Assembly (NCBI GenBank): GCA_035293105.1
Contig: DATDOV010000079.1
Location: forward strand, 101,574 to 165,573
DNA from: Blastocatellia bacterium
GTDB taxonomy: Bacteria; Acidobacteriota; Blastocatellia; UBA7656
Direction of reading: 5' to 3'
Length of the DNA: 64,000 nucleotides
How positions within the stretch are numbered: the first letter of the stretch is position 1; every line of letters begins with the position of its first letter. Shown here piece by piece: positions 1 through 64,000 of this stretch. The position numbers and the translations under genes are program-made. Under the pieces are notes generated by a model. That model was not told the origin of the DNA, searched no databases, and saw only the letters and a list, made by a program, of their open reading frames with translations.

Positions 1-548
1 TCGAGCGGTCCTGACGTGTCGATCTCGAAATCGGCGTATCGGCGCTTCTCGTCCGAAGACATCTGCGCGGCGATCCTCCGCTCGGCGTCGTCGCGAGTGA
101 TCCGGTTGCGCCGCATCAAGCGCCCAATCTGGGACTCCCGATCACAGTAGGCGACGATCAGCTTGTCGAACCGTTTGTAGCCGCCCGATTCGATCATCAG
201 CGCGGCGTCGATTATGGCGATGCCTTCGGGATTGGCGGCTTCAGCTTCCGAGAGCAAGCGGTTCTGCTCTTCGATGACTCGCGGATGGACGATCTCGTTG
301 AGCCGGTTGCGCCGCCCCTCATCGGCAAACACGATTGCTCCGAGCTTCACCCGGTCTATCGAGCCGTCTTCGGCGAGCACGTCCGGGCCGAACTCGCGCA
401 CGATATCTTGATGAGCGGGCCGGCCGGGTTCCATGACTGAATGCGCGATCTTGTCCGCGTCGAAGGTCACGCAGCCAAGCTCGGCCAGCACGGAAAGCAC
501 GAAGCTCTTGCCGACCGCGATGCTCCCCGTTAGCCCGACCTTGAGCAT
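1..548 (-). CDS. coaE: dephospho-CoA kinase (partial, runs off window start)
   Basis: Reverse-strand translation starts at ATG 546-548: MLKVGLTGSIAVGKSFV... with the P-loop GxxxxGKS and length and profile typical of CoaE; continues to the window edge. Confidence 0.85.
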   Translation of the reverse strand, partial: MLKVGLTGSIAVGKSFVLSVLAELGCVTFDADKIAHSVMEPGRPAHQDIVREFGPDVLAEDGSIDRVKLGAIVFADEGRRNRLNEIVHPRVIEEQNRLLSEAEAANPEGIAIIDAALMIESGGYKRFDKLIVAYCDRESQIGRLMRRNRITRDDAERRIAAQMSSDEKRRYADFEIDTSGPL

Positions 549-652
549 AACCAACAAACCAATCGCCTATGGGAAAACAACGAACGCAGTGGTTCGTTGC
601 CGTTCCTTCGCCGCTTTTCTGTGGCTTCTGAGCCTCTTTGCGGCTGCCCTCT

Positions 653-1141
653 TCACTCCCAGATTTCGTCAGCAGCCTGTTCACCCATCAGCTTGCCGAG
701 CGCCGTCTGGCCGCCGAACTTCGCCACCAACTGATCGTCGATCTCGTCGGCGACGCGCGCGATGGCCGAGACGCTCGCGTAGAGTTCCTCGCGCTCCATC
801 GAATCCCCGAGTATCGTGTGCGTGAGCATCACCGTCCCCTTGCCGTCCTCGCCGATCGATAATCCGAACCCGCCGAGAATCAGCCGCAGATTGTACGTCA
901 GCAGAAACCGCATCATCTCTTCTGTGACGTCGAGGTCGACTACGACGTAGGAGAAGATCTCGACGCCCGCGCGCTTGTCCCCTATGGGAAACACTCTGGC
1001 ATAGACGAAGGTCGAACCTTCCTGCATCACGAACGTATCGCCCAATGCTTTGACGTTGACCTCGCCGAAAAGCGTGTAAAGATGATCGCGGGTCTTCTCG
1101 TAGACTTTTTGCTGGGCGTCAGTCTTGAATTCCATCGGCAT
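653..1141 (-). CDS. YbjN-like (putative sensory transduction regulator / chaperone-like) protein
   Basis: 162-aa ORF; acidic C-terminus and overall pattern resemble the YbjN family; same strand, directly upstream of coaE. Confidence 0.55.
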   Translation of the reverse strand: MPMEFKTDAQQKVYEKTRDHLYTLFGEVNVKALGDTFVMQEGSTFVYARVFPIGDKRAGVEIFSYVVVDLDVTEEMMRFLLTYNLRLILGGFGLSIGEDGKGTVMLTHTILGDSMEREELYASVSAIARVADEIDDQLVAKFGGQTALGKLMGEQAADEIWE

Positions 1142-1149
1142 ATGGGAGG

Positions 1150-3447
1150 TCAGGCTGAACCGGCGCCCGGATCGACGGCGCTGACAGTCACCGCCCCGCC
1201 TTCGACGCGCACCGAGACGTTCGGACGCGCGCCGACGATTCGGCGATCGATCCGAAGGTTCGTGAACGGGATGACGATCGTCTCCTGCCAGATTCGCTCG
1301 AGTTGAGCGAGGCTCTTATGCTCGACGGCGAGTTGCTCCGTGAAAAAGCGAGGCAGGTTCGGGTCGACCGTAATCGCGACCGGTTGGGATGACTCGAGCC
1401 GCGCCACGAGTGAATCCAGCCGCTCCCTGATGATTCTTTCCGTGGCATCCCTGTCGAGGACCTGAAACTCGATTACTTCATCAATCGCTGCGGCGAGGGT
1501 CTCCGCCAAGCCCCAGCGCGAGGTTCGTTCGCGCGCAAGTCCTCCAGTGCCGGCCCGGCGGAGGTCGACCTCGCCCGTCGCGGAGAAGCCTATGTGAATC
1601 GGCTTGCTATTCTCGCTCACCCGCGACAGCGACATCGCGACCGTCGTGTTCGACAGCGAGATTCGGACGCCGCCGGCGTCGGTGAATCTACCCTGCTCGA
1701 ATGCTTCGCCGAGAAACTGCTGGACTACCGGGTGGGCGAGGTCGATGTTCTTGAAGTAGAGGACCGAGTGCGGGTTGTCTTCGGCGGCCTTCGACAGCAA
1801 TCCTCCGCGCTCGCCGTATCCGACGTAGCCGGGTTCGGCGCCGACGAGGCGTGAGATCGAGTGCGGCTCGGTGAACTGGGTCATATCGAATTCGATCATC
1901 TTCTGCGGCGAGCCGTACAGGAACTTGGCGAGCGCGGCAGCCATCTCGTGCTTGCCGACTCCTTCGGGTCCGACGAACAGGAACACGCCGTCGGGTTGTT
2001 CGGGTCTCAGCTCGAGTCCGAGCTTCGCGATGCGGACTACGCGGGCTACGTCGCGGACGGCGCGGGCCTGACCGGGCACTGCCGCGTTGAGAAAGTCTTC
2101 GAGGCGTTCGAGCCGCTGGGCGGGGTCTTCGTCCATGATCTCCAGTGGCAGGCCCGTAGTTTCAGACAAGGTCTCGGTCACGTCTTCGCGCGCAAGCCGG
2201 TCGCGGCCCGCGAGCGCAGCCTTCGCGGCTGCCTTGTCCATCAGGTCGAACGCCTTATCGGGAAAGCTGCGCGAAGACAGGAATCGGTCAGCCTTCTCGA
2301 TTATGAGCGAGATGACCTCCTCCTCGATTCTGACTCCGTGATAGCTCTCGAACGCCGCGCGTGACAGCGACACGATGCGGCGCGCCTCGTCGATTGAGGG
2401 CTCCTCGATGGTGATCGTGCTGAATCGCCGGGCGAGCGCCTCGTCGCGGGCGATGTACTTGTAGTATTCGGCGAGTGTGGTCGCTCCGATCACGGCGATC
2501 TCGCCTTTTGACAAAGATGACTTGAGCAGGTTGGCGACGTCGCCGGTTCCGCCCGCGCCCCCCGCGCCCAACAGGGTGTGGATTTCATCGAAGAACAGGA
2601 TGACGTCGCCCGCGCGACGCACTTCTTCCAGGAGCGACTTCAATCGCTCTTCGATGTCGCCGGAGAACTTTGCGTCCGCGAGCAGGCGCAGCCGCGACAC
2701 TTCAAGGATTCGTTTGCCGCGCAGCCGGAGCGGTACGCTGCCCTCGCCGAGCCGCCCGGAGACGGCGCTGACCAGCGCAGTCTTGCCGACGCCGGGCCTC
2801 CCGATCAGGAGCGGATTGTTTTTGAGCTTGCGGCAGAGAGTCTCCAGAACGGCGGTTATCTCGCGATCGCGGCCGACGAACGGATGGCTGGAGGCGGCTC
2901 TGGAAGCCTCTGACAGGTCGATGCAGAATTCGAGCAGCGCGCCGGAGAGAGGACGCATCGGAGTTGGCGCGGTGACGCCTTCTGTCGCCGCCTTGCCCTC
3001 CGCTTTTGCCGCCGTTGCGCTCTCCGGGGCGTACGTCGCGAGCAACTCGGCGACGACGCGCGTAGCGTCACCCTCATAGCCCAGCGCTTCTCTGATGCTG
3101 GACGTGGCCAGCACGGCGCCCAACAAATGAGCCGGCGCCACGAGTTGTCCCCTGATCGATTGTGCCATTCGCCCGGCTGCGGCGATGACCTCCTGGGTTT
3201 CCCTGGAGATAATGACCGACGGCGAGGGAGCGGCAGGAAGTTTCCCGAGCAGACCGCGTGCCTGTTCGAGCAGGCGCGCCAGTTCACTTTGCGCCGCCGG
3301 AGATTCCGCGCGGGTCCGCTCGAGAACGGTGACCAGAAGATGCAGCGGGGACAACGTACCGCCGCTCGATCGCGCGAGTTGTTTGGCCGCGTCGAACGCC
3401 TCGCGTGCGCCGGGCCCAAGTGAATTAAGCAGGTCTTGCTTGTGCAT
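1150..3447 (-). CDS. ClpA/ClpB-family AAA+ unfoldase, no long M-domain, second ATPase domain degenerate
   Basis: 765 aa. N-terminal double Clp_N repeat. D1 Walker A GRPGVGKTALV and Walker B LFFDEIH are intact. D2 Walker A is GPEGVGKHE (T->H) and the Walker B position reads VLYFKNIDLAH instead of hhhhDEIEKAH. An IGF tripeptide (HIGFSA) follows D2. Confidence 0.85.
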   Translation of the reverse strand: MHKQDLLNSLGPGAREAFDAAKQLARSSGGTLSPLHLLVTVLERTRAESPAAQSELARLLEQARGLLGKLPAAPSPSVIISRETQEVIAAAGRMAQSIRGQLVAPAHLLGAVLATSSIREALGYEGDATRVVAELLATYAPESATAAKAEGKAATEGVTAPTPMRPLSGALLEFCIDLSEASRAASSHPFVGRDREITAVLETLCRKLKNNPLLIGRPGVGKTALVSAVSGRLGEGSVPLRLRGKRILEVSRLRLLADAKFSGDIEERLKSLLEEVRRAGDVILFFDEIHTLLGAGGAGGTGDVANLLKSSLSKGEIAVIGATTLAEYYKYIARDEALARRFSTITIEEPSIDEARRIVSLSRAAFESYHGVRIEEEVISLIIEKADRFLSSRSFPDKAFDLMDKAAAKAALAGRDRLAREDVTETLSETTGLPLEIMDEDPAQRLERLEDFLNAAVPGQARAVRDVARVVRIAKLGLELRPEQPDGVFLFVGPEGVGKHEMAAALAKFLYGSPQKMIEFDMTQFTEPHSISRLVGAEPGYVGYGERGGLLSKAAEDNPHSVLYFKNIDLAHPVVQQFLGEAFEQGRFTDAGGVRISLSNTTVAMSLSRVSENSKPIHIGFSATGEVDLRRAGTGGLARERTSRWGLAETLAAAIDEVIEFQVLDRDATERIIRERLDSLVARLESSQPVAITVDPNLPRFFTEQLAVEHKSLAQLERIWQETIVIPFTNLRIDRRIVGARPNVSVRVEGGAVTVSAVDPGAGSA

Positions 3448-3531
3448 CTATTCGCGCCGCTTCAACGCCAGGGGACATTCGCTGCGTGGGAAGCCTATAT
3501 CGCCCGCCGATGGGGGTCAATGCTCGAGTTG

Positions 3532-3966
3532 CTACTGAATCGTTTCGGATGTGACGACAGCTTGGGGCTGGTTGAACTCGGTGACGCTGAGGAACTGCTC
3601 GGCGAAGACATTGGAGTTGATCAAGGTCTGGACGACGTAGTTGCCTGATGTTGGGAACCCGATGTTGGCGAAGATCGTGACGTTATCGGCGAACCCGCCC
3701 TCGGGAACCTGAAATGGAGAAGGCGGCGAGACTGCGATTGGCTGCGAGCGGTCCGGGCTGAGGATGCGAACTTCGGAGAGGTATTGTCCGTCGCCCGACC
3801 AGTGATTCAGGATGACTATCTTGAGCAAGGTGACGGGAAGCTGGGGCACCTGGATGGCGTGAAGCATGCCCATCAAGCTGAGTTTGTGATTGACTTCAAG
3901 CCGGATGTCTTCACACAGGATGGTGTAGTGCAGCCGCAGGTTAGGTTGATTCTCGGCCTCCGCCAT
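3532..3966 (-). CDS. hypothetical protein
   Basis: 144-aa ORF with coding-like composition; no motif recognised. Confidence 0.35.
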   Translation of the reverse strand: MAEAENQPNLRLHYTILCEDIRLEVNHKLSLMGMLHAIQVPQLPVTLLKIVILNHWSGDGQYLSEVRILSPDRSQPIAVSPPSPFQVPEGGFADNVTIFANIGFPTSGNYVVQTLINSNVFAEQFLSVTEFNQPQAVVTSETIQ

Positions 3967-4053
3967 TGCTTTCGCTCACTTCAAGAATCGCATGGAGACT
4001 ATCGCACACGGGAGAGAGCTAAACAAGCGCTTGACCCTGGAGAGGAGCCGGTT

Positions 4054-4153
4054 GGAATAAACGAGGCGCTTCAACGTAGTAACGAATTCATTCGTTCGGT
4101 TTGCTGAGAAACACGCGTCTCGCCAGCGTGGAAACGAATGAATTCGTTACTAC
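4054..4153. repeat. palindromic MITE/REP-like dispersed repeat (copy 1 of 3 loci)
   Basis: Leader ggaataaacgaggcgc, then inverted arms GTAGTAACGAATTCATTCGTTC ... GAACGAATGAATTCGTTACTAC around a ~40-nt loop. Near-identical copies at 53821-53919 and clustered half-copies at 26070-26245. Confidence 0.75.
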
Positions 4154-4326
4154 CAGGGATTACTGCGACAGGCTCCTAGCGGGGCGCGGCCTGCCTTTTG
4201 CGTCGCGCAAATGACCGCAGGCGGCAGTCACCGAAGCGACTTGCCGCCTGCATTCTTGAAGCCCCAGCGCCACAGATCGTTTGTCAGCGTTGCGCTTCAG
4301 GGTTCCTGCCTTGGATGTCACGAATT

Positions 4327-5079
4327 CTAGAACGGCCACTGGAACCCAGACCGGCCTCGATTGCCGTAGCCGCGATAGCCGTCGTCGTAGCCGCGGCGGT
4401 AGCCCTCACGGAAGCCCCGTTGATAGGTGTAGCGGTCGCCGAAGAACGGGTGGTAGCTGCCCAATCCGCTGCGGTAGCCATCCGAGTGCTCGTAGTTGTA
4501 TCGGCGCCGGTGTTTCCGGTCTTCTTCGCCGTGGTGGTGTCCGTCGCGGTAGCCGTTTCGAAGCGCTATCTGATAAGTTCGATTTCGATCGTCGCGTCCG
4601 TAGCCGCGATCCCGGTCGCCGTGATCGCCGCGTCCTCTGTTGTACCCCCCATCGTCCGGGTTGCCGCCTCGTCCATACACGTTGCCTCGATTGTCACCGA
4701 ATAGCCGGTCCACGTCGCGGCGGCTGTAGCGTCGCGAGCGGCGGTTCTGGCCATCGTTGAATCCTACGGTGAAGCCCCGGCGGTACGAGTCGCGGTAGTC
4801 GTCGCGGTAGCCCATCCAATCCCGCCAGCCTGAGGTGTCGTTTCGATAGCCCGGAGTGTCTTTGCAGTTTATGCGATAGCCGTTGCCGAGGGATCGCTCC
4901 CCGTCGGTGTACGCGTTATGGTAGGCGAAAACGTACCCGTACTCCCTGGTGTGTTCCTTGTCCCAGCGTCCGCCGTTCCGGTTGTCGTCGCGCGCATGGG
5001 TTGCGATTCCCGTCCCGAGCACGAGGGCGATTACCATCAGCCCGCTGCTCATCTTGTTCTTGAGTCCCGTCGTATTCAT
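4327..5079 (-). CDS. secreted low-complexity Arg/Gly/Tyr/Asp-rich protein
   Basis: Start at MNTTGLKNK preceded by GGGAGGA. Signal peptide MSSGLMVIALVLGTGIATHA. Remainder is repetitive (G)YR(D/N)G-type low complexity (RGYGRDDRNRTY, GYRRGYDDGYRGYGNRGR). Confidence 0.5.
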   Translation of the reverse strand: MNTTGLKNKMSSGLMVIALVLGTGIATHARDDNRNGGRWDKEHTREYGYVFAYHNAYTDGERSLGNGYRINCKDTPGYRNDTSGWRDWMGYRDDYRDSYRRGFTVGFNDGQNRRSRRYSRRDVDRLFGDNRGNVYGRGGNPDDGGYNRGRGDHGDRDRGYGRDDRNRTYQIALRNGYRDGHHHGEEDRKHRRRYNYEHSDGYRSGLGSYHPFFGDRYTYQRGFREGYRRGYDDGYRGYGNRGRSGFQWPF

Positions 5080-5331
5080 CTTCTTCCTCCCTCGAACCAC
5101 CATCGAACTCGATGATCGCTCGCGCCGATTGGATTACAACCCGAGTGCCAAAGGTGGCCCGCACCGGCGAACCGGTATTCCATTCAACGGCTAAGCTACA
5201 ACGGCGTGGCCCTCGGGCGGATTCAACTTCGGCTATGCGGACCCGAAATGCGAAGCGCGTTCGACGATATCGTGTAAGGCAGAAGCAACAATCGCGATAG
5301 GCGATGAGGACAAGTGACCGTGCCGCGTCGT

Positions 5332-5826
5332 CTACTCGACGACGGCGAGAATCTGGTTAGCGATGACTGTCGCGCCTTCCGTCACACGGACTTCGGCGAC
5401 GTGGCCGCGTTTGGGAGACTTGATCTCGTTCTGCATTTTCATAGCTTCTACGACGACCACGCCCTGGCCCGCCGCGACCTCATCGCCCGGCGCCAGCAAC
5501 ACGCGAACTACCTTACCCGGCATCGGCGCGATCAAATCGTGACGGCCTTCTCCGGCGTGTTCGGTTCCGGCGCGCCGGTGCTTGCGGTCGATGATGCTGG
5601 CGGTGAAGACGCGGTCCCGGAGCTTGACGCGCATGGAGTTCGCTTCGACTGAAGACACTCGCGCTTCGTACACATTATCGCCCGCGAAGATCAGGTAGAC
5701 ACCCTCCTCGGGGCGCTCTATTTCCACGTCGTAGTTTCGGCCGCCGATCGTCGCCGACAGGCGGCCGTTACGCTCCTCCATCTCTATGCTGACATGGTTG
5801 CCGTCGATTTCTGCTTCGTATTTCAT
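5332..5826 (-). CDS. biotin carboxyl carrier (biotin/lipoyl attachment) domain protein
   Basis: C-terminal VVVEAMKMQNEI biotinylation motif (AMKM); lies 13 nt downstream of accC. Confidence 0.8.
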   Translation of the reverse strand: MKYEAEIDGNHVSIEMEERNGRLSATIGGRNYDVEIERPEEGVYLIFAGDNVYEARVSSVEANSMRVKLRDRVFTASIIDRKHRRAGTEHAGEGRHDLIAPMPGKVVRVLLAPGDEVAAGQGVVVVEAMKMQNEIKSPKRGHVAEVRVTEGATVIANQILAVVE

Positions 5827-5839
5827 CGCGTGTCGAGGG

Positions 5840-7351
5840 TCAGGACTTCCTCCTCTGCGCGAGGCGGCCCGACAACTTCCACCGGCTGTTGCTCTCGTGG
5901 CGCGCTGAATCGTCGAGCTTCGGAGCTATCGTCTGTGCGTGAAGCGCCGCAGCCATCGCGGCCATATCGGCAAGCTCCCCGTCCGTTCTGCGCGCCGGGC
6001 TTTCCGGCGCCTGATCCAGGAAACGATCGATGAACCCTGTATCGAAGTCGCCTCGTTGAAACTGCTCGTCGCTTACGACGGCGCGGAAGAACGGCAGCGA
6101 CGTGCGAATGCCTTCGACGCTGAACTCATCAAGCGCGCGGGCGAGACGGCCGATTGCGCGCTCCCTAGTCTCCGCCCATACACATAGCTTCGCCAGAAGC
6201 GGATCGTAGTAGATCGGGACTTCCCATCCTTGATAGATGCCGCTGTCAACGCGCACTCCGGGACCCGAGGGCGCAACGAGTTTGCTGATGCGGCCGGGGC
6301 TGGGGAGGAAGTTATTATCGGGGTCCTCGGCGTAGATGCGGCACTCGATGGCGGCGCCCCGCATCACGATGTCGGCTTGCGAGAACGAAAGCCGCTCGCC
6401 CGCTGCAACTCTAATCTGTTCGTGAACGAGGTCGCGGCCCAAGACCATTTCGGTGACGGGATGCTCGACTTGAAGCCGCGTGTTCATTTCGAGGAAGTAG
6501 AAGTTCATCGCGGAATCGACGAGAAACTCGATCGTGCCGGCGTTGACGTAGCCGGCCGCGCGGGCGATGCCAATCGCAGCTTCACCCATCCGGCGCCGCA
6601 GCGGTTCATCGACGACCGGTGAGGGACACTCCTCCACAACCTTCTGGTGACGGCGTTGCAGCGAACACTCGCGTTCGCCCAGGTACACGAAGTTCCCGTG
6701 GCGGTCGGCAATCAACTGAATCTCTATGTGCCGCGGCCGGTCGATCAGCTTCTCGATGTAGAGGGCCGGGTCATTGAAGCTAGACGAGGCCTCCGATTGC
6801 GCCAGCGAGAAGGCGGTCGCGATCTCGTCGGGAGAACGCACCAGGCGCATGCCCTTCCCGCCTCCGCCCGCCGAAGCTTTCAACATCACGGGAAACCCTA
6901 TGTCTGATGCTATGCGCGTTGCCTCGTCAGGAGACTCGACCGGCGACGTAGTTCCGGGCACGACCGGGGCGCCGGCGGCGATGGCGGTCCGGCGGGCGCT
7001 TGTCTTCGAGCCCATCAATCTCATCGCCGATGCGGGTGGTCCGATCAGCACGAGGCCCGCGCGTTCGACTTCGGAGGCGAACTCGGCATTCTCCGACAAG
7101 AATCCATATCCGGGATGAATCGCGTCGGCGCCGGCGCGTTGGGCCGCGTCGATGATCTTGTCGATGCAGAGGTAACTCTCACTCGAAGGGGGAGGTCCGA
7201 TACGGATGGCCTGGTCGGCGACTCGGACGTGCAGCGACGTGCGGTCTGCATCGGAGTAGACGGCAACCGGCGATATGCCCAACTCGCGGCAGGCGCGCGC
7301 GATTCGCACCGCGATCTCACCCCGATTGGCGATAAGGACCCGCTTAAACAT
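5840..7351 (-). CDS. accC: acetyl-CoA/biotin carboxylase, biotin carboxylase subunit
   Basis: MFKRVLIANRGEIAVRIARA..., ATP-grasp motifs, HIEIQ and EMNTRLQVEHPVTE signatures. About 55-aa Ala/Arg-rich C-terminal extension. Confidence 0.9.
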   Translation of the reverse strand: MFKRVLIANRGEIAVRIARACRELGISPVAVYSDADRTSLHVRVADQAIRIGPPPSSESYLCIDKIIDAAQRAGADAIHPGYGFLSENAEFASEVERAGLVLIGPPASAMRLMGSKTSARRTAIAAGAPVVPGTTSPVESPDEATRIASDIGFPVMLKASAGGGGKGMRLVRSPDEIATAFSLAQSEASSSFNDPALYIEKLIDRPRHIEIQLIADRHGNFVYLGERECSLQRRHQKVVEECPSPVVDEPLRRRMGEAAIGIARAAGYVNAGTIEFLVDSAMNFYFLEMNTRLQVEHPVTEMVLGRDLVHEQIRVAAGERLSFSQADIVMRGAAIECRIYAEDPDNNFLPSPGRISKLVAPSGPGVRVDSGIYQGWEVPIYYDPLLAKLCVWAETRERAIGRLARALDEFSVEGIRTSLPFFRAVVSDEQFQRGDFDTGFIDRFLDQAPESPARRTDGELADMAAMAAALHAQTIAPKLDDSARHESNSRWKLSGRLAQRRKS

Positions 7352-7448
7352 ACTCGGAGAAAACAAATGGCAAGAAGCAAGGCGCCAAAGCCGGGTGTCT
7401 TGTCCGGCCCACTGGCTCTTGCTTCTTGCCTCTCGCCTTCACCAATCT

Positions 7449-8174
7449 TCAGCGGCCGGTTGAATCTTTCGCAATCGGTAGTTTGATCTCTGATGGATTG
7501 GTGACCAGGATGCCGTCGACCATGACCAGGTCGTCTTCGGTGCCCATTTCGCCGTCTGGCCCGGCCGATCGCAGCTCGAAGTTTCTGAAGGCCGCGAGCA
7601 TTTCGGGGGTGCGGCCGGCGATGGCCTCAGTGTAGCTCGTGTAGCGGACCGCGCGCCCCCAGTCGTCGGCAGGCAGCGATTCACCGGTGGCCCGCTTTAG
7701 CGTCTGGGCGTCTGACGGGTAAGACCCATCGTGTCTGCCCTTGTACTCTTCCAACGATACATAGACGTGATAAATATCGGCGACGGTCGCTGCCTTCTGC
7801 TGCGCTTCGCGGTTCTCGATGACTTCAGAGATCCTTGCGATGGCGAACCCGCTCGCTGCGGCGCCCGATACGAGAGCGACAACAAGCACGGCGGCCGCGC
7901 TTCGATAGCCCCCGTACCACTCAGGTTCCCGCCGCGCGAGCTTCATCGCGCGCCAGGCTGACCAGATGACGAGCACGGCGCCCAGCGCGAGCCACTTGGT
8001 GAAAAGCAGCGCCGAAGCGGCTATGACTAGAAGGAGAGATACGGCGGTGAATGCCGGTCCCAATCTCTGGACCTTTATCGGCGTCTCGTCCAGGGGGTTG
8101 CCGATAAAGCGGCCGCCGCAAGCGCACTCTAGCGCGGTGCGCTCGATCTTCCCACCACAACAAGGGCATAACAT
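7449..8174 (-). CDS. zinc-ribbon membrane protein
   Basis: Start MLCPCCGGKIERTALECACGG (CxxC...CxC) preceded by AGGAG about 8 nt upstream. One TM segment. C-terminal DGEMGTEDDLVMVDG region reminiscent of pseudopilin-like domains. Confidence 0.5.
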   Translation of the reverse strand: MLCPCCGGKIERTALECACGGRFIGNPLDETPIKVQRLGPAFTAVSLLLVIAASALLFTKWLALGAVLVIWSAWRAMKLARREPEWYGGYRSAAAVLVVALVSGAAASGFAIARISEVIENREAQQKAATVADIYHVYVSLEEYKGRHDGSYPSDAQTLKRATGESLPADDWGRAVRYTSYTEAIAGRTPEMLAAFRNFELRSAGPDGEMGTEDDLVMVDGILVTNPSEIKLPIAKDSTGR

Positions 8175-8196
8175 TGTTATCAGCTCCTGCGGCCCT

Positions 8197-8904
8197 TCAA
8201 CTACGTACCGAATAATCCGCTGCAACAAACTCTTCAATCTGCGGCTCGTCGCTTGATGCGCTCGCCGCTTCGATGGAGGCGCGATCGGTCTCGCGCAACT
8301 CGCGCCACGTGTGATAAATCCGATGAACCACCGTCCAGTGCGACAAAACCGCGAGCACCCAAAGCACCTGGGGCATCTTGTACAAGAACGGGTTCGTCAC
8401 CGGTCCGGTCTGGGTGAGCGAGCCTATAATCAACAGCACCAGTCGCTCAGGTCTTTCCAGGAACCCAACCTTGCACGCGATGTTAAGCGATTCCGCGCGC
8501 GCGCGCGAGTAGCTGATGAGCACGGACCCCACGAGGGCCAGTCCGGTCAGCGCAACCAGCAACGTCGACCGGGTTACGGCATCGCGCGCATAGAACACCA
8601 TGATCCCGACGTAGACGACGATGTCGGAATAACGATCTATCACTGAATCAAAGAACGCGCCGAACCGAGTGACTCGTCCGCGAAACCGAGCGACCTGCCC
8701 GTCCAGAATATCCACAAGCGCGGCGAGTATCAACAGCAGCCCGGCCATGAAAAACCGGCCATAGCCGTACAAGAACCCGCAGCCAATGTTGATCAGCAGT
8801 CCTACAAACGTGAGCGCGTTCGGGTTTATCCGGCTGCGTGCAAGCCCGCGTACTATCCAGTCGATGATTCGCTTAGCACCAGCCCCGATTGCATCACTAA
8901 TCAT
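8197..8904 (-). CDS. CDP-alcohol phosphatidyltransferase
   Basis: DG(x2)AR(x8)G(x3)D(x3)D motif present: DILDGQVARFRGRVTRFGAFFDSVIDRYSD. Multi-TM. GGAGG RBS. Confidence 0.8.
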   Translation of the reverse strand: MISDAIGAGAKRIIDWIVRGLARSRINPNALTFVGLLINIGCGFLYGYGRFFMAGLLLILAALVDILDGQVARFRGRVTRFGAFFDSVIDRYSDIVVYVGIMVFYARDAVTRSTLLVALTGLALVGSVLISYSRARAESLNIACKVGFLERPERLVLLIIGSLTQTGPVTNPFLYKMPQVLWVLAVLSHWTVVHRIYHTWRELRETDRASIEAASASSDEPQIEEFVAADYSVRS

Positions 8905-9017
8905 TAGGGCCTCCGCGCTTCGGCCGAACCCGCTCCACCGACGCGCTAATATGTCAAAGGGCTGAGCTTGTTGTCAAGATTCGTCCAGTGCGGGGTCCGG
9001 GATAGAAGAAGGCTAGC

Positions 9018-9491
9018 TCAATCCGTGACCTGGTGGATGGTGGTCAGCTTGACGATTTCGAACCGGCGCCTTCCGGTCGGCGTTTGAATCTCGACTTCGG
9101 CGCCTTCCGCCTTGCCCATCAGTCCGCGCCCGATGGGTGACGTAGTTGATATCTTTGATTGCGAAATGTCGGCGTCCTCTGCCATAACGAGCGTGTACTT
9201 AAGCTCATCGCCGCTATCCATGTCGTAGAGAGCTACGGTCGAACCATAGGCGACGCGATCGATCGGCAGCCGCGACGTATCTACCATCGAAAGGTCGGCC
9301 AGCCGCTTCCGAAGCCCTGCAATGCGCGCCCGAACGTATTCCTGGCGATGGCGCGCCGCGTCATACTCGGCGTTCTCGGTTAGGTCGCCCATCGCTGCGG
9401 CCTTCCTCAGCTCCTGAGGGATCTCGGTCCTCAACTCGGCTTCAAGCTGCCGAAGCTGCTCCCGTATTTTCCGTTTGATGTCGTCGGACAT
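9018..9491 (-). CDS. greA: transcription elongation factor GreA
   Basis: MSDDIKRKIREQL... coiled-coil N-domain and FKBP-like C-domain (EDADISQSKISTTSPIGRGLMGK). Confidence 0.85.
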   Translation of the reverse strand: MSDDIKRKIREQLRQLEAELRTEIPQELRKAAAMGDLTENAEYDAARHRQEYVRARIAGLRKRLADLSMVDTSRLPIDRVAYGSTVALYDMDSGDELKYTLVMAEDADISQSKISTTSPIGRGLMGKAEGAEVEIQTPTGRRRFEIVKLTTIHQVTD

Positions 9492-9602
9492 ATGTTTAAG
9501 ACCGTGGCCCGAGGTGATGCCCCACCCCGCGCGGAAGGGTCTCACTGGAGCGCGCCCCCATGCCCCCCCGACTGCGGCGGCACTTCACCCTGTATCCAAT
9601 CT

Positions 9603-10604
9603 TCACTTTCTCAGGTGCTCGCTGAAGAACCCGCACAGCCGCTCCGCGTACTTTCGCTTCGCCCGACGGAACGCCCTCGCGTGGGCGGCGTCTTCGACCA
9701 ACCAGAGATGCTTCTCGCCGGCGAGCGCGTCGTGGATGTTCTCGGTGTGCGCCGTCGCGATGAGCTGGTCGGCCGTGCCGTGTACCAGATAAACCGGGCA
9801 GGTGATCTGCGCCGCGAGGCGCAGCGGATCGACCGTTCTCATATCGAACTTGCCCCGGTAGTTTGCCACTTGAATCACGGTCCAGAAAACCGGGTTCAAA
9901 ACCGCCTGCGGCAAACCCGTCACCCGGCCTACGAACTCTCGCGCCACGCGCTGCAGCGACGCAAATGGGCTGTCGGCCCACACCGCGCGAACCCTTGAAT
10001 TGTGCGCCGAAACCTGAAGCGCAATCGCCGCTCCCATAGATTCCCCCGCGAGCCCGATCCGATCCGGGTCGACGTTCTTATCCGCGATCAGCCATCCGAT
10101 CGCCGACTCGACGTCGCGCCGCTCATAGAACCCGTAGGTGACGTAGCGCCCTTCGCTGTTGCCGTGACCTCGGCCGTCGAACACCAGCACATTGAAGCCG
10201 GCCCGCCTGAGCACCAATGACGCCCGCAGAACATCCGTGCGGTTCTTCTTCACGCCGTGCAGCACCACGATGGTCGGCGCGGCTTCCGCCACCGCCATCC
10301 ACCAGCCGTACAATCTCGTGCCGTCGAAAGAAGGGAAGACTATCTCTTCAAAGTAAACTCCCATGCGGCGCATCAGCGATTTCAGGTGCGGACTCTTGAG
10401 CTGTGACATCCGCTTCATGCGCGGACGAATCAGCAACCCCGACAACGGATAACTTGCGGCGGCGATCAGCACCGCAAGCGACCCGGCGGCGCCCAGCGCA
10501 ATCCAGCCGGCGCGCCGCAACCACTTCGGCAAGCCATTGCCGACCGGCGCCAACCCGAGGGCCGCCGCTTCTACGAACTCTTCACGAGGTGTGTTCGTCG
10601 GCAT
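9603..10604 (-). CDS. alpha/beta hydrolase
   Basis: N-terminal TM/signal segment. HG oxyanion region (VLHGVKKN). GESMG nucleophile elbow (GxSxG). Confidence 0.75.
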   Translation of the reverse strand: MPTNTPREEFVEAAALGLAPVGNGLPKWLRRAGWIALGAAGSLAVLIAAASYPLSGLLIRPRMKRMSQLKSPHLKSLMRRMGVYFEEIVFPSFDGTRLYGWWMAVAEAAPTIVVLHGVKKNRTDVLRASLVLRRAGFNVLVFDGRGHGNSEGRYVTYGFYERRDVESAIGWLIADKNVDPDRIGLAGESMGAAIALQVSAHNSRVRAVWADSPFASLQRVAREFVGRVTGLPQAVLNPVFWTVIQVANYRGKFDMRTVDPLRLAAQITCPVYLVHGTADQLIATAHTENIHDALAGEKHLWLVEDAAHARAFRRAKRKYAERLCGFFSEHLRK

Positions 10605-10889
10605 TACTCCTCCCTTCGCCGAACGCTTTGATTATATGATACGGCGCAACCCGATGCGCCAGCTTCAAAACTACCCTGGCCCCGTCGTCGCCTAATCTCT
10701 CCTGCTCGGTCGGCCAGGTATTCGATGCAGTTTCGCAGACTCCGGTGGCTGGGCATCAAGTCCAAACTCTCCTCCGCACGCTCGCGCGCCCCGACGCGTT
10801 CTTATCCGCCGCTTCGCCCCTGTGTTAGTATTCTGTCTTCGAGCGAGGCCTCGACAGACCGGGGATGAGAAGATCCAACAGGTAGGCTT

Positions 10890-11570
10890 ATGTTCTGCAA
10901 TCAGTGCGGCGGGGAGATTCCTCACGCCAGCCGTTTCTGCAACCACTGCGGCGCTCGAGTCGCGACCCACGCCGGCGACGTGATAGATCCGGTGGATGAA
11001 ACTGCGTGGCCCGCCCCGCCGCATCCCCGTCACCGCGAGCCCGGCTACTCGCCAAGGCGGCCCCACTACGCCGACATCGACCATCAGATGTCGCGCGACC
11101 TGTCACGCGCCGCCGAGGAAGAGACGATCTTCATTCTGCGGCCGACCATGATCTACGTCGTAGCGTGGTACCTGCTGGCGGCGTTGCTGGTCATCGCGGT
11201 CGCCGCCGTGATGGGCCTGTTGAGCGGCGTCGTAGCGGGCTTGACGGCCTTCTTGACCATCCTGGGCGTCGCGCTGATCGCGTTCGCGGTTCCACTCTAC
11301 AAGCATGTCCTTCGGCGGCGCGAGGTCTACACGCTGACGACTCACAAACTCGAGATGCGATACGGCCTGATCGCCAAGACCGTTCGCAACATCCCCTTGA
11401 ACAAGATTCAGGACGTCACGGTCACCGCGTCGGCCGGGGAACGGCTACTTGGGCTGGGCGACATCGTGATCGACAGCGCGTCGGAGTCGGGCAAGATCTT
11501 CCTGGAAGACATCCACCGGCCCGAACGATACGCCGACATGGTGCTGGCCGAGCTTCGCCGCCGGAACTGA
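10890..11570 (+). CDS. zinc-ribbon + membrane-anchored PH (bPH_2/YdbT-like) domain protein
   Basis: MFCNQCGGEIPHASRFCNHCG zinc ribbon, two TM helices, C-terminal bacterial PH-like region. Confidence 0.55.
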   Translation: MFCNQCGGEIPHASRFCNHCGARVATHAGDVIDPVDETAWPAPPHPRHREPGYSPRRPHYADIDHQMSRDLSRAAEEETIFILRPTMIYVVAWYLLAALLVIAVAAVMGLLSGVVAGLTAFLTILGVALIAFAVPLYKHVLRRREVYTLTTHKLEMRYGLIAKTVRNIPLNKIQDVTVTASAGERLLGLGDIVIDSASESGKIFLEDIHRPERYADMVLAELRRRN

Positions 11571-11598
11571 ACTGCTCCTCAAGGGGTCTAATGCCGAT

Positions 11599-12888
11599 AT
11601 GCGAATCCGAAAGACACTTCTGCGCTTGATCATCGCGTTCCTTCTCGTGGGGACGCCGGCGGGGCTGGCCGCCGCGCAATCAGGCGCTGACGAACGACCA
11701 AAAGTCGCCGGCGAGGTGATCGCCGTGGTGGCCGAACGCCCGCTGCCGGATTATCTGCCTGACAGGCTGGCGGGCGTACAGGCGACCTCTGAAGTCACCG
11801 TCTTCGAGGCCAACGACCTGTCGCGGTTGGTGGCTGGGCGGGTCGCCGCGTTTCGCGAGTATCTTGTCAAAAGGGCGGCCTCGCGAAGCTACGGCGCATA
11901 TCGTATCGACTTGTTCGAAGCCGAAACCGCGTTCGCAGCATTCGGGCTGTTCTCCTACGGCCTGACTGGAAACGCGAGCCGAGTCGGCACCGTTGCCGGA
12001 GCTGTCTGGAACGCCGGCGAGCTCTCATTTAGGCAAGGCAGGTACTTTGTTCGAGTCAGTCAGTCGAGCGGGCGCCCGGGCAAGGAACCCGCGGCGCCGC
12101 AGCTTCGGCTGGCTCGTGAAGTCTCATTAATGGTGCCTCCTGCCAGTCAGACCGAAGCCTTGCCGCCGCTTCTAGCCAGTCTGCCTGCGGGGTACATCCC
12201 GGGCAGCCGGCGGTACTTTCTGGGTCCTGAGGCGCTCGGTTCCCAGGTCGAGCGCGGCGGCGAACTGCTGGGCTTCGCGGGTGACGCCGAAGCGGTGACG
12301 GCGGAATACGCACAAACCGAAGGAGCGACGGGGGGACGGGGAGACGGGGGGACGGGGCGACGCGGAGACGCGGAGAACGACAGGGACGCTTCGCGGTCGC
12401 GCGAGGCCGCGCCGCCGTTGAAGCTCGTGATCGTCGAGTATCACACGCCTCAGTTTGCATTCGACAGCATGGCTCGAGCGAGCGAGTATCTGGAGTCGCT
12501 CAGCGATGACGAGCGCGATCGGATTATCATCAAGCGCCGCGGCAACTACATCGTTGAAGCTACGAACTTCGGCAGTCGCGAGCCGGCCGAACGTCTCGCC
12601 GATTCGGTCGAGTATCCCTACGTCGTGAAGTGGCTGCGCGATCCGCAGTGGCCGGCTGACGACGTGTTCCGCCAGGAAAAGGCGGCGAAGATGCTGTTGT
12701 CGATTTTTGGGATACTCGGTTTGATGGTCCTCGCGGTGCTGGTGATCGGGTCGGCGCTGGGGACGACGATATTCTTCAAGCGGCGCAAGCTCCAGCAAGA
12801 GATATTCTCCGACGCCGGCGGAATGTTGCGGCTGGGGATCAATCAGCTTGAAGCGAAGCTGATCGGGCTGCCACCCAAGAGGGAATAG
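11599..12888 (+). CDS. secreted hypothetical protein with C-terminal membrane anchor
   Basis: Signal peptide LIIAFLLVGTPAGLAAAQS. Gly/Arg/Asp-rich internal tract encoded by a GGAGACGCG-type repeat (12340-12380). C-terminal TM MLLSIFGILGLMVLAVLVIG. Confidence 0.5.
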   Translation: MRIRKTLLRLIIAFLLVGTPAGLAAAQSGADERPKVAGEVIAVVAERPLPDYLPDRLAGVQATSEVTVFEANDLSRLVAGRVAAFREYLVKRAASRSYGAYRIDLFEAETAFAAFGLFSYGLTGNASRVGTVAGAVWNAGELSFRQGRYFVRVSQSSGRPGKEPAAPQLRLAREVSLMVPPASQTEALPPLLASLPAGYIPGSRRYFLGPEALGSQVERGGELLGFAGDAEAVTAEYAQTEGATGGRGDGGTGRRGDAENDRDASRSREAAPPLKLVIVEYHTPQFAFDSMARASEYLESLSDDERDRIIIKRRGNYIVEATNFGSREPAERLADSVEYPYVVKWLRDPQWPADDVFRQEKAAKMLLSIFGILGLMVLAVLVIGSALGTTIFFKRRKLQQEIFSDAGGMLRLGINQLEAKLIGLPPKRE

Positions 12889-12892
12889 TTAT

Positions 12893-13022
12893 TGGTTCGT
12901 GGTCCGTTGTTCGGGGTTCGTGGTTAATGGTTTGTAGTTCGTGGTTAGGCCCAGACCGCGCGGACGTACCAACCACAAACGGACTATAGACCACTAACAA
13001 CGGACCACAAACCACAACCTGC
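12893..13022. repeat. symmetric array of GGTTCGTGG / CCACAAACC short repeats (iteron- or operator-like)
   Basis: Four direct GGTT(C/T)GTGG units, a GC-rich centre, then inverted CCAC(A/N)AACC units. Locally AT-richer. Sits between ORF 11599-12888 and the sigma-54 activator gene. Confidence 0.5.
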
Positions 13023-13025
13023 ATC

Positions 13026-14372
13026 ATGCCCAACTCGGTTCTCATCGTCGATGACGAAGAAGGAATACGCCGGGCGCTGACGGCCGTGCTCGAAGACGAA
13101 GGCATGTCGGCTGAGGCGGTCGGCTCGGGCGAAGACTGCCTCAAAGCGTTCGAGCGCCGCGTCTTCAGTTGCGTGCTGATGGACGTGTGGCTGCCCGGCA
13201 TCGACGGCATCGAAACACTCGAGCGCTTGAAGACGACCTACCCCGAAATCGCCATCATTATGATCAGCGGCCACGGCAACATCGAAACCGCCGTGCGGGC
13301 AACACGACTCGGAGCGCTCGACTTCATCGAAAAGCCGCTCCAGCTCGAGCGCACCGTGGTTGCGGTTCGCAACGCGCTGCGCCAGCGACAGCTCGAAGCC
13401 GACAACCGCCTGCTTCGCGAGCAGCTCGACGACGAGTACGTGATGGTAGGCGACAGCGTCCCGATGCGCGCGCTCCGCCAGCAGATTCAAGTCGCCGCTC
13501 CAACCAACGGGCGCATCCTGATCTACGGCGAATCGGGAACGGGCAAGGAACTCGCCGCGCGCGCCATTCATCGCGAGTCGGGCCGGGCCTCGATGCCCTT
13601 CGTCGAGCTCAACTGCGCCGCGATACCGGAAGAGCTGATCGAATCCGAATTGTTCGGCCACACCAAAGGCGCGTTCACCGGAGCCACCAAAGCCAAACGC
13701 GGCAAGTTCGAACAGGCCGACGGCGGGACCCTTCTGCTGGACGAGGTCGGCGACATGAGTTTGAAGGTGCAGGCTAAGGTGCTGCGTGTCCTGGAGGAGC
13801 AGCGATTCGAGCCGGTCGGCTCCAATTCGCCGATCAAAGTCGACGTTCGGATAATCGCCGCCACCAACAAGCGGTTGGATGACGAGATGGAGCGCGGCAC
13901 CTTTCGCGCCGACCTGTTCTATCGCCTGAACGTGATTCCGTTCGAAGTGCCGCCGCTGCGAGAGCACCGCGAAGACATCCCGCAGCTCATCGACTACTTC
14001 AACCGCCGGTATTCGGCCGCGTATGCCCGGCCGCCGAAAGTTTTCACCGACGACGGCGTCGAAAAGCTGAGCGCCTATGACTGGCCGGGCAACGTGCGCG
14101 AGCTCCGAAACACGATCGAGCGGGTTGTGATAATGCACGGGTCGGAGCGAATCGCGGCCGCCGATTTGCCGCAGCTTGGAACGGCGGACGCGGTGGCGGC
14201 GGCGCCGCGCTACAATTTTACTTCGTACCGCGAAGGGCGCGAGGCTTACGAGCGCGAGTACATCGTCAGCAAGCTCTCCGAGTGCGAAGGCAACATCACC
14301 CGCACCGCGGAAGCGATCGGCATAGACCGCTCATACCTGCACAGGCGGATGAAGGCGCTCGGGATCAAATAG
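13026..14372 (+). CDS. sigma-54-dependent Fis-family response regulator (NtrC-like)
   Basis: Receiver domain (VLIVDDEEGIRR...D), AAA+ sigma-54 interaction domain (GESGTGKELAARAIH, ESELFGH, GAFTGA), C-terminal Fis-type HTH. Confidence 0.9.
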   Translation: MPNSVLIVDDEEGIRRALTAVLEDEGMSAEAVGSGEDCLKAFERRVFSCVLMDVWLPGIDGIETLERLKTTYPEIAIIMISGHGNIETAVRATRLGALDFIEKPLQLERTVVAVRNALRQRQLEADNRLLREQLDDEYVMVGDSVPMRALRQQIQVAAPTNGRILIYGESGTGKELAARAIHRESGRASMPFVELNCAAIPEELIESELFGHTKGAFTGATKAKRGKFEQADGGTLLLDEVGDMSLKVQAKVLRVLEEQRFEPVGSNSPIKVDVRIIAATNKRLDDEMERGTFRADLFYRLNVIPFEVPPLREHREDIPQLIDYFNRRYSAAYARPPKVFTDDGVEKLSAYDWPGNVRELRNTIERVVIMHGSERIAAADLPQLGTADAVAAAPRYNFTSYREGREAYEREYIVSKLSECEGNITRTAEAIGIDRSYLHRRMKALGIK

Positions 14373-14411
14373 TGCGCGTGGCTTTTAGTGGTTCGAATCG
14401 GAGGGTTAACA

Positions 14412-14864
14412 ATGAAGGGACTCGCTGCAGCGTTTGTGTTGATCGTTCTGGCGGCCGGCTCGCAAGTTCACGCCGGGGTCGGCAGCAAAAAGACTATGTA
14501 CGTCGCCGGCTCCATATCCAGCGTGCCCGAGGAAACAGAAGGCGAATCCTCGACGAAGGACGACAAGGTGTTCACATTCGATTACAAGGGCGGCAGGCTG
14601 ACGATTCCTTACGACAAGGTGACGAGTCTCGTCTACGGGCAGACAACCGGCCGGCGAATCATGAGTCCCGTCGTCGTCTTCAACAAGAAGCGAAAGCACT
14701 ACCTGACGATCAACTTCCGGGACGAGAACGGCAAGGAACAGGGCGCCGTGTTTGAACTGGGCAAGGACATTATTCAGACGACGCTCGCCGCCCTCGAGTC
14801 TCGAACCGGGCGCAAGATCGAGTACATCGGCGCCGAGGCTCGCAAGAGCGCCAAGGGGAACTGA
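14412..14864 (+). CDS. small secreted protein
   Basis: GGAGGG RBS 8 nt before ATG. Signal peptide MKGLAAAFVLIVLAAGSQVHA. Confidence 0.5.
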   Translation: MKGLAAAFVLIVLAAGSQVHAGVGSKKTMYVAGSISSVPEETEGESSTKDDKVFTFDYKGGRLTIPYDKVTSLVYGQTTGRRIMSPVVVFNKKRKHYLTINFRDENGKEQGAVFELGKDIIQTTLAALESRTGRKIEYIGAEARKSAKGN

Positions 14865-14919
14865 AAGAGAGTCACTTCGTTGCCACGCACGCATGCATCG
14901 GCAGCCGACGTTCGACTCC

Positions 14920-17796
14920 TCAACCGGAACGGCCGGAAACACCCGGTTCAACCTCCGTCTGTTCGTCACCGGATAAAGCCGCGCGGCGGCGATAACGCTG
15001 ATACAAGAACGACACCGCGAGCAGGATGACTCCCAACACGATCAGGGAAATGACCCGGTAGACCTTCTCCAGCGATGCCAGGTCCAGGATGAACACCTTC
15101 AGGATCGTCACTCCGAGCAGCAGCATGCCCATCACACGCAACAACCCACTTCGTCGCGACAGACCAATCGCCAGCATCGCTCCGCCGTAGAGAGTCCAAA
15201 CCAATGAGAGCGACAGCCGCTGAGCCAGGCCCAAATCGAAACGTCCTTCCGCAAGGCCCGTGGCGGCGTGCATCCTGGCCGCGTAGTAGCCCGTCGCTTC
15301 CGCGCTCAGCGCGATGATCGCCAGCACGTTCGCCACGCACACGATGACGCCGGAGACCCACCGGCGTTCCCATTCATCGACGCGTTCGGCCCGCGTGTAG
15401 AACCACACCGCCGCTGAAAGCGCCCCCACCAGCAGCGCAAACGCGGCGAAGGTCTGGTTCACCAGAGGCCGGTGCCACTCGGCGTCGTAGTATCTGAGGT
15501 CAATCGCAACGACTTTGACCGCCGCAAGCGCGAGCAGCCCCAGCGCCCCCCATCGAAGCGGCGTCACCCCCCGCCTTATGCCGATTATCAACGCCACCGC
15601 GCCGTAGACCGTCCACACCGCGGACAACGCCAGCCACTGCCAGTTATCGAGCACCGACAACTCAAGCGTGTCCCCGCCGCCGGCCAGTGCGAGGCCCCGC
15701 GCACGATTGAAGTAACCAATCGCCTCGCTGCTCAGCGCGATCACCGCCAGCACGTTCGCCGCCCCCGCCATCACGCGAGGCACGACCATTCGCTCGTCCT
15801 CGCCCGCGCCTTCGGCCTTCGAGTACGCGCGCGCGCCAACGGCAAGCGCGATGACGAGCAGACCGAACGCCGCGAAGCTGTCGTTCATAAACAGCGCGTG
15901 CCACGGTGCGTCTGAGTAAGCCAGATCGAGCACCATGACCTTCAGCGTCGCGACCGCGAGAAGAGCCAGGGCGGCCCACCTGAGCGGTGTGATCCGGCGC
16001 CTGATTCCGATCACCAGCGCGCTCGCTCCGTAGATCGTCCAGAGCGCCGAAAAGGTGAACTGTTTCATGTGGCTCAAGCGTTCCAAGCCGGCGGCGCCCC
16101 CAGTCGCATCGTCTGAGGCCGGTTTCATCTGCTCGAAGTAGTCGCCGGCATCCAGGCTCAGTAGCGTCACCGACAGCGCGTTTGCCGCAAGCATGAGCAA
16201 CCCGCCCATCGCCGCGCGATCGCCCTCACTGATTTCCGCGCCCCGGCGTTTGTAGAACGAGGCGGATGCCGCTAGCGACGCGACCAGGACCCCGCACGAC
16301 AAACCTCGGCGGTTCAGAACGGGCAGAAACGTCGCGCCTGTGTTCCACGCGACGTAGGCAAAGTCGCGCACGTCGACGTTGAACCAGTGAATCACGGCGA
16401 TCGCGAATACTCCGAGCGCGGCATAGCGAGAAATCCGGTCCTTGACCTTGAGGCCGATCCAGGTCATCACCGCGCCCTCGACGGCCCACGCCATCGTCAC
16501 CCAGTCCTGGTCGAGCTGGATCGGCACCGCGATCACGACGAACAGAAACGCGAGGCCCATGAAGGTGAGAACCAGCAAGCGGTCTTCGCGGTCGCGCCGC
16601 CACGTGAAGTATCCGAGCCCGAAGTAAAACGCCGACATGAAAATCGCGAACAATCCGAGGCGGCTATGGTGTCCTTCGTCCAGCAATTTGTAGCTGGTCG
16701 CGAAATAGAGCAGCGCGTTTGAGAAGACCAGGATCAGGTCAAGCCACTTCGTCGGCCGCCGGTTTACGACGTTGTAAAGCACCGCCAGCAACGCGAAGAT
16801 CGCGAAGAACAGCGTCAGAAAGACGATGGTCGGCTCCAGCTTTTCCGGCTCGTACCACGCTTCCATCCACCCCGCTACCATCGCCACCGTCGAGCCGAAC
16901 GCCAGGTAGTTGAGGCTTCGCCATTGCTTACCGTATGCGAGCGCCAGAACCCCGGCATCCAGCAGCGCGATGTACCCGAACAGGGCGACTTCGTTGTCCG
17001 TGCCCGTCGACAGCAGTATCGGGGTGAGGAACCCGCCTATAAGTCCCAGAATCGCGATGGGCAATGCGCTGGAGCGCGCCGACAGCAGCGCCGCCGTCGC
17101 CGTCACCAGCGCCATGAACGCGAACGCGACCGGCTGCGCAATCAGTTGATACAGATTGAACGCGGCGTAGATCGACATGTACAAGATCAGGATGCCGCCG
17201 CCCGACAATCCGAACGCGTAGTTGCGATAGCGCGCGCGCAGAAGCTCGCCTCCAATCACGAAGGAGACGCCGATCGCCGCGACCAACAGCACCAGCCCGC
17301 CGTGTCCGATCCACTGATTGTCGTAGGCCAGCTTGAGGAAGAAGGCAACGCCGAAGCAGATCGCTACTACGCCGATCCGGTTGAACCAGCTTCCGCCGAT
17401 GCGGAGCTCGAGGTCGCCTCGGCCTTCCGCGCGAGGCTGCGGCTTGGGAACCTGCTGCCATTCAGCGACGGTCTGGCGCGGCGTGGAGCCGACAGTCTGG
17501 GCGGACTCGCCACGTACGCCCGGCAGAGCCTGTCGTTCGGTAGTCAGCGGAGGCGAGGGCGGCCGCGTCGGGAGTCTCGGAGTTTCTCTGGTGAAGGGCT
17601 GTGGCGGTTCATGCTTCTCAGCGGCCGGCGGTTTATCTGTCGGGTCGGGCAGCCCAGGGGACGGCGGCCTCACGATTCCCATTCGCATCTCGACCTGATA
17701 CAGGCGGGCGACGGCGTCACGAAGCACGGATTCGATGTACTCGAGGCGATCTTTGAGTTCAGTTTGCTGATCGGGCGAGGGCTTGTCCTCAGGCAT
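14920..17796 (-). CDS. DUF2339-like polytopic membrane protein with internal tandem repeats
   Basis: 958 aa. N-terminal coiled-coil/Pro-rich cytoplasmic region then more than 20 TM helices. About 450-bp internal DNA duplication (e.g. ctcagcgcgatgatcgccagcacgttcgcc near 15310 and near 15730). Confidence 0.65.
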   Translation of the reverse strand: MPEDKPSPDQQTELKDRLEYIESVLRDAVARLYQVEMRMGIVRPPSPGLPDPTDKPPAAEKHEPPQPFTRETPRLPTRPPSPPLTTERQALPGVRGESAQTVGSTPRQTVAEWQQVPKPQPRAEGRGDLELRIGGSWFNRIGVVAICFGVAFFLKLAYDNQWIGHGGLVLLVAAIGVSFVIGGELLRARYRNYAFGLSGGGILILYMSIYAAFNLYQLIAQPVAFAFMALVTATAALLSARSSALPIAILGLIGGFLTPILLSTGTDNEVALFGYIALLDAGVLALAYGKQWRSLNYLAFGSTVAMVAGWMEAWYEPEKLEPTIVFLTLFFAIFALLAVLYNVVNRRPTKWLDLILVFSNALLYFATSYKLLDEGHHSRLGLFAIFMSAFYFGLGYFTWRRDREDRLLVLTFMGLAFLFVVIAVPIQLDQDWVTMAWAVEGAVMTWIGLKVKDRISRYAALGVFAIAVIHWFNVDVRDFAYVAWNTGATFLPVLNRRGLSCGVLVASLAASASFYKRRGAEISEGDRAAMGGLLMLAANALSVTLLSLDAGDYFEQMKPASDDATGGAAGLERLSHMKQFTFSALWTIYGASALVIGIRRRITPLRWAALALLAVATLKVMVLDLAYSDAPWHALFMNDSFAAFGLLVIALAVGARAYSKAEGAGEDERMVVPRVMAGAANVLAVIALSSEAIGYFNRARGLALAGGGDTLELSVLDNWQWLALSAVWTVYGAVALIIGIRRGVTPLRWGALGLLALAAVKVVAIDLRYYDAEWHRPLVNQTFAAFALLVGALSAAVWFYTRAERVDEWERRWVSGVIVCVANVLAIIALSAEATGYYAARMHAATGLAEGRFDLGLAQRLSLSLVWTLYGGAMLAIGLSRRSGLLRVMGMLLLGVTILKVFILDLASLEKVYRVISLIVLGVILLAVSFLYQRYRRRAALSGDEQTEVEPGVSGRSG

Positions 17797-18139
17797 TCAG
17801 CCTCCATCCGCTATTGGGCGAGGGAACAATATAATACGGTCGGCGCCCGAACAAGCGGGTTGAATGAGATAACGAGGTGAGAGACGAGGTCTAAGCGCGC
17901 GATGAATCGCGGCTATAGATGAGCAGCGTCCCACATTGGTTGCCGTCTGAAAATACTAGGCGAAAAGATGGCCCAAAAAGATTACCGTTGCCTTGATTGA
18001 CGCCTTCACTTATACTCCACGCATTCTTTGCCTCTCTGTGTTGCCCCTCCAATAGACGAACCCTGACGGGCTCAGCGATTAGCGAAAACCGCAGAAACAA
18101 CAACATGCCCAGGCCCCAGGCTTAAAGGAATGCCGGACC

Positions 18140-20353
18140 ATGCACACGCACAAACTTCCGAATCTGATGCTGGCGCTGCTGCTGGCCGCCGCGCAATCGG
18201 CTCCGATGGCGGCGCAGACACAACCCATAGCCAGGCGCACAAGCGCGGACGACACGAGTTCCAAGGACAAGGATCAACCCAAGCCGAACACCGCCGGCGG
18301 CGGCGCCACAAAAGCCGACGACGCGGCGGTGGAACTGCGGCAAGCACTGCCGCTCTTACCGGCGCTGACTCGCGGCCGTGACGGTCTGTTGAACGTCAGC
18401 GGCCAACGAGCGACCCAGAACTTGATGGTCACCAGCACGAACATGAAAGACCCGGTGTCGGACACCTTCGTCTTCGCCGGAACGCTGCCACTCGAGGCCG
18501 CCGAGGCCGTGCTGATACCGAGCGAGCAGTTCACTGTGACCCTGCCGAAGTTTTATTCGACCGTGCCCGCACTCGACCAGCTCAGCAGGAGCGCGTGGCG
18601 CTTCTCGCTAGAAAACCCGCTGCTCGCGCTGGTGCATAGGTCCAATGGCGTGCGCGGCGTGCGTTCGGCGACCCCGACCGTGACCGCAACCGGTCCGCTG
18701 GCCGGAGGAGCGATTCTGTTGTTTGAGTCCTTCGGTTACCGCCTCAACAAATCAACCATCGCCAGCGCGCTCGGAGGAAAGAACGACACGCGTTATCAGA
18801 GCTACGACTGGAACCAGCACGCCGAGCTTCGGACCTGGCGGGGGCACAACTTTTCGGCGCGGCTGGCGCTGTATTCACAGGACATCGACTTCGCGACGCT
18901 GTCGGCGATGATTCAGCCCGAAGCGACGCCGGATTTCCTCGCCAGAGGCGGACAAATCTACTTCGGCGACTCCTACACGAGCAGCGGCGGCAACATCGTC
19001 GACAGTTCGCTCAGCACTAGAAAGCTGAAGCTTCGCGTTCTGCCGCGCGGAGCAAACCCGATGGTGCTGGTCGAACAAGGGCTGGTCGAAGGGAATTACT
19101 TCGACACGGTTCGCCAGTCGGCGAGCCGAACCGAATGGAGAGAATCACTCCGGCTGAGGCAGCGAAGCGCGTGGGGCCAGCACCAGTTGAGCTTCGGGGG
19201 CGGGTTCACCAGGTCGGCGTTTGCTCTGACCCGCTTTGGCAACCGCGTCATCCTCACCGGCGAAGAAGAGGACGAGCTCGCGTCGACGACCGACTTTACC
19301 GGCTCGCCGTTCGAATCGCTGTCGATGCATGAGTTGACGGGATGGGCCGAAGATAAGTGGACCCCGGCGCGGCGTGTGGCGTTGACTCTTGGCGTCAAGT
19401 ACGACTGGGGCAGCGTCTCTCGCAGTAATCAGTGGGCGCCGCGGTTTGGCTTCGCGGTGCTGGCAGGCGAGAACACCGTCGTCCGCGGCGGCGCGGGGGT
19501 TTTCTACGACGTTATGCCGATGACGGTTGGGACATTCACTCGCAGCCGCCGGCGCGTGGTCCAGTTTTTCGACGAGGGTGTGCCTGAAACCGAGCCGACC
19601 GCGCTTGCCAACATACTCTCGAGTCCGCACCTGAAGACGCCTCACGTGCGCGGGTGGAATCTGGAAGTCGACCACCGCGTGTCGAAGGACTTGTTGCTTC
19701 GCGTGAGGGCCGAAGAACGGCGCGGAACTGACCTGTTGCTGATCAATCCAAACCACCCGGGGAGGGACATGGCGGCGCTGATTTTGTCCAATGGCGCCAC
19801 GTCGCGTTATCGCGAGCTTGAAGCGACGGCGTCGTACCGAACCACGCGCTGGGCCAACCTGAATGCGTCCTACGTTAGGTCTTCGGGCGCGGGCGACCTG
19901 AACACCTTCACGACGACGGCGGGCACGTTCGAAAAGATGTTCATCACCGGGAACCGCTACGCGCGCTCGCGTTCGGATGCGCCGAACCGGTTTCTGTTTT
20001 GGGGCGACGTGCGGGCGCCGGGCGGGGTGATGGTAATGCCGGCGGTTGACTGGCACACAGGCTTCCCGTTTGCGTTCGTGGACGCAGACGGCAACGTTCC
20101 TTCTGAGGCGGATTTTGGGCGCCTTCCCTCGACGTTCACTCTAGACTTGGGGTTGTATCGGGACTTCAGCTTCAGAGCGCTCGATCGCGCGGCGAGGCTT
20201 CGGTTAGGCGTGAAGGTGTTCAACGTGACCAACCACTTCAACCCGCGCGAGGCCAGGCTTGGAGAGAACGCGGCGCAGACCGGAGCCGAGGTCAAGGGGT
20301 TTCTCGACGCCCCGCCGCGAAGCTATCGAGTCAGCGCGACGTTCACGTTCTGA
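18140..20353 (+). CDS. outer-membrane beta-barrel protein (TonB-dependent-receptor-like C-terminus)
   Basis: Signal peptide. Alternating beta-strand pattern. C-terminal ...VKVFNVTNHFNP...RVSATFTF ending in an aromatic residue. Confidence 0.5.
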   Translation: MHTHKLPNLMLALLLAAAQSAPMAAQTQPIARRTSADDTSSKDKDQPKPNTAGGGATKADDAAVELRQALPLLPALTRGRDGLLNVSGQRATQNLMVTSTNMKDPVSDTFVFAGTLPLEAAEAVLIPSEQFTVTLPKFYSTVPALDQLSRSAWRFSLENPLLALVHRSNGVRGVRSATPTVTATGPLAGGAILLFESFGYRLNKSTIASALGGKNDTRYQSYDWNQHAELRTWRGHNFSARLALYSQDIDFATLSAMIQPEATPDFLARGGQIYFGDSYTSSGGNIVDSSLSTRKLKLRVLPRGANPMVLVEQGLVEGNYFDTVRQSASRTEWRESLRLRQRSAWGQHQLSFGGGFTRSAFALTRFGNRVILTGEEEDELASTTDFTGSPFESLSMHELTGWAEDKWTPARRVALTLGVKYDWGSVSRSNQWAPRFGFAVLAGENTVVRGGAGVFYDVMPMTVGTFTRSRRRVVQFFDEGVPETEPTALANILSSPHLKTPHVRGWNLEVDHRVSKDLLLRVRAEERRGTDLLLINPNHPGRDMAALILSNGATSRYRELEATASYRTTRWANLNASYVRSSGAGDLNTFTTTAGTFEKMFITGNRYARSRSDAPNRFLFWGDVRAPGGVMVMPAVDWHTGFPFAFVDADGNVPSEADFGRLPSTFTLDLGLYRDFSFRALDRAARLRLGVKVFNVTNHFNPREARLGENAAQTGAEVKGFLDAPPRSYRVSATFTF

Positions 20354-20378
20354 ACCTTGGTTGTTGGGAGTCCAGGCG

Positions 20379-21275
20379 TCACACAATCGGCCGGCGGGTG
20401 ATGAAGTCGGCGGTCTGTCGGGCGATCTCTTCGCCCTTCTCTTCCTGCAGAAAGTGGCCGGCATCCTTGATGGTGATTTCGGGCTCGCGGCTCGCCGCCG
20501 GGATGAGCTTGCGGAAGAAGCGGTCGCCGCCTCGCGTCACCGGATCGCCGTCGGAGAACGTCACGAGCGTGGGCTTGTCCCAGTGCGTCAGCGCGTCGCG
20601 AGTCTCTCGCATCTCGCGTGCGCCCGGCTGATCGAATTCGGTCGGCACCAGCAGCGGAAACATCTGCGGGCCGGACTTATACGAAACATCGGGGAACGGC
20701 GCGTCATAAGCTGCAACCACGTCGTCTGAAATCGACTCGGGATGCACGGCGCTGCGCTTGACGATCTGGCCGCATGGCAGATCAAACGTCTTCGTCGCAT
20801 AGGCGCGCCATCTCAGAAACCCCTCTGTTGGGGGAACGTCGCCCGTCGGCAAGCCCGTGTTCATAATGACGAGCCGCGCAAAGCGATCGGCCATCTCGGT
20901 CGCCACGCGCAGTCCCAGTATTCCACCCCAGTCTTGCAGGACGGCGGTTATGCCACTCAAGTCGAGCGCTTCGACGAACGACGCGATCGTGCTGCGGTGC
21001 ATCTCGAACGTGTAGGCTTCTCGCTCGGCGAACTTGTCCGAGCGACCGAACCCGATGAAGTCCATCGCGATCACTCGATGCCGCGCGGCAAGAATCGGGA
21101 TCATCTTGCGGTACAGGTAAGACCAGGTCGGCTCGCCGTGAAGGCACAGGATCACTTCACCGTCGCCCTCGTCCATGTAGTGAACCCGCGCGCCGTTGAT
21201 CTCGATGTAGCGGGGCGCGAACGGAAAGTCAGCCAGATTGGCGAATCTCTCATCAGGAGTTCGTAAGATCGTCAT
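20379..21275 (-). CDS. haloalkane dehalogenase-like alpha/beta hydrolase
   Basis: [14 protein letters not shown]...[31 protein letters not shown]...VLQDWGG (nucleophile D in DWGG). Confidence 0.85.
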
Positions 21276-21295
21276 GCGAACCTGCTCATCACACT

Positions 21296-22126
21296 CTACA
21301 ATCCGCCGGTTACTTCAAGCACCTGTCCCGACACGTAATTCGACAGCGGCGATGCGAAGTAGAATATGGCGCCCGCGGCCTCCTCGGGCGTGCCCCCTCT
21401 GCCCATCGGTATCAGCGGAACCGTGCGCTCGAGGCGCTCGGCAGGGATTCCGATGGCGACTTCCTTATCGCCGCGGCGAATCGTCTCGCCCTTCTCTTTG
21501 GCTTGCGTGAGCCGCGTGTCGATGCGCCCGAAGGCTACGGCGTTCACCTGGATGTTGAACTGGCCCCACTCTTTTGCCAGCGTCTTCGTCAATCCGAGCA
21601 CGCCCGCCTTGCCCGACGAGTAATTGGCCTGGCCCGCGTTGCCGCGCGTGCCCGAGGTCGAGCTGATGTTGATGATCTTGCGCGCGCGCGCCTCGCCCAG
21701 TTCCGCCTTTTCCCGTTTGGCCGTTTCGCGCAGGAACGTCGAAGCGGCGCGGATGATCCGGAACGGCGCGGTCAGGTGAATCGCCAGAATCGCTTCCCAC
21801 TGCTCGTCGGTCATCTTATGAATCACCGCGTCCCACGTGTAGCCCGCGTTGTTGACGATGATGTCGAGTCCGCCCAGTTTTTCGATCGCCGAGCTGACGA
21901 TCAAATCGGGAAACGCGCGATCGGTCGCATCACCCGGCACGCTTATCGCTTCGCCGCCCGCCGCCCGAATCGCTGCGGCGACTTCGCCGGCAGGGCCGGC
22001 GTCGATGTCGCTCACGACAACGCGAGCCCCATGTCTTGCGAACAACTCGGCCGCCGCGCGTCCGATGCCGCGGCCCGAGCCGGTGATGATTGCGATCTTA
22101 TCTTCGAGTAGCTTTTCCACTTTCAT
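21296..22126 (-). CDS. short-chain dehydrogenase/reductase (SDR)
   Basis: TGSGRGIGR cofactor motif, NNAG, catalytic YSSGK. Confidence 0.85.
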
Positions 22127-22140
22127 CCTCCGAATAAGCA

Positions 22141-22275
22141 ACCACGGATGAACACAGATAAACACGGATGACGACGAGCCGGATATGACCCTCAACCCAA
22201 ACGCGCAACAGGCGACGCTAGTAGAGTCGCCCCGTCGTGTTTGTTTTATCTGCGTTCATCTGTATCCATCCGTGG
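22141..22275. terminator. long imperfect inverted repeat between formamidase and SDR genes (terminator or operator)
   Basis: Arms accacggatgaacacagataaacacggatgacgacg and cgtcgtgtttgttttatctgcgttcatctgtatccatccgtgg, separated by ~55 nt. Confidence 0.45.
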
Positions 22276-22278
22276 CTC

Positions 22279-23367
22279 CTACTTTCTGAATATCGACTTC
22301 GGTATCATCGCGTGCACGCCCTTATTCCCATCCACAAGCTGAGTGATTCGCAAATCGACGGCGGTGCTGGTGAGCATATAAGCCTCGTCGCGGCTCAGAT
22401 GTTTCTCCGAAACCAGATAGTCGACCGCCTCGCGAATGGCCATCTTGGTCGCCTCACTCAAATCTTCGTGGACACCCATCGCGATCACGTGAGTCGGCGT
22501 CTCAGCTCGCGGCCACTTCAACCGGATATCCTTGCGGACGACAAACTGAAGCGTCCCGGCGAGCGAGGTTTCGAGCGCGGTGATGCACACTTCGCCGTCT
22601 CCCTGAGCCGCGTGCCCGTCGCCTACTTGAAACAGCGCGCCCGCCACGTGAACCGGAATGAACAGGGTCGTCCCGGCGACGAGTTCTTTATTGTCGAGAT
22701 TGCCCGCGTGCATCCACGGCGGCGCGCTCGAGATTCGGCCCGAGGCTTCGGGGGGCGCGACGCCCATGCTCCCAAAGAACGGCCGCAGCGGAATCTCGAT
22801 CCCGTCCGTGAAGCGCCCAACCATTCTCTTTTCGTCGAGTGGGATGATCTTCATCCGCGAATAAGGGAAGTCCTCGGGGAGGAAGCCGGCGCCCGGCCGA
22901 AACGCGGTGTACGCATATGGAATCGCGAGCTTGATCGACTTGATGCGGACTTCGAGCACGTCGCCCGGCGCGGCGCCTTCGATGTAAATAGGTCCGGTCA
23001 GAATATGCCCGCCCGGCCCTTTGTTGGTCACTTCCTTGGTGATGTCTCGGAGCGCCTGCTCGACCTGATCTGCGGGAACGCCTGCGCCTTCGAGCCTCGA
23101 CGGACTTGACGTGATCAGCGTCCCTACTTCAACCGTGTCGCCCGACTTGATCCGCAAGACCGGCGGCGTGCTGGCGTCGTAGTAACCCCACGCGACGGTT
23201 TTCGGCGTCGGCTTCAAGGAGAAAGACGCAGGTGAGGCCGCCTTGTCCTTGCCGGCTCCGTAGGCGATTCGCGGCGCGGGTGCTGGAGGCGGTTTCGGTT
23301 GTTGACCCCGGACCTCGCCGGGCGCAATCGCCAAGACGCAGAGGGCTAACAGCAACAGATGCTTCAT
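22279..23367 (-). CDS. acetamidase/formamidase (FmdA/AmdA) family protein, secreted
   Basis: Signal peptide. Family-typical GPIYIEGAAPGDVLEV and ...VGDGHAAQGDGEVCITALETS segments. Confidence 0.8.
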   Translation of the reverse strand: MKHLLLLALCVLAIAPGEVRGQQPKPPPAPAPRIAYGAGKDKAASPASFSLKPTPKTVAWGYYDASTPPVLRIKSGDTVEVGTLITSSPSRLEGAGVPADQVEQALRDITKEVTNKGPGGHILTGPIYIEGAAPGDVLEVRIKSIKLAIPYAYTAFRPGAGFLPEDFPYSRMKIIPLDEKRMVGRFTDGIEIPLRPFFGSMGVAPPEASGRISSAPPWMHAGNLDNKELVAGTTLFIPVHVAGALFQVGDGHAAQGDGEVCITALETSLAGTLQFVVRKDIRLKWPRAETPTHVIAMGVHEDLSEATKMAIREAVDYLVSEKHLSRDEAYMLTSTAVDLRITQLVDGNKGVHAMIPKSIFRK

Positions 23368-23436
23368 GTTCTTCTTCCTCCTACGCGGTCACGATGAAAC
23401 GGGCGTGATCGACTCCGGTGTTTGCGCGCCGGCGGA

Positions 23437-25203
<1,767 letters not shown>

Positions 25204-25432
25204 GTCTCCGAGACTGAGCAGCAAAGATGATCGGTGAACTGTTCCGGCACCGGCTAACGAAAAGTGCAGCGGCGAGTCTACCCACAACCACCATAGGGCG
25301 CAAGGCAGCAACGAACTCACCGAACTCACCCCCGTTCCCGTGTTGCGCGATTTGAAGCGACGGAGTATGATCACTGAAATTTTCGGGCTTACAGAATGGT
25401 CGTTTGGTAGCTTGATTCTGAGGAGTGGTGCA

Positions 25433-26023
25433 ATGCGCGTGAATAAGACTCTCTCTCGCGGCTGGGCTGCGGGCGCGATTCTCGCGGTCAGTCTCGCCGT
25501 TTTAGCCTCCGGGCAATCGCCTCAATCCGGCGCTTCGAGCCGAATCCGAATCAAGAACTTCGGCTGCCTCAACGAGAATTACTATCGCGGCGCGCAACCG
25601 AAAGGACAGGACTACGCCGACCTTGCGGCGCTCGGGATCAAAACCGTCATCGACCTCCAACGCGATGGTCGCAAGGATGAGCAGCAGATGGTCGAGTCGC
25701 ACGGCATGAAGTTCTATCGCATCGGGCTGACCACTTCATCGGCGCCGGACAAGGAGCAGGTTGCGCTTTTCTTGAAGCTGGTCGACGATCCCGCGAATCA
25801 GCCGGTCTTCATTCACTGTCACGGCGGACGACACCGGACGGGGATCATGACCGCGGTCTACAGATTCACCCACGACAGTTGGACCGCCGACCGCGCGTTG
25901 ACAGAAATGAAACAGTACGACTTCGGCAACGGCCATTCGACTCTGAAGGAATACGTCTTCGACTACTACTCCAACATGGACCGCGGAGATCAGGCGGCGA
26001 GGGCGGCTACAAGCAGTCACTGA
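25433..26023 (+). CDS. secreted protein tyrosine/dual-specificity phosphatase
   Basis: RBS AGGAG. Signal peptide. CX5R P-loop [10 protein letters not shown]. Confidence 0.7.
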
Positions 26024-26069
26024 GGAGCCGGTCAATCCGATCGGGCATCTTGCCTGACCTGTTTTTCCC

Positions 26070-26245
26070 GGACCACCCGGTAGTAACGAATTCATTCGTT
26101 CCGATTGGCGAGAGAATGCCCGCGTAGTAACGAAATTCAATCGTTCCGATTGGTGAGAGAATGCCCGCGTAGTAACGAATTCATTCGTTCTGATTGCCGA
26201 GAGACTGCCCGCTCGTCAACGTGGAACGAATGAATTCGATTACTA
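26070..26245. repeat. cluster of MITE/REP-like half-elements (same family as 4054-4153)
   Basis: Three tandem GTAGTAACGAA(T/A)TCA(T/A)TCGTTC left arms, each followed by cgattggcgagag..., then one right arm GAACGAATGAATTCGATTACTAC. Confidence 0.7.
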
Positions 26246-26294
26246 CGGAGGACCATTCCGAGAGGCTCGTGGCGGCGACGTTGCCGACATCCTT

Positions 26295-27260
26295 ATGACA
26301 CTCCTGCTCAGAGAAGAACACGTAACCGAGCTGTTGGACATGCCGACTGCGATCGCCGCAGTCGAGGAAGTCCTGCGGGATCAGGCTGAAGGGCAAGCTA
26401 CGAACAAGCCGCGCTACAGGGTTGCAACGCCCGTTTCGCAACTGCACGTGATGGCGGCGGGCGACCGGCGATTGGGCGTCTTCGGGATCAAGGTCTACAC
26501 CGCGTCGCGCAAGGGCACCCGCTTTCTGGTTCTGCTCTACGACTCCGAGAGCGGAGACATGCTCGCGATGATAGAGGCCGACCGGCTTGGCCAGATGCGA
26601 ACGGGCGCGGCATCGGGCGTGGCTACGAAGTACATGGCTCGCGAGGACGCTGACAAGGTCGGCATCTTCGGCGCGGGATGGCAGGCGGAAAGCCAGTTGA
26701 TGGCGGTCTGCGCGGTGAGGCCGGTCAGGTCGGTGAAGGTCTTCAGCCGCAAGCCGGATCGCCGTGAGGCATTCGCGAGAAAGATGACCGCGCTGCTTCG
26801 CGTCGAAGTCACCCCCGCCGAGACTCCGGAAGAAACCGTGCGAGGCCAGTCAATTATCATTACGGCGACAACATCGCGCGAGCCGGTCTTGAACGGCGAG
26901 TGGATCGAGCCGGGCGCTCACGTGAACGCCGCGGGGTCGAACTTCCTGATGAAAGCCGAGACCGACGTCGAGACTATTCGGCGCGCTTCGGTGATCGCGG
27001 TCGATTCGATAGATCAATCGCGCGTCGAGTCAGGCGACTTGTTGCCGGCGATCGAGCGCGGGGTGATCAGCTGGGAATCGGTGACTGAGTTAGGCCGTAT
27101 CGTCGCGGGTCAGGTCGCGGGCCGGAAGAACCTCGATGACATCACGATCTTCAAGTCGAATGGCATCGCGCTTGAGGACATCTCGACGGCGCTGCGCGTT
27201 TACAACCTCGCGCGCGAACGAGGGGTTGGTGAGACGATAGACCTGTGGCCCAAGGAATGA
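26295..27260 (+). CDS. ornithine cyclodeaminase / mu-crystallin family protein
   Basis: 321 aa. Rossmann GAGWQAESQ, family length and pattern. Confidence 0.8.
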   Translation: MTLLLREEHVTELLDMPTAIAAVEEVLRDQAEGQATNKPRYRVATPVSQLHVMAAGDRRLGVFGIKVYTASRKGTRFLVLLYDSESGDMLAMIEADRLGQMRTGAASGVATKYMAREDADKVGIFGAGWQAESQLMAVCAVRPVRSVKVFSRKPDRREAFARKMTALLRVEVTPAETPEETVRGQSIIITATTSREPVLNGEWIEPGAHVNAAGSNFLMKAETDVETIRRASVIAVDSIDQSRVESGDLLPAIERGVISWESVTELGRIVAGQVAGRKNLDDITIFKSNGIALEDISTALRVYNLARERGVGETIDLWPKE

Positions 27261-27455
27261 CGCCCATCGCAACGCGGGATCGGGGAGACGATGGAGTTGT
27301 GGCCGGGCGAATAACGAACTCAGGACACCAGTAGTCAGTCACGGTGATTGTGATCGAGCCCGCGCAAGATCGGCTAGTGAATCGCGTAGGGATCACCTGT
27401 ATCACGTGTCTATAGTCACCGGCTTCTTGTACAATACAAAGTCACGGAGGCAGAG

Positions 27456-27686
27456 ATGAGCATGAACCTCGAGGAACTAGAAACCGAGGCGCTACGCCTA
27501 GACCCGCAATCGCGCGCAAAACTAGCCGAACGGCTGTTGCACAGTCTGGACGATCTCTCGGATGAGGAGAACGAACGGCTGTGGGCCGAGGAGGCCCTGC
27601 GCCGCGAGGAGGAGATCGAGGCTGGCTTAGTCACGACGCGGCCAGCAGAGGAAGTGTACCGCGACGCACGGTCCAGGCTCAGATGA
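27456..27686 (+). CDS. addiction-module antitoxin (putative addiction module component family)
   Basis: MSMNLEELETEALRLDPQSRAKLAERLLHSLDD... typical of the small antitoxins paired with RelE/ParE-like toxins. Confidence 0.65.
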   Translation: MSMNLEELETEALRLDPQSRAKLAERLLHSLDDLSDEENERLWAEEALRREEEIEAGLVTTRPAEEVYRDARSRLR

Positions 27687-27907
27687 ACCGCCTACTGTCG
27701 TTCCATCCGGTGGCCGAGTACGAGCTATGCGAAGCGGCAGATTACTATGACCTTGAACGCCCAGGGCCAGGGAGAATCTTCCTTGATCAGGTAGAAAGTG
27801 CCACGAGCCAGATACTGCAATTTCCAGAAGCTGCGCTGGTTAATCGAGTCGGTCGCCGAGAGTTTCAGAGTGGGCGTTCGGATTTCCAAGAGCGAGGGCG
27901 TGACTAG
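27683..27907 (+). pseudogene. RelE/ParE-like toxin, C-terminally truncated remnant
   Basis: ATG overlaps the antitoxin stop (ATGA). N-terminal half (HPVAEYELCEAADYYDLERPGPGRIFLDQVESATSQILQFPEA) matches the toxin family. The C-terminal core (RRFPYGIIY...HGARD) is missing and the ORF ends early. Confidence 0.5.
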
Positions 27908-27930
27908 CTTTGGCTCTGTGAGGAGATGTC

Positions 27931-28192
27931 ATGCCGGAAATCAGCCGCTTTCTTGGCATCATCATCACGATGTATTTTAACGAGCACAACCCGCCGCATT
28001 TTCATGCACGCTACGGAGAACACAGGGCGGAGATCGCTATTCAAACCCTATCGATCATCGGCGGGAGGTTACCTCCCCGAGTGCTGGGGCTGGTTATGGA
28101 ATGGGCCGCTTTCGCATCGCGACGAACTAATGGAAGACTGGGAATTGGCCCGTCAGCAAACCGAGCTTAGACGGATTGCCCCACTGGAGTAA
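27931..28192 (+). pseudogene. DUF4160 protein with apparent frameshift
   Basis: N-terminus MPEISRFLGIIITMYFNEHNPPHFHARYGEH in one frame; family C-terminus ...HRDELMEDWELARQQTELRRIAPLE is in the +1 frame from about 28105. Confidence 0.55.
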
Positions 28193-28196
28193 ACCA

Positions 28197-28481
28197 ATGT
28201 TCCTTATCGACGTAGTAGATGTTAGGCCACTGGATGGTCATCAGCTTGAGCTAACGTTCAAGGACGGGCTGAAGGCCGTCGTGGATTTAGATCGGGTCAT
28301 TCGATCTTTCGAGGGAGTCTTCGCTCCGCTCAAAGATCCGGAGTATTTTCGACTGGTTCGTGTTGACACGGAGATTGGCACGATTGTCTGGCCCAACGGC
28401 GCTGACTTGTGCCCGGATGTGCTTTATTCCTATGCGTCCGGCAAGCCGATTATCGTGAACGGCGAGCGCGTCCTCAACTGA
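28197..28481 (+). CDS. DUF2442 protein (usual partner of DUF4160)
   Basis: MFLIDVVDVRPLDGHQLELTFKDG... about 95 aa. Confidence 0.6.
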   Translation: MFLIDVVDVRPLDGHQLELTFKDGLKAVVDLDRVIRSFEGVFAPLKDPEYFRLVRVDTEIGTIVWPNGADLCPDVLYSYASGKPIIVNGERVLN

Positions 28482-28874
28482 ATGAATCTGGGGACCTTTC
28501 GAGTGGGTTCGCCTCGCAAACCGGGCGACGGCTTGCGAGTCGGCACAGTGCGCTTTCTGCCGCGCGGAGTGAAGAAAGAAGACTACGCGCGACTGGACTA
28601 CTTCGACGTCTGGTTTCCGTTGCTGGCTCCAAGCTCGGAGCTGCTCAAGTGGCTGAAGAGCCGTGAGTGGCCAAGCGAGCAAGTGCGCTGGTCGAAGTTC
28701 AGAGAGCGCTACGTTGCCGAGATGAACAAGACCGACGCGCGTCAGGCTATCAAGCTTCTGGCAGAGCTAGCCAGAGCTACTTCGGTGAGCATAGGGTGTT
28801 ACTGTGAGGATGAGTCAGCCTGCCATCGCTCGACACTGCGGGCGTTGATAGAACGAGCCGCCATCTTGCCTTGA
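28482..28874 (+). CDS. DUF488 / YeaO-family protein (copy 1 of 3)
   Basis: ...RVGTVRFLPRGVKKEDYARLDYFDVWFPLLAPSSELLKW...GCYCEDESACHR aligns with E. coli YeaO ([36 protein letters not shown]). Confidence 0.75.
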   Translation: MNLGTFRVGSPRKPGDGLRVGTVRFLPRGVKKEDYARLDYFDVWFPLLAPSSELLKWLKSREWPSEQVRWSKFRERYVAEMNKTDARQAIKLLAELARATSVSIGCYCEDESACHRSTLRALIERAAILP

Positions 28875-28917
28875 GGAAGCTGGCCGCATGTCCTCAGCGG
28901 TGTATAATGAGCGAGCT

Positions 28918-29256
28918 ATGACAACCCTAGAGAATACTCAAGCCGTGCCCCTGACAGTCTGGGAAGACGGTTCGATTCGTGTCGCCGGCTCGCGGGTAAC
29001 GCTCGACTCGATTGTATATGAATTCAAGCTCGGCGCCACCGCGGAGCAGATCCTTCACAGCTTTCCGTCAGTTTCGTTGCGCGATATCTACGGCGCGATT
29101 TTCTATTACCTCAACAACACCGAGGTTGTCGAAGAGTACCTTGGTCACCGCGAACGGGGGGCGGAAGAGACGCGGTTGTTCATTGAGAGCCGCTTGGACA
29201 CGAGGTCCCTTCGCGAACGGATCCTGGCCAGGCGTGACCAGATGGTTGGCAGATAA
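28918..29256 (+). CDS. DUF433 protein (antitoxin-like partner of DUF5615)
   Basis: MTTLENTQAVPLTVWEDGSIRVAGSRVTLDSIVYEFKLGATAEQILHSFPSVSLRDIYGAIFYYL. Confidence 0.6.
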   Translation: MTTLENTQAVPLTVWEDGSIRVAGSRVTLDSIVYEFKLGATAEQILHSFPSVSLRDIYGAIFYYLNNTEVVEEYLGHRERGAEETRLFIESRLDTRSLRERILARRDQMVGR

Positions 29257-29286
29257 CGCGCGAGTCCGGCTACGCTTCGTGGCCTT

Positions 29287-29625
29287 CTGTTTGACGAAAA
29301 CTTCAATCATAGAATCGTACATGGGTTGCAATTGCGCCTGCCGGGTCTCGATTTCGTGATTGCTCAGGAAATAGAACTGAAGGGCGCCAAAGACCCGGAG
29401 TTGTTGGAGTGGGCCGCGACGCAGAACCGGGTCGTCGTCACGCATGACGTCGACACATTGTTGAAGTTCGCATACGAACGCATAGTTGGCGGCCAACTGA
29501 TGCCGGGCGTGATAGCCGTCCCACAGATCCTCCCGATAGGGCAAGCGATAGACGATCTGGCAACCGCCATCGAGTGCTCGGAGGCAAGCGATTTGGAGAA
29601 CTCAGTCTTGCACCTGCCTTTGTAA
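29287..29625 (+). CDS. DUF5615 (PIN-like) protein; start codon uncertain or non-canonical
   Basis: In-frame LLFDENFNHRIVHGLQLRLPGLDFVIAQE... begins right after the DUF433 stop. No ATG/GTG upstream; CTG at 29287 or TTG at 29326. Confidence 0.5.
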   Translation: MFDENFNHRIVHGLQLRLPGLDFVIAQEIELKGAKDPELLEWAATQNRVVVTHDVDTLLKFAYERIVGGQLMPGVIAVPQILPIGQAIDDLATAIECSEASDLENSVLHLPL

Positions 29626-29669
29626 CTGAAAGACGCGGGGACTGACTCGGGGCCGGCCTTGGATAAGAT

Positions 29670-29921
29670 ATGAAATACGAACTGTTCACCCGAGTCGCGC
29701 TGAATACCGATCTGCCGCGATACGGACTCCGCAGCGGGGACGTGGCAACGGTCATCGAGCACCATCCCGGACGGCCAGGCCAAGAGCCCGGCTACAGCCT
29801 TGAAGTGTCTAACGCGGTCGGGGAAACGGTCGCCGTGGTCACCGTCCGCGAGTCTCAGATCGTGCCGCTCAATGCCAACGAACCTTTGCATGTCCGCCTG
29901 CTGGCGGAAACGTCCCGCTGA
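29670..29921 (+). CDS. DUF4926 protein
   Basis: MKYELFTRVALNTDLPRYGLRSGDVATVIEHHP... 83 aa. Confidence 0.55.
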   Translation: MKYELFTRVALNTDLPRYGLRSGDVATVIEHHPGRPGQEPGYSLEVSNAVGETVAVVTVRESQIVPLNANEPLHVRLLAETSR

Positions 29922-29977
29922 TCGCTACCCGACGCGAATAGAACAGATGGACCGCGCCCGTCGGGGATCTGTTTAGG

Positions 29978-30382
29978 ATGCCGAGCTCCACGATAAATCT
30001 GGGAACGTTTCGAGTGGGCTCGCCTCGCAAGCGGGGCGAGGGCTTGCGAGTCGGCACAGTGCGCTTTCTGCCGCGCGGAGTGAAGAAAGAAGACTACGCG
30101 CGACTGGACTACTTCGACGTCTGGTTTCCGCTGCTGGCCCCAAGCTCGGAGTTGCTCCGATGGATGAAGAGCCGCGAGTGGCCAACCGAGCAAGTCAGGT
30201 GGTCGAAGTTCAGAGAGCGCTACACTGCCGAGATGAACAAGACCGCCGCCCGCCAGGCGATCAAGCTTCTGGCAGAGTTAGCCAGAGCGACGCCGTTGAG
30301 CATAGGGTGCTACTGCGAGACCGAGTCAGCCTGTCATCGCTCGATACTGCGTGAGTTGATTGAAAACGCGGCAGGCGAGTAG
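29978..30382 (+). CDS. DUF488 / YeaO-family protein (copy 2 of 3)
   Basis: About 90% nt identity to 28482-28874 over the whole gene. Confidence 0.75.
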   Translation: MPSSTINLGTFRVGSPRKRGEGLRVGTVRFLPRGVKKEDYARLDYFDVWFPLLAPSSELLRWMKSREWPTEQVRWSKFRERYTAEMNKTAARQAIKLLAELARATPLSIGCYCETESACHRSILRELIENAAGE

Positions 30383-30452
30383 GAGGGCTAGCCGTGCCGA
30401 TGAAGTCGCGGTTCAAGCGATGATATATCTGGACCATAACGAAGCAACTCGA

Positions 30453-30896
30453 TCATTTCACGTCGGCCGGAGAGACGGCAGTGATTCCTGGATAGCGCTT
30501 GAAGTCGGCTACGTTGAATGTAAGCAGATGCGTGATGCCATACACATTCATCGAAGCGACAAGCTTGGCATCGTGAACCTCAACGCCCATCACCGAGTGA
30601 GTTACAACAAGCCGCCGCCATTCCTGGAAGGTCGCTAGACTGTCCGGGAGCAAACGAAAGTAGCGTTCAATCAGACGCGCTTTTCGTTCTGTTTGAGTCA
30701 ATGAAAGGCTGAGCCCGCCGCGCGCCGAAGCCGGACGAGTACCGACGTTCCAGAACTCGCTCAGGACCTGTGGAGTGAAACAAAGAACTTCATTTCGCGA
30801 GCGGAGCCTTCGCAGAGCATCAAGAGCCATTTGGCGCTGCGGATCGTTGCGGTGGGCCAGCCGGAGAAACAGATTCGTATCGAAAAGATAGGCCAT
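30453..30896 (-). CDS. vapC: PIN-domain toxin (VapC-like)
   Basis: MAYLFDTNLFLRLAHRNDP... acidic PIN residues (D5, E, D, N/D). Confidence 0.75.
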   Translation of the reverse strand: MAYLFDTNLFLRLAHRNDPQRQMALDALRRLRSRNEVLCFTPQVLSEFWNVGTRPASARGGLSLSLTQTERKARLIERYFRLLPDSLATFQEWRRLVVTHSVMGVEVHDAKLVASMNVYGITHLLTFNVADFKRYPGITAVSPADVK

Positions 30897-31159
30897 CAGT
30901 CGTGGTCGAAGTAGATGTCGGCGCGCGAATAGCTCCCGGAGTAAGCTGGCAGATGCTCCGTTCCTTCGGCAAACGCTTGCATGTCCGCTTCAAACTCAGC
31001 GTCGTTCGCGGGAGCGGGCGCTGATAATTCATCAACTGATCGGGTTGCGCTGGCTTGCACAAGGCTCTCGACAAAGGACTTCACATCCAGGCCATACGCC
31101 TTAGCCCTTTGTTCCAAAATGTGTCTCACGTCTTCGGGAACTGAAATCGTTAATTCCAT
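30896..31159 (-). CDS. VapB-like antitoxin
   Basis: 87-aa ORF whose stop overlaps the vapC start. MELTISVPEDVRHILEQRAKAYGLDVKSFVESLV. Confidence 0.55.
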   Translation of the reverse strand: MELTISVPEDVRHILEQRAKAYGLDVKSFVESLVQASATRSVDELSAPAPANDAEFEADMQAFAEGTEHLPAYSGSYSRADIYFDHD

Positions 31160-31398
31160 TCGCGACTCTCTATCCGTTTCTCGATCCAGATTCCAAGTCC
31201 ACGTCTGTATCTATGAGTAGCGCATTGCTGTCGCGCCAGGATCTCCTTACTCATACAACGCGCCTCTTAGATTGGCAGCAGTATAGCACTCCGGTGACTA
31301 GCTGATAAGAGAGTACGATCAGACGCGTGCGCGTCACGATTTTGCGCGAGAAGGGAGGGACTGCTTGACCGTCGCAAAAAGTGCGTCACCCCAGAGTA

Positions 31399-31588
31399 TC
31401 TCATTAACACCTCACTTCAGTGAGGTGCCCTCGACCGAGCGGATCCCCCAACCGTTTCAACGGTTTCCTCTCTCGCAGTCGTCTTTCAAACTCGAAGTCT
31501 TCGGATTCCATGAGCGCAAACCGTTAAAACGGTTCAGGGGATCCGCCGAGCCAAGAGCACCTCACTGAAGTGAGGTGTTAATGAGAAC
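31399..31588. mobile_element. ~190-bp near-perfect palindromic MITE-like element
   Basis: Left end tctcattaacacctcacttcagtgaggtg and right end cacctcactgaagtgaggtgttaatgaga are reverse complements. Each end is itself a hairpin. Inner nested inverted repeats (gatcccccaaccgtttcaacggtt / aaccgttaaaacggttcaggggatcc). Confidence 0.6.
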
Positions 31589-31733
31589 CGATGTTCCCGC
31601 GAGCCTTGACGTCCCAGTTTTGATCACATCCCCAAACCGTGACGCGCACCCCGATCAGACGGCTCGGCCACGCAACCAAGTAGATGTTCGTAGTACCGGC
31701 TTCAGATGAAATCATGGCCTTGGCGTCGGCATA

Positions 31734-32048
31734 GTGCGCTTTCTGCCGCGCGGAGTGAAGAAAGAAGACTACGCGCGACTGGACTACTTCGACGTCTGGT
31801 TTCCGCTGCTGGCCCCAAGCGCTGAGTTGCTCACTTGGCTGAAGAGCCGCGAGTGGCCGAGCGAGCAAGTCAGATGGTCGAAGTTCAAAGAGCGCTACGT
31901 TGCCGAGATGAACAAGACCGACGCGCGGCAGGCTATCAAGCTTCTGGCCGAGTTAGCCAGAGCTACTCCGTTGAGCATAGGGTGTTACTGCGAGAACGAG
32001 TCAGCCTGTCATCGCTCTATGCTGCGTGAGTTGATCGAAGAGCCCTGA
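31734..32048 (+). pseudogene. DUF488 / YeaO-family protein (copy 3), 5'-truncated
   Basis: Homology to copies 1 and 2 starts at codon ~25 (RFLPRGVKKEDYARLDYFDVWFPLL...). First ~25 codons are replaced by unrelated sequence next to the palindromic element. Confidence 0.6.
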
Positions 32049-32136
32049 AGCTTTAGTGGGTCGTAGGATTGGTCCGACGCTTTCGCGATAATCTGCGATT
32101 TGAAGCAATCGAAAACTTGGGATAGGCTTACGTCCC

Positions 32137-33057
32137 ATGAAAAGCCTTGGTTCAGCCGGCAGCCTACCTTTGTTTGATGAATCTGCAGACGGCAACCCTC
32201 TTGAACATCAATCCGAGAAGCCCGAAAAGACTTCGCCCTTTAGCGACCTTGATCTGAATCGCTGGCGCGAATATGAAGACATCGTTACCGACTCGCTGTG
32301 GCTCATACCAGAACGGGACCGGACTGGCGCGCATCTCGCGGACTATCACGGAAACTTTGTTCCTCAAATCCCCTATCAGGCGATGCGGCGGTTTACGAAA
32401 CGCGGAGATGTTGTGCTCGACGCATTCTTGGGTTCCGGCACGACCCTCATCGAATGTCGCAGACTAGGGCGACACGGAATCGGCGTTGAGCTTAAGCCAG
32501 AGCTTGCAAAGCAAGCAGCCGACCGTATCGCGAGCCAAGGCAATCGCTACCAGGTCAAGACAGAGGTGCTGACGTCAGATAGTTGTGATCCCGTAAAGAC
32601 TCCTGGAGTCATTTCGCAGAGTCTTGAAACCATCGGCAAGGATTCAGTGCAGCTTGCAATACTTCATCCTCCGTATCATTCAATAATTAGGTTCTCTGAT
32701 CGTGCGGATGATCTGTCTAATTGCCCTACGGTTGACGTGTTTCAAAAAACGTTTGGCCGAGCGGTTGATGTAGTGACTCCATTCCTCGACATAGGCCGCT
32801 ATCTGGTCTTGGTCATCGGTGATATGTATGCTGGCAGCGAATGGATTCCTCTTGGATTTCGGTGCATGAACGAGATAATGGAGCGCGGGTACACTCTGAA
32901 GAGCATCGTCGTTAAAGATATGCAAGGAAATCGGGCTAAACGAAATCTGGAGAACATCTGGCGCTATCGCGCGCTAGTCGGCGGCTTCTACATCTTCAAG
33001 CACGAGTACGTCATGTTTTTCAGGAAGGGCAGAACGAATGGCCGAACTGCCATTTAG
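32137..33057 (+). CDS. N6-adenine or N4-cytosine DNA methyltransferase (R-M)
   Basis: Motif I VVLDAFLGSGTT; motif IV LHPPY (D/N/S-PP-Y variant). Confidence 0.8.
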   Translation: MKSLGSAGSLPLFDESADGNPLEHQSEKPEKTSPFSDLDLNRWREYEDIVTDSLWLIPERDRTGAHLADYHGNFVPQIPYQAMRRFTKRGDVVLDAFLGSGTTLIECRRLGRHGIGVELKPELAKQAADRIASQGNRYQVKTEVLTSDSCDPVKTPGVISQSLETIGKDSVQLAILHPPYHSIIRFSDRADDLSNCPTVDVFQKTFGRAVDVVTPFLDIGRYLVLVIGDMYAGSEWIPLGFRCMNEIMERGYTLKSIVVKDMQGNRAKRNLENIWRYRALVGGFYIFKHEYVMFFRKGRTNGRTAI

Positions 33058-33685
33058 TCAAGGCTCAAAGCTCCGTCAGACCTTTCAAATCCTCGCAGAT
33101 GGTAACTGGCATTGCGGCAAACATGAGTTGCCAGGAACGCAGCCTGCGAAGGCGATTCAGATCATCAGGCAGACCGGATACGAAGTAGAGAACAGGACGC
33201 AGCATTGCAATCGTTGCGACGAACGGACTGTCCACCGACGACTCGTTTCGACCAGCCCGTCGGCGAGCTCAGTGGCCCGGTCGGCGTTGCCGGAAAAGCT
33301 CAAGGGGCGTGTGAAGACGCTGTTCAAGAACATCGAGGCCATCACACAAAGAACCTACGAACCGAATCAGCTGGAGGTGGACCACCGTTTTCCGCAAGTA
33401 AGGTGGTCGAGCCCGGAGGCGATGAATGATCCGAACATGTCGGATGCTGATATCACTGCAAAGTTCCAGCTCCTTACACGGCAGCACAATCTATGGAAGA
33501 GTCGGTATTGTGAGGCATGTTTGAAAACTGGGCGTCGTGGGACCTATATCGGGATTGAGTACTTCTACGAAGGCGGCTTGATGTGGCCAGAGGACATTCA
33601 TCCAGACGACGAACGCGGCTGCATTGGTTGCTTTTGGTATGACCCTGAGAAATGGCGCCAGAGCCTGAACCAGCTTGTAAGCTAA
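33038..33685 (+). CDS. putative type II restriction endonuclease partner
   Basis: Overlaps MTase 3' end by 20 nt. Cys-rich (CGKH...CNRCDE...CEAC...CIGC) with an EVDHRFP HNH-like element. Confidence 0.45.
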   Translation: MAELPFSQGSKLRQTFQILADGNWHCGKHELPGTQPAKAIQIIRQTGYEVENRTQHCNRCDERTVHRRLVSTSPSASSVARSALPEKLKGRVKTLFKNIEAITQRTYEPNQLEVDHRFPQVRWSSPEAMNDPNMSDADITAKFQLLTRQHNLWKSRYCEACLKTGRRGTYIGIEYFYEGGLMWPEDIHPDDERGCIGCFWYDPEKWRQSLNQLVS

Positions 33686-33727
33686 CCTGCGCGGCCATCG
33701 GTGAAAGAGTACGAAACCCAAACCTGG

Positions 33728-34510
33728 TTATCCGAGGTCGCCGGGACGTACAGTCACTATAGTGAGAACGCGGTTGTAGTATGGCAATAGTATGGAGTCT
33801 TCCCACACCTTCCCAAAAACGTGTCCGGCTAGCCATGCCTCTGCACGTACGGCTCCGTCTTGCTCGCGCTCTTCCGTCGGGCGGAAGAGGTTGCTCGCGA
33901 GGGACTCGACGCTGACTTCAGTACCTTTGCGCTTGATGTAATGCTGGAATTGAGGGCCGGGTCTCCACCATTCAATTATCCCGCTGTCACTAACCACCAA
34001 AGCGCATTGTTCCTCAGTGACGTCGACGCACTTGACAGTAGCTGCGGTTAGCGAGGTCTGAAATTTCGCACTTATCTTTTTCGCGACCACCACGGTTGCT
34101 GACTCTTGTCGAACGATAGTGGCTGCTTGTGCCGATGGAATTAGCAATTCTGACGCGAACCGATTCGCGTCAATCTCGTGTTCTGGTGCGCCGCGGCTCC
34201 ACGATTCGACGTCGCGACTCTTACAAACGCAATCTAGCTCTCCGTGCCCCGGTAGAATGTAATGGCCGAGTTCGTGAGCGATCGTGAATCTCTTCCGGCC
34301 AGGCTCACGTATGGTCGCCTTAACAGCGACGATACCTGTCGGTTTGTTAGGAATACGAACCAACGCGCCTTCGAAACCCTCTGACTCGACCTCGCAAATC
34401 TCCAACCCGATTCTGTCCGCAAGCTCAGATAGATCGGGCGTCGTCGATATCTTGAATCGCCTTAAGAGCGCGCGAGCGAAGTCTTCAGGTTGTGCTGGTG
34501 TCCGATTCAC
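33728..34510 (-). CDS. ImmA/IrrE-family metallo-endopeptidase (COG2856, CapP-like)
   Basis: HEXXH (IAHELGHYIL) followed by EIDANRFASELLIP, the family signature E-x-N-x-F-A-x-x-L-L. Confidence 0.75.
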   Translation of the reverse strand: MNRTPAQPEDFARALLRRFKISTTPDLSELADRIGLEICEVESEGFEGALVRIPNKPTGIVAVKATIREPGRKRFTIAHELGHYILPGHGELDCVCKSRDVESWSRGAPEHEIDANRFASELLIPSAQAATIVRQESATVVVAKKISAKFQTSLTAATVKCVDVTEEQCALVVSDSGIIEWWRPGPQFQHYIKRKGTEVSVESLASNLFRPTEEREQDGAVRAEAWLAGHVFGKVWEDSILLPYYNRVLTIVTVRPGDLG

Positions 34511-34959
34511 TCTGACCCCGTATCGCCCTCGTCAAGCTTGCTTTTCAGCGAATCGAGGATTTCTTTGTCCTTGGAGGAGACCTTCTCGCCAAGCTTACGA
34601 CCGCGTAGCGAGGATACGGCCTCAGCGCCGGCAGAGGGCAGAGTCCCGCTCAACAGGTTAGCTAAGTAGCAGTCGGGGTCAACACCAGCAGACTCCGACT
34701 TCTTCTCTTCTGCACGCCGCAGATTCCTCAGAGCGTTCTCCACTGGGACCGGCACACTTTTGCTTTTCGACCTGAGTTCACGCACTCCAGCTTCGACTCT
34801 TGACATCAGCTTGGAAACCAGATCAGATGAATCAACACCACAAGCCTTAAGCACATCCTTGGCAGTTTCAAGATCAATCTCTTCGTCAGGCCCTAGTAAC
34901 GCCTCGAAGAGTTCATCTTCTTCGGTCTTTGGAAGTGGCTGGGTTCTTTTGTTAGGCAT
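34507..34959 (-). CDS. acidic low-complexity protein (candidate anti-sigma / peptidase substrate)
   Basis: 150 aa, highly charged. Translationally coupled on both sides: 14-nt gap to the upstream gene, 4-nt overlap with ImmA. Confidence 0.4.
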   Translation of the reverse strand: MPNKRTQPLPKTEEDELFEALLGPDEEIDLETAKDVLKACGVDSSDLVSKLMSRVEAGVRELRSKSKSVPVPVENALRNLRRAEEKKSESAGVDPDCYLANLLSGTLPSAGAEAVSSLRGRKLGEKVSSKDKEILDSLKSKLDEGDTGSE

Positions 34960-34973
34960 ACGCGGCCACCTTT

Positions 34974-35561
34974 CTAGTTACCCTTCTGCCGATACTTCAT
35001 CGATCCGGCACGGCGCCAGCCGGTAAGTCTCGTTCTCACTCTCCGCTGGCGGCCCCTCAGTTGCTGAGCGGTTATACCGAGGAACTCTGCAATTTCCTTT
35101 GGCTTTGCTGGCCACAACTCCAGAACCGCCTCAACATAATCCTCCAGTTCTTTCTCCCCTTTTACAAGAGCGTAGATTCTCGCCTTTGTGAGGGCATCGT
35201 GCTCAGCGTTCCCAAGGTCGTCCTCAAAGGCGTCGATTACCCTGAGAGCCTTCTCATGCTTTAGCGAGTCCAGAACGGTACTCCTCTTATACCCGCTGTG
35301 TTTCGTCACTATGTCCAGGAAATCACGCGTCATGACAGTCAGGAGCAACGGATATGGGTCTTCATCGTGTGTCTTGGGCCGCCATTCTACGCCTCTTTGG
35401 AATATGAAGGCTTCAACTGTCTCAACAGCAAAGTCTTCAGCGGATTTCCCAGACCCCGGTAGAACTGATAGCCCTTGACGGACGAATAGCCCTTCGGCAG
35501 CGGCATACAACCGACTTAGCAGGCCTTCCAGATCGACATTCGCGAAGCGTGAATCGTCCAT
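34974..35561 (-). CDS. divergent sigma-70-family (ECF-like) protein
   Basis: Region-2-like SAEDFAVETVEAFIFQR...DPYPLLLTVMTRDFLDIV and region-4-like HTH EIAEFLGITAQQLRGRQRRVRTRL. Confidence 0.45.
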   Translation of the reverse strand: MDDSRFANVDLEGLLSRLYAAAEGLFVRQGLSVLPGSGKSAEDFAVETVEAFIFQRGVEWRPKTHDEDPYPLLLTVMTRDFLDIVTKHSGYKRSTVLDSLKHEKALRVIDAFEDDLGNAEHDALTKARIYALVKGEKELEDYVEAVLELWPAKPKEIAEFLGITAQQLRGRQRRVRTRLTGWRRAGSMKYRQKGN

Positions 35562-35820
35562 TCCGGGACCTCTTCATTCTTAAAGCGAGTCAGGGTCTAG
35601 GAACTGGCAAGAAATCTGTCATCAAGAAATTTTTCTGCCAGTTTTAGCCGACACAGTCGCTTAGACAGTGGAGGTTGGCACCGGCCGATTAGCCGTCATC
35701 TAACAAGAGGCATGCTAACCCACGGAAAGGGCTAAGAGGAAGATCAACCAGACACGGACGATCTGCTTGGACGATCTGCTTGGCCACGACAGCAACCGAA
35801 CCTGAAGGGAGTTATCAACA
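35562..35820. promoter_or_regulatory. divergent control region between sigma/ImmA operon and Ubl operon
   Basis: Inverted repeat AACTGGCAAGAAAT-N13-ATTTTTCTGCCAGTT. GGAACT -35-like element. Tandem 14-mer gacgatctgcttgg x2. Confidence 0.45.
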
Positions 35821-36852
35821 ATGAGCAACAAAACCGATTCAACGGCTGTTGACGATCTCGTCGACGGCCAGTGGCTTGAAGATATCGATGCGGCGCTGCC
35901 TCAGGCGGTCGCCGAGGCCACAGTAGATGGACGGCTGCCCGCGAAAGCTCAACACCTGAAAGTTCAGGTTGGGTTTCGCGAATTGCCGGACGGGCACGAG
36001 GTCAAGTTCAAGGCCTCACTTACGAATACACTGCTGGAAGTGTTCGAATGGGCAGCGCAGGAACTCGGGAAACCTCTACTACCTCCCGCCAGCAACCAGC
36101 CGCTCGATCTATTGCGCTGTCGGGAGCGACACGGCGACGGCTGGAGCGAGCCTATCACAGGCCTCGACCGGCCGCTCTGGCTCGTGTTGGTTGAAAGCTG
36201 CTCTCGACATTTCGGAATCGAATATGTGCTGGCTGTTAAGATCAACACGAAGTGGGCCGTAGCACCGTCCGCAAAAATGACGCCGCGCGAGCTGCTCACT
36301 AGCTTTGGGTTTGATCCCTCTCAATTCAGCCTGTACAAGCCCGATAGCACGGAGCCGCTGCCGGCGGACACGCCGATCCCTCTTCATCGAGGAGAGAGGT
36401 TTGAAGCGCAGAAGGACGGGAAGTATGGAGCGTCGGTGATGGCAGAGCGTCCGGCGCGCGGCTCACAGACGATCGACGATGATCTGGAAGGAATAAGGGA
36501 GGCGGGTATCGACGCCCGCCTCCTCGACTCCAACGGACAAAAGTACGCCGAGGTGAAGGGAATAGCGGTACCGTCGCCTCCTTGGTCTCTGGACAGGCTC
36601 ACACTGCTGTTCGCTATTCCGGCTACGTACCCGACAGGCGGGCTCGACGCGTTCTACATCGAGTTGCCCGTTAGCCACGCTAGCGGTTCCGTTCCGTACC
36701 AATCTCAGACCGCGCAGATCGATGGCAGATCGTGGGGGCTGATCTCATGGCACTATCCGACCGGGCGGCCCTGGAACCCGTCGCATGACGATCTTTCTAC
36801 TCATATCGAGCATTGTCGTGGAGCATTGATGAGGCGTGGGGTGACGCAGTGA
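35821..36852 (+). CDS. multi-ubiquitin (tandem beta-grasp) domains fused to prokaryotic E2-like (UBC-fold) domain
   Basis: Two Ub-like repeats (HLKVQVGFRELPDGHEVKFKASLTNTLLEVFEWAAQELG; LAVKINTKWAVAPSAKMTPRELLTSFGFDPSQFSLYKPDS...IPLHRGERFEA). C-terminal E2-like region (...LLFAIPATYPTGGLDAFYIELPV...ISWHYPTGRPWNPSHDDL...). Confidence 0.55.
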   Translation: MSNKTDSTAVDDLVDGQWLEDIDAALPQAVAEATVDGRLPAKAQHLKVQVGFRELPDGHEVKFKASLTNTLLEVFEWAAQELGKPLLPPASNQPLDLLRCRERHGDGWSEPITGLDRPLWLVLVESCSRHFGIEYVLAVKINTKWAVAPSAKMTPRELLTSFGFDPSQFSLYKPDSTEPLPADTPIPLHRGERFEAQKDGKYGASVMAERPARGSQTIDDDLEGIREAGIDARLLDSNGQKYAEVKGIAVPSPPWSLDRLTLLFAIPATYPTGGLDAFYIELPVSHASGSVPYQSQTAQIDGRSWGLISWHYPTGRPWNPSHDDLSTHIEHCRGALMRRGVTQ

Positions 36853-36854
36853 AA

Positions 36855-38246
36855 ATGCGAATGACCGAACACCACTACCATGAGGTAAAGCGACTTACGT
36901 CTCCTTCCTTCTTGGATGGCATCCGGTTTCCTCCCGAGACAGGTTGCATCGTTTTAGTCGGGCGGAATAATCATCCAACGTATCCGTCAGTCGTAGTGGC
37001 CGATGTGCTGGCGCCCGAGGACGGAGAGTTGATTGAGCGAGAGAGTGATGGTCTCGTCTTCGCGAGCAAGTATTTGCGGCGCGCTCTGTTTCGATTGCGT
37101 GAGAAAGGGCTGGCGGGCTTCCTCACAGTCCACACCCACCCGTTCTCGGACACGCGTGTGAACTTTTCTCCCTATGATGACGCGAATGATCCCTCGCTGA
37201 TGGCAAATCTGTACGAGCTTGAGCCCCACGGCATTTTCGGCAGCATCGTGATGGGCAAAAGATCGGCGAGAGCTCGATTGTGGAATCCGGACGGAGATGG
37301 CTACCGCACACTCGAACCGATGATCATCGTCGGTGAGCGACTGCAATTCTTCAACGCTAATGGTGCCGAGGCCGAGGCGGAACCACAGGCAGCGGAGATC
37401 TTCGACCGCGGCTTGTCGATCACAGGTAGCGGCGCGTTAGCGCGACTCGCCTGCATGCGTGTTGGTCTGATCGGCAGCAGCGGAACCGGCTCTATTATGG
37501 CCGAATTGCTGATGCGCGCCGGTGTTGGCGAGATACTGCTTTTTGAGCCTGACTATGTGGAAGAACCCAACCTGAACCGGATGCTCCATTCCCGGCAGCG
37601 CGACGCGGAAGCTCGTGTAGGAAAGGCGTCCCGGCTGGCTGAAGCTCTTGCCGAGGCTGGTATGCCCACTCAGATCACGGTCGCCTCGGGCGGTGACATA
37701 CGCCGCGAGGAGGTAGCACTTGAGCTACGAGGTTGCGATTTGGTGATTGGTTGTGTTGATCGAGACTGGCCGCGCCTAATACTTTGCGAACTAGCTTATC
37801 AATACTTGATTCCGTACATAGACCTGGGAACAGAGATCGGTTTCGATGGGATTGAGATTCAGAGCCTCGATTCTCGCGTTTCGTATGTTGCGCCTGGTCG
37901 TCCTTGTCTTCTGTGTTCTGGCGTGGTGTCAACCGAGCGCCTTAGGCTGGAAGCACTAGAAGACAGCGAGCGAGACAGAGTTATCGCAATGGGTTACTCG
38001 GAAGACATTAGGCTCATCGCGCCTGCGGTCATGGATCTAAACATGCGCGCTGCCTCTTATGCGATGCTCGTTGTACGTCATCTCCTCCAGCCGTTCCTCG
38101 ATAGGCCGCTGCCGACTCATATCAAAGAATCAATCACTAACTTCAGTGTTCGACGAGTGACCAGTACCCAGAATTCGGACTGTCACGTCTGTGATGGTTC
38201 GAGGCTTGGAGTCGGAGACGCGCGCCGTTTGTCCACGGCTCGTTGA
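36855..38246 (+). CDS. JAB/MPN metalloprotease domain fused to E1-like ThiF/MoeB adenylyltransferase
   Basis: N-terminal JAMM-like motif LAGFLTVHTHPFSD...S..D. C-terminal Rossmann GLIGSSGTGSIMAELLMRAGVGEILLFEPDYVEEPNLNRM with CLLCSG and CHVCDG zinc pairs. Start immediately after the upstream stop. Confidence 0.7.
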   Translation: MRMTEHHYHEVKRLTSPSFLDGIRFPPETGCIVLVGRNNHPTYPSVVVADVLAPEDGELIERESDGLVFASKYLRRALFRLREKGLAGFLTVHTHPFSDTRVNFSPYDDANDPSLMANLYELEPHGIFGSIVMGKRSARARLWNPDGDGYRTLEPMIIVGERLQFFNANGAEAEAEPQAAEIFDRGLSITGSGALARLACMRVGLIGSSGTGSIMAELLMRAGVGEILLFEPDYVEEPNLNRMLHSRQRDAEARVGKASRLAEALAEAGMPTQITVASGGDIRREEVALELRGCDLVIGCVDRDWPRLILCELAYQYLIPYIDLGTEIGFDGIEIQSLDSRVSYVAPGRPCLLCSGVVSTERLRLEALEDSERDRVIAMGYSEDIRLIAPAVMDLNMRAASYAMLVVRHLLQPFLDRPLPTHIKESITNFSVRRVTSTQNSDCHVCDGSRLGVGDARRLSTAR

Positions 38247-38719
38247 TCGTTCTGACTGACTGGAACGCCAATCTTGGGCACGCAGACACGCCGCCGCCAT
38301 ACCCTTTGATCATCCTAATCCAGAACCCAGACGCCGCTTTCGCGAATTGCATCGTACATCGCGTCTGGTGCAAGATCACCACCGTTCGGCCACTGCACCA
38401 CACCCATAACCACTCGCGCTCCGGCAAATACGGCGGCTCGCGTAGCGGCTCGAACACTGTGCCGTCGATCTCAGAGCTGCTGAGAAACGCTCGCATATCT
38501 ACGTTCCCCGGCGTGCCATCGCCGAATCTTACGTGCAATTCCGGGAACGCAAAGACGCGAGAATCTCTAAGATCGCCAAGTGTGCTACCGCTTCAGTCCG
38601 TCACTAGAGGCTCGCGGCGGATTGTTCAGACATAGCCTACAACCAGAGAGACATCTCTCTTCGATTCGCGCTTCTATTCCTACCTTTGTGTTACAATCTC
38701 GCGAAAGGAGCGGAGCCAA

Positions 38720-38953
38720 ATCATTTCCGAGCAAGCCGAGAAAATCCTCGAACAGGCTTTGCAGTTGCCTTCCTCGCAACGCGCAGACCTGGTCGAGCGT
38801 TTGTTGGACAGTCTTGCGTTCGAAACTGACGAACGCATCGATGCGCTGTGGGCTGCCGAGGCCGAGAGTCGCATAGCTGCTTTTCGCCGGGGCGAGTTGT
38901 CGGCGGTACCGTCAGAAGACGTCTTTGCTGAGATCGAAGCGGAGGCTAATTGA
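38720..38953 (+). CDS. addiction-module antitoxin; probable non-ATG (ATC/ATT) start
   Basis: IISEQAEKILEQALQLPSSQRADLVERLLDSLAFETDERIDALWAAE... AAGGAG sits 9 nt upstream of ATC at 38720. First canonical start is an internal TTG at 38759. Confidence 0.5.
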   Translation: MISEQAEKILEQALQLPSSQRADLVERLLDSLAFETDERIDALWAAEAESRIAAFRRGELSAVPSEDVFAEIEAEAN

Positions 38954-39240
38954 AGGTTCAATTCCTCGAACCGGCCAAAGCCGAGTTGAAGGAAGCAGTC
39001 CGCTACTACAACCACCAGAGAGAAGGTCTCGGGCTCGAATTCGCCGCTGAAGTCAGAAAGGCAACTCAGCGAATCGCGAAGCTGCCGAAGGCCTCGCCAC
39101 CAATCTCAGGTGGCGCTAGAAGGTTTCTTCTTCGCAGGTTCCCTTACGGAATCATTTTATCTGGTCGAAGACAAAACGGTGCTTATTGTTGCTGTAATGC
39201 ATCTAGCGCGCGATCCTGTAGTCTGGCAGGAACGGCTGAA
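38950..39240 (+). pseudogene. RelE/ParE-family toxin with +1 frameshift
   Basis: KVQFLEPAKAELKEAVRYYNHQ...RRFLLRRFPYGI, then the conserved tail IYLVEDKTVLIVAVMHLARDPVVWQERLK is in another frame (shift at a T-run near 39160). Confidence 0.6.
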
Positions 39241-39412
39241 GTGACTCGATTATCGTGGCTAGGCTCCGCACCCGCCTCACGATCGAGCTTCCAGTCAAGG
39301 CTAGCGCTCAAAGGCACGGTCGTGGGCCGACTGCTTTGGTTCATGTGGTTCGTCCAACTCCGTGTAGCCACACAGAGCCGAGTCGAGTATACTCGCCAGC
39401 AAGGAGTAGGTC

Positions 39413-39664
39413 ATGACAACGATGTTTCCCATACCTCCGCCGGGGTTTGACCAGCTTTCAGTAGACGAGCAGATCCACTTCGTCGAGTCGCTGTGGGACC
39501 GAATCGCAGTGCATGCCGAACGGGTGCCGGTTCCCGACTGGCATCGCCACGTGCTCGCCGAAAGACTCGCCGCGTATGAGAGCGATCCCGACGCAGGTAA
39601 GCCGTGGGAGGAGGTCCGGGACGAACTCCAGCGAGAACTCCGAGACATTGATCGCCGGAAATGA
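39413..39664 (+). CDS. addiction-module antitoxin
   Basis: MTTMFPIPPPGFDQLSVDEQIHFVESLWDRIAV...DWHRHVLAERLAAYESDP. Confidence 0.6.
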   Translation: MTTMFPIPPPGFDQLSVDEQIHFVESLWDRIAVHAERVPVPDWHRHVLAERLAAYESDPDAGKPWEEVRDELQRELRDIDRRK

Positions 39665-39946
39665 CCAAACAGCGCGTGATCATCCGGCCCGAGGCGCAGC
39701 AGGACCTCCGCGAGGCGGCGCTGTGGTATGAGACTCCCAGGCCGGGCCTCGGAGAGCGTTTCGCAACCAAGATCGAGGGGTTGATCGAGCGAATAGCCGA
39801 CAAAGCCTCGCCAATTCCCTGAGATCGCCCACGGAGTCCGCCGGGCTTGGCTACAGGCATTTCCGTATTCGGTTTACTTCGTCGAATCTCCCGGCACCGT
39901 TTCGCTCATCGCCATTCTTCACCAGCATCGCCACCCCGATACCTGA
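39661..39946 (+). pseudogene. RelE/ParE-family toxin with frameshift
   Basis: MTKQRVIIRPEAQQDLREAALWYE... stops after ...ASPIP. Conserved tail QFPEIAHGVRRAWLQAFPYSVYFVESPGTVSLIAILHQHRHP continues in another frame. Confidence 0.55.
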
Positions 39947-40074
39947 AGCAAATAGACGATCATTATTCACTGGTTGAAACTGGTTGATTATCCACTGACC
40001 CTGGCAGATAATCCGCCACTTGACCGGTGCATGAGAAGCTAGAGGCAGACCGACGTTGCTCTAAACTAGGGGAT

Positions 40075-41088
40075 ATGGAAAACGAACCGCTGGGGCATTC
40101 TGAGATCATCCTCTACCAAACCGAGGACAAGCGTACTCGGATCGAGGTCAGGCTTGAGGACGAGACTGTCTGGCTCAGTCAAAGCCAGATGGCCGAGTTG
40201 TTCCAGACCACCAAACAAAACATCAGCCTCCACGTTAGGAACATCTTCGCTGAGCACGAATTGCAGGAGGACCAAGTTGTCAAGGAATACTTGACGACTG
40301 CAGCCGACGGCAAGAAATACGCAACCGGCCACTACAACCTCGATGTCATCATCTCCGTAGGTTATCGCGTCAAGTCCCACCGCGGCACTCAGTTCCGCAT
40401 CTGGGCGACTCAACGCCTGAGGGAGTACCTGATCAAAGGCTTCGCGCTGGACGATGAGCGGCTCAAAGAAGGCGGCACGAAGAACACTTACTTCGATGAA
40501 CTGCTGGCCCGGATCAGGGACATCCGCGCCTCCGAGAAGAACTTCTACCGCAAGGTCCTGGACATCTACGCGACAAGCATCGACTACGACCTACACTCGG
40601 ATGTCTCTTACGACTTCTTTGCGATCGTTCAAAACAAGATGCACTGGGCGGCGCACGGCCACACCGCAGCCGAGTTGATCGCCGAACGGGCCGACGCCGA
40701 TAAGCCCAATATGGGATTAACCTCCTGGAAAGACCCGAAGGTGCGAAAGTCGGACGTGACCGTCGCAAAGAACTACCTCAACGCCGACGAGATCGAAATC
40801 CTGAATCTGATCGTGAGTCAGTACCTGGACTTCGCCGAGCTTCAGGCCAGAATGAAGAAGGCGATGTACATGCGCGACTGGGTGCGCAAGCTGGACGATT
40901 TTCTGAGAGTGAATGAGCGGGAAATATTGAAGGACGCAGGTAAGATCTCGCATCAGCTTGCTCAGCAGTTGGCCGAAGCTGAGTACGACAAGTTCGAAAA
41001 GAAGCGGTTGGCGGCGGAATCCGAAGCCCCTAACAAGGACTTCGAGGAAGCGGTGAAGACACTCACCTCGCGAAAGCGGAAGAGGTAG
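40075..41088 (+). CDS. RhuM-family (Fic/DOC-related) virulence/defence-associated protein
   Basis: MENEPLGHSEIILYQTEDKRTRIEVRLEDETVWLSQSQMAELFQTTKQNISLHVRNIF... characteristic RhuM N-terminus. Confidence 0.8.
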   Translation: MENEPLGHSEIILYQTEDKRTRIEVRLEDETVWLSQSQMAELFQTTKQNISLHVRNIFAEHELQEDQVVKEYLTTAADGKKYATGHYNLDVIISVGYRVKSHRGTQFRIWATQRLREYLIKGFALDDERLKEGGTKNTYFDELLARIRDIRASEKNFYRKVLDIYATSIDYDLHSDVSYDFFAIVQNKMHWAAHGHTAAELIAERADADKPNMGLTSWKDPKVRKSDVTVAKNYLNADEIEILNLIVSQYLDFAELQARMKKAMYMRDWVRKLDDFLRVNEREILKDAGKISHQLAQQLAEAEYDKFEKKRLAAESEAPNKDFEEAVKTLTSRKRKR

Positions 41089-41384
41089 GCGACACACGCA
41101 CCGATCCGTGCGGCTGCCGGAGTTTGCTGTGAGCTCGCGTGCGGCTGTTTGTTGTCCAATCACTGGTCGCGTCCCGGTCGAGACTGCAACAAGAATGGAT
41201 AGAATTGCGATTGCCCCGGCGCGTCGATGAATTCTGACCGCGCTCGATGTCTTACGCAAAGTTGCGGTTGTTGCGCCAGCCATTCCCGGCCTCCTTAGGT
41301 GGCTACCCTGCCACACTATACACGGACGCAAAACCGGGGCATTTCAATGCATATTCTTTTCGAATCGTACGCGAGAGGGCTTAG

Positions 41385-41717
41385 TTATGAAGTCAAACCG
41401 CGAGGACTCATAGTAGTCCTCGATAGTCTCGTGCGCCGTGAATGATCCGATGAACGAAGATCGTTTGCTCCTCGCAAGTGTAAAAAGATCAGGTAATCCT
41501 GAACGACCAAATAGCGATAACCGAGATCAACCAGCGACGCATCACCAGATACGCGTCCCAGGTATGGGTTCAACGCCAACAGCCTCAGGTTCTTCTCGAT
41601 TCTCTGCGCAAGTGCTTCGGCGGCTTCCGGTCTTTGAGCCGCAATGTAGGTGACGATCTCAGTGAAGTCGTCCTCCGCTGCCCTCAAGAGCCGGACCGTG
41701 TGCTTACGCCGCTTCAC
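41385..41717 (-). pseudogene. RelE/ParE-family toxin with frameshift at a T5 run
   Basis: ...LGYRYLVVQDYLIF then the frame drifts. The +1 frame gives the canonical YTCEEQTIFVHRIIHGARDY tail. Confidence 0.6.
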
Positions 41718-41976
41718 GGATTCTCTTTCGCAGATCTTTCATCACTTGTGAGACCGTCCGGCCTCGGTCGCCACATGCTCGCTGAGCTTGCGCCACCGCT
41801 AGCTTGCTGAAGAGTTCGACTTTGAGTTGAAGCTTGCTGTAATGAGCCATCGACATAACAACCATGTCGCCCTCACCGTTCCTCGTGATGAAGATCGGCT
41901 CATCGATAGTCTCGGCTAGATCAGAGATCTGGTTCGCTTTGTTCCGCAAGTCGGAAATGGGTTTTATGACGGGCAT
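41704..41976 (-). CDS. Phd/YefM-family antitoxin
   Basis: MPVIKPISDLRNKANQISDLAETIDEPIFITRNGEGDMVVMSMAHYSKL. Confidence 0.7.
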   Translation of the reverse strand: MPVIKPISDLRNKANQISDLAETIDEPIFITRNGEGDMVVMSMAHYSKLQLKVELFSKLAVAQAQRACGDRGRTVSQVMKDLRKRIREAA

Positions 41977-42045
41977 CTTCAATCTCCTTCTACCGCGCTG
42001 CAAAATTATATCACTTAAAGATAAAGGAAAGGGGCCAAGGCGATT

Positions 42046-43554
42046 TTATAGATACTCGCGTTCGGCCTTGCGAATCTTCCGGAAGCGCTCAAACGCTGCG
42101 CGCTCGTCCTCAAGCCCAATAAACGTCTTCAGCGTCGAGCCCCGGAACGTGTGCGCGAACATCCTCCCCGCGTTCCTTAACACAAACAGCGGATCGTGAG
42201 CGAAAGCGGCCGGCATGTGATGAAGCTTCATCCACCGCTCTTCCTTCCATCGCATGAATTCCGCTTCTTCGGCTGAGACGTGCTCGGTCCTGACCACGGC
42301 GGTCGTGCCGTCGTACTCCTGGAGGTTCTCGTTGATGATCAAGCCGCGGTCGCGGAAGTCCTTCGTCATCGGCGTGCGTGGATAAGGCGTCGGGTGCTGT
42401 ATGTAAGGCCAGTCGATGTAGCGGCGGGCGAAATCCAGATTAGCCGTGATCGACTCGCGCGTGTCGTCGGGGTTGCCTACGATCAAGCCGCCTACGACGT
42501 ACATCTTGTTGCGATGCAGGTAGTCGATTGCTTTCATGGTCGCGTTGCCCGCCCGCCCCCCATCGCCATTGCCGCGGGCGAGGTTCTTCGATTTGGCTTT
42601 CAGGAATTGCAGATCGTCTTCGAGGATGTTCTCGATGCCCAGAAACACGTAACGGAATCCGGCACGGCGCATCAGCGGCGCGAGCGTCTCCCCATGATTG
42701 GCTATCGCCGAGGTCATCCCCTGCACGAAATAGTCGAGATCGTTCAGGCCCGCGTCGATGATCGCCTGGCAGAGCGCTTCGAACCGCCGCACGTTGAGCG
42801 TGATGTTGTCGTCGACGATGAAGATCGTGCGCGCGCCGTGATCACGAGCGTCTCGAATGTCGGCCAGCACGCGGTCGAACGAGTAAGTGAAGAAGTTGCG
42901 GCCGCGCATCTCGATTATCGAGCAGAAGCTGCAATCGAACGTGCAGCCGCGCGAGGTTTCGATAACATCGACCTGTCTCCCAAGCAGCGTGTAGCCTGTG
43001 AGCACGCGTGCGCTGCGGTTTTGCAGCTTGATCTCGCCGTTGTCGAGCCCGTTCACGCCGCGGTCGGGGTTGTGATAGAAGCGGTCGCCGCTCCGGTACG
43101 ATAAGCCGGGAATATGATCGAAGCCGCTCTCGTTTTCGATCGCCTGCAGCAGTTCGCGGAACGTGATCTCGCCTTCGCCGCGCACGATGAAGTCCACCAC
43201 GCCCGAGGAATTGTCGGCGTAGGCTTCGATATCGAGGCTCGGGTCGTAGCCGCCTACGGCGACTCGCACCGATGGACGAAGCCGGCGGACGAGATCGATT
43301 GCCTTCTTTGCCGTTTTGCGCTGGAAGCTCATCACTGACAGGCCGACGACATCGGGTTCCATCTCACGCACCAATCGCTCGACGGTCGCTCGCACGTGTC
43401 GTTGGACCAGCACGAGATCGGCGACCGAGACCTTGTGATGTGAATCGACGTTGCCAGCGAGCGACGTGAGCGCGCCATTAGGCATTCTGATGGCGAGCGA
43501 TGGCATGTGCTCGAATGAATCGGGCATCGAGAGGAGCAGAATGTTCAATGGCAC
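42046..43554 (-). CDS. B12-binding domain radical SAM protein
   Basis: N-terminal B12-binding Rossmann-like region. CTFDCSFC (CxxxCxxC) radical SAM cluster motif. Confidence 0.8.
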   Translation of the reverse strand: MPLNILLLSMPDSFEHMPSLAIRMPNGALTSLAGNVDSHHKVSVADLVLVQRHVRATVERLVREMEPDVVGLSVMSFQRKTAKKAIDLVRRLRPSVRVAVGGYDPSLDIEAYADNSSGVVDFIVRGEGEITFRELLQAIENESGFDHIPGLSYRSGDRFYHNPDRGVNGLDNGEIKLQNRSARVLTGYTLLGRQVDVIETSRGCTFDCSFCSIIEMRGRNFFTYSFDRVLADIRDARDHGARTIFIVDDNITLNVRRFEALCQAIIDAGLNDLDYFVQGMTSAIANHGETLAPLMRRAGFRYVFLGIENILEDDLQFLKAKSKNLARGNGDGGRAGNATMKAIDYLHRNKMYVVGGLIVGNPDDTRESITANLDFARRYIDWPYIQHPTPYPRTPMTKDFRDRGLIINENLQEYDGTTAVVRTEHVSAEEAEFMRWKEERWMKLHHMPAAFAHDPLFVLRNAGRMFAHTFRGSTLKTFIGLEDERAAFERFRKIRKAEREYL

Positions 43555-43724
43555 CTCCTTCCGTGGGGCCGTCCCCGCTTGAAAGCGAATCGCGATGCAA
43601 AGCGCGTCGATGTTAGTTCAAGAATACTCGCCAGGCAAGCAGCAGAGCGATCGGCGCGATCGGCGATCGGTCTACCGGACTCGGCCGAGCCGAGTCGGAT
43701 GCGAGACCGACCGAGAGTTCCCTC

Positions 43725-43756
43725 TTGACATTGAAGTTGGGTACAGGGTGTAGCAT
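43725..43756 (+). promoter_or_regulatory. MerR-type promoter (TTGACA, 20-bp spacer, TAGCAT)
   Basis: TTGACA at 43725-30 and TAGCAT at 43751-56 with an over-long 20-bp spacer containing GGGTACAGGG, immediately upstream of the merR-like gene. Confidence 0.5.
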
Positions 43757-43778
43757 CTTATTGCGGAAGGACCTGCGG

Positions 43779-44213
43779 ATGAATGCAATGACCATCGGCG
43801 AGCTGGCCAGGCGCGGCGGGGTTAACCCGGAAACCATACGTTACTACGAACGTGAAGGGTTGCTGCCAAAGCCGCGCCGCCTGCCGTCGGGTTATCGCGT
43901 CTTCTCTCGGGATGACGCGCGGCGCGTGCGCTTCATCAAGCAAGCGCAGGAGCTGGGCTTCTCGCTCAAGGAGATCAAGGAACTGCTCGCCTTGCGCATC
44001 CATCCGGGTACGACTTGCGCCGACGTGCGGGAGCGTACGACAGCCAAGATTGCCGACATTGACGAAAGGCTGCGTCGGCTTCGCGCCATGAAAAAGGCCC
44101 TGGTGCGACTGACTGCGGCTTGCTCCGGACAGGGGGTAGTGAGTGACTGCCCGATATTGGAGAGCCTTGATTCGGAAAAGGAGCGTTGTGGTGAAGAAGA
44201 AACGCAAGATTGA
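43779..44213 (+). CDS. merR: MerR-family metal-responsive regulator with Hg-MerR-like Cys triad
   Basis: HTH MTIGELARRGGVNPETIRYYEREGLL. Cys at positions 80, 115 and 124 (spacing 35/9, as in Tn501 MerR C82/C117/C126). Confidence 0.7.
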   Translation: MNAMTIGELARRGGVNPETIRYYEREGLLPKPRRLPSGYRVFSRDDARRVRFIKQAQELGFSLKEIKELLALRIHPGTTCADVRERTTAKIADIDERLRRLRAMKKALVRLTAACSGQGVVSDCPILESLDSEKERCGEEETQD

Positions 44214-44460
44214 GATCTTCAGCGCGGGATGCGCGGTGTGCGAGAAGACTATTGAACTGGTCAAGAAGCTCGCCTGCAAGTCCTGTGACATTGCCGTGCT
44301 GGATATGCGGCAGAAGCGTGTCGCAACAAAAGCCAAAAAGTACGGGGTACAAAGCCTACCGGCTATAGCCATTAACGGGAAGCTGGCCGGCTGCTGCGCC
44401 GGGAGGGGTGTGGACGAGAACGTCTTAAGGACCGCCGGTATCGGGGTGCGCATGACATAG
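44188..44460 (+). CDS. small thioredoxin-fold protein (CxxC)
   Basis: AGGAG + GTG start. KIEIFSAGCAVCEKTIELVKK...YGVQSLPAIAINGKL. Confidence 0.55.
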   Translation: MVKKKRKIEIFSAGCAVCEKTIELVKKLACKSCDIAVLDMRQKRVATKAKKYGVQSLPAIAINGKLAGCCAGRGVDENVLRTAGIGVRMT

Positions 44461-44474
44461 TGACGCGGGAGCCA

Positions 44475-45191
44475 ATGGACCCATTTGACTACTTCGAGAG
44501 CGTCTCGGCTTCCATCGAGCATTACCCGCTGGTGGCGCTGTTGGTGGCGGCGGTCGGAGGTTTTCTCTCGACCACGACCTGACCTTGTACACTCCCTGCG
44601 GGCGTAGGGGTTGTCGGATACGTCGGGTCACAAGTTGAAGGCGCACCCTCCGAGCGGCGTCAGCGGCGCGGAGTACTCATCTCCTTCTCATTCTTCGCCG
44701 GCGTTGTGTTGAGCCTCGTCGTGCTCGGCATCATGGCAACGCTCCTTGGCCGGCTGCTGACGCGGTGGAGCGCGGCATTCGCCATCGGCGCAGCGAGCTT
44801 CTCGTTCGCGGCGGGAATGGCTGCGATCCTCGGCCCGTGGATTCGCCGCCGCGTTCCCAATCCCGTGATCAGAAAGCGTGGTGGCATAGCCGGCTCGTTC
44901 TTCTACGGCCTCTGCTTCAGCGTCGCGACCGTCACCACATCCGCCGGACCTCTGTTGTTGTTGCTCACCATAGCTGCGGCAATCGGGCGCCCGGCTTACG
45001 GCGCGGCGCTCTCGCTTTCTTACGCGATCGGGCGAGGATTGCCGTTTCTGTTGCTTGGATTGTTCGCCGGGACGATCGGGGCTTGGCTCGCGCGTGTGGA
45101 CCGCGCCCGGCGCATTGCGGAGGTCGTGAGCGGCCTCGCACTCCTCGGGCTGGGAGTCTACTTCTTTCGACTCGCGCTGACTGTCGTGTGA
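44475..45191 (+). pseudogene. ccdA: CcdA/DsbD-family thiol-disulfide transporter with in-frame TGA
   Basis: MDPFDYFESVSASIEHYPLVALLVAAVGGFLSTTT-[TGA 44580-82]-PCTLPAGVGVVGY... The stop sits where the family has Ser (LSPC). The rest of the protein continues in the same frame. Confidence 0.6.
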
Positions 45192-45212
45192 GCTTCTGGC
45201 GGGAGGCCGCCG

Positions 45213-45569
45213 CTATTCTTTCAGAGTTGCCTTATAACCCAGGTTGGTGATCGCCTCGACGATTTTGTCGGTTGACGTACGGGACGGATCGTACTCGACG
45301 CTTGCTTCGCGTCGCTCGTAGCTCACCTCGGCAGAAACCACGCCGGGCGTCCGCTTCAGCATGGCCTTAATGCCTTTCGCGCAGCTCGTGCAGGACATTC
45401 CTTCGACCGCGATCAACACGCGCTCATTTTTTGCGGCGGCGGCGTGCGAACTGGGTGGGCTGCCGTTAGGAACAGGGCGCTCGACGGCCAGAGGCGCAGT
45501 CGCGACCAGGACCACACACAGTGTGGTTAGAACAGCCGGGATTCCGACCCGCTGACGCAGCCGCATCAT
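45213..45569 (-). CDS. periplasmic heavy-metal-associated (MerP-like) protein
   Basis: Signal peptide. HMA motif VEGMSCTSCAKGIKAML. Confidence 0.7.
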   Translation of the reverse strand: MMRLRQRVGIPAVLTTLCVVLVATAPLAVERPVPNGSPPSSHAAAAKNERVLIAVEGMSCTSCAKGIKAMLKRTPGVVSAEVSYERREASVEYDPSRTSTDKIVEAITNLGYKATLKE

Positions 45570-45719
45570 TCTCGCATCCTCCCATGCCGGAATACGCCCA
45601 GAGCTGGCGACATCAAGCTGCACACTAACTCCGGGCCGATGATCGGTCAAGCGACTACAGGCTCTGAGGTGCGCGTCAGGTTTTCGCGGTGAGCCGCTCA
45701 AACGGAACTCCATAACCAC

Positions 45720-45990
45720 CTCATCAGAGGTGGGCTGCCTGATGTTCTAGCCTACAACGCACCACGACTGCTCATACCCCCTCGCAGGGGTGGGTTCTTG
45801 ATGCTGCGGCCCTAGCGGCCCTTGCGCACGCGCCTCTCTGGTCGGAGTCGCTCATGGATGCCTCGAACATCAGGGGACCCACCTCTCACACGAGGTGGGT
45901 ATGGGACAAAAGCAGAGGTAAGATCGCGATCTTCTTCGTGTAGGCTGGAGCATCACCGACCCACCTCTCACGAGGTGGGTATGCGCGAAA
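45720..45990. repeat. cluster of four GGTGGG-containing hairpins (REP-like)
   Basis: catcagAGGTGGGctgcctgatg; cgcagGGGTGGGttcttgatgctgcg; gacccacctctcacacgaggtgggtatg; gacccacctctcacgaggtgggtatg. Confidence 0.4.
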
Positions 45991-46077
45991 ACGTGACGCG
46001 CACCTCAGGCTCTGACTCGCTGGCCATCTGCATCGTAGCACCTCCTTGAAGCGGACCGGCGCAATTGCTCGAATGCC

Positions 46078-47157
46078 TTGGATGTGATAGTAAGAGACTT
46101 CAATGACTATCACCGCGAGGTTGAAGTGGTAAAGAGGATTGTCGGCACGCTCGTTGTTGTAGCGCTTCTGTCTGTGTGCAGCTTGTCGCAGACATCGTCG
46201 CAGGCGCCGAATGCCCCGCCCCCCGAAACGCTCGACCAGAAGCTCGGCCCGGACGACGGCGCGGCGCTCGCCATACTGTTCGGCGCCAATCTGCGAGGTA
46301 ACCTCTTCCCCTGCGACTGAAATCATCCCCGCGGGGGGCTGGCGCGGCGCGTCGGCTACGTCGATGGTTTCAAAGCGAAGTTCAAACAGACGCCCGTCCT
46401 GCAAGTCGAGGCCGGAAACTTCTGGTATGACAACACCGGCTACATGGCCGACGTGATGCTCCAGAACGAGCAAGTCGCGATCGCTTACAGCCAGTGGCCG
46501 ATTGATGTCATCAACCTCGGCCGGTTCGACTTGATCTTCGCCCGCAAGCTCCTCACCCGCCAGGGACTCGAGCAGCGAACGGCCGCCGTTCCAATGATCA
46601 AGAACTTGATATCGGCAAACGGTACATTCGAAACTCCCTCGGCCGCGCCGCCCGCGTTCATCATCAAAGAAATCACCGGGCCGCGAATCAAAGGCAAGCT
46701 CGACAAGGTCCGCGTAGGCTTCATCGGCGTGACTGCTCCCGCCAAGATCTCGGGCGGCGTCGATGCAACGGTGACCGACATGTTCGAAGCGGTGCGCAAG
46801 GTCGCCCCCGACGTGCGTAAGCAGTGCGACATACTGGTGATCCTCGCTCACTCGGAGTATGAGCCGGCGCTGCGGCTCGCGCGAGAGAATCCCGAAGCCG
46901 ACATCGTCATTTCCGGCAACGCCGAAGGAAACTACGGGCCGCAACGGATCGGGAAGACCTTGGTGCTGGTTGCCGCGCCCGGAAACACCCAGGAAGGCGA
47001 CCTTCGTGTGTACATCGGCGAGGATGGAAGCTTCAGCTATAAGTTCCGCTCGCCCGACCTGGACGCCGAGGTACCCTCCGATCCCGAGGCGATGGCTTAT
47101 GCGGAGGCCGCTCGCAATGAGCTTCATCGCTTCCGTTCGAGCGGGATGCGCCGCTGA
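46078..47157 (+). pseudogene. secreted metallophosphoesterase (5'-nucleotidase N-domain)-like protein with in-frame TGA
   Basis: Signal peptide. LAILFGANLRGNLFPCD-[TGA 46318-20]-NHPRGGLARR... continues in frame to 47157. The stop sits at the Gly of the GNH[DE] motif. Motif I is degenerate. Confidence 0.5.
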
Positions 47158-47247
47158 CGCCGCTGAGGGTCGCGTTGATAGACGGCAGCGCGTGGGCTAT
47201 CATTAGCGCGAATAATCCGAACGAATCTGCATTCATGGGGGGCTGAT

Positions 47248-48798
47248 ATGAGTAAACCTTCACCGGTCGAGCCTAAGCGCGTCATCCTGAACCCGCCGCC
47301 CGCCCAGCTTCGCGGGATGACCGAAGAGATGCCCAATACCCGCGTCACGGTCCACGACAACACCAACACCCAGACTCGGGTCGATTCACGGTCCAAGCTC
47401 TCGACCTACATCGTCAGCAACACACCCGACCGACACGATTCGCAGACGATCACTCGCGAGGAGTATGGCCGGGTGTCGAGGATTCAGGAGGAATACAACC
47501 ACGGATGCGAGATGATCGCGATTGATGGATGGATCGGCAATGATCCGGAGTTTCGCGTGCCGGCGCGATTGCTGATTGAGAGGTCCAACGCCAACGTCGC
47601 GGGGATGCAGCAGCACCTTTACTACCCGGCTAGTGAAGGCGAGCTGCGAAGCTTCGAGCCGCGGCTAACGGTCATCTACACGCCGAACCTCAAGATGCCC
47701 GGCTATCCGGCGGATCGTTTGATCGCGGTCGATCTGGATAACGGCGTCACCAGAGTGTTCAATAGCGACTACTTCGGCGAATCGAAAAAAGGCGGCCTGC
47801 GAATGTGGAATCAGATCGTCTACGAGCGCGGCGGCCTGGCTCTTCATGCGGGATGTAAAGTCATACCGGTCGAGGGCGGGAGTCGGGTCGGGTTGATCAT
47901 AGGGTTGTCGGGCACGGGCAAGACGACGACGACTTTCACCAAGCAGAACAACTCCTCGCCGGTCCAGGATGATTTCGTCGCGCTGATGCCCGGTGGAAAG
48001 ATCTACGCCACGGAGAACGGGTGCTTCGCGAAGACGTTCGCGCTCAACGAGAAGGACGAGCCGACGATTTATCGCGCGGTCACGAGCCGGCCGGCTTATC
48101 TGGAGAACGTATCGCAGAACGAAGCCGGCCATCTGGATTTCTACGACAGCAGCTACACTCAGAACGGACGCGCGGTGGTTCGAATGCACGACATCGCCGG
48201 CGCCATGGACGCGCGCGGGATCAAGTCGGCCGATTTTCTTCTCGTCCTAAACCGCAACGACAACATCATTCCTGGAGTCGCCAAACTCGACCGCCATCGG
48301 GCGGCGGCGTACTTCATGCTCGGCGAGACTCGCGGCACGTCGGCGGGCGGCGCGGCCGAAGCCGGCAAGTTCCTGCGCGTGCCCGGCACCAATCCGTTCT
48401 TCCCGCTCAAGCACGCCCAGCAAGGCAATCGTTTCTGGGAGTTGCTCGAGTCTTCGCCGATGGAGGTGTTCCTGTTGAACACGGGACGGGTCGGCGGGCG
48501 CGACGAAGACGAGCGCTCCAGGAAAGTCCGGATTCATCATTCGTCGGCGATCGTTAAGGGCATCGCTGAAGGGACGATCGCGTGGGACGAGGACCCTGAC
48601 TTCGGGTATCAGGTCGCGACTTCGATTCCGGGCATCGAACCGGAGGACGATTACATCTTGCAGCCTCGCCGGTTGTACGAGCGACAAGGCCGAATGGACG
48701 ACTACCACCAGATAGTCGAGCGCTTGAAGGGCGAACGCCGCGAGTACATGGGCAAGTGGCAGGGGCTGAACCAGGAGATCGCGCGCTCCGTGGAATGA
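47248..48798 (+). CDS. pckA: phosphoenolpyruvate carboxykinase (ATP)
   Basis: Kinase-1a GLSGTGKTTTT, NTGRVGG, 516 aa. Confidence 0.9.
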   Translation: MSKPSPVEPKRVILNPPPAQLRGMTEEMPNTRVTVHDNTNTQTRVDSRSKLSTYIVSNTPDRHDSQTITREEYGRVSRIQEEYNHGCEMIAIDGWIGNDPEFRVPARLLIERSNANVAGMQQHLYYPASEGELRSFEPRLTVIYTPNLKMPGYPADRLIAVDLDNGVTRVFNSDYFGESKKGGLRMWNQIVYERGGLALHAGCKVIPVEGGSRVGLIIGLSGTGKTTTTFTKQNNSSPVQDDFVALMPGGKIYATENGCFAKTFALNEKDEPTIYRAVTSRPAYLENVSQNEAGHLDFYDSSYTQNGRAVVRMHDIAGAMDARGIKSADFLLVLNRNDNIIPGVAKLDRHRAAAYFMLGETRGTSAGGAAEAGKFLRVPGTNPFFPLKHAQQGNRFWELLESSPMEVFLLNTGRVGGRDEDERSRKVRIHHSSAIVKGIAEGTIAWDEDPDFGYQVATSIPGIEPEDDYILQPRRLYERQGRMDDYHQIVERLKGERREYMGKWQGLNQEIARSVE

Positions 48799-48934
48799 GC
48801 CGTGGGTAGGCAGCCGTCCTGGCTGCTCTCTCGGGTACTCGCGCGTCAGGCTTGAACCTCGAAACTGGGAAGGGGCGACGGATGCGAATGCCTGTCGCCC
48901 CTTTCGTGTTTGTTCCGAGCAGGACTCTCGGCGT

Positions 48935-49513
48935 ATGGCCGAAGCAAACCCGCAGTTGATCGTAATCGCCGGTCCGAACGGGGCCGGGAAGACTACACTT
49001 GCTCCGGTATTACTGCGCGACACTTTAGGGCTGATGGAGTACGTCAACGCGGATCCCATCGCATTGGGGCTCTCAGCTTTTCAGCCGGAGAAGGTGGCAT
49101 TCGAGGCTCGCCGCGTTATGCTCAGGAGGTTGCGCGATCTAGCGGAACAACGGATTTCATTCGCATTCGAGAGCACTCTCTCGTATGCGTCCTGGATCGA
49201 GCAGCTCCGGCGGCAGGGCTACGACTTCCACTTGATGTTCTTGTGGCTCCGTAGTCCTGACGTCGCTGTCGAGCGTGTCAAAGAGCGTGTGCGACGAGGC
49301 GGCCACGATGTTCCAGAGGGCGTAATTCGGAGGCGCTACGTGGCGGGCGTCATGAACTTCTTTCAGCTTTATAGGCCGCTGGCACAGACCTGGGCGGTGT
49401 ATGATAATTCCGACTCGGGCGGGCCGCTTTTAGTTGCGGATGGCGCGGCCGGAGGAGAACAGATCGTATACAACGGAGAGTCGTGGTCACGTATTTGTGG
49501 GGACACAGAATGA
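48935..49513 (+). CDS. zeta-toxin-like P-loop kinase (COG4185)
   Basis: LIVIAGPNGAGKTTLAP Walker A; about 190 aa. Confidence 0.6.
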   Translation: MAEANPQLIVIAGPNGAGKTTLAPVLLRDTLGLMEYVNADPIALGLSAFQPEKVAFEARRVMLRRLRDLAEQRISFAFESTLSYASWIEQLRRQGYDFHLMFLWLRSPDVAVERVKERVRRGGHDVPEGVIRRRYVAGVMNFFQLYRPLAQTWAVYDNSDSGGPLLVADGAAGGEQIVYNGESWSRICGDTE

Positions 49514-49710
49514 ACGCAAGGATCAGAATCTCGAAAGACCTCTTCAGAGTCCACGGCAAGGAGATCGAGGGAATCCTCCGTCGCGCAGTTCGTCACGCGC
49601 TGCTCGATCACAAGCGAGCCGGCAACCCGGTTGCCTCCTGGAAGGATGGTAAGGTCGTCCTGATCCAACCGGAAGATATACCGGTTGAGGACCCCCTGGA
49701 CGACAACTGA
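49510..49710 (+). CDS. small hypothetical protein overlapping the zeta-like gene stop
   Basis: MNARIRISKDLFRVHGKEIEGILRRAVRHALLDHKRAGNPVASWKDGKVVLIQPEDI. Confidence 0.35.
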   Translation: MNARIRISKDLFRVHGKEIEGILRRAVRHALLDHKRAGNPVASWKDGKVVLIQPEDIPVEDPLDDN

Positions 49711-49754
49711 CGACGGACAAGTGACTCCGGGCAACTGAACAGCTTGCCCTCTCC

Positions 49755-51272
49755 TCACCACAACCCAAGTACCTTCCACCACGCGAACCCGACACTCACC
49801 CAGATCAGAATGTTGGGCACGGATGCGACCAGTCCCATCCCCCACCATGTTCTCTGCTTGACGTAGCCCGCGCCGAAATAGATCGGCGCCGGCGTCGTTC
49901 CATAGTGTGTCAGCCCCGCCATCAGATTCGAACAGTAGGCCAGCAGCAACACCGCGACCAGAGGCGGCGCGCCTGCCGCAAGTATGACGACGAGAAAGGG
50001 TGTGTACATCGCGGTCGCATGGGCGGTGATGCTCGCGAAGCCGTAGTGTGCGTAGAAGTACACGAGCAGCAAGACCGCAAGCGCCGCGAACCACGCCCAG
50101 CCGCTCGTGAAGCCGGCCGCCCCATCCGCAAAGCGTTTTGTGATCCCCGTGTCGCCCAGCGCCTCCGCCATCCGAACCAGCCCCCCGTACCAGATGAACA
50201 CGTCCCACGCGCCCCGCTCGGCCAGCGCATCTTCCCACGTCAGAACCCCGCTCAAGAGCAGCACGCTGATTCCAACCAGCGCAACCACCGCGTAGTGGAT
50301 GTTGTGCAGCGAAGACGTCATCCATAGCGAAGCAACCAGCGCGAACACCAGCAGCATAAGGCGCTCGTCTCGCTTCATCGGTCCCAGCCGCTGGAGTTCT
50401 TTCGATGCGAACTCAGCGGCCTCGGGCGTGTGCTTGATCTCGGGCGGGAATATTCGGTAGAGCAGAAGCGGCACCACCAAAAGCGAAACAAGGCCGGGAA
50501 TGAGCGCGGCGAGCGCCCAGCGGCTGTAACTGAGCTCGAAGGTGATCCCGCGTTCGGCCAGCGTTTTCTCGGCGAACCGCGCGATGATTGGGTTCGACGC
50601 CTGGCCCGTCAGGAACATCGCACAGATGATGACTTCGCACTGGTACATCATCGTCATCAAAAACGCGCCGAGCCGCGCCGCCGTCTGGCCGGGCTTCGAG
50701 TCGTATGCTTCGGCGAGGCTCTTGGCGATCGGGAAGATGATCCCGCCGCTTCTCGCCGCGTTCGAGGGGACGAACGTCGCAAGCAGTATGTCCGTTGAGA
50801 CCAGCGCGTATCCCAACCCCAGCGAACGACGCCCAATCGCGCGAATGAACAAGAAGGCGATTCGCCGGCCCAGGCCCGTCTTGATCATCCCGCGCGACAT
50901 GAAGAACGCCGCCAGGACAAGCCACACCACCGGGTCCGCATATCCGGCGAGCGCTTCTTTAACCGGCATGACCTGAAAGATCGCGAGCGCCGATACGCCA
51001 AGCAGCACCATCGCGCCGCCGGGAAGCGGTTGAACGATCAACCCGACGACGGTTCCGACGAAGATCGCAAGCAGCCGCCACGACTGGACCGTTATGCCTT
51101 CGGGCGCCGGTATGAGGAGGAGCCCGAAGACACAGTTGAGAACAACCACCCATTTGAGCAGCGTGATTAGGAGCTGTCGTTTCGTTGATGTCGGCCGCTG
51201 ATCGTTCGGCAAGTTGGCCCCGGGTACGTTGGGCCTTGAGGCGTCAGCGCCGGGCTCGGGAGGGAATTGCAT
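49755..51272 (-). CDS. DASS/SLC13-family anion (di/tricarboxylate or sulfate) transporter
   Basis: About 500 aa, many TMs, repeated hairpin-loop architecture. GGAAGG RBS before ATG at 51272. Confidence 0.7.
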   Translation of the reverse strand: MQFPPEPGADASRPNVPGANLPNDQRPTSTKRQLLITLLKWVVVLNCVFGLLLIPAPEGITVQSWRLLAIFVGTVVGLIVQPLPGGAMVLLGVSALAIFQVMPVKEALAGYADPVVWLVLAAFFMSRGMIKTGLGRRIAFLFIRAIGRRSLGLGYALVSTDILLATFVPSNAARSGGIIFPIAKSLAEAYDSKPGQTAARLGAFLMTMMYQCEVIICAMFLTGQASNPIIARFAEKTLAERGITFELSYSRWALAALIPGLVSLLVVPLLLYRIFPPEIKHTPEAAEFASKELQRLGPMKRDERLMLLVFALVASLWMTSSLHNIHYAVVALVGISVLLLSGVLTWEDALAERGAWDVFIWYGGLVRMAEALGDTGITKRFADGAAGFTSGWAWFAALAVLLLVYFYAHYGFASITAHATAMYTPFLVVILAAGAPPLVAVLLLAYCSNLMAGLTHYGTTPAPIYFGAGYVKQRTWWGMGLVASVPNILIWVSVGFAWWKVLGLW

Positions 51273-51438
51273 CGTGATGATTGGCCTTCCAGGATCGAAG
51301 AACAACGCGCGGGATACTACCATCGCGGGCACTGCGGCTCAAGCGCGCGAGCGATCATGATTAAGGGCACGGGCGGGGACGATTTATGGGATCTTCGTGG
51401 GACGACGATGTGACGGCGACGCGCGGATCGTCGCAGTA

Positions 51439-51906
51439 TCAGAATGGGAGCGAATCTTCGTCGTCCTCGTCTGCGCTGCCGTACTCAGTCTCCCTGGAAA
51501 GCGAGTCGCCCTCGCCCCCCGCCGACCACTCTTCCCACGTGATTCCGAACGGCGCTCCTCCGGAGGTGTAACCCGCGATGTAGGCGAAGGTCGCGTCCTG
51601 ATCAACCGGCCCTGTGGTCTCATCGCTTCGATGTGCGGTTTTCCCGGCCTTGTTGCGCCTGCGCGCGGCCGCTCGCTCAACCGATCTCAACGTCCGCGCG
51701 ACGCAATCGCTTGCCAGCTTGACACCGAGCATGTCGAGTTCCTTGAACGCGCACGCCCAATCGACGCCGAAGTGCTTACGGTAGCCCTTGGCGACGTTCT
51801 TTCCGTGGTAGCTCGTCAACCACGCGCGCGCCGACTGAAGGCGCGCGGAACGAGTCATCCTCAGGCGCCGGGGGGCCGAAGGCTGTTTCCGTTTCCTTCG
51901 CGGCAT
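51439..51906 (-). CDS. hypothetical protein with basic N-terminus and acidic C-terminus
   Basis: MPRRKRKQPSAPRR...YHGKNVAKGYRKHFGVDWACAFKEL...EDDEDSLPF; downstream of the porin on the same strand. Confidence 0.35.
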   Translation of the reverse strand: MPRRKRKQPSAPRRLRMTRSARLQSARAWLTSYHGKNVAKGYRKHFGVDWACAFKELDMLGVKLASDCVARTLRSVERAAARRRNKAGKTAHRSDETTGPVDQDATFAYIAGYTSGGAPFGITWEEWSAGGEGDSLSRETEYGSADEDDEDSLPF

Positions 51907-51959
51907 CGACCGGAAGATAGCACAAGGTCTCCGCGATGTCTTTCCCTCCACCTCCAGCC

Positions 51960-53588
51960 TCAGAACGAATACAGGAACGCGAGGCTCGCCCAGTTGAGCT
52001 TCCGAGTCGCGGCCGGCTGTTTGAACCACTCGGTCAGCAATCGGCGATACTCGAGAGCGACGGTGAAACTCGGAGCGAATCTGTACTGGCCGTTGATCAT
52101 GAAAGTCTGATTGCGCTTGCGAAGCCCCGCCAGCAGGTCCTGGTCTCGATTGGCCTCGATCCCGTATCCGGCATTCGTGCTCAGCTTCTTCCACCCGCCC
52201 TCATAACCAGCGGGCGCTTCCGCGTGGACTTCAAACCACCCGCCGGTCGAGTTGATCCCGCGCGCGTGGCCATTGATCACGACTGACGATTGGGCGATGT
52301 TGCCCGACAGAATACCGAGAGCGCGGCCGTGGAACAACTCGCCGGTCACCCGCACACCCGAGCTCAGCCATGCGTTCAAGTCTCCGCTCACGCCGTACGA
52401 GTCGATCGGGCTGTGCTCGAGCGTGCCGCTGGGGTTTCCCGGTACGCCGAGCAACCGCGAATAATGGCCGCTCACCCCGAACGAAGATTCCCTGCCGCGT
52501 GAAGGCGTTGCCAGTCCGATGCGAGCTTCGAAGGCCGGCAGCGATCCGCGTTCACCCAACCCGGGCGCTCTGAACGCCGGATTGCCTGAGCTGTCGCCGG
52601 CGTTCGGGTCGAGCATCGCAGCGGTCAGTATCAGCTTCGACTGCCCCCCGATTCTCTCGCGGTGCTCGTAGCGGATCTGTGGGATTCGATTGAACAGGTT
52701 TCCCGAAGCCGAAAACCCCGCGGTCGCATAAGAGGCCAGCGTCGTCGGATTGAGCGGCGCGAAGACCGTCCAGTCCTGACCGGCTTCGATTGAGTCCTCG
52801 GCCCAGTCGATCCTCCCGTACGCGAGCCGCACGCGGAACAGGTCGAAGTCGATGCCGCTCGGAACAGCCGGCTTTCCGCCGAACAGGTCGAATTCGAACA
52901 CGCCGGTCAGCTTCGCTCCGTCAAGTACGTTTCCTTCGTAGCGCAGGCCGAATCGCGTCTGCCGCGCCGTCATGTTGAAGTTCTGATGATTCTGGTCCGG
53001 CGAGCTTCCCGACTTCTGCGCGAATAGCGGAATGTCGGAATTGTTCGACCCGCGATCAACGTAGTTCGTGTTCAGCAGGACGCTGCCGTAGATCTTCACC
53101 GGTACTTTAGACAGCGAAGTCACATCACCCGAGCTCTGCTTGTCCGGCGCGCCGGTTTGCTTCGCGCTGGCTGCTGTTTCCAATGCGGCCGACGTGACTC
53201 CGGGAGCGGGACCTTCATCGGTCTTCTTCAAAGCCGCGAGGACTTCGACCGTGTGCGCGCTGGTCTGTTCGAGACGAGCGAGCGACGCCTGCAACTCGGT
53301 GATTGCATCATTGGCGCGGCGGGCGGTTTCAAGCGCCTGAGCTGCCTGACTCTGGGCGGCTTTTGCGTCGCGGGCGGCGTTACCTGCGGCGGTCTCCGCG
53401 ATTTGCGCGCGAGCTTCGGCAGCCCTGGCCCGCTCCTCAGCCGTCGCGAGGCGAGCGGCGACCCGTCGAAGCACGGGCCTCCTCGTTGCGCGGGCTCGCG
53501 GCTTCTCTTGGGCGAGCGCCTGACCTGACTGAACCCCGATGAACGCGGCGACGGCTAACGACACCAGTATTAACGGCTTGTTGTTCAT
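51960..53588 (-). CDS. outer-membrane porin with N-terminal coiled coil
   Basis: Signal peptide, Ala/Gln-rich coiled coil, beta-barrel region ending ...WASLAFLYSF. Confidence 0.6.
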   Translation of the reverse strand: MNNKPLILVSLAVAAFIGVQSGQALAQEKPRARATRRPVLRRVAARLATAEERARAAEARAQIAETAAGNAARDAKAAQSQAAQALETARRANDAITELQASLARLEQTSAHTVEVLAALKKTDEGPAPGVTSAALETAASAKQTGAPDKQSSGDVTSLSKVPVKIYGSVLLNTNYVDRGSNNSDIPLFAQKSGSSPDQNHQNFNMTARQTRFGLRYEGNVLDGAKLTGVFEFDLFGGKPAVPSGIDFDLFRVRLAYGRIDWAEDSIEAGQDWTVFAPLNPTTLASYATAGFSASGNLFNRIPQIRYEHRERIGGQSKLILTAAMLDPNAGDSSGNPAFRAPGLGERGSLPAFEARIGLATPSRGRESSFGVSGHYSRLLGVPGNPSGTLEHSPIDSYGVSGDLNAWLSSGVRVTGELFHGRALGILSGNIAQSSVVINGHARGINSTGGWFEVHAEAPAGYEGGWKKLSTNAGYGIEANRDQDLLAGLRKRNQTFMINGQYRFAPSFTVALEYRRLLTEWFKQPAATRKLNWASLAFLYSF

Positions 53589-53820
53589 GAGTGCTCCTCG
53601 TGTTGATGTTTTGCTCAGAGAATATAGAGCCGGATCTCAGCCGGATATATGACTGGCATCACGCGCGATTGTGACGGCCGAACGAGCGAACCGAAGATTA
53701 GCGGAGTTGCATTGGAGGGTCGTGTGAGCGGGTGACGTTCTATCCGGAGAGGCGCGGCGCGCGCGAACCGATAATGCCGGAGTGGTGAAGCCGACGGCTC
53801 GTTCTACGCAGGAGGCTGTC

Positions 53821-53919
53821 GGAATAACGAGGCGCCTCTTCGTAGTAACGAATTCATTCGTTCTGTTCGTTGAGAAATGCGCGTCTCGCCAACGTGGGAA
53901 CGAATGAATTCGTTACTAC
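53821..53919. repeat. palindromic MITE/REP-like dispersed repeat (copy 3)
   Basis: ggaataacgaggcgcctcttcGTAGTAACGAATTCATTCGTTC...GAACGAATGAATTCGTTACTAC; about 90% identical to 4054-4153 including the leader. Confidence 0.75.
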
Positions 53920-53930
53920 GAAGAATCTCG

Positions 53931-55175
53931 TCAGGGTTTCCACTCTCCGCGAGCGACGGCCGGGACGAACGTATCAAGGTCTGCGGGGCGATACTCGATT
54001 TCGCGCTTCTGTTCCGCGCTCATGTAAGCCGTCATCAACAACTCAGTCACCGCAAGGCCGTCGTGGAAATTCTCCTCAGGCTGGCGGTCGTCGATGAAGC
54101 ACTCTATGAAGTAACGATTCTCCGCTTCGTAGCCGTAATCCGCGCCTTCGTCGCCAACGACCGGCATCAAGCCCTGCTCGGCGTTCTGTTTTTCCACTAG
54201 GTCTTCGCCCGCTTCGCCTTTCACGTTGCGGCTGAAGAAGAGCTTGAGCCCGCTGTCCAAGGTGTTGATCGAAAGCGAATACTCTGGGCCGAGCAGTTCC
54301 ATGCTCAAGCGCAAACCCGCGCCGACGTAGCTCCACGAGGTTGTCGCCTCGACGATCAGCGGCGCGCCGTGCTCGTCGACGTAGTTGACCGTCGCGCGCG
54401 CGAAGTCCTCGGCCGGCGCAGTGGCGTAATCCACCGATCTGCCCATCATCTCCTTCAGCCTTTCGATGTATTCGGGCCTGGACCACTTGAGCGATGCGAT
54501 CTGCGCCGATACTGAAACCGGACGGATGCTCGACCGGGGCTTGCCGGGCTCGGTGAGCATGAAACGGGCGACCTCGACGCTGTGACACATCATGTCGTTG
54601 AGTACGCCGCCGCCTTGAAGCTCTCCTTGCCAGAACCACGGCATGTGCGGGCCGCTGTGTTCTTCGGCCGCGCGCGCCAGATAAGGCCTGCCGGCGATTG
54701 CCGCTCCACGCGCCCAGATGATCTGACGGCCGCGGGTGACCGCCGGCGTGAATATCTGATTCTCGAGATATCCGTGAAGTACGCCGGCCTCTTCGACCAA
54801 CTCGACCATGCGTTTGGCTTCCGCGACGTTGCGAGCGAGCGGCTTCTCGCAAGCGATCGCGGCAACCGACCCCTTGCCCGAGCGGAGGGGGGCGGTGATC
54901 GCTTCCATGTTCTCGATGCGGTGATGATTAGGCCCGCACAGCCATATGAAGTCGATCTCGGGCGCGGCGACCATCTCTTCGATCGAAGCGAACACCCTCG
55001 CGTCGCCCACTCGCAGAGACCGCGCGAGCGCCGCCGCTTCTTCGGCGCGGCGGAGGTTCGGGCTCCAAACACCGCGTACGTCCGCGTCGCGCACGCCTAC
55101 CCACGACCTGATATGAAAGCGAGCGTTGAACCCGCTGCCGATGAAGCCAACACCTGGTCTTGTATTCAAAGCCAT
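53931..55175 (-). CDS. Gfo/Idh/MocA-family oxidoreductase
   Basis: N-terminal Rossmann VGFIGSGFNARFHI; about 410 aa. Confidence 0.85.
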   Translation of the reverse strand: MALNTRPGVGFIGSGFNARFHIRSWVGVRDADVRGVWSPNLRRAEEAAALARSLRVGDARVFASIEEMVAAPEIDFIWLCGPNHHRIENMEAITAPLRSGKGSVAAIACEKPLARNVAEAKRMVELVEEAGVLHGYLENQIFTPAVTRGRQIIWARGAAIAGRPYLARAAEEHSGPHMPWFWQGELQGGGVLNDMMCHSVEVARFMLTEPGKPRSSIRPVSVSAQIASLKWSRPEYIERLKEMMGRSVDYATAPAEDFARATVNYVDEHGAPLIVEATTSWSYVGAGLRLSMELLGPEYSLSINTLDSGLKLFFSRNVKGEAGEDLVEKQNAEQGLMPVVGDEGADYGYEAENRYFIECFIDDRQPEENFHDGLAVTELLMTAYMSAEQKREIEYRPADLDTFVPAVARGEWKP

Positions 55176-55255
55176 CCGTCACATGCCTCCAGATTCGCCG
55201 GTGCGGCGCTGTCAAAGCCAGTCACTAGTTTAGCCGCGCGCTATCGCGCCGCCGC

Positions 55256-56275
55256 TCACGCGCCTTCATTCGAGGACCTCATATTGCCGCCGAGTGTCTT
55301 ATACAACAAGTCCGCGGAGGCAACCACCGCAACCGCAAGCACGACGCCCGCGATCACGTCCACGACGTAATGGTAGCGCAGGTAGACGGTCGATATTATC
55401 AGCGCGCTCGCGGCCGGCAGCGCCCACCAGAACGTCGGCCGGTGAAACTTCCTCGCGTAGTAGACGACAACCAGCGTCAACATCACGTGTCCGCTCGGGA
55501 AGCAGTCGCGCGTTATTCCTTCCGCGCGGTCGAGCGTCGCCCGTATCCAGTCGACCAGGAGAAGGCCCTTGAGCGGAAACGACTGATCGCCGGCTAGGAT
55601 GAAACGCGGCCCGATCGCCGGCACGGCTATGTAGCCCAGATACGAAATGTAGAACGAAAGAACGATGACGAAGACGAGGAAGTGGAACTTGTCGAACCAG
55701 CCCTTGCGCCAGACCACGACCCCAAGCGCAAGCGGAAGAACGTAATACGTGATATAAGAAAGTTGAAACAGCTCGGTCAGCAGCGGCCAGGTCGCTCGTT
55801 CGAGCCACACAGTAGGATCAACGCCGAAGATCCATCGGTCGATCGCCGCAAGCTCCCAATCGAAGTCGCGCGGATGAATGCGCGGGATCAGGTACTCGAG
55901 TTCTTTGTAGGTGAACGGTATCAGTGCGACCGGATACCAGGCGCGGAGGAACGAGACTGGGAGACGGGGGGACGCGGAGACGCGGAGACGCGGAGACGTG
56001 CCTCCGAGTTTTGCGATAAGGACGACGCATAGGATTGCGAGCGCGTGGGCGAGCACGAACCACAACCAGCCGCTGATTCGCTCGTTCGAGATGACGACCA
56101 GCGCGGCGATGATCGAAATGTACGCGACGACGACCTTATCGGCGGGACTGAGCGATCCGTAGTAGTCCGCTCCCGTCTCCGCGTCCCCGCGTCTCCGCGT
56201 CTCCGTGTCGCCCCCTCTCCCCCTCTCCCCGTCCCCCCCTCCCCGTCTCACAGCCAGCCCTCGCTCTTGTACCAC
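55256..56275 (-). CDS. PAP2-family phosphatase with in-frame GC-rich 8-bp tandem repeats
   Basis: PAP2 motifs PSGHVMLT and RYHYVVDVIAG. Repeat tracts at 55961-56000 and 56170-56250 encode SPRLRVSASPRLPV and RRGGGDGERGRGGDTETRRRGDAETG. Confidence 0.7.
   Translation of the reverse strand: MVQERGLAVRRGGGDGERGRGGDTETRRRGDAETGADYYGSLSPADKVVVAYISIIAALVVISNERISGWLWFVLAHALAILCVVLIAKLGGTSPRLRVSASPRLPVSFLRAWYPVALIPFTYKELEYLIPRIHPRDFDWELAAIDRWIFGVDPTVWLERATWPLLTELFQLSYITYYVLPLALGVVVWRKGWFDKFHFLVFVIVLSFYISYLGYIAVPAIGPRFILAGDQSFPLKGLLLVDWIRATLDRAEGITRDCFPSGHVMLTLVVVYYARKFHRPTFWWALPAASALIISTVYLRYHYVVDVIAGVVLAVAVVASADLLYKTLGGNMRSSNEGA
56170..56250. repeat. tandem (CGTCTCCG)n / (CCCTCTCC)n octamer repeats at the 5' end of the PAP2 gene
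   Basis: ccgtctccgcgtccccgcgtctccgcgtctccgtgtcgccccctctccccctctccc. Related tracts at 55961-56000 and 12340-12380. Confidence 0.6.
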
Positions 56276-57243
56276 TCGGCCGTTTCGCGAAGGCCCTCTT
56301 CAAGCGGTACACGTTGCCGGTAGCCGAGGTCGCGCCTGGCACGCTCGATCGAACATCCCCAACATACCTGGGAGAGATCGGTGACCTTGTCGCGATTGAT
56401 GACTGGGGGCTTTCGGATCAACGCCGCTCCGGCTTCGGCGACGAGCGCGATGGCGTAGGCGATTGGGCGCGGTATGGCAATCATGCGCGGCCGCCGGTCC
56501 AGAATCTCCGCAAGCAACGTGGCGACCTCACGCATAGAGTAGACATCTTCGCTCGATATGAAATACTCTCTTCCGGTGGCGGCGGGACTGTCGCCGGCGA
56601 GCGTGATCCCTTCGACGAGATCGCGGACATGAACGAGGCTGACGAGCTTGTCGTAGCGGCCGATCATGGGGAACATCCCGCCCTTGATCGCCTTGAAGAA
56701 CTCGAAGACTCCGTAATCGCGCGGCCCATAGACGGCGGGCGGCCGGACAATCGTCACCGGCAGCAAATCGATTGCCGCGCGCACGGCTTCTTCAGCCATC
56801 AACTTGCTTCTACCGTAAGGGGTGATCGGCGCTGGAGGGGTGTCTTCGTTGACCGGCAGTCCGTCGCGGCCCGGACCTACCGCAGCGAGCGAGCTGATGT
56901 AGACGAATCGCTTGATTTGTTTGCGGTGCTTGAGGGCCGCCGCCAGGATCGCTTCGGTTCCGCGATGGTTGACCTCGAAGTAGTCCCGCCGCCGCCGTGC
57001 GAACGTCAACCCGGCGACGTGATAGATGGTATCGACGCCGGCGAGCGCCGCGTTCCAGTCAGTCCGATCGTCGAGCCCTCCGTATGCGAATTCAATCTCG
57101 CGGTGTTTGACGTATCGCAGGTTGGAGCTTGGGCGGACCAGGCAGCGAACCGAGCGGTGTTGTTCGACGAGGCGGTCGACAAGGTGGCTCCCGACGAAAC
57201 CGGTCGCCCCGGTCACCAGCGATCGTCCCTCAGAGTCGGCCAT
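56248..57243 (-). CDS. NAD-dependent epimerase/dehydratase (HpnA-like)
   Basis: VTGATGFVGSHLVDRL Rossmann motif; YxxxK. Confidence 0.85.
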   Translation of the reverse strand: MADSEGRSLVTGATGFVGSHLVDRLVEQHRSVRCLVRPSSNLRYVKHREIEFAYGGLDDRTDWNAALAGVDTIYHVAGLTFARRRRDYFEVNHRGTEAILAAALKHRKQIKRFVYISSLAAVGPGRDGLPVNEDTPPAPITPYGRSKLMAEEAVRAAIDLLPVTIVRPPAVYGPRDYGVFEFFKAIKGGMFPMIGRYDKLVSLVHVRDLVEGITLAGDSPAATGREYFISSEDVYSMREVATLLAEILDRRPRMIAIPRPIAYAIALVAEAGAALIRKPPVINRDKVTDLSQVCWGCSIERARRDLGYRQRVPLEEGLRETAEWYKSEGWL

Positions 57244-57390
57244 CGAGTTGCAGGCTCCCGAACAAGATTGGTCCAGACGAATCGCGAGTGATGATAGCAA
57301 GGATTCAACCGTGCGCGCACGCTGTTCTGAGTTCAAGCTTCAGCTTGCCCGTCGGGAACAGCAACCTAAAGGTCGAACTCAGAACAAGTG

Positions 57391-57828
57391 TCACGAGCCG
57401 CCTTCGCCTTTCGTCTTGCGGCGCCGCGCCCACTCGTCGATGCTCTCGCGGATGAACTCGCCCAGGTCCTCGATCTCGCGGGACGACTTCTCCCAGATGT
57501 CCCTCCAGGAATCCTTGATCGACTCGGCGTCGATATTCACCGCGTAGGCGCGGCCCGAGCCTGCGGAACAGGTCTCGTCCTCGTAGTAAGCCGCAAGCTG
57601 CCGGCACGCCATCGCCGCGACGGTCAGTGAGCTTCCCGCCGGGAGAGGATCGCAGATCGTCGCAACGCTCGGGTCCAACTCCTTTAGCCTCGCGAGCACC
57701 CGGTTGTATTGGTCGACGCAGTAGACGGCCGCGTCCTGAGCGCCGCCGGTCCATTCCGACTGCAAGGCCATACGCGATGTCCGGCGCAGCACATTTACCA
57801 GCTTTCCTATCTCTTTCTCTCTTTCCAT
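57391..57828 (-). CDS. small cytoplasmic protein, paralog B (candidate anti-sigma)
   Basis: MEREKEIGKLVNVLRRTSRMALQSEW...QYNRVLARLKELDP...AAYYEDE; GAAGGGAGG RBS. Confidence 0.45.
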   Translation of the reverse strand: MEREKEIGKLVNVLRRTSRMALQSEWTGGAQDAAVYCVDQYNRVLARLKELDPSVATICDPLPAGSSLTVAAMACRQLAAYYEDETCSAGSGRAYAVNIDAESIKDSWRDIWEKSSREIEDLGEFIRESIDEWARRRKTKGEGGS

Positions 57829-57839
57829 AAGCCTCCCTT

Positions 57840-58196
57840 CTACCAGCACCGGCCAGTGCGACCCACAACCCAAACGTGCTTCCCTCCGCGTCTGCGGCCG
57901 CGACCAATCCCCACGCCGATATGGGGCGCGGCGCACCCGGCCTCGTCTTCGAAGTAGGCAGCAAGCTCGCGAGCGGCCATCCGCACGACCTCTGCGGAAA
58001 CACTTTCGGACAGCGGTCCGAACGCCTGAGCCACTGCCGGCTCAAGCTCGGCCAGCCGCGCGCGCACCTTGTTGTACTGCGCGACGAGGAACGCGGCCGC
58101 GTCGGGCTCGACTCGGTTCCAGGCAGCGTAGACGGCGGAACGCGCGATCCGCCGCAATACGTTCACCAGTTTCGCTAGTTCTTTATCTCTTTCCAT
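57840..58196 (-). CDS. small cytoplasmic protein, paralog A (candidate anti-sigma)
   Basis: MERDKELAKLVNVLRRIARSAVYAAW...QYNKVRARLAELEP...AAYFEDE; start overlaps the ECF sigma gene end. Confidence 0.45.
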   Translation of the reverse strand: MERDKELAKLVNVLRRIARSAVYAAWNRVEPDAAAFLVAQYNKVRARLAELEPAVAQAFGPLSESVSAEVVRMAARELAAYFEDEAGCAAPHIGVGIGRGRRRGGKHVWVVGRTGRCW

Positions 58197-58765
58197 CTTT
58201 CACCTCGATCACCCAAAAGTTCCATTCGCTGTCTGAGCAGCTCTTTCCCACGATGCACGCGCCATTTGATGGTCGACACCGGCACGCCTAGAAACGCCGC
58301 GATCCGTTTGAGCGGCATCTCGTCCAGGAATCGGAGCCGTATGACCAGCGCGTAATCCGCCGGGATGCTTTCAATCGCGAGGTGCAGCTCACGGCTCGCG
58401 CCGGTTTCCTCGACGAGCGGCCGGCCGAGCGCCGCGACTCGTTCGAGCAGGACTTCATCGAGCTCGATTCGCCCGGTCTGATGCGCGCGCTCGCGCTTGC
58501 TGAAGCGAAGCGCACGGTTTCGCGTGATGGCCGAAAGCCATGCGGCGAACCGGCGCGGGTCTTCAATCGACGGCAGCGCTTTGAACGCGAGCAGCAGCGC
58601 GTCCTGAACCACGTCTTCGGCGTCCTCCCGACCTACCACCGCCTGAGCCGTGCGTACGACCGCGGCTCGATAGCGTCCCGCAAGCTCACCGAAGGCCTCG
58701 AGGTCGCCCACAATCGCCGCCAGCACGAGCACTTCATCGGGCGGTTCTCTGCGCACCTTCGCCAT
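58175..58765 (-). CDS. ECF-family RNA polymerase sigma factor
   Basis: Region 2 VVQDALLLAFKAL...FAAWLSAITRNRALRF; region 4 RLRFLDEMPLKRIAAFLGVPVSTIKWRVHRGKELL. Confidence 0.8.
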   Translation of the reverse strand: MAKVRREPPDEVLVLAAIVGDLEAFGELAGRYRAAVVRTAQAVVGREDAEDVVQDALLLAFKALPSIEDPRRFAAWLSAITRNRALRFSKRERAHQTGRIELDEVLLERVAALGRPLVEETGASRELHLAIESIPADYALVIRLRFLDEMPLKRIAAFLGVPVSTIKWRVHRGKELLRQRMELLGDRGERWKEIKN

Positions 58766-58950
58766 CCTACTCCAGGGCCGATCATGGCCCCTCATGAATA
58801 ATAGAGACATGATAGGCGGAAAAGGTCAGTTCGGAGACACGGCTTTTTCAACTCGAGTAACAAGAAAGAGCAAAGAGAGCAAAGAAGCAAAGAGAGCAGG
58901 TTTGATCTTTGTCTTGCGGGTGTGCTAGATTACGCGCCTCGGTGAGAGCG

Positions 58951-59346
58951 ATGACGCCAGCGTTGCGAAAGGACCCGACATGGTTTAGCTGCCTGCGAAG
59001 CGGGTTTGTGCTCGTATTCATGCTATTCCCGCTGGCCGACGTCGGATTCCCTCAGTCCTGCTGCGATGAAGTCGCCGGGGTCCCTATTGCGGGCACGATT
59101 ATGTTGGCCGCTACGCTCGCTGATCAGGCGAATACTCTCATACGCCCAGGCGACTCTGGAAACGATCAACCTTCGCGTTCGCCCCTGACCGATGACGACT
59201 GCTTTTGCTGCTGTTCTCACATCCTTCCGAGTCCCGCCCTCAGCGTTGGCGTATCGGGAGTGAAGCCGCCGGCAGCACGTCCGTCAGACTCGTCGTTGCC
59301 CTCTGCTCCCCCTCGCAGCACCTTTCATCCTCCCCGCCTCGCCTAG
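58951..59346 (+). CDS. Cys-rich small membrane protein (candidate metal-binding)
   Basis: One TM (GFVLVFMLFPLADVGF) then QSCCDEV and DDDCFCCCSH motifs. Upstream AT-rich region has GCAAAGAGA repeats. Divergent from the ECF sigma, upstream of the RND efflux operon. Confidence 0.35.
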   Translation: MTPALRKDPTWFSCLRSGFVLVFMLFPLADVGFPQSCCDEVAGVPIAGTIMLAATLADQANTLIRPGDSGNDQPSRSPLTDDDCFCCCSHILPSPALSVGVSGVKPPAARPSDSSLPSAPPRSTFHPPRLA

Positions 59347-59548
59347 AGTCCGTCGACTCTCCATTTCATGAATGACTGCGCCCGTGGGTACGACTTCGTT
59401 GGGGTGCTCGCAGTAGCAAACGGCGCGTGTCCGAAACAATCGCTCGAAGCCCCGTGCGGTCCCGGGTGCAACTGGTCGCCGTAGTGACGTGTGGACTTCT
59501 CCCGGCAGAAAGACGCGTAGACACGCTTCGAGGAAAGGAAGTTTAGCA

Positions 59549-60979
59549 ATGGCTTCACAACCCAGGCCCGCTCTCAGGCGAGCCTCGATGGCTCCCTTCG
59601 CAATACTAGCGCTATGTGGCGCTGCCCTTGGGCAAAGCGATTCGGTCCCCTCCGGCGTCGTTCGTCGGGATGAGCCACGCATGTCTTTTGCTCGTGTTCG
59701 GTTGCCCGACTATCCCGGCTCGGAAGGCGCCGCCCCAGCCACCGCAACCGCCCGTTATTTCGACGCCGCGCAAGGCGCAAACTCAAACGATCTTGTTCGC
59801 CGCGCGCTCGCCGGGAATGTCGAACTCGCCGCAGCCCGGCTCGACATCGAGCGAGCCCGCGCGCGATTGCGGCAAGCGGGGCTCAGACCGAACCCGGCGA
59901 TCGAGTTCGAGCAGACGACGGGCCGTCTGACGGGTTCGGCCGGCGAGCGCGACACGACGATAGGATTCGCCCTGCCTCTCGAACTCGGCGGCAAGAGGCA
60001 GCGGCGAATCGATGTGGCGCGCGCGGAGTTGGAAGCCGCCGAGGCCGAAGTCGCCGACCGGGAACGCAGACTCGCCGCCGAAGTTCGCACGGCATACGCC
60101 GTGGCGACGGCCGCGCTTCGTGAGCTTGAAACAACTGAGAGTCTCAACAACGTGGACCTGCAAACCGCGCGCGTCATCGAGGCTCGCGTGATCGAAGGCG
60201 AGTCCGCGCCGTTGGAGCTGAACCTGTTGCGGGTGGAGGTCGACCGGTTGAGGTCGCGGCGGGCGCTTGTGGAAGGCCGGCTGCAAACCGCGCTGCTACG
60301 CTTGAAAACACTCGCTGGCATCCCTCCTGCCGAGCCGCTCCGGCTGAGCGAAGATCTCGCGGCGCCGCTCATCCCCGAGCCCCCGCCTTCTCTGGACGCC
60401 GCAGTAGACATTGCTCTGCGTACAAGGCCCGATCTGCGGCTCGCGCGCCTGACCGAGGAGGTCGCACAGGCAGGGCTGCGGCTTGCGCACTCGCAAGCCC
60501 TTCCCGACGTGACCGCAATCGGAAGGTACTCCTTGAGTCACTCGGTCACGGACCTGCCTCCCCCGCTGGCGCCGTTCCCCGACCGCGACCACTTGCTGAC
60601 GTTCGGCGTCTCCATCGGAATCCCGGTCTTCAATCGCAATCAGGGCGCGAGGGCCGACGCAGCGGCGGCAATAGCTCAGACGCGAAAACGGCGAGAGTTT
60701 CTCGAGACGGTCGTCAGGTCTGAGGTTGCGAGCGCGTTCGCGCGCTACGAGGCAGCCGGGTCGGCTCTGGCTACTTTCGAGCAGGGCGTCCTCGCGCGCT
60801 CGATGCAGAACATCATCTCGATTCGCGGCGCTTACGAGATAGGTGCGTTCCGAGTGACCGATCTGCTTGTTGAGCAGCGCCGATTCGTAGACTCGCAGCG
60901 CGAGTTCATCGAGGCGCTTGCAGAAAGATACCAGGCGCTGGCCGATCTTCAGGCGGCGATAGGCGCCCCCGTTCAATGA
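59549..60979 (+). CDS. TolC-family outer membrane efflux protein
   Basis: Signal peptide, tandem OEP repeats; about 475 aa. Confidence 0.8.
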   Translation: MASQPRPALRRASMAPFAILALCGAALGQSDSVPSGVVRRDEPRMSFARVRLPDYPGSEGAAPATATARYFDAAQGANSNDLVRRALAGNVELAAARLDIERARARLRQAGLRPNPAIEFEQTTGRLTGSAGERDTTIGFALPLELGGKRQRRIDVARAELEAAEAEVADRERRLAAEVRTAYAVATAALRELETTESLNNVDLQTARVIEARVIEGESAPLELNLLRVEVDRLRSRRALVEGRLQTALLRLKTLAGIPPAEPLRLSEDLAAPLIPEPPPSLDAAVDIALRTRPDLRLARLTEEVAQAGLRLAHSQALPDVTAIGRYSLSHSVTDLPPPLAPFPDRDHLLTFGVSIGIPVFNRNQGARADAAAAIAQTRKRREFLETVVRSEVASAFARYEAAGSALATFEQGVLARSMQNIISIRGAYEIGAFRVTDLLVEQRRFVDSQREFIEALAERYQALADLQAAIGAPVQ

Positions 60980-60989
60980 GGAGGAAATC

Positions 60990-62315
60990 ATGGCAGAAGA
61001 CACCGCAGGCGAACACCGGAACAGCGCCGCCGGCGAGGACTCAATCTCGCGCCGCCCTATGACCCATTCCGGCAAGCGCGCGATGGTCGTCGTCCTCATC
61101 GTGACCGCGCTCGTGGCTTCGGGTGCCGCCGCGCTCTGGCTGAGCGCGAAGGGCTCAGGCCAGATCAGCGACAGCGCACCGGAAGAGAGGTCCGACGCCG
61201 GAGACATCGTAACGCTCAGCGAGGAGATTCAGCGCAACATCGGCCTATCGCTCGAAGCCGCGCAGGTGAGGACTCTTGTGCGAACGGTTCAAGCGACCGG
61301 CATCGTCGGCCCAAACGAGACGCGGGTCGCGCACATTCGGCCGCTGGCCAGGGGCCGCATTGAGAAAGTCCACGTGCGGCTCGGCGACCGCGTGCGCGCC
61401 GGCCAGCCGCTCGCCGACTACGACAATATCGAACTCGGCGAGTTGATCGGCCAATACCTCAGCGCCGCCGCCGCACTCGAAAAGGCAAACGCGGAGGCTG
61501 AAGTAACCAGGCAGTCCCTCGAGCGCGCACAGCGTCTGATAGACCTCGGCGCGGTGGCGAAGGCTGAGTATGAGAAACGAAACGCCGAGTACAAGAATGC
61601 GCTTGCGTCCATCAACAGCGAGAAGGCGGAGCTCGAAAACGTCGAGGAGAAAATCCACCGGTTCGGGCTGACCGACGCGGATCTCGAGAGACTCAAGGCA
61701 CGCACGCATGCCGACCACCATCGCGAAGCTTCGCACAGCACGCTTCGCGCGCCATTCGGCGGGATCGTGATCAAGTCGGAAATAGCTGAAGGCGAGGCCG
61801 TCGATACCGAACGCGAGATGTTCACCGTGGCCGATATCTCGACGGTGTGGGTGCAAGCGGATGTTTATGAGAAGGACATCGCCCTCATCCGACAGGGGCA
61901 GGAAGTCCAGGTCCGTCTTGATTCCTACCCCGGTGAAGTCTTCAGAGGAAAGATCACCTACGTGAGCGATTTTCTCGATCCGAAGACCCGCACGGCCAAG
62001 GTCCGCTGCGAAGTCCCGAATCCCGGGAGCCGCCTGAAACTCGAGATGTTCGCCAGGATTGATATCCCCACTTCTACGGGCCGCGACGCCGTGATGATTC
62101 CGTCATCGGCAATCCAGCACATCGAAGACAAGCCGGTTGTGTTCATCAAGACCGGCGATGGCCAGTTTCAGAAGCGCGAGGTCCAGCTTGGCGCCGAGAG
62201 CGATGGCTGGGTCGAAGTCACGAGCGGCCTGAACGCCGGCGAAGTGGTGGTGGCGCTAGGGAGCTTTCAACTGAAGTCCGCTCTGCTGAAAGATCAGATC
62301 AGCGGAGAAGATTGA
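60990..62315 (+). CDS. efflux RND transporter periplasmic adaptor subunit (CusB/CzcB-like)
   Basis: N-terminal TM, coiled-coil hairpin, C-terminal beta-barrel; ...RIDIPTSTGRDAVMIPSSAI... Confidence 0.85.
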   Translation: MAEDTAGEHRNSAAGEDSISRRPMTHSGKRAMVVVLIVTALVASGAAALWLSAKGSGQISDSAPEERSDAGDIVTLSEEIQRNIGLSLEAAQVRTLVRTVQATGIVGPNETRVAHIRPLARGRIEKVHVRLGDRVRAGQPLADYDNIELGELIGQYLSAAAALEKANAEAEVTRQSLERAQRLIDLGAVAKAEYEKRNAEYKNALASINSEKAELENVEEKIHRFGLTDADLERLKARTHADHHREASHSTLRAPFGGIVIKSEIAEGEAVDTEREMFTVADISTVWVQADVYEKDIALIRQGQEVQVRLDSYPGEVFRGKITYVSDFLDPKTRTAKVRCEVPNPGSRLKLEMFARIDIPTSTGRDAVMIPSSAIQHIEDKPVVFIKTGDGQFQKREVQLGAESDGWVEVTSGLNAGEVVVALGSFQLKSALLKDQISGED

Positions 62316-62331
62316 GAGGGTGTCAAAGGAT

Positions 62332-64000
62332 GCATCGGATTATCGAGCTCTCCCTTAAGTATCGCTTCCTTGTCGCCGTCCTCACGCTGCTAACGGTCGG
62401 CACGGGAATCTACAGCCTGCGCAGACTCACAATCGACGCGGTGCCGGACGTGACGCCGGTCCAGGTGCAGATACTCACGAAGTCTCCCGCGCTCGGGCCG
62501 CCGGAGGTTGAACAGTTCATTACCTACCCGATTGAGACGGCGATGAGTGGTCTGCCCGGACTGGAGGAGATTCGTTCAGTCTCCCGCTACGGACTGTCGG
62601 CGGTGACCGTGACTTTTGACGAGAGCGTCAGCCGCTACTTCGCGCGGCAACAGGTAAATGAGCGGCTGCAACAGGCCATCGAGCAGATCCCGCAGCAGTA
62701 CGGGCGGCCGGAGATGGGACCGCTCACAACCGGGCTCGGCGAAGTCTACCACTTCACCGTCGAGGGCGACGGCTACAGCCCGATGGACTTGCGCACGATA
62801 CTGGACTGGCAAATTGCATTTCGCCTGCGATCGGTCCCGGGCGTGGTCGAGGTCAACACGTGGGGCGGACTCGCGAAGCAGTATCACGTAGTGGTCGATC
62901 CGCAGAAGCTGGTCGCCTACCGCGTTCCGATCAACAAGGTTTTCGAGGCTCTCGAGCGCAACAACGCCAACGCCGGCGGCGGCTACATCGAACACAACCA
63001 GGAGCAGTACATCATACGGGCTGAAGCGTTGGTCAGCAGCCCGCGCGATCTGGAGAACGTAGTCGTGAACGCCGGACCGGATGGCACTCCGGTGTACGTC
63101 CGACAGCTCGGCGAGGTACGCGAGGGCGCAATGCTTCGGATCGGCGCGGCCACTGCCGAGGGGAAGGGCGAGACTGTGATCGGCATGGCGCAGATGCTGG
63201 CCGGTGAAAACGCGAGCGAGGTCGCCGAGCGTGTCAAACAGAAGATCGAACAGATCAAACCGTCGCTCCCGCCCGGCGTCCGTATCGTCCCCTTCTATGA
63301 CCGCGCCGACTTCGTGAATCGCGTGATTCACACGGTGCGGAACAATCTCCTCGAAGGCGGGTTGCTGGTCGTCGCCGTGTTGTTTCTTTTTCTCGGAAAC
63401 CTGCGCGGCGGGTTGATCGTGGCTTCGGCGATTCCGCTGTCGATGCTCGTGGCTTTCACGGGAATGGTGGCGGCGGGAATCTCGGGCAATTTGATGAGCC
63501 TTGGCGCAATAGACTTCGGGCTGCTGGTTGACGGCTCGGTGGTCATGATCGAGAGCATCGTACGCAAGCTGTCGGGGCGAAAGAAGGATGAGGCGGGCAG
63601 TCCGATGCTCGCGATCCTGGAGGCCGGCCGCGAGGTGGCCCGGCCCGTCTTTTTCGCCGTCACCATCATCATTCTCGTCTACATTCCAATACTCACGCTG
63701 ACGGGGATCGAAGGAAAGATGTTCAAGCCGATGGCTTACACGGTGGTGTTTGCGCTCGCGGGCTCGCTGGTCATTGCGCTGACGCTCATGCCGGTGCTGG
63801 CCTCGTTCTTCCTTGCAAGGCGGGTAAGCCACAAGGAACCCGCCGTCGTGCGGGCGGCTCATCGTGTTTATGCGCCGGTGCTGAGCTGGGTCCTGTCGCA
63901 TCGGTTGGTAACGGCTGCGGCAGCCGTCACGATCTTCACTGCCAGTTTGGCCATGTTCCCGTTCCTCGGCCGCGAGTTCATTCCGCGCCTCGACGAGGGC
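62332..64000 (+). CDS. CusA/CzcA-family heavy-metal efflux RND permease (partial, continues past window end)
   Basis: MHRIIELSLKYRFLVAVLTLLTVGTGIYSLRRLTIDAVPDVTPVQVQILTKSPALGPPEVEQFITYPIE... canonical HME-RND N-terminus. Confidence 0.85.

Follow-up and report, generated by a model that had tools for sequence, protein, structure and literature searches.

How can a bacterial ubiquitin-like conjugation pair operate if neither its activating nor its conjugating enzyme presents an evident catalytic cysteine? This question is raised by two adjacent plus-strand genes (positions 35821 to 38246) within a stretch of 64,000 nucleotides of a Blastocatellia bacterium, referred to here as the window. A preliminary description, made from the DNA letters, recognised the fused domains and found no catalytic Cys in the canonical HPN context of the conjugating enzyme. 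It listed Cys residues in HCRGAL, CSRHFG and RCRERHG, and the upstream protein indeed has exactly three (C100, C127 and C332, the last in HCRGAL). Two options were left: a non-canonical Cys, or conjugation that proceeds differently. Both genes are homologues of the BubAB/BubCD pair found in Type I Bub ("6E.1") operons, and the locus represents a known system, Bub, in a branch devoid of BubE. Homology, fold and the conservation of every catalytic residue are direct results of this analysis. Taken as a whole, the assignment to a Bub-type ("6E") protein-conjugation module, together with the explanation given below, is considered likely.

The arrangement itself is already known. It corresponds to operon type 6e, predicted in 2006 (Iyer, Burroughs, Aravind; PMC1779556), and to Type I Bub, the biochemistry of which was solved in 2024 with proteins of Citrobacter sp. 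RHBSTW-00271 (Ye, Gong, Chambers, Corbett; PMC11601596; PDB 9EA4, 9EAE, 9EAV). Type I Bub (6E.1) consists of BubAB, BubCD and BubE. BubCD was shown experimentally to cut BubAB after a conserved Gly. Conjugation requires Y370 of BubCD as well as S333 and H335 of BubB, and both enzymes lack a catalytic Cys; the intermediates are oxyesters, namely Ubl~Tyr on the E1 and Ubl~Ser on the E2 (PMC11601596). [quoted passage not shown] The JAB domain acts as the maturation protease of the Ubl-E2 precursor, while a role as deconjugase has not so far been demonstrated. Likewise, no phage protection by Bub operons has yet been demonstrated in the Bub literature.

The upstream gene (35821..36852, + strand) encodes a BubAB-like precursor of 343 aa, in which N-terminal helices are followed by two beta-grasp Ubl domains, a linker and an E2 domain. 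This assignment draws on the ORF, Pfam, AF2, Foldseek and 163 homologues. The AF2 model has a mean pLDDT of 85.5 and places helices at residues 6-45, beta-grasp units at about 47-134 and 138-197, followed by disorder at 201-208 and an alpha/beta fold of UBC-like type at 218-337. Foldseek returned Citrobacter BubB 9eae_C as top match (E=9.8e-8, target-normalised TM 0.76, rmsd 2.2 Å), with bacterial multi-ubiquitin proteins (8u38, 9d5b, 9cd2), di-ubiquitin, ISG15 and FAT10 among the later matches. Pfam Prok-E2_E covers residues 220-336 (E=3.4e-11); PADLOC and NCBIfam gave no match to this protein. The two ThiS/Ub-like beta-grasp repeats and the subsequent UBC-like region of the preliminary description are therefore reproduced by structure prediction, and the Ubl-E2 fusion typical of Type I Bub is present.

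The tandem beta-grasp (ubiquitin-like) domains, delimited by AF2 secondary structure and conservation, span residues about 46-203 (35956..36429, + strand) and end in FEAQKDGKYG203, with the Gly codon at 36427-36429. Judged from the sequence, G203 is the predicted C-terminus of the mature Ubl and the predicted JAB cleavage site. No variation was seen at E195, A196, Q197, D199, G200, Y202 and G203 across 47 sequences, and AF2 predicts the linker around G203 (201-208) to be disordered. The junction Gly between Ubl and E2, a Type I Bub trait, is thus present as G203, its cleavage being predicted. In 16 related loci Ubl and E2 are encoded by separate genes, and the split Ubl ends in ...DG[KR]YG followed by a tail of 2-11 aa. 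The natural occurrence of fused and split versions, with short-tailed split Ubls, constitutes independent evidence for processing at the conserved Gly. Pfam Multi_ubiq (PF14452) matched neither the Ubl region of the window nor a split-clade Ubl, even at E<=10; canonical C. braakii BubAB, used as positive comparison, reached 7.6e-23. Despite the absent Multi_ubiq match, the fold of the window Ubl is a beta-grasp according to Foldseek.

The BubB-like E2 (UBC-like) domain comprises residues 218-343 (36472..36849, + strand) and was assigned through phmmer, the Foldseek match to 9eae_C and conservation. Its putative active site, derived from alignment to Citrobacter BubB, consists of D276 (36646-36648), S309 (36745-36747) and H311 (36751-36753), all on the + strand. 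In phmmer the E2 aligns with Citrobacter BubB at E=0.0046, pairing D276 with D299 and S309 with S333. HMMER inserts a four-residue gap right after the Ser; the equivalence of H311 and H335 was read from ISWH versus WSRH and is backed by a MAFFT alignment. All three residues are invariant in 47 homologues. A set of 1.84 billion proteins supplied 149 family representatives; the Asp is found in 137 of these, the Ser in 129 and the His in 132, and the D-S-H triad is kept in about 95%. Two relatives carry a Cys in the S309 column, which marks this column as the catalytic position. The E2 signature of Type I Bub (Ser, His and Asp, no catalytic Cys) is accordingly found here.

The downstream gene (36849..38246, + strand) encodes a BubCD-like JAB peptidase-E1 fusion of 463-465 aa, as indicated by phmmer to 9ea4, 335 homologues and the junction sequence. 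The mechanically called ORF (36813-38246) starts with TTG, and homologues cover 97% of it; translation probably begins at GTG 36849, whose overlap with the upstream TGA reads GTGA, or at ATG 36855. In a phmmer search of the PDB, residues 66-432, including both domains, align with Citrobacter BubCD 9ea4 (E=4.8e-37). The JAMM/JAB metallopeptidase domain (36855..37349, + strand) is supported by conservation and by Pfam Prok-JAB, with E=0.006 for the whole protein and 9e-4 for the N-terminal part alone. Numbered from ATG 36855, its JAMM residues are E28 (36936), H93-x-H95 (37131-37139), S105 (37167) and D108 (37176), on the + strand. They are retained without exception in two sets of homologues (38/38 and 23/23), and H93, H95 and D108 align with H91, H93 and D104 of Citrobacter. 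The motif HTHPFSD...FSPYD was confirmed at its coordinates. A JAB domain N-terminal to the E1 with intact Glu, His-x-His and Asp, another Type I Bub trait, is present. The JAMM-like motif in front of a ThiF fold had been correctly recognised beforehand. The proposal of an activating enzyme and a deconjugating peptidase on one polypeptide holds for the fusion; as for the peptidase, the activity so far proven for the Bub JAB domain is that of a maturation protease.

The ThiF-type E1 adenylation domain (37407..38243, + strand) was identified by Pfam ThiF (E=2.9e-18) and by column-by-column alignment to seven canonical BubCD, namely that of Citrobacter and six others. It contains GSSGTGS (37473-37493), the adenylation residue R242 (37578) and D302 (37758), as well as a zinc Cys4 site formed by C351/C354 (37905-37916, CLLC) and C443/C446 (38181-38192, CHVC), all on the + strand. 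The coordinates of these two CxxC pairs, already noticed in the preliminary description, were verified. The crossover-loop residue Y381 (37995-37997, + strand) occupies the alignment column of catalytic Y370 (chain index 372) in Citrobacter BubCD, and Tyr stands there in 38/38, 23/23 and 7/7 sequences. Near this loop, Cys occurs solely in the CxxC zinc pair with which the loop begins. An invariant crossover-loop Tyr without catalytic Cys, as in the E1 of Type I Bub, is therefore present. R242, Y381 and the JAMM E/HxH/S/D residues are invariant in 38 homologues and 23 genomic loci. All of them also occur in the seven canonical plasmid BubCD, except for E28, which falls into an alignment gap in Mesorhizobium. 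Y344 (SRVSYVAPG) was considered as the Y370 equivalent and rejected: the position is Tyr in just 33/38 sequences, and the PDB chain offset of +2 leads to Y381 (AMGYSED). With Y381 invariant, a Ser in place of the E1 Tyr was no longer considered. PADLOC yielded weak CBASS-type E1-E2 matches confined to the Rossmann part, residues 206-330.

Chemistry, cleavage and regulation can be proposed by analogy with the Citrobacter experiments. The JAB domain would cut the 343-aa precursor just after G203, which would yield the E2 as a protein of its own and a two-domain Ubl whose C-terminal Gly is free. The E1 domain, probably as a homodimer, would adenylate G203 using ATP. The Ubl would then be loaded on the hydroxyl group of Y381 in the crossover loop, move to S309 of the E2 as a second oxyester with the help of H311 and D276, and finally be passed to lysines of target proteins. 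No cysteine thioester would occur in this pathway. Of the two options left by the preliminary description, conjugation by a different route is thus the one favoured, as the Tyr and Ser residues of the Citrobacter oxyester system are invariant here. Because the branch has no BubE (DUF6527) serine protease, deconjugation would be carried out by the JAB domain or not at all. Expression is probably turned on by a CapP-like protease upon DNA damage or infection; the protease has two partners here, one sigma-like and one of 150 aa, in place of the usual CapH repressor.

BubE (DUF6527/PF20137) is described as encoded in all Bub operons and as a serine protease proposed to reverse Bub conjugation (PMC11601596). 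No BubE was found by an HMM trained on five BubE sequences from plasmids, whether in the 64-kb window read in all six frames or in loci L001-L033 (best E about 3). In the Mesorhizobium locus L036, the same HMM recovered an unannotated BubE with E=3.8e-33 as positive control. For copies linked to the locus, BubE is absent at all 28 species-representative loci and at all metagenomic loci examined. A crude regular expression for the BubE CxCxC...S...C..H motif had no match, DUF6527 is absent among the 25 families listed of 73 (69 downstream ORFs), and no conserved downstream gene cluster is found among related loci. In the window, the ORFs directly 3' of BubCD (38243-38635 on the + strand and 38143-38538 on the - strand) have no Pfam match. 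What the minus strand carries there is a frameshifted remnant of DUF2442 and no third gene of the operon.

The pair lies within a low-GC stretch at about 26-44 kb of the window, which also contains a Type II R-M system, TA genes and the CapP-like gene adjoining the Bub pair. No tRNA genes were found within the 64-kb window. Disrupted TA genes and the frameshifted DUF2442 pseudogene are located in the DNA just downstream. Both ORFs of the pair are intact, and their homologues (163 for protein 1 and 335 for protein 2) share 48-91% identity. With hundreds of homologues and invariant motif residues, the pair is far beyond chance. Clade members occur in Acidobacteriota and Planctomycetota, and the five-gene cassette reappears with other flanking genes. 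Identity to characterised proteins is low, at about 31% for BubCD and with E about 0.005 for the E2 sequence.

Two rival explanations concern the E2 active site. A thioester on C332 (HCRGAL) instead of S309, which corresponds to the non-canonical Cys option of the preliminary description, can appeal to conservation: C332 (36814-36816), the sole Cys of the E2 domain, is invariant together with H328 in 47 close homologues and also in the split-gene sister clade. As none of the seven canonical BubB aligned has a Cys at this column, its conservation is specific to the clade, which is also the one without BubE. Across the 149 family representatives, however, column 332 reads V42/C40/I25/A10/M3/L2, the signature of a buried helix, and six aligned canonical BubB with a Ser-x-His site carry Ala or Val there. 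In the AF2 model C332 is central to helix 325-337 and follows the active-site loop by 23 residues, and the D276/S309/H311 triad, essential in Citrobacter, is fully kept. The Val/Cys/Ile/Ala composition of the column indicates that C332 is probably a buried core residue rather than a catalytic one, and a C332 thioester is judged highly improbable. The missing Cys at the active-site position could alternatively reflect an inactive, RWD-like ubiquitin-binding module and no conjugation at all, as originally predicted for type 6e operons in 2006. [quoted passage not shown] An inactive E2-like domain is accordingly regarded as improbable.

The remaining rivals question the function of the locus as a whole. 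The absence of BubE, along with the frameshifted DUF2442 and disrupted TA genes just downstream, would be expected of a decaying, non-functional Type I Bub remnant that lost bubE. Yet BubE is missing throughout the 28 species-representative and the metagenomic loci examined, the two ORFs are intact with invariant catalytic residues and hundreds of homologues, and the cassette recurs amid different flanks, which makes decay a very unlikely explanation. A sulfur-carrier system of the ThiS/MoaD-ThiF/MoeB type, serving cofactor or thio-metabolite synthesis, would agree with the terminal Gly of the Ubl, the MoeB-like Cys4 zinc site of the E1 and the NCBIfam ThiF/MoeB matches of protein 2. These matches are weak, however, scoring 25-55 bits where cut-offs of 150-650 bits apply. 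The neighbourhood lacks a rhodanese, a cysteine desulfurase and biosynthetic genes; an E2, a JAB domain, a CapP regulator and a mobile defence-island context are present, and the nearest solved relative is BubCD, not ThiF. A sulfur-carrier function is hence considered extremely unlikely. The Bub-type conjugation module with Tyr and Ser oxyesters is retained as the preferred reading.

Upstream of this module, three genes form a divergent regulator operon on the - strand. Its last gene (33728..34510) encodes a CapP-like (ImmA/IrrE, HELGH) metallopeptidase, with the HELGH motif at residue 79. PADLOC capP matches over full length (E=1.6e-55, profile positions 4-240 of 242), and Pfam Peptidase_M78 matches as well. 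An ImmA/IrrE-type Zn metallopeptidase adjoining the regulated operon, as known for CapP, is therefore present, and a CapP-like gene lies upstream of the pair in 22/31 related loci. CapH, a small XRE-type HTH repressor beside CapP, was not found at the window locus; most relatives in the clade have an ordinary HTH CapH beside CapP, and locus L015 encodes a CapH-CapP fusion. The gene nearest to the Bub pair (34974..35561) encodes a 195-aa ECF-sigma-like protein. Weak Pfam matches to Sigma70_r4, r4_2 and ECF occur in up to 5/14 members of its family, and JGI labels its homologues "sigma24 family". AF2 modelled it poorly (pLDDT 61); ECF sigma factors make up nearly all of the best Foldseek matches, none of which is significant, and a profile search of the PDB returned nothing useful. 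Between both genes, a 150-aa protein is encoded (34507..34959), which has no HTH and no match in Pfam, PADLOC or NCBIfam. It is co-conserved with both neighbours in L008, L009 and L041-L046 and may be a substrate of CapP or an anti-sigma factor. The divergent promoter region contains an inverted repeat, AACTGGCAAGAAA / TTTTCTGCCAGTT (35602..35643), which is kept in three other aligned sigma-containing cassettes and missing from L004, a locus without the regulator. The intergenic region has no sigma-70 consensus promoter. GGAACT-N16-TCAAGA was rejected as a sigma-E-type promoter, as its spacing and -10 element vary in relatives.

The puzzle of an E1 and E2 without catalytic cysteines is real, yet it was settled in 2024 by the Tyr and Ser oxyesters (PMC11601596). 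The locus therefore mainly confirms that the residues defining this chemistry are conserved far beyond Proteobacteria, in soil Acidobacteriota and Planctomycetota. A large BubE-less clade bears on the purpose of BubE and on the ability of JAB to deconjugate. Pairing a CapP protease with a sigma-like protein would connect the DNA-damage signal to a defence operon by a different route, and a tractable Bub variant would be useful for approaching the biological role of Bub.

Among known systems, CapH+CapP (Lau et al. 2022 preprint, 10.1101/2022.04.27.489752) is resembled through the full-length, divergently upstream CapP-like metallopeptidase. It differs in that the window and its closest relatives have the sigma-like 195-aa and HTH-less 150-aa proteins in place of the HTH partner. 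The preprint reports 24 CBASS systems with capH and capP plus a sigma70-family sigma factor, and does not describe the window arrangement (10.1101/2022.04.27.489752). Type II CBASS Cap2/Cap3 shares the bacterial E1/E2/JAB logic in defence islands, but Cap2 is an E2-E1 fusion with catalytic cysteines and thioesters that conjugates the CD-NTase, Cap3 is a separate JAB, and a Ubl is missing; the surroundings of the window pair contain neither CD-NTase nor effector genes. Bil (BilABCD) likewise combines Ubl, E1, E2 and JAB in defence islands, though with separate genes, catalytic cysteines and thioesters and an E1 with two adenylation domains, whereas the window E1 has just one such domain and a catalytic Cys is absent from both window enzymes. 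Type II Bub (6E.2), composed of BubA, the E2-E1 fusion BubBD and BubE, belongs to the same E2/E1 superfamily branch and uses Ser and Tyr oxyester chemistry. It differs by its Ser+Lys+His E2, the presence of BubE and the normal absence of JAB; in the window, the fusion partners are Ubl with E2 and JAB with E1.

The operon type 6e of 2006 (PMC1779556; Pfam Prok-E2_E PF14462) agrees in its polyUbl, Cys-less UBC-fold protein, JAB-E1 fusion and sporadic, mobile distribution. In contrast to the window, it lists a metal-binding component (sll6052-type, now DUF6527), its E2 was predicted to be inactive, and its taxa do not include Acidobacteriota and Planctomycetota. Type I Bub is matched by a Ubl-E2 fusion followed by a JAB-E1 fusion, the junction Gly, the E2 Asp/Ser/His, the E1 crossover-loop Tyr without catalytic Cys, intact JAMM and adenylation residues, CapP-type regulators, and a setting in mobile or defence islands. 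It is unlike the window pair in having BubE/DUF6527. The window Ubl is two-domain and Multi_ubiq-negative, has an N-terminal helical extension and ends in ...DGKYG versus ...(E/N)G, and H328 and C332 of the E2 helix are clade-specific. The E1 Cys4 zinc site is shared with BubCD of Rhizobium, Nostoc, Synechocystis and Rhodococcus, but not with those of Citrobacter, Mesorhizobium and Pontibacter. It is an even bet that the Acidobacteriota/Planctomycetota clade is a third, BubE-independent Bub type, with a divergent two-domain Ubl precursor (E2-fused or short-tailed), a JAB domain performing all proteolysis, and a sub-branch in which a CapP-controlled sigma/anti-sigma switch replaces CapH.

The two genes of the pair are located on the plus strand. 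Protein 1 (35821-36852) comprises 343 aa, and an identical sequence carries the NCBI name "E2/UBC family protein". The longest mechanical ORF of protein 2 extends from 36813 to 38246 (477 aa), and 97% of it is spanned by homologues. At the gene junction (...CAG TGA AAA TGC...), a GTG at 36849 overlaps the protein 1 stop codon TGA (36850-36852), and an ATG is found at 36855. Homologue coverage and these start codons point to a true length of 463-465 aa for protein 2, the translation of which is probably coupled to that of protein 1. Residues of protein 2 are counted here from ATG 36855. Both ORFs of the fused-domain pair proposed in the preliminary description (35821-38246) are present, and its structural interpretation is supported by the following analyses.

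Protein 2 is identified by its sequence as a JAB-E1 fusion homologous to BubCD. In a phmmer search of all PDB entries, Citrobacter BubCD (9ea4, 9ea5, 9eav) matches ORF residues 66-432 with E=4.8e-37, a region covering the JAMM motif and the entire adenylation domain; the next matches are TcdA, UBA5, Uba4, and MoeB at 1e-8 or worse. Pfam assigns ThiF (2.9e-18) and Prok-JAB, the latter at 0.006 with the whole protein and at 9e-4 with the N-terminal part alone. Among 38 homologues, the JAMM signature E...HxH...S..D (E28, H93-x-H95, S105, D108) is invariant, as are G207, S209, G210, and G212 of the nucleotide loop GSSGTGS, R242 (NLNR), D302, and the cysteines C351/C354/C443/C446. This invariance shows that the JAMM-like HTHPFSD...S..D motif, the GSSGTGS loop, and the two CxxC pairs had been read correctly.

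In protein 1, the sole Pfam match is Prok-E2_E (residues 220-336, E=3.4e-11), which scores 43 bits compared with 113 bits on the canonical protein. An AlphaFold2 model built with 47 homologues as input (mean pLDDT 85.5) contains helices at residues 6-45, two beta-grasp units (~47-134 and ~138-197), a disordered stretch (201-208), and an alpha/beta domain (218-337). The top Foldseek match of this model in the PDB is Citrobacter BubB (9eae_C; E=9.8e-8, rmsd 2.2 Å over 118 columns, target-normalised TM 0.76). It is followed by the bacterial multi-ubiquitin proteins 8u38, 9d5b, and 9cd2 and, at lower ranks, by di- and poly-ubiquitin, ISG15, FAT10, and USP7 Ubl domains. The UBC-like region is thus borne out by the Prok-E2_E match, the modelled fold, and the BubB match, and the two beta-grasp repeats by the modelled units and the ubiquitin-type matches. 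Since both folds are present in the model, their absence can no longer be held against this reading of protein 1.

BubAB is cut by the JAB domain of BubCD immediately after a conserved glycine, G229 (PMC11601596). In the alignment of the 47 homologues (46-78% identity), the block FEAQKDGxYG, which ends at G203, is invariant and is followed by a linker variable in length and sequence and then by the E2 domain. With each GTDB species represented by one genome, a scan yielded 28 related loci from Acidobacteriota, Planctomycetota, Trueperaceae, Chloroflexota, and others. A fused Ubl-E2 gene is present in 12 retrieved loci, mostly from Acidobacteriota and including the window's; three of the 12 are near-identical copies of the window's locus. 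In 16 loci, Ubl and E2 are separate adjacent genes, with a BubCD that is ~41-48% identical. These separate Ubl ORFs read ...EAQ[RK]DG[KR]YG, with 2-11 additional residues before the stop, while the canonical split BubA proteins of Rhizobium, Nostoc, and Synechocystis terminate exactly at ...TTTEG. The split Ubl ends therefore provide independent evidence for G203 as the predicted mature C-terminus, and they indicate that this clade would always make a precursor requiring the JAB domain.

The preliminary description had noted the absence of a canonical E2 cysteine. For the published system, both E1 and E2 are known to lack a catalytic cysteine, and conjugation in vitro and in E. coli cells needs Y370 of the E1 crossover loop and S333/H335 of the E2, with D299 (PMC11601596). 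In the phmmer alignment, D276 of protein 1 pairs with BubB D299 (LDAFY versus LDMFY) and S309 with S333, and H311 and H335 both lie in a Ser-x-His (ISWH versus WSRH). A MAFFT alignment with seven canonical plasmid BubB proteins concurs on the Asp, Ser, and His pairing. Citrobacter BubCD residues 54-409 were rebuilt from the HMMER output, where H91, H93, D104, and R227 correspond to chain indices +2. This offset places Y370 in "ERGYITG", opposite Y381 of protein 2 in "AMGYSED". Y381 is invariant in 38/38 homologues, 23/23 genomic relatives, and 7/7 canonical BubCD, and the crossover loop has no cysteines in its vicinity other than the zinc CxxC pair with which it begins.

The sole cysteine of the E2 domain, C332 (HCRGAL), is invariant within the clade of protein 1, as is H328, which would favour a role for C332 in the E2. 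Such a role is nevertheless unlikely. A search of 1.84 billion cluster representatives with the E2 domain gave no more than 163 matches at E≤0.001, of which 149 were aligned. Column 332 contains V42, C40, I25, A10, M3, and L2, a distribution suggesting a buried helix position rather than a nucleophile. The corresponding columns of D276, S309, and H311 hold Asp in 137/149, Ser in 129/149, and His in 132/149 representatives. Furthermore, two distant representatives (P0353 and P0362) carry a cysteine exactly at the S309 column (...LCWQP and ...FCWQP), which singles out S309 as the position of catalysis in this fold. Both have Cys-x-Gln in place of the Ser-x-His of the family and could be either Cys-type relatives or reversions; they would be useful for tracing the Cys-to-Ser switch. 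The canonical cysteine is indeed missing, and since published work already accounts for this apparent paradox, the surprise is smaller than at first sight.

The third Type I component, BubE (DUF6527), was sought at several levels. No DUF6527 match was found among the ORFs downstream of the pair in the window, and no DUF6527 gene in the neighbourhoods of relatives at 100%, 76%, and 48% identity. All-against-all clustering of the ORFs around 31 loci revealed no conserved downstream family, only Bub genes, antisense shadow ORFs, and upstream regulators, and DUF6527 is not within the best 25 of 73 families matched by 69 downstream ORFs. A BubE HMM was built from five annotated DUF6527 proteins of canonical plasmid operons and applied to stop-to-stop six-frame translations. 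It recovers an unannotated BubE in Mesorhizobium (E=3.8e-33) as a positive control, and finds nothing in the 64-kb window or the loci L001-L033 (best E ~3). Six further loci with the same cassette (L041-L046) contain no third gene. The ORFs 38143-38538 (minus) and 38243-38635 (plus) were rejected as third genes, as they overlie a frameshifted DUF2442 remnant (38354-38580, minus) just 3' of the E1 gene. This remnant consists of two tblastn pieces in different frames relative to an intact DUF2442 gene at ~28197-28481. As the operon set in the literature was taken from DUF6527-containing operons, the BubE-less clade is probably outside it. The Rhodococcus aetherivorans plasmid pRaL13f harbours a split Ubl/E2/JAB-E1 operon (2255-4254) in which the HMM detects no BubE; the active site of its E2 reads Ser-Arg-Arg, without the His, and a HigA/RelE pair lies upstream in place of CapH/CapP.

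Divergent from the Bub pair, three genes within 33728-35561 (minus) encode proteins of 195, 150, and 260 aa. Of these, the 260-aa protein represents a full-length CapP (PADLOC 1.6e-55, HELGH motif). A CapP-like gene lies upstream of the pair in 22/31 loci, usually partnered by the XRE-type HTH protein CapH and once fused to it. The window and its nearest relatives (L008, L009, L041-L046) carry the 195-aa and 150-aa proteins instead of CapH. Together with the Bub pair, this module forms a five-gene cassette, the flanking genes of which differ among loci. On a Pontibacter plasmid, a BubE-containing operon is preceded by three genes that agree with this module in size and order (195-aa counterpart E ~0.08, 150-aa counterpart E 0.26). 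Mesorhizobium has a similar arrangement, with a 195-aa counterpart (E ~0.03), a third gene annotated only as a hypothetical protein, and no match to the 150-aa protein.

The 195-aa protein is a candidate ECF-sigma-like factor. Its homologues are labelled "sigma24 family" by JGI, up to 5/14 family members show weak Sigma70_r4, r4_2, or ECF matches, and in Foldseek a low-confidence model has nearly exclusively ECF sigma factors as its top matches, none of them significant. Lau et al. described 24 CBASS systems with capH, capP, and a sigma70-family sigma factor. CapP may cleave the 150-aa protein, which would free a sigma-like activator. The divergent promoter region contains a 13-nt inverted repeat AACTGGCAAGAAA/TTTTCTGCCAGTT (35602-35643), which is kept in three other aligned sigma-containing cassettes, is missing from one relative without the regulator genes, and may be an operator or belong to a promoter. 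In the leader 5' of the first Bub gene, the 13-nt unit GGACGATCTGCTT occurs as a perfect tandem duplication (35756-35781); the corresponding stretch in related cassettes is one copy long.

The context of the pair is a defence or mobile island. G+C is 0.53-0.60 across ~26-44 kb, compared with ~0.62 in the flanks. A Type II R-M system, RhuM, three DUF488 paralogues, and several toxin-antitoxin genes are also located there. Along with the low G+C, these genes suggest that positions ~26000-44000 were acquired horizontally. No tRNA gene was found within the 64-kb window. The R-M pair (32137-33685, plus), an N6/N4 methyltransferase (PADLOC MTase_II, 5e-103) and a restriction enzyme (REase_II, 4e-39), directly adjoins the CapP gene. 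A cluster of toxin-antitoxin and related genes occupies 38759-42003, with two Unstab_antitox genes (38759-38953 and 39413-39664), a possibly disrupted 166-aa ORF with a weak N-terminal ParE match (38950-39450), RhuM (40027-41088), and a ParE/Phd pair (41385-42003, minus).

Operon type "6e" was described by Iyer, Burroughs and Aravind in 2006 (PMC1779556) and renamed Bub by Ye, Gong, Chambers and Corbett (bioRxiv 2024, PMC11601596; cited as Ye et al. 2026 in PMC13373217). Type I Bub (6E.1) consists of BubAB (Ubl-E2), BubCD (JAB-E1), and BubE, a Ser-His protease that probably strips conjugates, and CapH and CapP adjoin 31% of 544 Bub operons (PMC11601596). Phage protection by Bub had not been demonstrated as of 2026. 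The Cys4 zinc site of the window's E1 is absent from Citrobacter, Mesorhizobium, and Pontibacter BubCD, but was rejected as a clade-specific feature, being present in those of Rhizobium, Nostoc, Synechocystis, and Rhodococcus. The modest new points are the clade without BubE, the precursors that occur naturally in fused and split form, and the module of CapP and the sigma-like protein. The pair is clearly homologous to Type I Bub and, by analogy, would work like it. In contrast to Type I, it has no BubE at the locus, and Pfam Multi_ubiq, which matches C. braakii BubAB at 7.6e-23, has no match on its Ubl region or on one Ubl of the split clade. For these two reasons the pair is not placed within Type I Bub as defined; "BubE-less sister variant" is the most fitting description.

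Follow-up and report, generated by a model that had tools for sequence, protein, structure and literature searches.

The gene for a CcdA-like membrane protein in a 64-kb stretch of DNA (the window) very probably encodes a selenoprotein, in which an in-frame UGA would be decoded as selenocysteine (Sec) and place a U-P-C motif (U36-P-C38) in the middle of the first transmembrane helix (TM1). On the plus strand the gene order is merR-trx-ccdA(TGA), and a gene for an exported HMA protein converges on it from the minus strand (Table 1). We explain the locus as a metal-inducible operon for a Sec-decoded CcdA-like protein that hands on a metal ion, an explanation in which, taken whole, we place somewhat more belief than disbelief. 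For the hand-off at U-P-C as such, the chances appear to fall just short of even.

Table 1. Features of the ccdA-like locus and its surroundings, in window positions
Feature	Position	Strand	Remarks
MerR-type promoter	43725..43756	+	−35 TTGACA 43725-43730, 20-nt spacer 43731-43750, −10 TAGCAT 43751-43756; recounted on the sequence
Operator dyad in spacer	43731..43746	+	left TTGAAG 43731-43736, 4-nt centre, right GTACAG 43741-43746
merR-family metal-sensing regulator gene	43779..44213	+	144 aa; C80/C115/C124; Pfam MerR_1, MerR-DNA-bind, MerR
Small cytoplasmic thioredoxin-fold protein gene (trx)	44188..44460	+	~90 aa; CAVC, CKSC, CC; start GTG 44188 or 44191
CcdA/DsbD_TM-fold membrane protein gene, read through TGA	44475..45191	+	238 codons; predicted selenoprotein
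In-frame TGA, predicted Sec codon	44580..44582	+	from TGA/Cys alignment
SECIS-like hairpin	44593..44610	+	UCCCUGC-GGGC-GUAGGGG; 7 bp, 4-nt loop 44600-44603
Terminator-like GC hairpin with T-rich tail	45197..45212	+	between the convergent ccdA-like and HMA genes
Exported MerP-like HMA protein gene	45213..45569	−	118 aa; GMSCTSC; Pfam HMA 61.7 bits
UshA-like metallophosphoesterase gene, outside the operon	46129..47157	+	in-frame TGA 46318-46320 (F-P-C-D-U-N-H); hairpin 46337-46357

An in-frame TGA aligned with cysteine

Matches found by tblastn in related genomes cover residues 1-237 of the ccdA-like product and run across the TGA, the protein sequence being conserved before it as well as after it. 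The aligned codon, within the motif ST(S/T)T-[U/C]-P-C-T-L-P, is TGA in 31 of 39 related species-level genomes and TGC or TGT in the other eight; the TGA-bearing ones are species-level assemblies from two phyla, Acidobacteriota and Gemmatimonadota. In 48 full-length homologues Cys is invariant at this position (CPC). The pairing of in-frame UGA and aligned Cys by which a bacterial selenoprotein gene is recognized is thus present. An earlier note on this DNA had placed the TGA where the family has Ser. The features that it described were all confirmed, at the positions it gave or a few bases off. The TGA is there, and distant canonical CcdA does carry Ser at its position (S-P-C in the Thermus thermophilus protein, 5VKV), but because the subfamily itself has an invariant Cys, we read the site as a Sec/Cys pair and reject a replacement of Ser, which holds only against canonical CcdA.

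That the TGA is a real stop, resulting from pseudogene decay, a sequencing error or a split gene, so that only a 35-aa peptide, an N-truncated protein of five helices or both would be made, we find hardly credible. It is true that gene callers annotate only the downstream part and that one related locus (L018) is frameshifted upstream. The same TGA, however, recurs in 31 independent species-level assemblies of two phyla with Cys in the rest, and in view of this conservation a sequencing error or pseudogene at the codon was rejected. The 35 codons 5′ of it have a pN/pS of 0.37 in frame as compared to 0.96 and 2.1 out of frame, by which measure they are under purifying selection. All of the closest homologues in the database (66-80% identity) had been called as N-truncated genes (P0001 of 161 aa, other truncated calls of 171-195 aa), and the downstream start codons chosen by annotation lie at inconsistent positions. 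In at least 31 species-level genomes and dozens of metagenome clusters the gene is cut at the UGA in this way. What is left are N-truncated "CcdA/thiol:disulfide interchange" fragments without CPC, the sole Cys motif that is invariant in the family. TGA also serves as the ordinary stop of merR and at the ccdA-like gene's own end.

Decoding as Sec would be directed by the SECIS-like hairpin 11 nt downstream of the UGA. Published rules for bacterial SECIS elements (bSECIS) give a stem of 4-16 bp, a loop of 3-9 nt with G in the first two loop positions, a distance of 16-37 nt from the UGA and a ΔG of −7.5 kcal/mol or lower (PMC13188914), and the ccdA-like hairpin lies within all four constraints: its G-rich tetraloop (GGGC or AGGU) begins 17 nt past the UGA, and its ΔG ranges from −9.1 to −11.6 kcal/mol across genes. 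The stem is paired in all 32 TGA genes (100% of the pair cells in 31 distinct sequences), with covariation at pair 18-27 (UA in 24, CG in six, GC in one). These compensatory changes fall at synonymous third bases of Pro and Val codons. Codon usage is biased in the hairpin stretch and only there, GGG being used in 32 of 32 genes (22% elsewhere), CCT in 25 of 32 (15% elsewhere) and GTA in 24 of 32, or 24 of the 31 that encode Val there (6.9% elsewhere). A hairpin of SECIS geometry, conserved by compensatory synonymous changes, is found only in the TGA forms.

A plain suppressor would need no such hairpin, which argues against the reading that the UGA is translated as something other than Sec, e.g., as Cys via a tRNA-Sec-like tRNA-Cys(UCA) or another opal suppressor, to give a CPC product. 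We consider this reading very improbable, even though the Sec machinery was not seen nearby: selA, selB, selC and selD are absent from the window and the fetched related loci, the 40 window ORFs scanned with Pfam include no sel gene, Rfam gave no match, and the window and the 42 fetched loci contain no tRNA genes of any kind. Candidate suppressors have been described, namely tRNA-Cys with a UCA anticodon and unusual allo-tRNAs, some of which come from Acidobacteria, but the selC* genes of that study are from anaerobes of other phyla (PMC5389517).

Also against a suppressor stands the TGA of the neighboring UshA-like gene, 1.1 kb from the ccdA-like gene. The best match of its product is NCBIfam NF041198 "UshA-like (seleno)protein" (PCGU), with an E value of 3.3e-21 and a score under the cut-off; the TGA falls at the Sec position of this curated family, and twelve full-length homologues have Cys there (CDC). 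The gene, which is absent from the related ccdA loci, is a second candidate selenoprotein gene and as such evidence that the source genome presumably decodes Sec.

The CcdA-like selenoproteins apparently form an uncatalogued family. The 2026 catalogue of 119 selenoprotein families lacks a CcdA-like U-P-C family, and in the literature searched nothing was found that links CcdA with selenoproteins.

The MerR-type operon and its partner genes

The earlier note described the promoter of merR as textbook MerR-type with a 20-bp spacer. The length of 20 nt stood up to a recount; "textbook" did so less well, for the right half-site of the operator (GTACAG) is intact and the left one (TTGAAG) is degenerate, matching the consensus CTGTAC at three of six positions. 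As is to be expected with an over-long spacer, a sigma-70 scan at 16-18 nt spacing gave no match at 43725-43756. The layout TTGAC-N-dyad-GGTG-TAnnnT with a 20-nt spacer is also present 5′ of orthologous merR genes, whose operators contain the full dyad C(T/C)GTAC-N4-GTAC(A/G)G. These dyads are close to merO of Tn21 (CCGTAC-ATGA-GTACGG), a sequence that we checked in plasmid R100, where it lies between merR and merT.

The 3′ end of merR overlaps trx by ~23 nt, and 14 nt separate the trx stop from the ccdA start, so that there is no room for separate promoters. Together with the terminator-like hairpin 3′ of ccdA this agrees with the co-transcription of the three genes that had been suggested. 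The absence of merA and merT, which had been claimed, is borne out within the 64 kb: a MerA-type active-site motif occurs in none of the frames and merT was not found. The locus is thus not a classical mer operon, which comprises merA and a transporter of the merT, merC or merF type. On its sequence it is supported as a MerR-type, metal-responsive operon.

The thioredoxin-fold gene with CxxC was correctly recognized in the earlier note. Its product matches Pfam Thioredoxin_3 (PF13192) with 39.1 bits (cut-off 24.8), has the N-terminal CxxC (CAVC) and a cis-Pro region and is devoid of a signal peptide. In NCBIfam the best match is the MTH895/ArsE family (TIGR00412), with 30.4 bits under the cut-off of 62. 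Orthologues lie directly 5′ of ccdA in six of 42 related loci, in five of them at a distance of 4-138 nt and in the sixth of 531 nt.

For the convergent gene, a periplasmic HMA protein with GMSCTSC had been proposed, and both the Pfam HMA domain and the motif were found. The N-terminus is basic, followed by a hydrophobic segment (signal or anchor), and is likely an export signal. The best NCBIfam match is the UxxU_metal_bind (seleno)protein (79.3 bits, cut-off 95); with MerP (TIGR02052) the score is 54.4 bits (cut-off 92.55).

The merR-trx-ccdA cluster with the convergent HMA gene was also found in four related loci (L005, L008, L010 and L014). Two others (L011 and L012) have merR-trx-ccdA and downstream of it no HMA match, the contig of L011 ending ~440 bp past ccdA. 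Of the 42 related loci, 33 have an HMA gene no more than 600 bp from the ccdA-like gene, 31 a MerR-family gene and 23 a P1B ATPase gene adjoining ccdA, while bona fide MerA (above the TIGR02053 cut-off) is encoded close to the ccdA-like gene at just two, L022 and L032. By this comparison the constant partners of the CcdA-like family are shown to be an exported HMA protein, MerR-type regulators and often a P1B ATPase. The pair of CPC-type CcdA and HMA protein also occurs within metal-resistance islands on Bacteroidota plasmids.

Which metal the regulator responds to was judged from several lines of evidence. C80, C115 and C124 align without gaps to C79, C114 and C123 of the Hg-bound MerR from Bacillus megaterium (4UA1, E 4.6e-29) and also align with C82, C117 and C126 of Tn501 MerR (5CRL), as expected from the claim that their spacing is that of an Hg sensor. 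The best NCBIfam match is TIGR02051 MerR with 135.2 bits, under the equivalog cut-off of 150.85; the ZntR, CueR and CadR/PbrR models all stay below their cut-offs with this protein, and no metal-specific model passes. The Pb sensor PbrR has the same three-Cys spacing as Hg MerR, and therefore the pattern is not diagnostic of Hg; the PbrR structure 5GPE is among the PDB matches of the window protein. The designation "Hg-type" fared likewise. With MerR as the best match in both PDB and NCBIfam and mer-like operators in the orthologues, Hg-type sensing is plausible. It is no more than that, because the closest orthologues have another residue in place of C80 (R, S, T or A at this position in 9 of 16 orthologues, several with CC at 115-116 instead), because P1B ATPases are found at 23/42 loci and because merA is found at only 2/42.

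Naming the metal from the neighboring ATPases was rejected as ambiguous: the P1B ATPases of the related loci score above the cut-off of the generic heavy-metal model and above those of the Cu subfamily and the Cd subfamily alike, and in their TM motif they have YPC instead of CPC. The Bacteroidota relatives adjoin a gene annotated as "metal-sensing transcriptional repressor," which we take to be CsoR-like.

Metal ions or electrons at U-P-C

The CcdA-like protein has the CcdA fold and belongs to DsbD_TM (PF02683, 38.3 bits, cut-off 27.1). Like the CcdA from T. thermophilus it has six helices, the P-C-x-x-P motif with the TM1 Cys and an adjoining gene for a cytoplasmic thioredoxin-fold protein. 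For the Cys homologue P0003, AlphaFold2 gave a model with low confidence (pLDDT 60.5, pTM 0.51) that is too poor for an analysis of the U/C-P-C site; used as a Foldseek query, this low-confidence model gave 5VKV as the sole significant match (probability 1.00, TM-score ~0.5). In the alignment with 5VKV (E 0.0014), S-P-C of TM1 corresponds to U-P-C and T-P-C of TM4 to T-T-S. Of the two Cys of canonical CcdA, C38 is thus present and that of TM4 is Ser156, which is invariant across the subfamily homologues, whereas a new Cys or Sec sits two residues before the TM1 Cys (i-2). Since the TM4 Cys is replaced, we do not file the protein as a canonical CcdA. It also differs from CcdA in its partner, the exported HMA protein, in the control by a MerR-type sensor and in the probable use of Sec by most members in two phyla. 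In a profile search of 1.84 billion representatives, 23 CPC-type clusters were among the best 150. Domain fusions were uninformative as a functional clue; the only one was a probably chimeric CcdA-ATPase ORF.

The earlier note regarded the protein as a CcdA/DsbD-type conduit for reductant. Fold and Pfam membership agree with this; the canonical route is impossible with Ser in TM4, and a thioredoxin-fold periplasmic acceptor is not encoded nearby. Canonical CcdA electron transfer, in the form put forward there, was therefore rejected. Since the protein no longer has the second redox Cys of CcdA, we propose U-P-C as a metal hand-off site. The MerR-family sensor would bind to the over-spaced promoter and in its metal-bound form activate merR, the gene for the thioredoxin-fold thiol protein and that for the six-helix CcdA-fold protein. 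The selenolate/thiolate pair of U-P-C would bind and hand off a thiophilic ion, Hg(II) or possibly Pb(II), Cd(II) or Cu(I). Outside, the metal would be exchanged with the CxxC of the MerP-like HMA protein; inside, it would be exchanged with the Cys-rich thioredoxin-fold protein, or the CcdA-like protein would, in relatives, act beside the P1B ATPase. Overall this would be a MerT/MerP-like ligand-exchange relay on a CcdA scaffold, in which transport may run in either direction. Gene order, Sec/Cys pair, hairpin and the loss of the TM4 Cys are seen in the sequences; the metal-binding role, the identity of the metal and the direction are what we infer.

In favor of a metal is that the sole nearby extracytoplasmic partner has an HMA fold rather than a thioredoxin fold. 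There are precedents for Cys or Sec in metal transporters, namely CSC/USC in the SO_0444 family and the MerT-like CU selenoproteins (bioRxiv 10.1101/2022.07.06.499078; PMC13188914), and the DsbD family has been placed within the LysE superfamily, whose members export metals and solutes (PMC4608589). ArsG, which is DsbD_TM-like, is annotated as an efflux permease. On the other side, the adjacent thioredoxin-fold gene and the C/U-x-C motif fit a redox relay equally well. CPC motifs of the Mia40 type are active in redox reactions, as are the majority of the known selenoproteins. An importer beside an efflux ATPase, as in the relatives, would moreover be futile.

The conduit of the earlier note, brought up to date, is a relay in which the thioredoxin-fold protein reduces a U36-C38 selenenylsulfide and the CcdA-like protein, its U36-C38 pair alternately exposed to the periplasm, keeps the CxxC of the HMA protein reduced for metal binding in an oxidizing envelope. 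It would make biological sense beside an efflux ATPase that delivers metal to a periplasmic thiol protein, and it profits from the CcdA fold and Pfam membership, from the retained TM1 Cys (the one that thioredoxin attacks in DsbD), from the dedicated Trx_3 gene closely 5′ of ccdA in the window and in relatives and from the redox motifs, e.g., UxxC or CxU, of most catalogued selenoproteins. The DsbD-like ScsB reportedly supports copper tolerance. Nevertheless we think this relay, although a serious rival, less likely than not. Where the canonical TM1-TM4 disulfide needs a Cys in TM4, Ser is invariant, and the fold of the proposed acceptor is that of HMA proteins (ferredoxin-like), whereas the known acceptors of CcdA and DsbD have a thioredoxin or Ig fold. 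The operon contains no gene for a TlpA/ResA-like periplasmic protein, the Trx gene is found in only 6/42 related loci, and the inducing metals themselves would presumably poison a selenolate relay with ease. The support for direct metal binding or hand-off at U-P-C is no weaker than that for a redox relay to the HMA protein.

We favor the metal hand-off, and put forward as a tentative possibility that an unrecognized selenoprotein family has Sec within a TM helix and, with the selenolate/thiolate pair, moves Hg(II) or some other soft metal through the membrane, either toward the HMA protein or away from it. Few of the known selenoproteins have Sec embedded in the membrane; such a family would contribute a site of this kind and would place Sec-containing metal-handling proteins in Acidobacteriota and Gemmatimonadota. 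A CcdA scaffold with the redox pair moved to one helix and with an HMA partner poses a testable question, whether electrons or metal ions are carried. If it is metal, the tolerance of heavy metals in soils would be tied to the supply of selenium, and a selenium-dependent heavy-metal transporter under a MerR switch would be widespread in soil Acidobacteriota and Gemmatimonadota, invisible to current annotation.

Comparison with known metal and selenium systems

With MerT/MerP of Tn21 and Tn501 the locus shares the MerR-controlled over-long spacer, in orthologues the GTAC-N4-GTAC operator, a periplasmic GMxCxxC HMA protein and a membrane protein with a Cys pair in the first helix. Some relatives of MerT, the "CU" selenoproteins, have Sec in place of one Cys of the pair (bioRxiv 10.1101/2022.07.06.499078). 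Unlike MerT with its three TM helices, however, the protein described here has six TM helices and the CcdA fold, without a sequence or fold relationship to MerT, and unlike in the mer relay merA is missing from the window and present at only 2/42 related loci, and the HMA gene is convergent and outside the operon.

The closest precedent for the exchange of C-P-C and U-P-C in a membrane protein of metal context is CSC/USC of the SO_0444 Cu/Zn efflux transporter (NF033936), in which the conserved C-x-C is U-x-C in some members (bioRxiv 10.1101/2022.07.06.499078; PMC13188914). The two families are unrelated, and the metal role of the SO_0444 Sec forms is likewise presumed.

In NCBIfam the CcdA-like protein matches best TsoB (rhodanese/DsbD fusion-like, NF045694), the sole DsbD-related selenoprotein in the 2026 catalogue, with 39.4 bits, far under the cut-off of 805. 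TsoB differs in being a 572-aa rhodanese fusion with two Sec in UxxxxU that is encoded in a Tso operon.

A pair of CcdA-like and thioredoxin-like proteins has been listed in mercury resistance loci of Gordonia, Rhodococcus and Mycobacteroides (PMC12195606, Table 4), and the DsbD family has been credited with a role in mercury resistance (PMC4608589). These actinobacterial CcdA/TrxA "mercury transporters," for which no Sec has been reported, were compared by annotation. A search of plasmids for mer-linked CcdA homologues from actinobacteria (E ≤ 1e-3) gave only four distant matches, from Bacteroidota and Methylobacterium, and since none was on an actinobacterial plasmid, the actinobacterial proteins are at best distant relatives.

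ArsE and ArsG of organoarsenical resistance are matched over the full length by both operon genes, the thioredoxin-fold protein by MTH895/ArsE and the CcdA-like protein by ArsG (31.1 bits), but with scores far under the cut-offs (62 and 200, respectively), and the regulators and partners differ. We know of no CPC or UPC motif in ArsG. That DsbD_TM-like proteins can act as permeases, here of a thiophilic metalloid, is seen from ArsG.

Probable selenocysteine in the ccdA-like gene

The arrangement of the locus (see table) was obtained by direct reading of positions 43500 to 45900 of the window and from an ORF listing.

Features of the metal operon and of its surroundings (window positions)
Feature	Position	Strand	Remarks
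DNA methylase	32137-33057		in lower-GC stretch
Prok-E2_E + ThiF pair	35821-38246		in lower-GC stretch; ubiquitin-like or defence-type module
RhuM-family gene	40027-41088		in lower-GC stretch
ParE/Phd toxin-antitoxin pair	41385-42003		in lower-GC stretch
B12-binding radical SAM gene	42046-43554	-	upstream of merR, divergent
MerR-type promoter	43725-43730 and 43751-43756	+	-35 TTGACA, -10 TAGCAT
merR	43779-44213	+	144 aa; Pfam MerR_1/MerR-DNA-bind above gathering score
trx-like gene	44188/44191-44460	+	small, thioredoxin-fold; start GTG; Pfam Thioredoxin_3 above gathering score
ccdA-like gene	44475-45191	+	start ATG; Pfam DsbD_TM above gathering score; in-frame TGA 44580-44582
Terminator-like hairpin	45197-45212		after ccdA-like gene
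HMA gene	45213-45569	-	convergent; Pfam HMA above gathering score; basic and hydrophobic N-terminus; GMSCTSC
UshA-like metallophosphoesterase gene	46129-47157	+	candidate selenoprotein; TGA 46318-46320, hairpin 46337-46357

A homology search with the read-through ccdA-like protein returned two classes of homologues, one with full-length gene calls (about 238 amino acids, 50-66% identity) and one with N-truncated gene calls (171-195 amino acids), to which all of the closest relatives (64-80% identity) belong. All full-length homologues have Cys at the TGA position (...STST-C-P-C-TLPAG...), and not Ser, which the earlier note had given as the family residue; that remark is explained by canonical CcdA from Thermus thermophilus (5VKV), in which the Ser of TM1 aligns with the TGA. 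When one genome per species was scanned, 43 related loci were found. The tblastn matches in these genomes continue across the TGA, and in-frame comparison showed the codon to be TGA in 31 of the 39 evaluable loci and TGC or TGT in 8. The hosts of the TGA form are Pyrinomonadaceae, Blastocatellia, Chloracidobacterium, Thermoanaerobaculia, Gemmatimonadaceae and Gemmatimonadales. For the 35 codons 5' of the TGA, pN/pS is 0.37 in frame versus 0.96 and 2.1 for the two alternative frames; by these ratios the stretch is under purifying selection in the ccdA-like frame. A reassigned genetic code as the cause of the in-frame TGA was rejected, since TGA is the ordinary stop of merR and of the ccdA-like gene itself.

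Directly 3' of the UGA, every TGA form carries the hairpin UCCCUGC-GGGC-GUAGGGR (44593-44610 in the window). Across 32 aligned sequences the stem is paired in 217 of 217 pair cells, and the pair between the third bases of the Pro and Val codons covaries (U-A 24, C-G 6, G-C 1). A codon bias is confined to the hairpin of the TGA-form genes: Gly is encoded by GGG in 32/32 (22% in the rest of these genes), Val by GUA in 24/31 (6.9%) and Pro by CCU in 25/32 (15%). The hairpin agrees with the published model of bacterial SECIS elements (PMC13188914) in all four of its constraints; it has a 7-bp stem, a 4-nt loop starting with G or AG, a UGA-to-loop distance of 17 nt and a dG of -9.1 to -11.6 kcal/mol. 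It cannot form in five of the eight Cys forms and still can in three, all from Gemmatimonas. In the latter (loci L035, L038 and L041) the SECIS position is occupied by a stable hairpin, UGCCGAC-CAGC/GAGC-GUCGGCA (about -11 kcal/mol), which may be left over from a recent switch from selenocysteine (Sec) to Cys. From these comparisons we consider with high confidence that the ccdA-like gene is a selenoprotein gene and that its apparent defect is a conserved Sec codon.

A scan of the window for in-frame TGAs with coding-like flanks and a SECIS-like hairpin flagged a further gene just past the HMA gene, about 900 bp beyond the ccdA-like stop. The ORFs 46078-46320 and 46444-47157, into which ORF callers split this gene, form a single frame broken only by the TGA. 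The motif there is F-P-C-D-[TGA]-N-H, and 12 full-length homologues have C-D-C at this position; the distance from the UGA to the hairpin (9 bp, GGC loop) is 25 nt. The best NCBIfam match of the read-through protein is NF041198, 'UshA-like (seleno)protein' (UshA_like_PCGU; E 3.3e-21); the score stays below cut-off, as the match covers no more than the N-terminal half of the 519-aa model. A search for sel genes in the 64-kb window and in the fetched related loci found none. Since two TGA/Cys pairs with SECIS-like hairpins lie within 2 kb, the economical reading would be that the genome decodes Sec.

The operon, its regulator and its relatives

The 3' end of merR and the trx-like gene overlap by about 23 nt, and the ATG of the ccdA-like gene lies 14 nt past the trx-like stop; because of this overlap and the tiny intergenic gaps, cotranscription of merR-trx-ccdA, as put forward in the earlier note, is very likely. 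No MerA active-site motif was found in any frame of the 64-kb window and no merT either, in line with the proposed operon without merA and merT, and the convergent HMA gene with its GMSCTSC was read as claimed. The observations of that note were confirmed, its interpretation in part supported.

The window MerR aligns without gaps with the Hg-bound MerR of B. megaterium (4UA1; E 4.6e-29), whereas alignment with CueR needs a gap. C80, C115 and C124 fall on the metal-binding C79, C114 and C123 of 4UA1, and the loop between the latter two Cys is likewise 8 residues long. The spacing that the earlier note called Hg-type is present in the window protein; in the closest orthologues, however, C80 is replaced by Arg, Ser or Thr, and Cys-Cys is found at 115-116 instead. 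The best NCBIfam model is MerR TIGR02051, below cut-off, the scores of ZntR, CueR and CadR/PbrR being only slightly lower. In most relatives the partner of the sensor is an efflux ATPase, not MerA, which together with the replacement of C80 argues against a simple 'Hg' label. It is safe to speak of a predicted tri-thiolate site for a soft metal (Hg, Pb or Cd).

Orthologous promoters read TTGAC-N-C(C/T)GTAC-N4-GTAC(G/A)G followed by the -10 element, with a 20-nt spacer. The versions from Thermoanaerobaculia are nearly identical to Tn21 merO, the sequence of which was confirmed between merR and merT of R100. In the window a recount of the over-long spacer gave exactly 20 nt and the right half-site is perfect, but the left half-site matches at only 3 of 6 positions, so that 'textbook' describes this promoter in part.

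Neighbours were counted at 42 related loci. An HMA gene, usually convergent and with an N-terminal signal, lies within 600 bp of the ccdA-like gene at 33 of them, a MerR-family gene within 3.5 kb at 31, and a P1B-type ATPase directly upstream on the same strand at 23. A Trx_3 gene within 700 bp upstream is found at six (at 4-138 nt in five and at 531 nt in locus L012), and at two there is a bona fide MerA, scoring above the TIGR02053 cut-off, no more than 6 kb away. The HMA and Trx-like neighbours contain Cys throughout and no Sec. The ATPases have N-terminal and some also C-terminal HMA domains, and YPC replaces CPC in their transmembrane metal site; those with Y-P-C at loci L001 (745-3261), L020 (3364-5760), L033 and L035 are placed by NCBIfam only in the generic heavy-metal ATPase family. 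On Adhaeribacter/Hymenobacter plasmids, distant CPC-type members adjoin an exported HMA protein, a metal-sensing repressor and a P-type ATPase. Because the related loci and the plasmids keep this pair, the constant unit, judged by gene context, is the CPC/UPC membrane protein plus the exported HMA protein, in metal-resistance neighbourhoods with varying regulators and pumps.

Many relatives (loci L002, L003, L006, L009, L036) contain a second, more distant MerR-family gene (36-44% identity) divergent from the HMA gene, which the window does not have. Its promoter shows a CTCTAG-N4-CTAGAG dyad, which we take to be PbrR/CadR-like; the HMA partner there may answer to a different metal sensor. On the Bacteroidota plasmid loci L044 (2387-2593) and L045 (11158-11406) a gene for a 'GDCCVxC domain-containing (seleno)protein' adjoins merTP and shares the metal island with the CPC-type CcdA/HMA pair; by its RefSeq annotation it belongs to a further family that can contain Sec and occurs in metal-handling loci.

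Two proposed mechanisms, metal hand-off and redox relay

In the alignment with 5VKV the canonical TM1 Cys (S-P-C) coincides with the Cys of the window U-P-C, whereas the second catalytic Cys (T-P-C in TM4) corresponds to T-T-S. C36, P37, C38 and S156 are invariant in 49 of 49 alignment rows (48 homologues and the window protein, in which the TGA was modelled as Cys). On both grounds the family is, as predicted from sequence, a CcdA-fold protein whose thiol pair, C/U-P-C, has been relocated to a single helix. Although AlphaFold modelled a Cys homologue poorly (pLDDT 60), Foldseek with this model retrieves CcdA alone. The charge distribution suggests six helices, N-out/C-out, with the motif near the middle of TM1.

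We tentatively propose that the selenolate/thiolate pair in TM1 would bind a thiophilic ion and exchange it with the exported HMA protein at its CxxC, as MerT does with MerP, and also with cytoplasmic thiols, e.g., those of the Cys-rich Trx-fold protein. The earlier note had favoured a reductant conduit, in which, as now updated, the Trx-fold protein would reduce a U-C selenenylsulfide that keeps the HMA thiols reduced. The dedicated Trx gene speaks for such a relay, which would also explain the presence of this protein beside an efflux pump, but the canonical TM1-TM4 pair is gone, and in a redox relay that soft metals induce a selenolate would be disadvantageous. We consider it rather unlikely, although it keeps real weight. 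Metal hand-off is ranked higher for these two reasons and also because the sole nearby extracytoplasmic partner has the HMA fold, which is known to act with membrane Cys pairs in metal relays but, to our knowledge, not with CcdA/DsbD. Further reasons are the replacements of C-x-C by U-x-C in the SO_0444 metal transporter family and of CC by CU in MerT-like proteins (bioRxiv 10.1101/2022.07.06.499078; PMC13188914), and the links of the DsbD family to metals: it belongs to the LysE superfamily of metal/solute exporters and is credited with roles in mercury and copper resistance (PMC4608589), ArsG, which is DsbD_TM-like, carries the annotation of a permease, and for the trx-like gene the best NCBIfam match, sub-threshold, is the thioredoxin-like MTH895/ArsE family.

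Novelty and flanking sequence

No model of NCBIfam release 20 recognises the ccdA-like protein (best TsoB with 39 bits at a cut-off of 805, then ArsG), and the GenBank and JGI entries for the closest relatives are truncated fragments. Among the 119 families of prokaryotic selenoproteins tabulated in a 2026 review there is no stand-alone DsbD_TM/CcdA family; TsoB, the sole DsbD-related entry, is a rhodanese/DsbD fusion with the motif UxxxxU, unlike U-P-C. A literature search found no paper linking CcdA with selenoproteins. Within the databases and literature searched, both the selenoprotein family and this variant of the CcdA scaffold are undescribed; the setting, a MerR-controlled metal locus, is of a known kind.

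The operon lies at the right-hand edge of a stretch of lower GC content (about 26000-42000; 53-58% versus about 62%), probably a genomic island. The B12-binding radical SAM gene has no obvious link to the metal operon. Upstream of the HMA gene, the intergenic region 45650-46010 contains nested inverted repeats: arms of 25 nt (45664-45688 and 45984-46008, 96% complementary) enclose three more arm pairs, and short hairpin units CCCACCTC-N5/6-GAGGTGGG occur at 45877-45900, 45959-45980 and 45716-45734. The window holds no other copy of the 22-nt hairpin unit of this region, and the nest resembles a palindromic element of the MITE or REP type.
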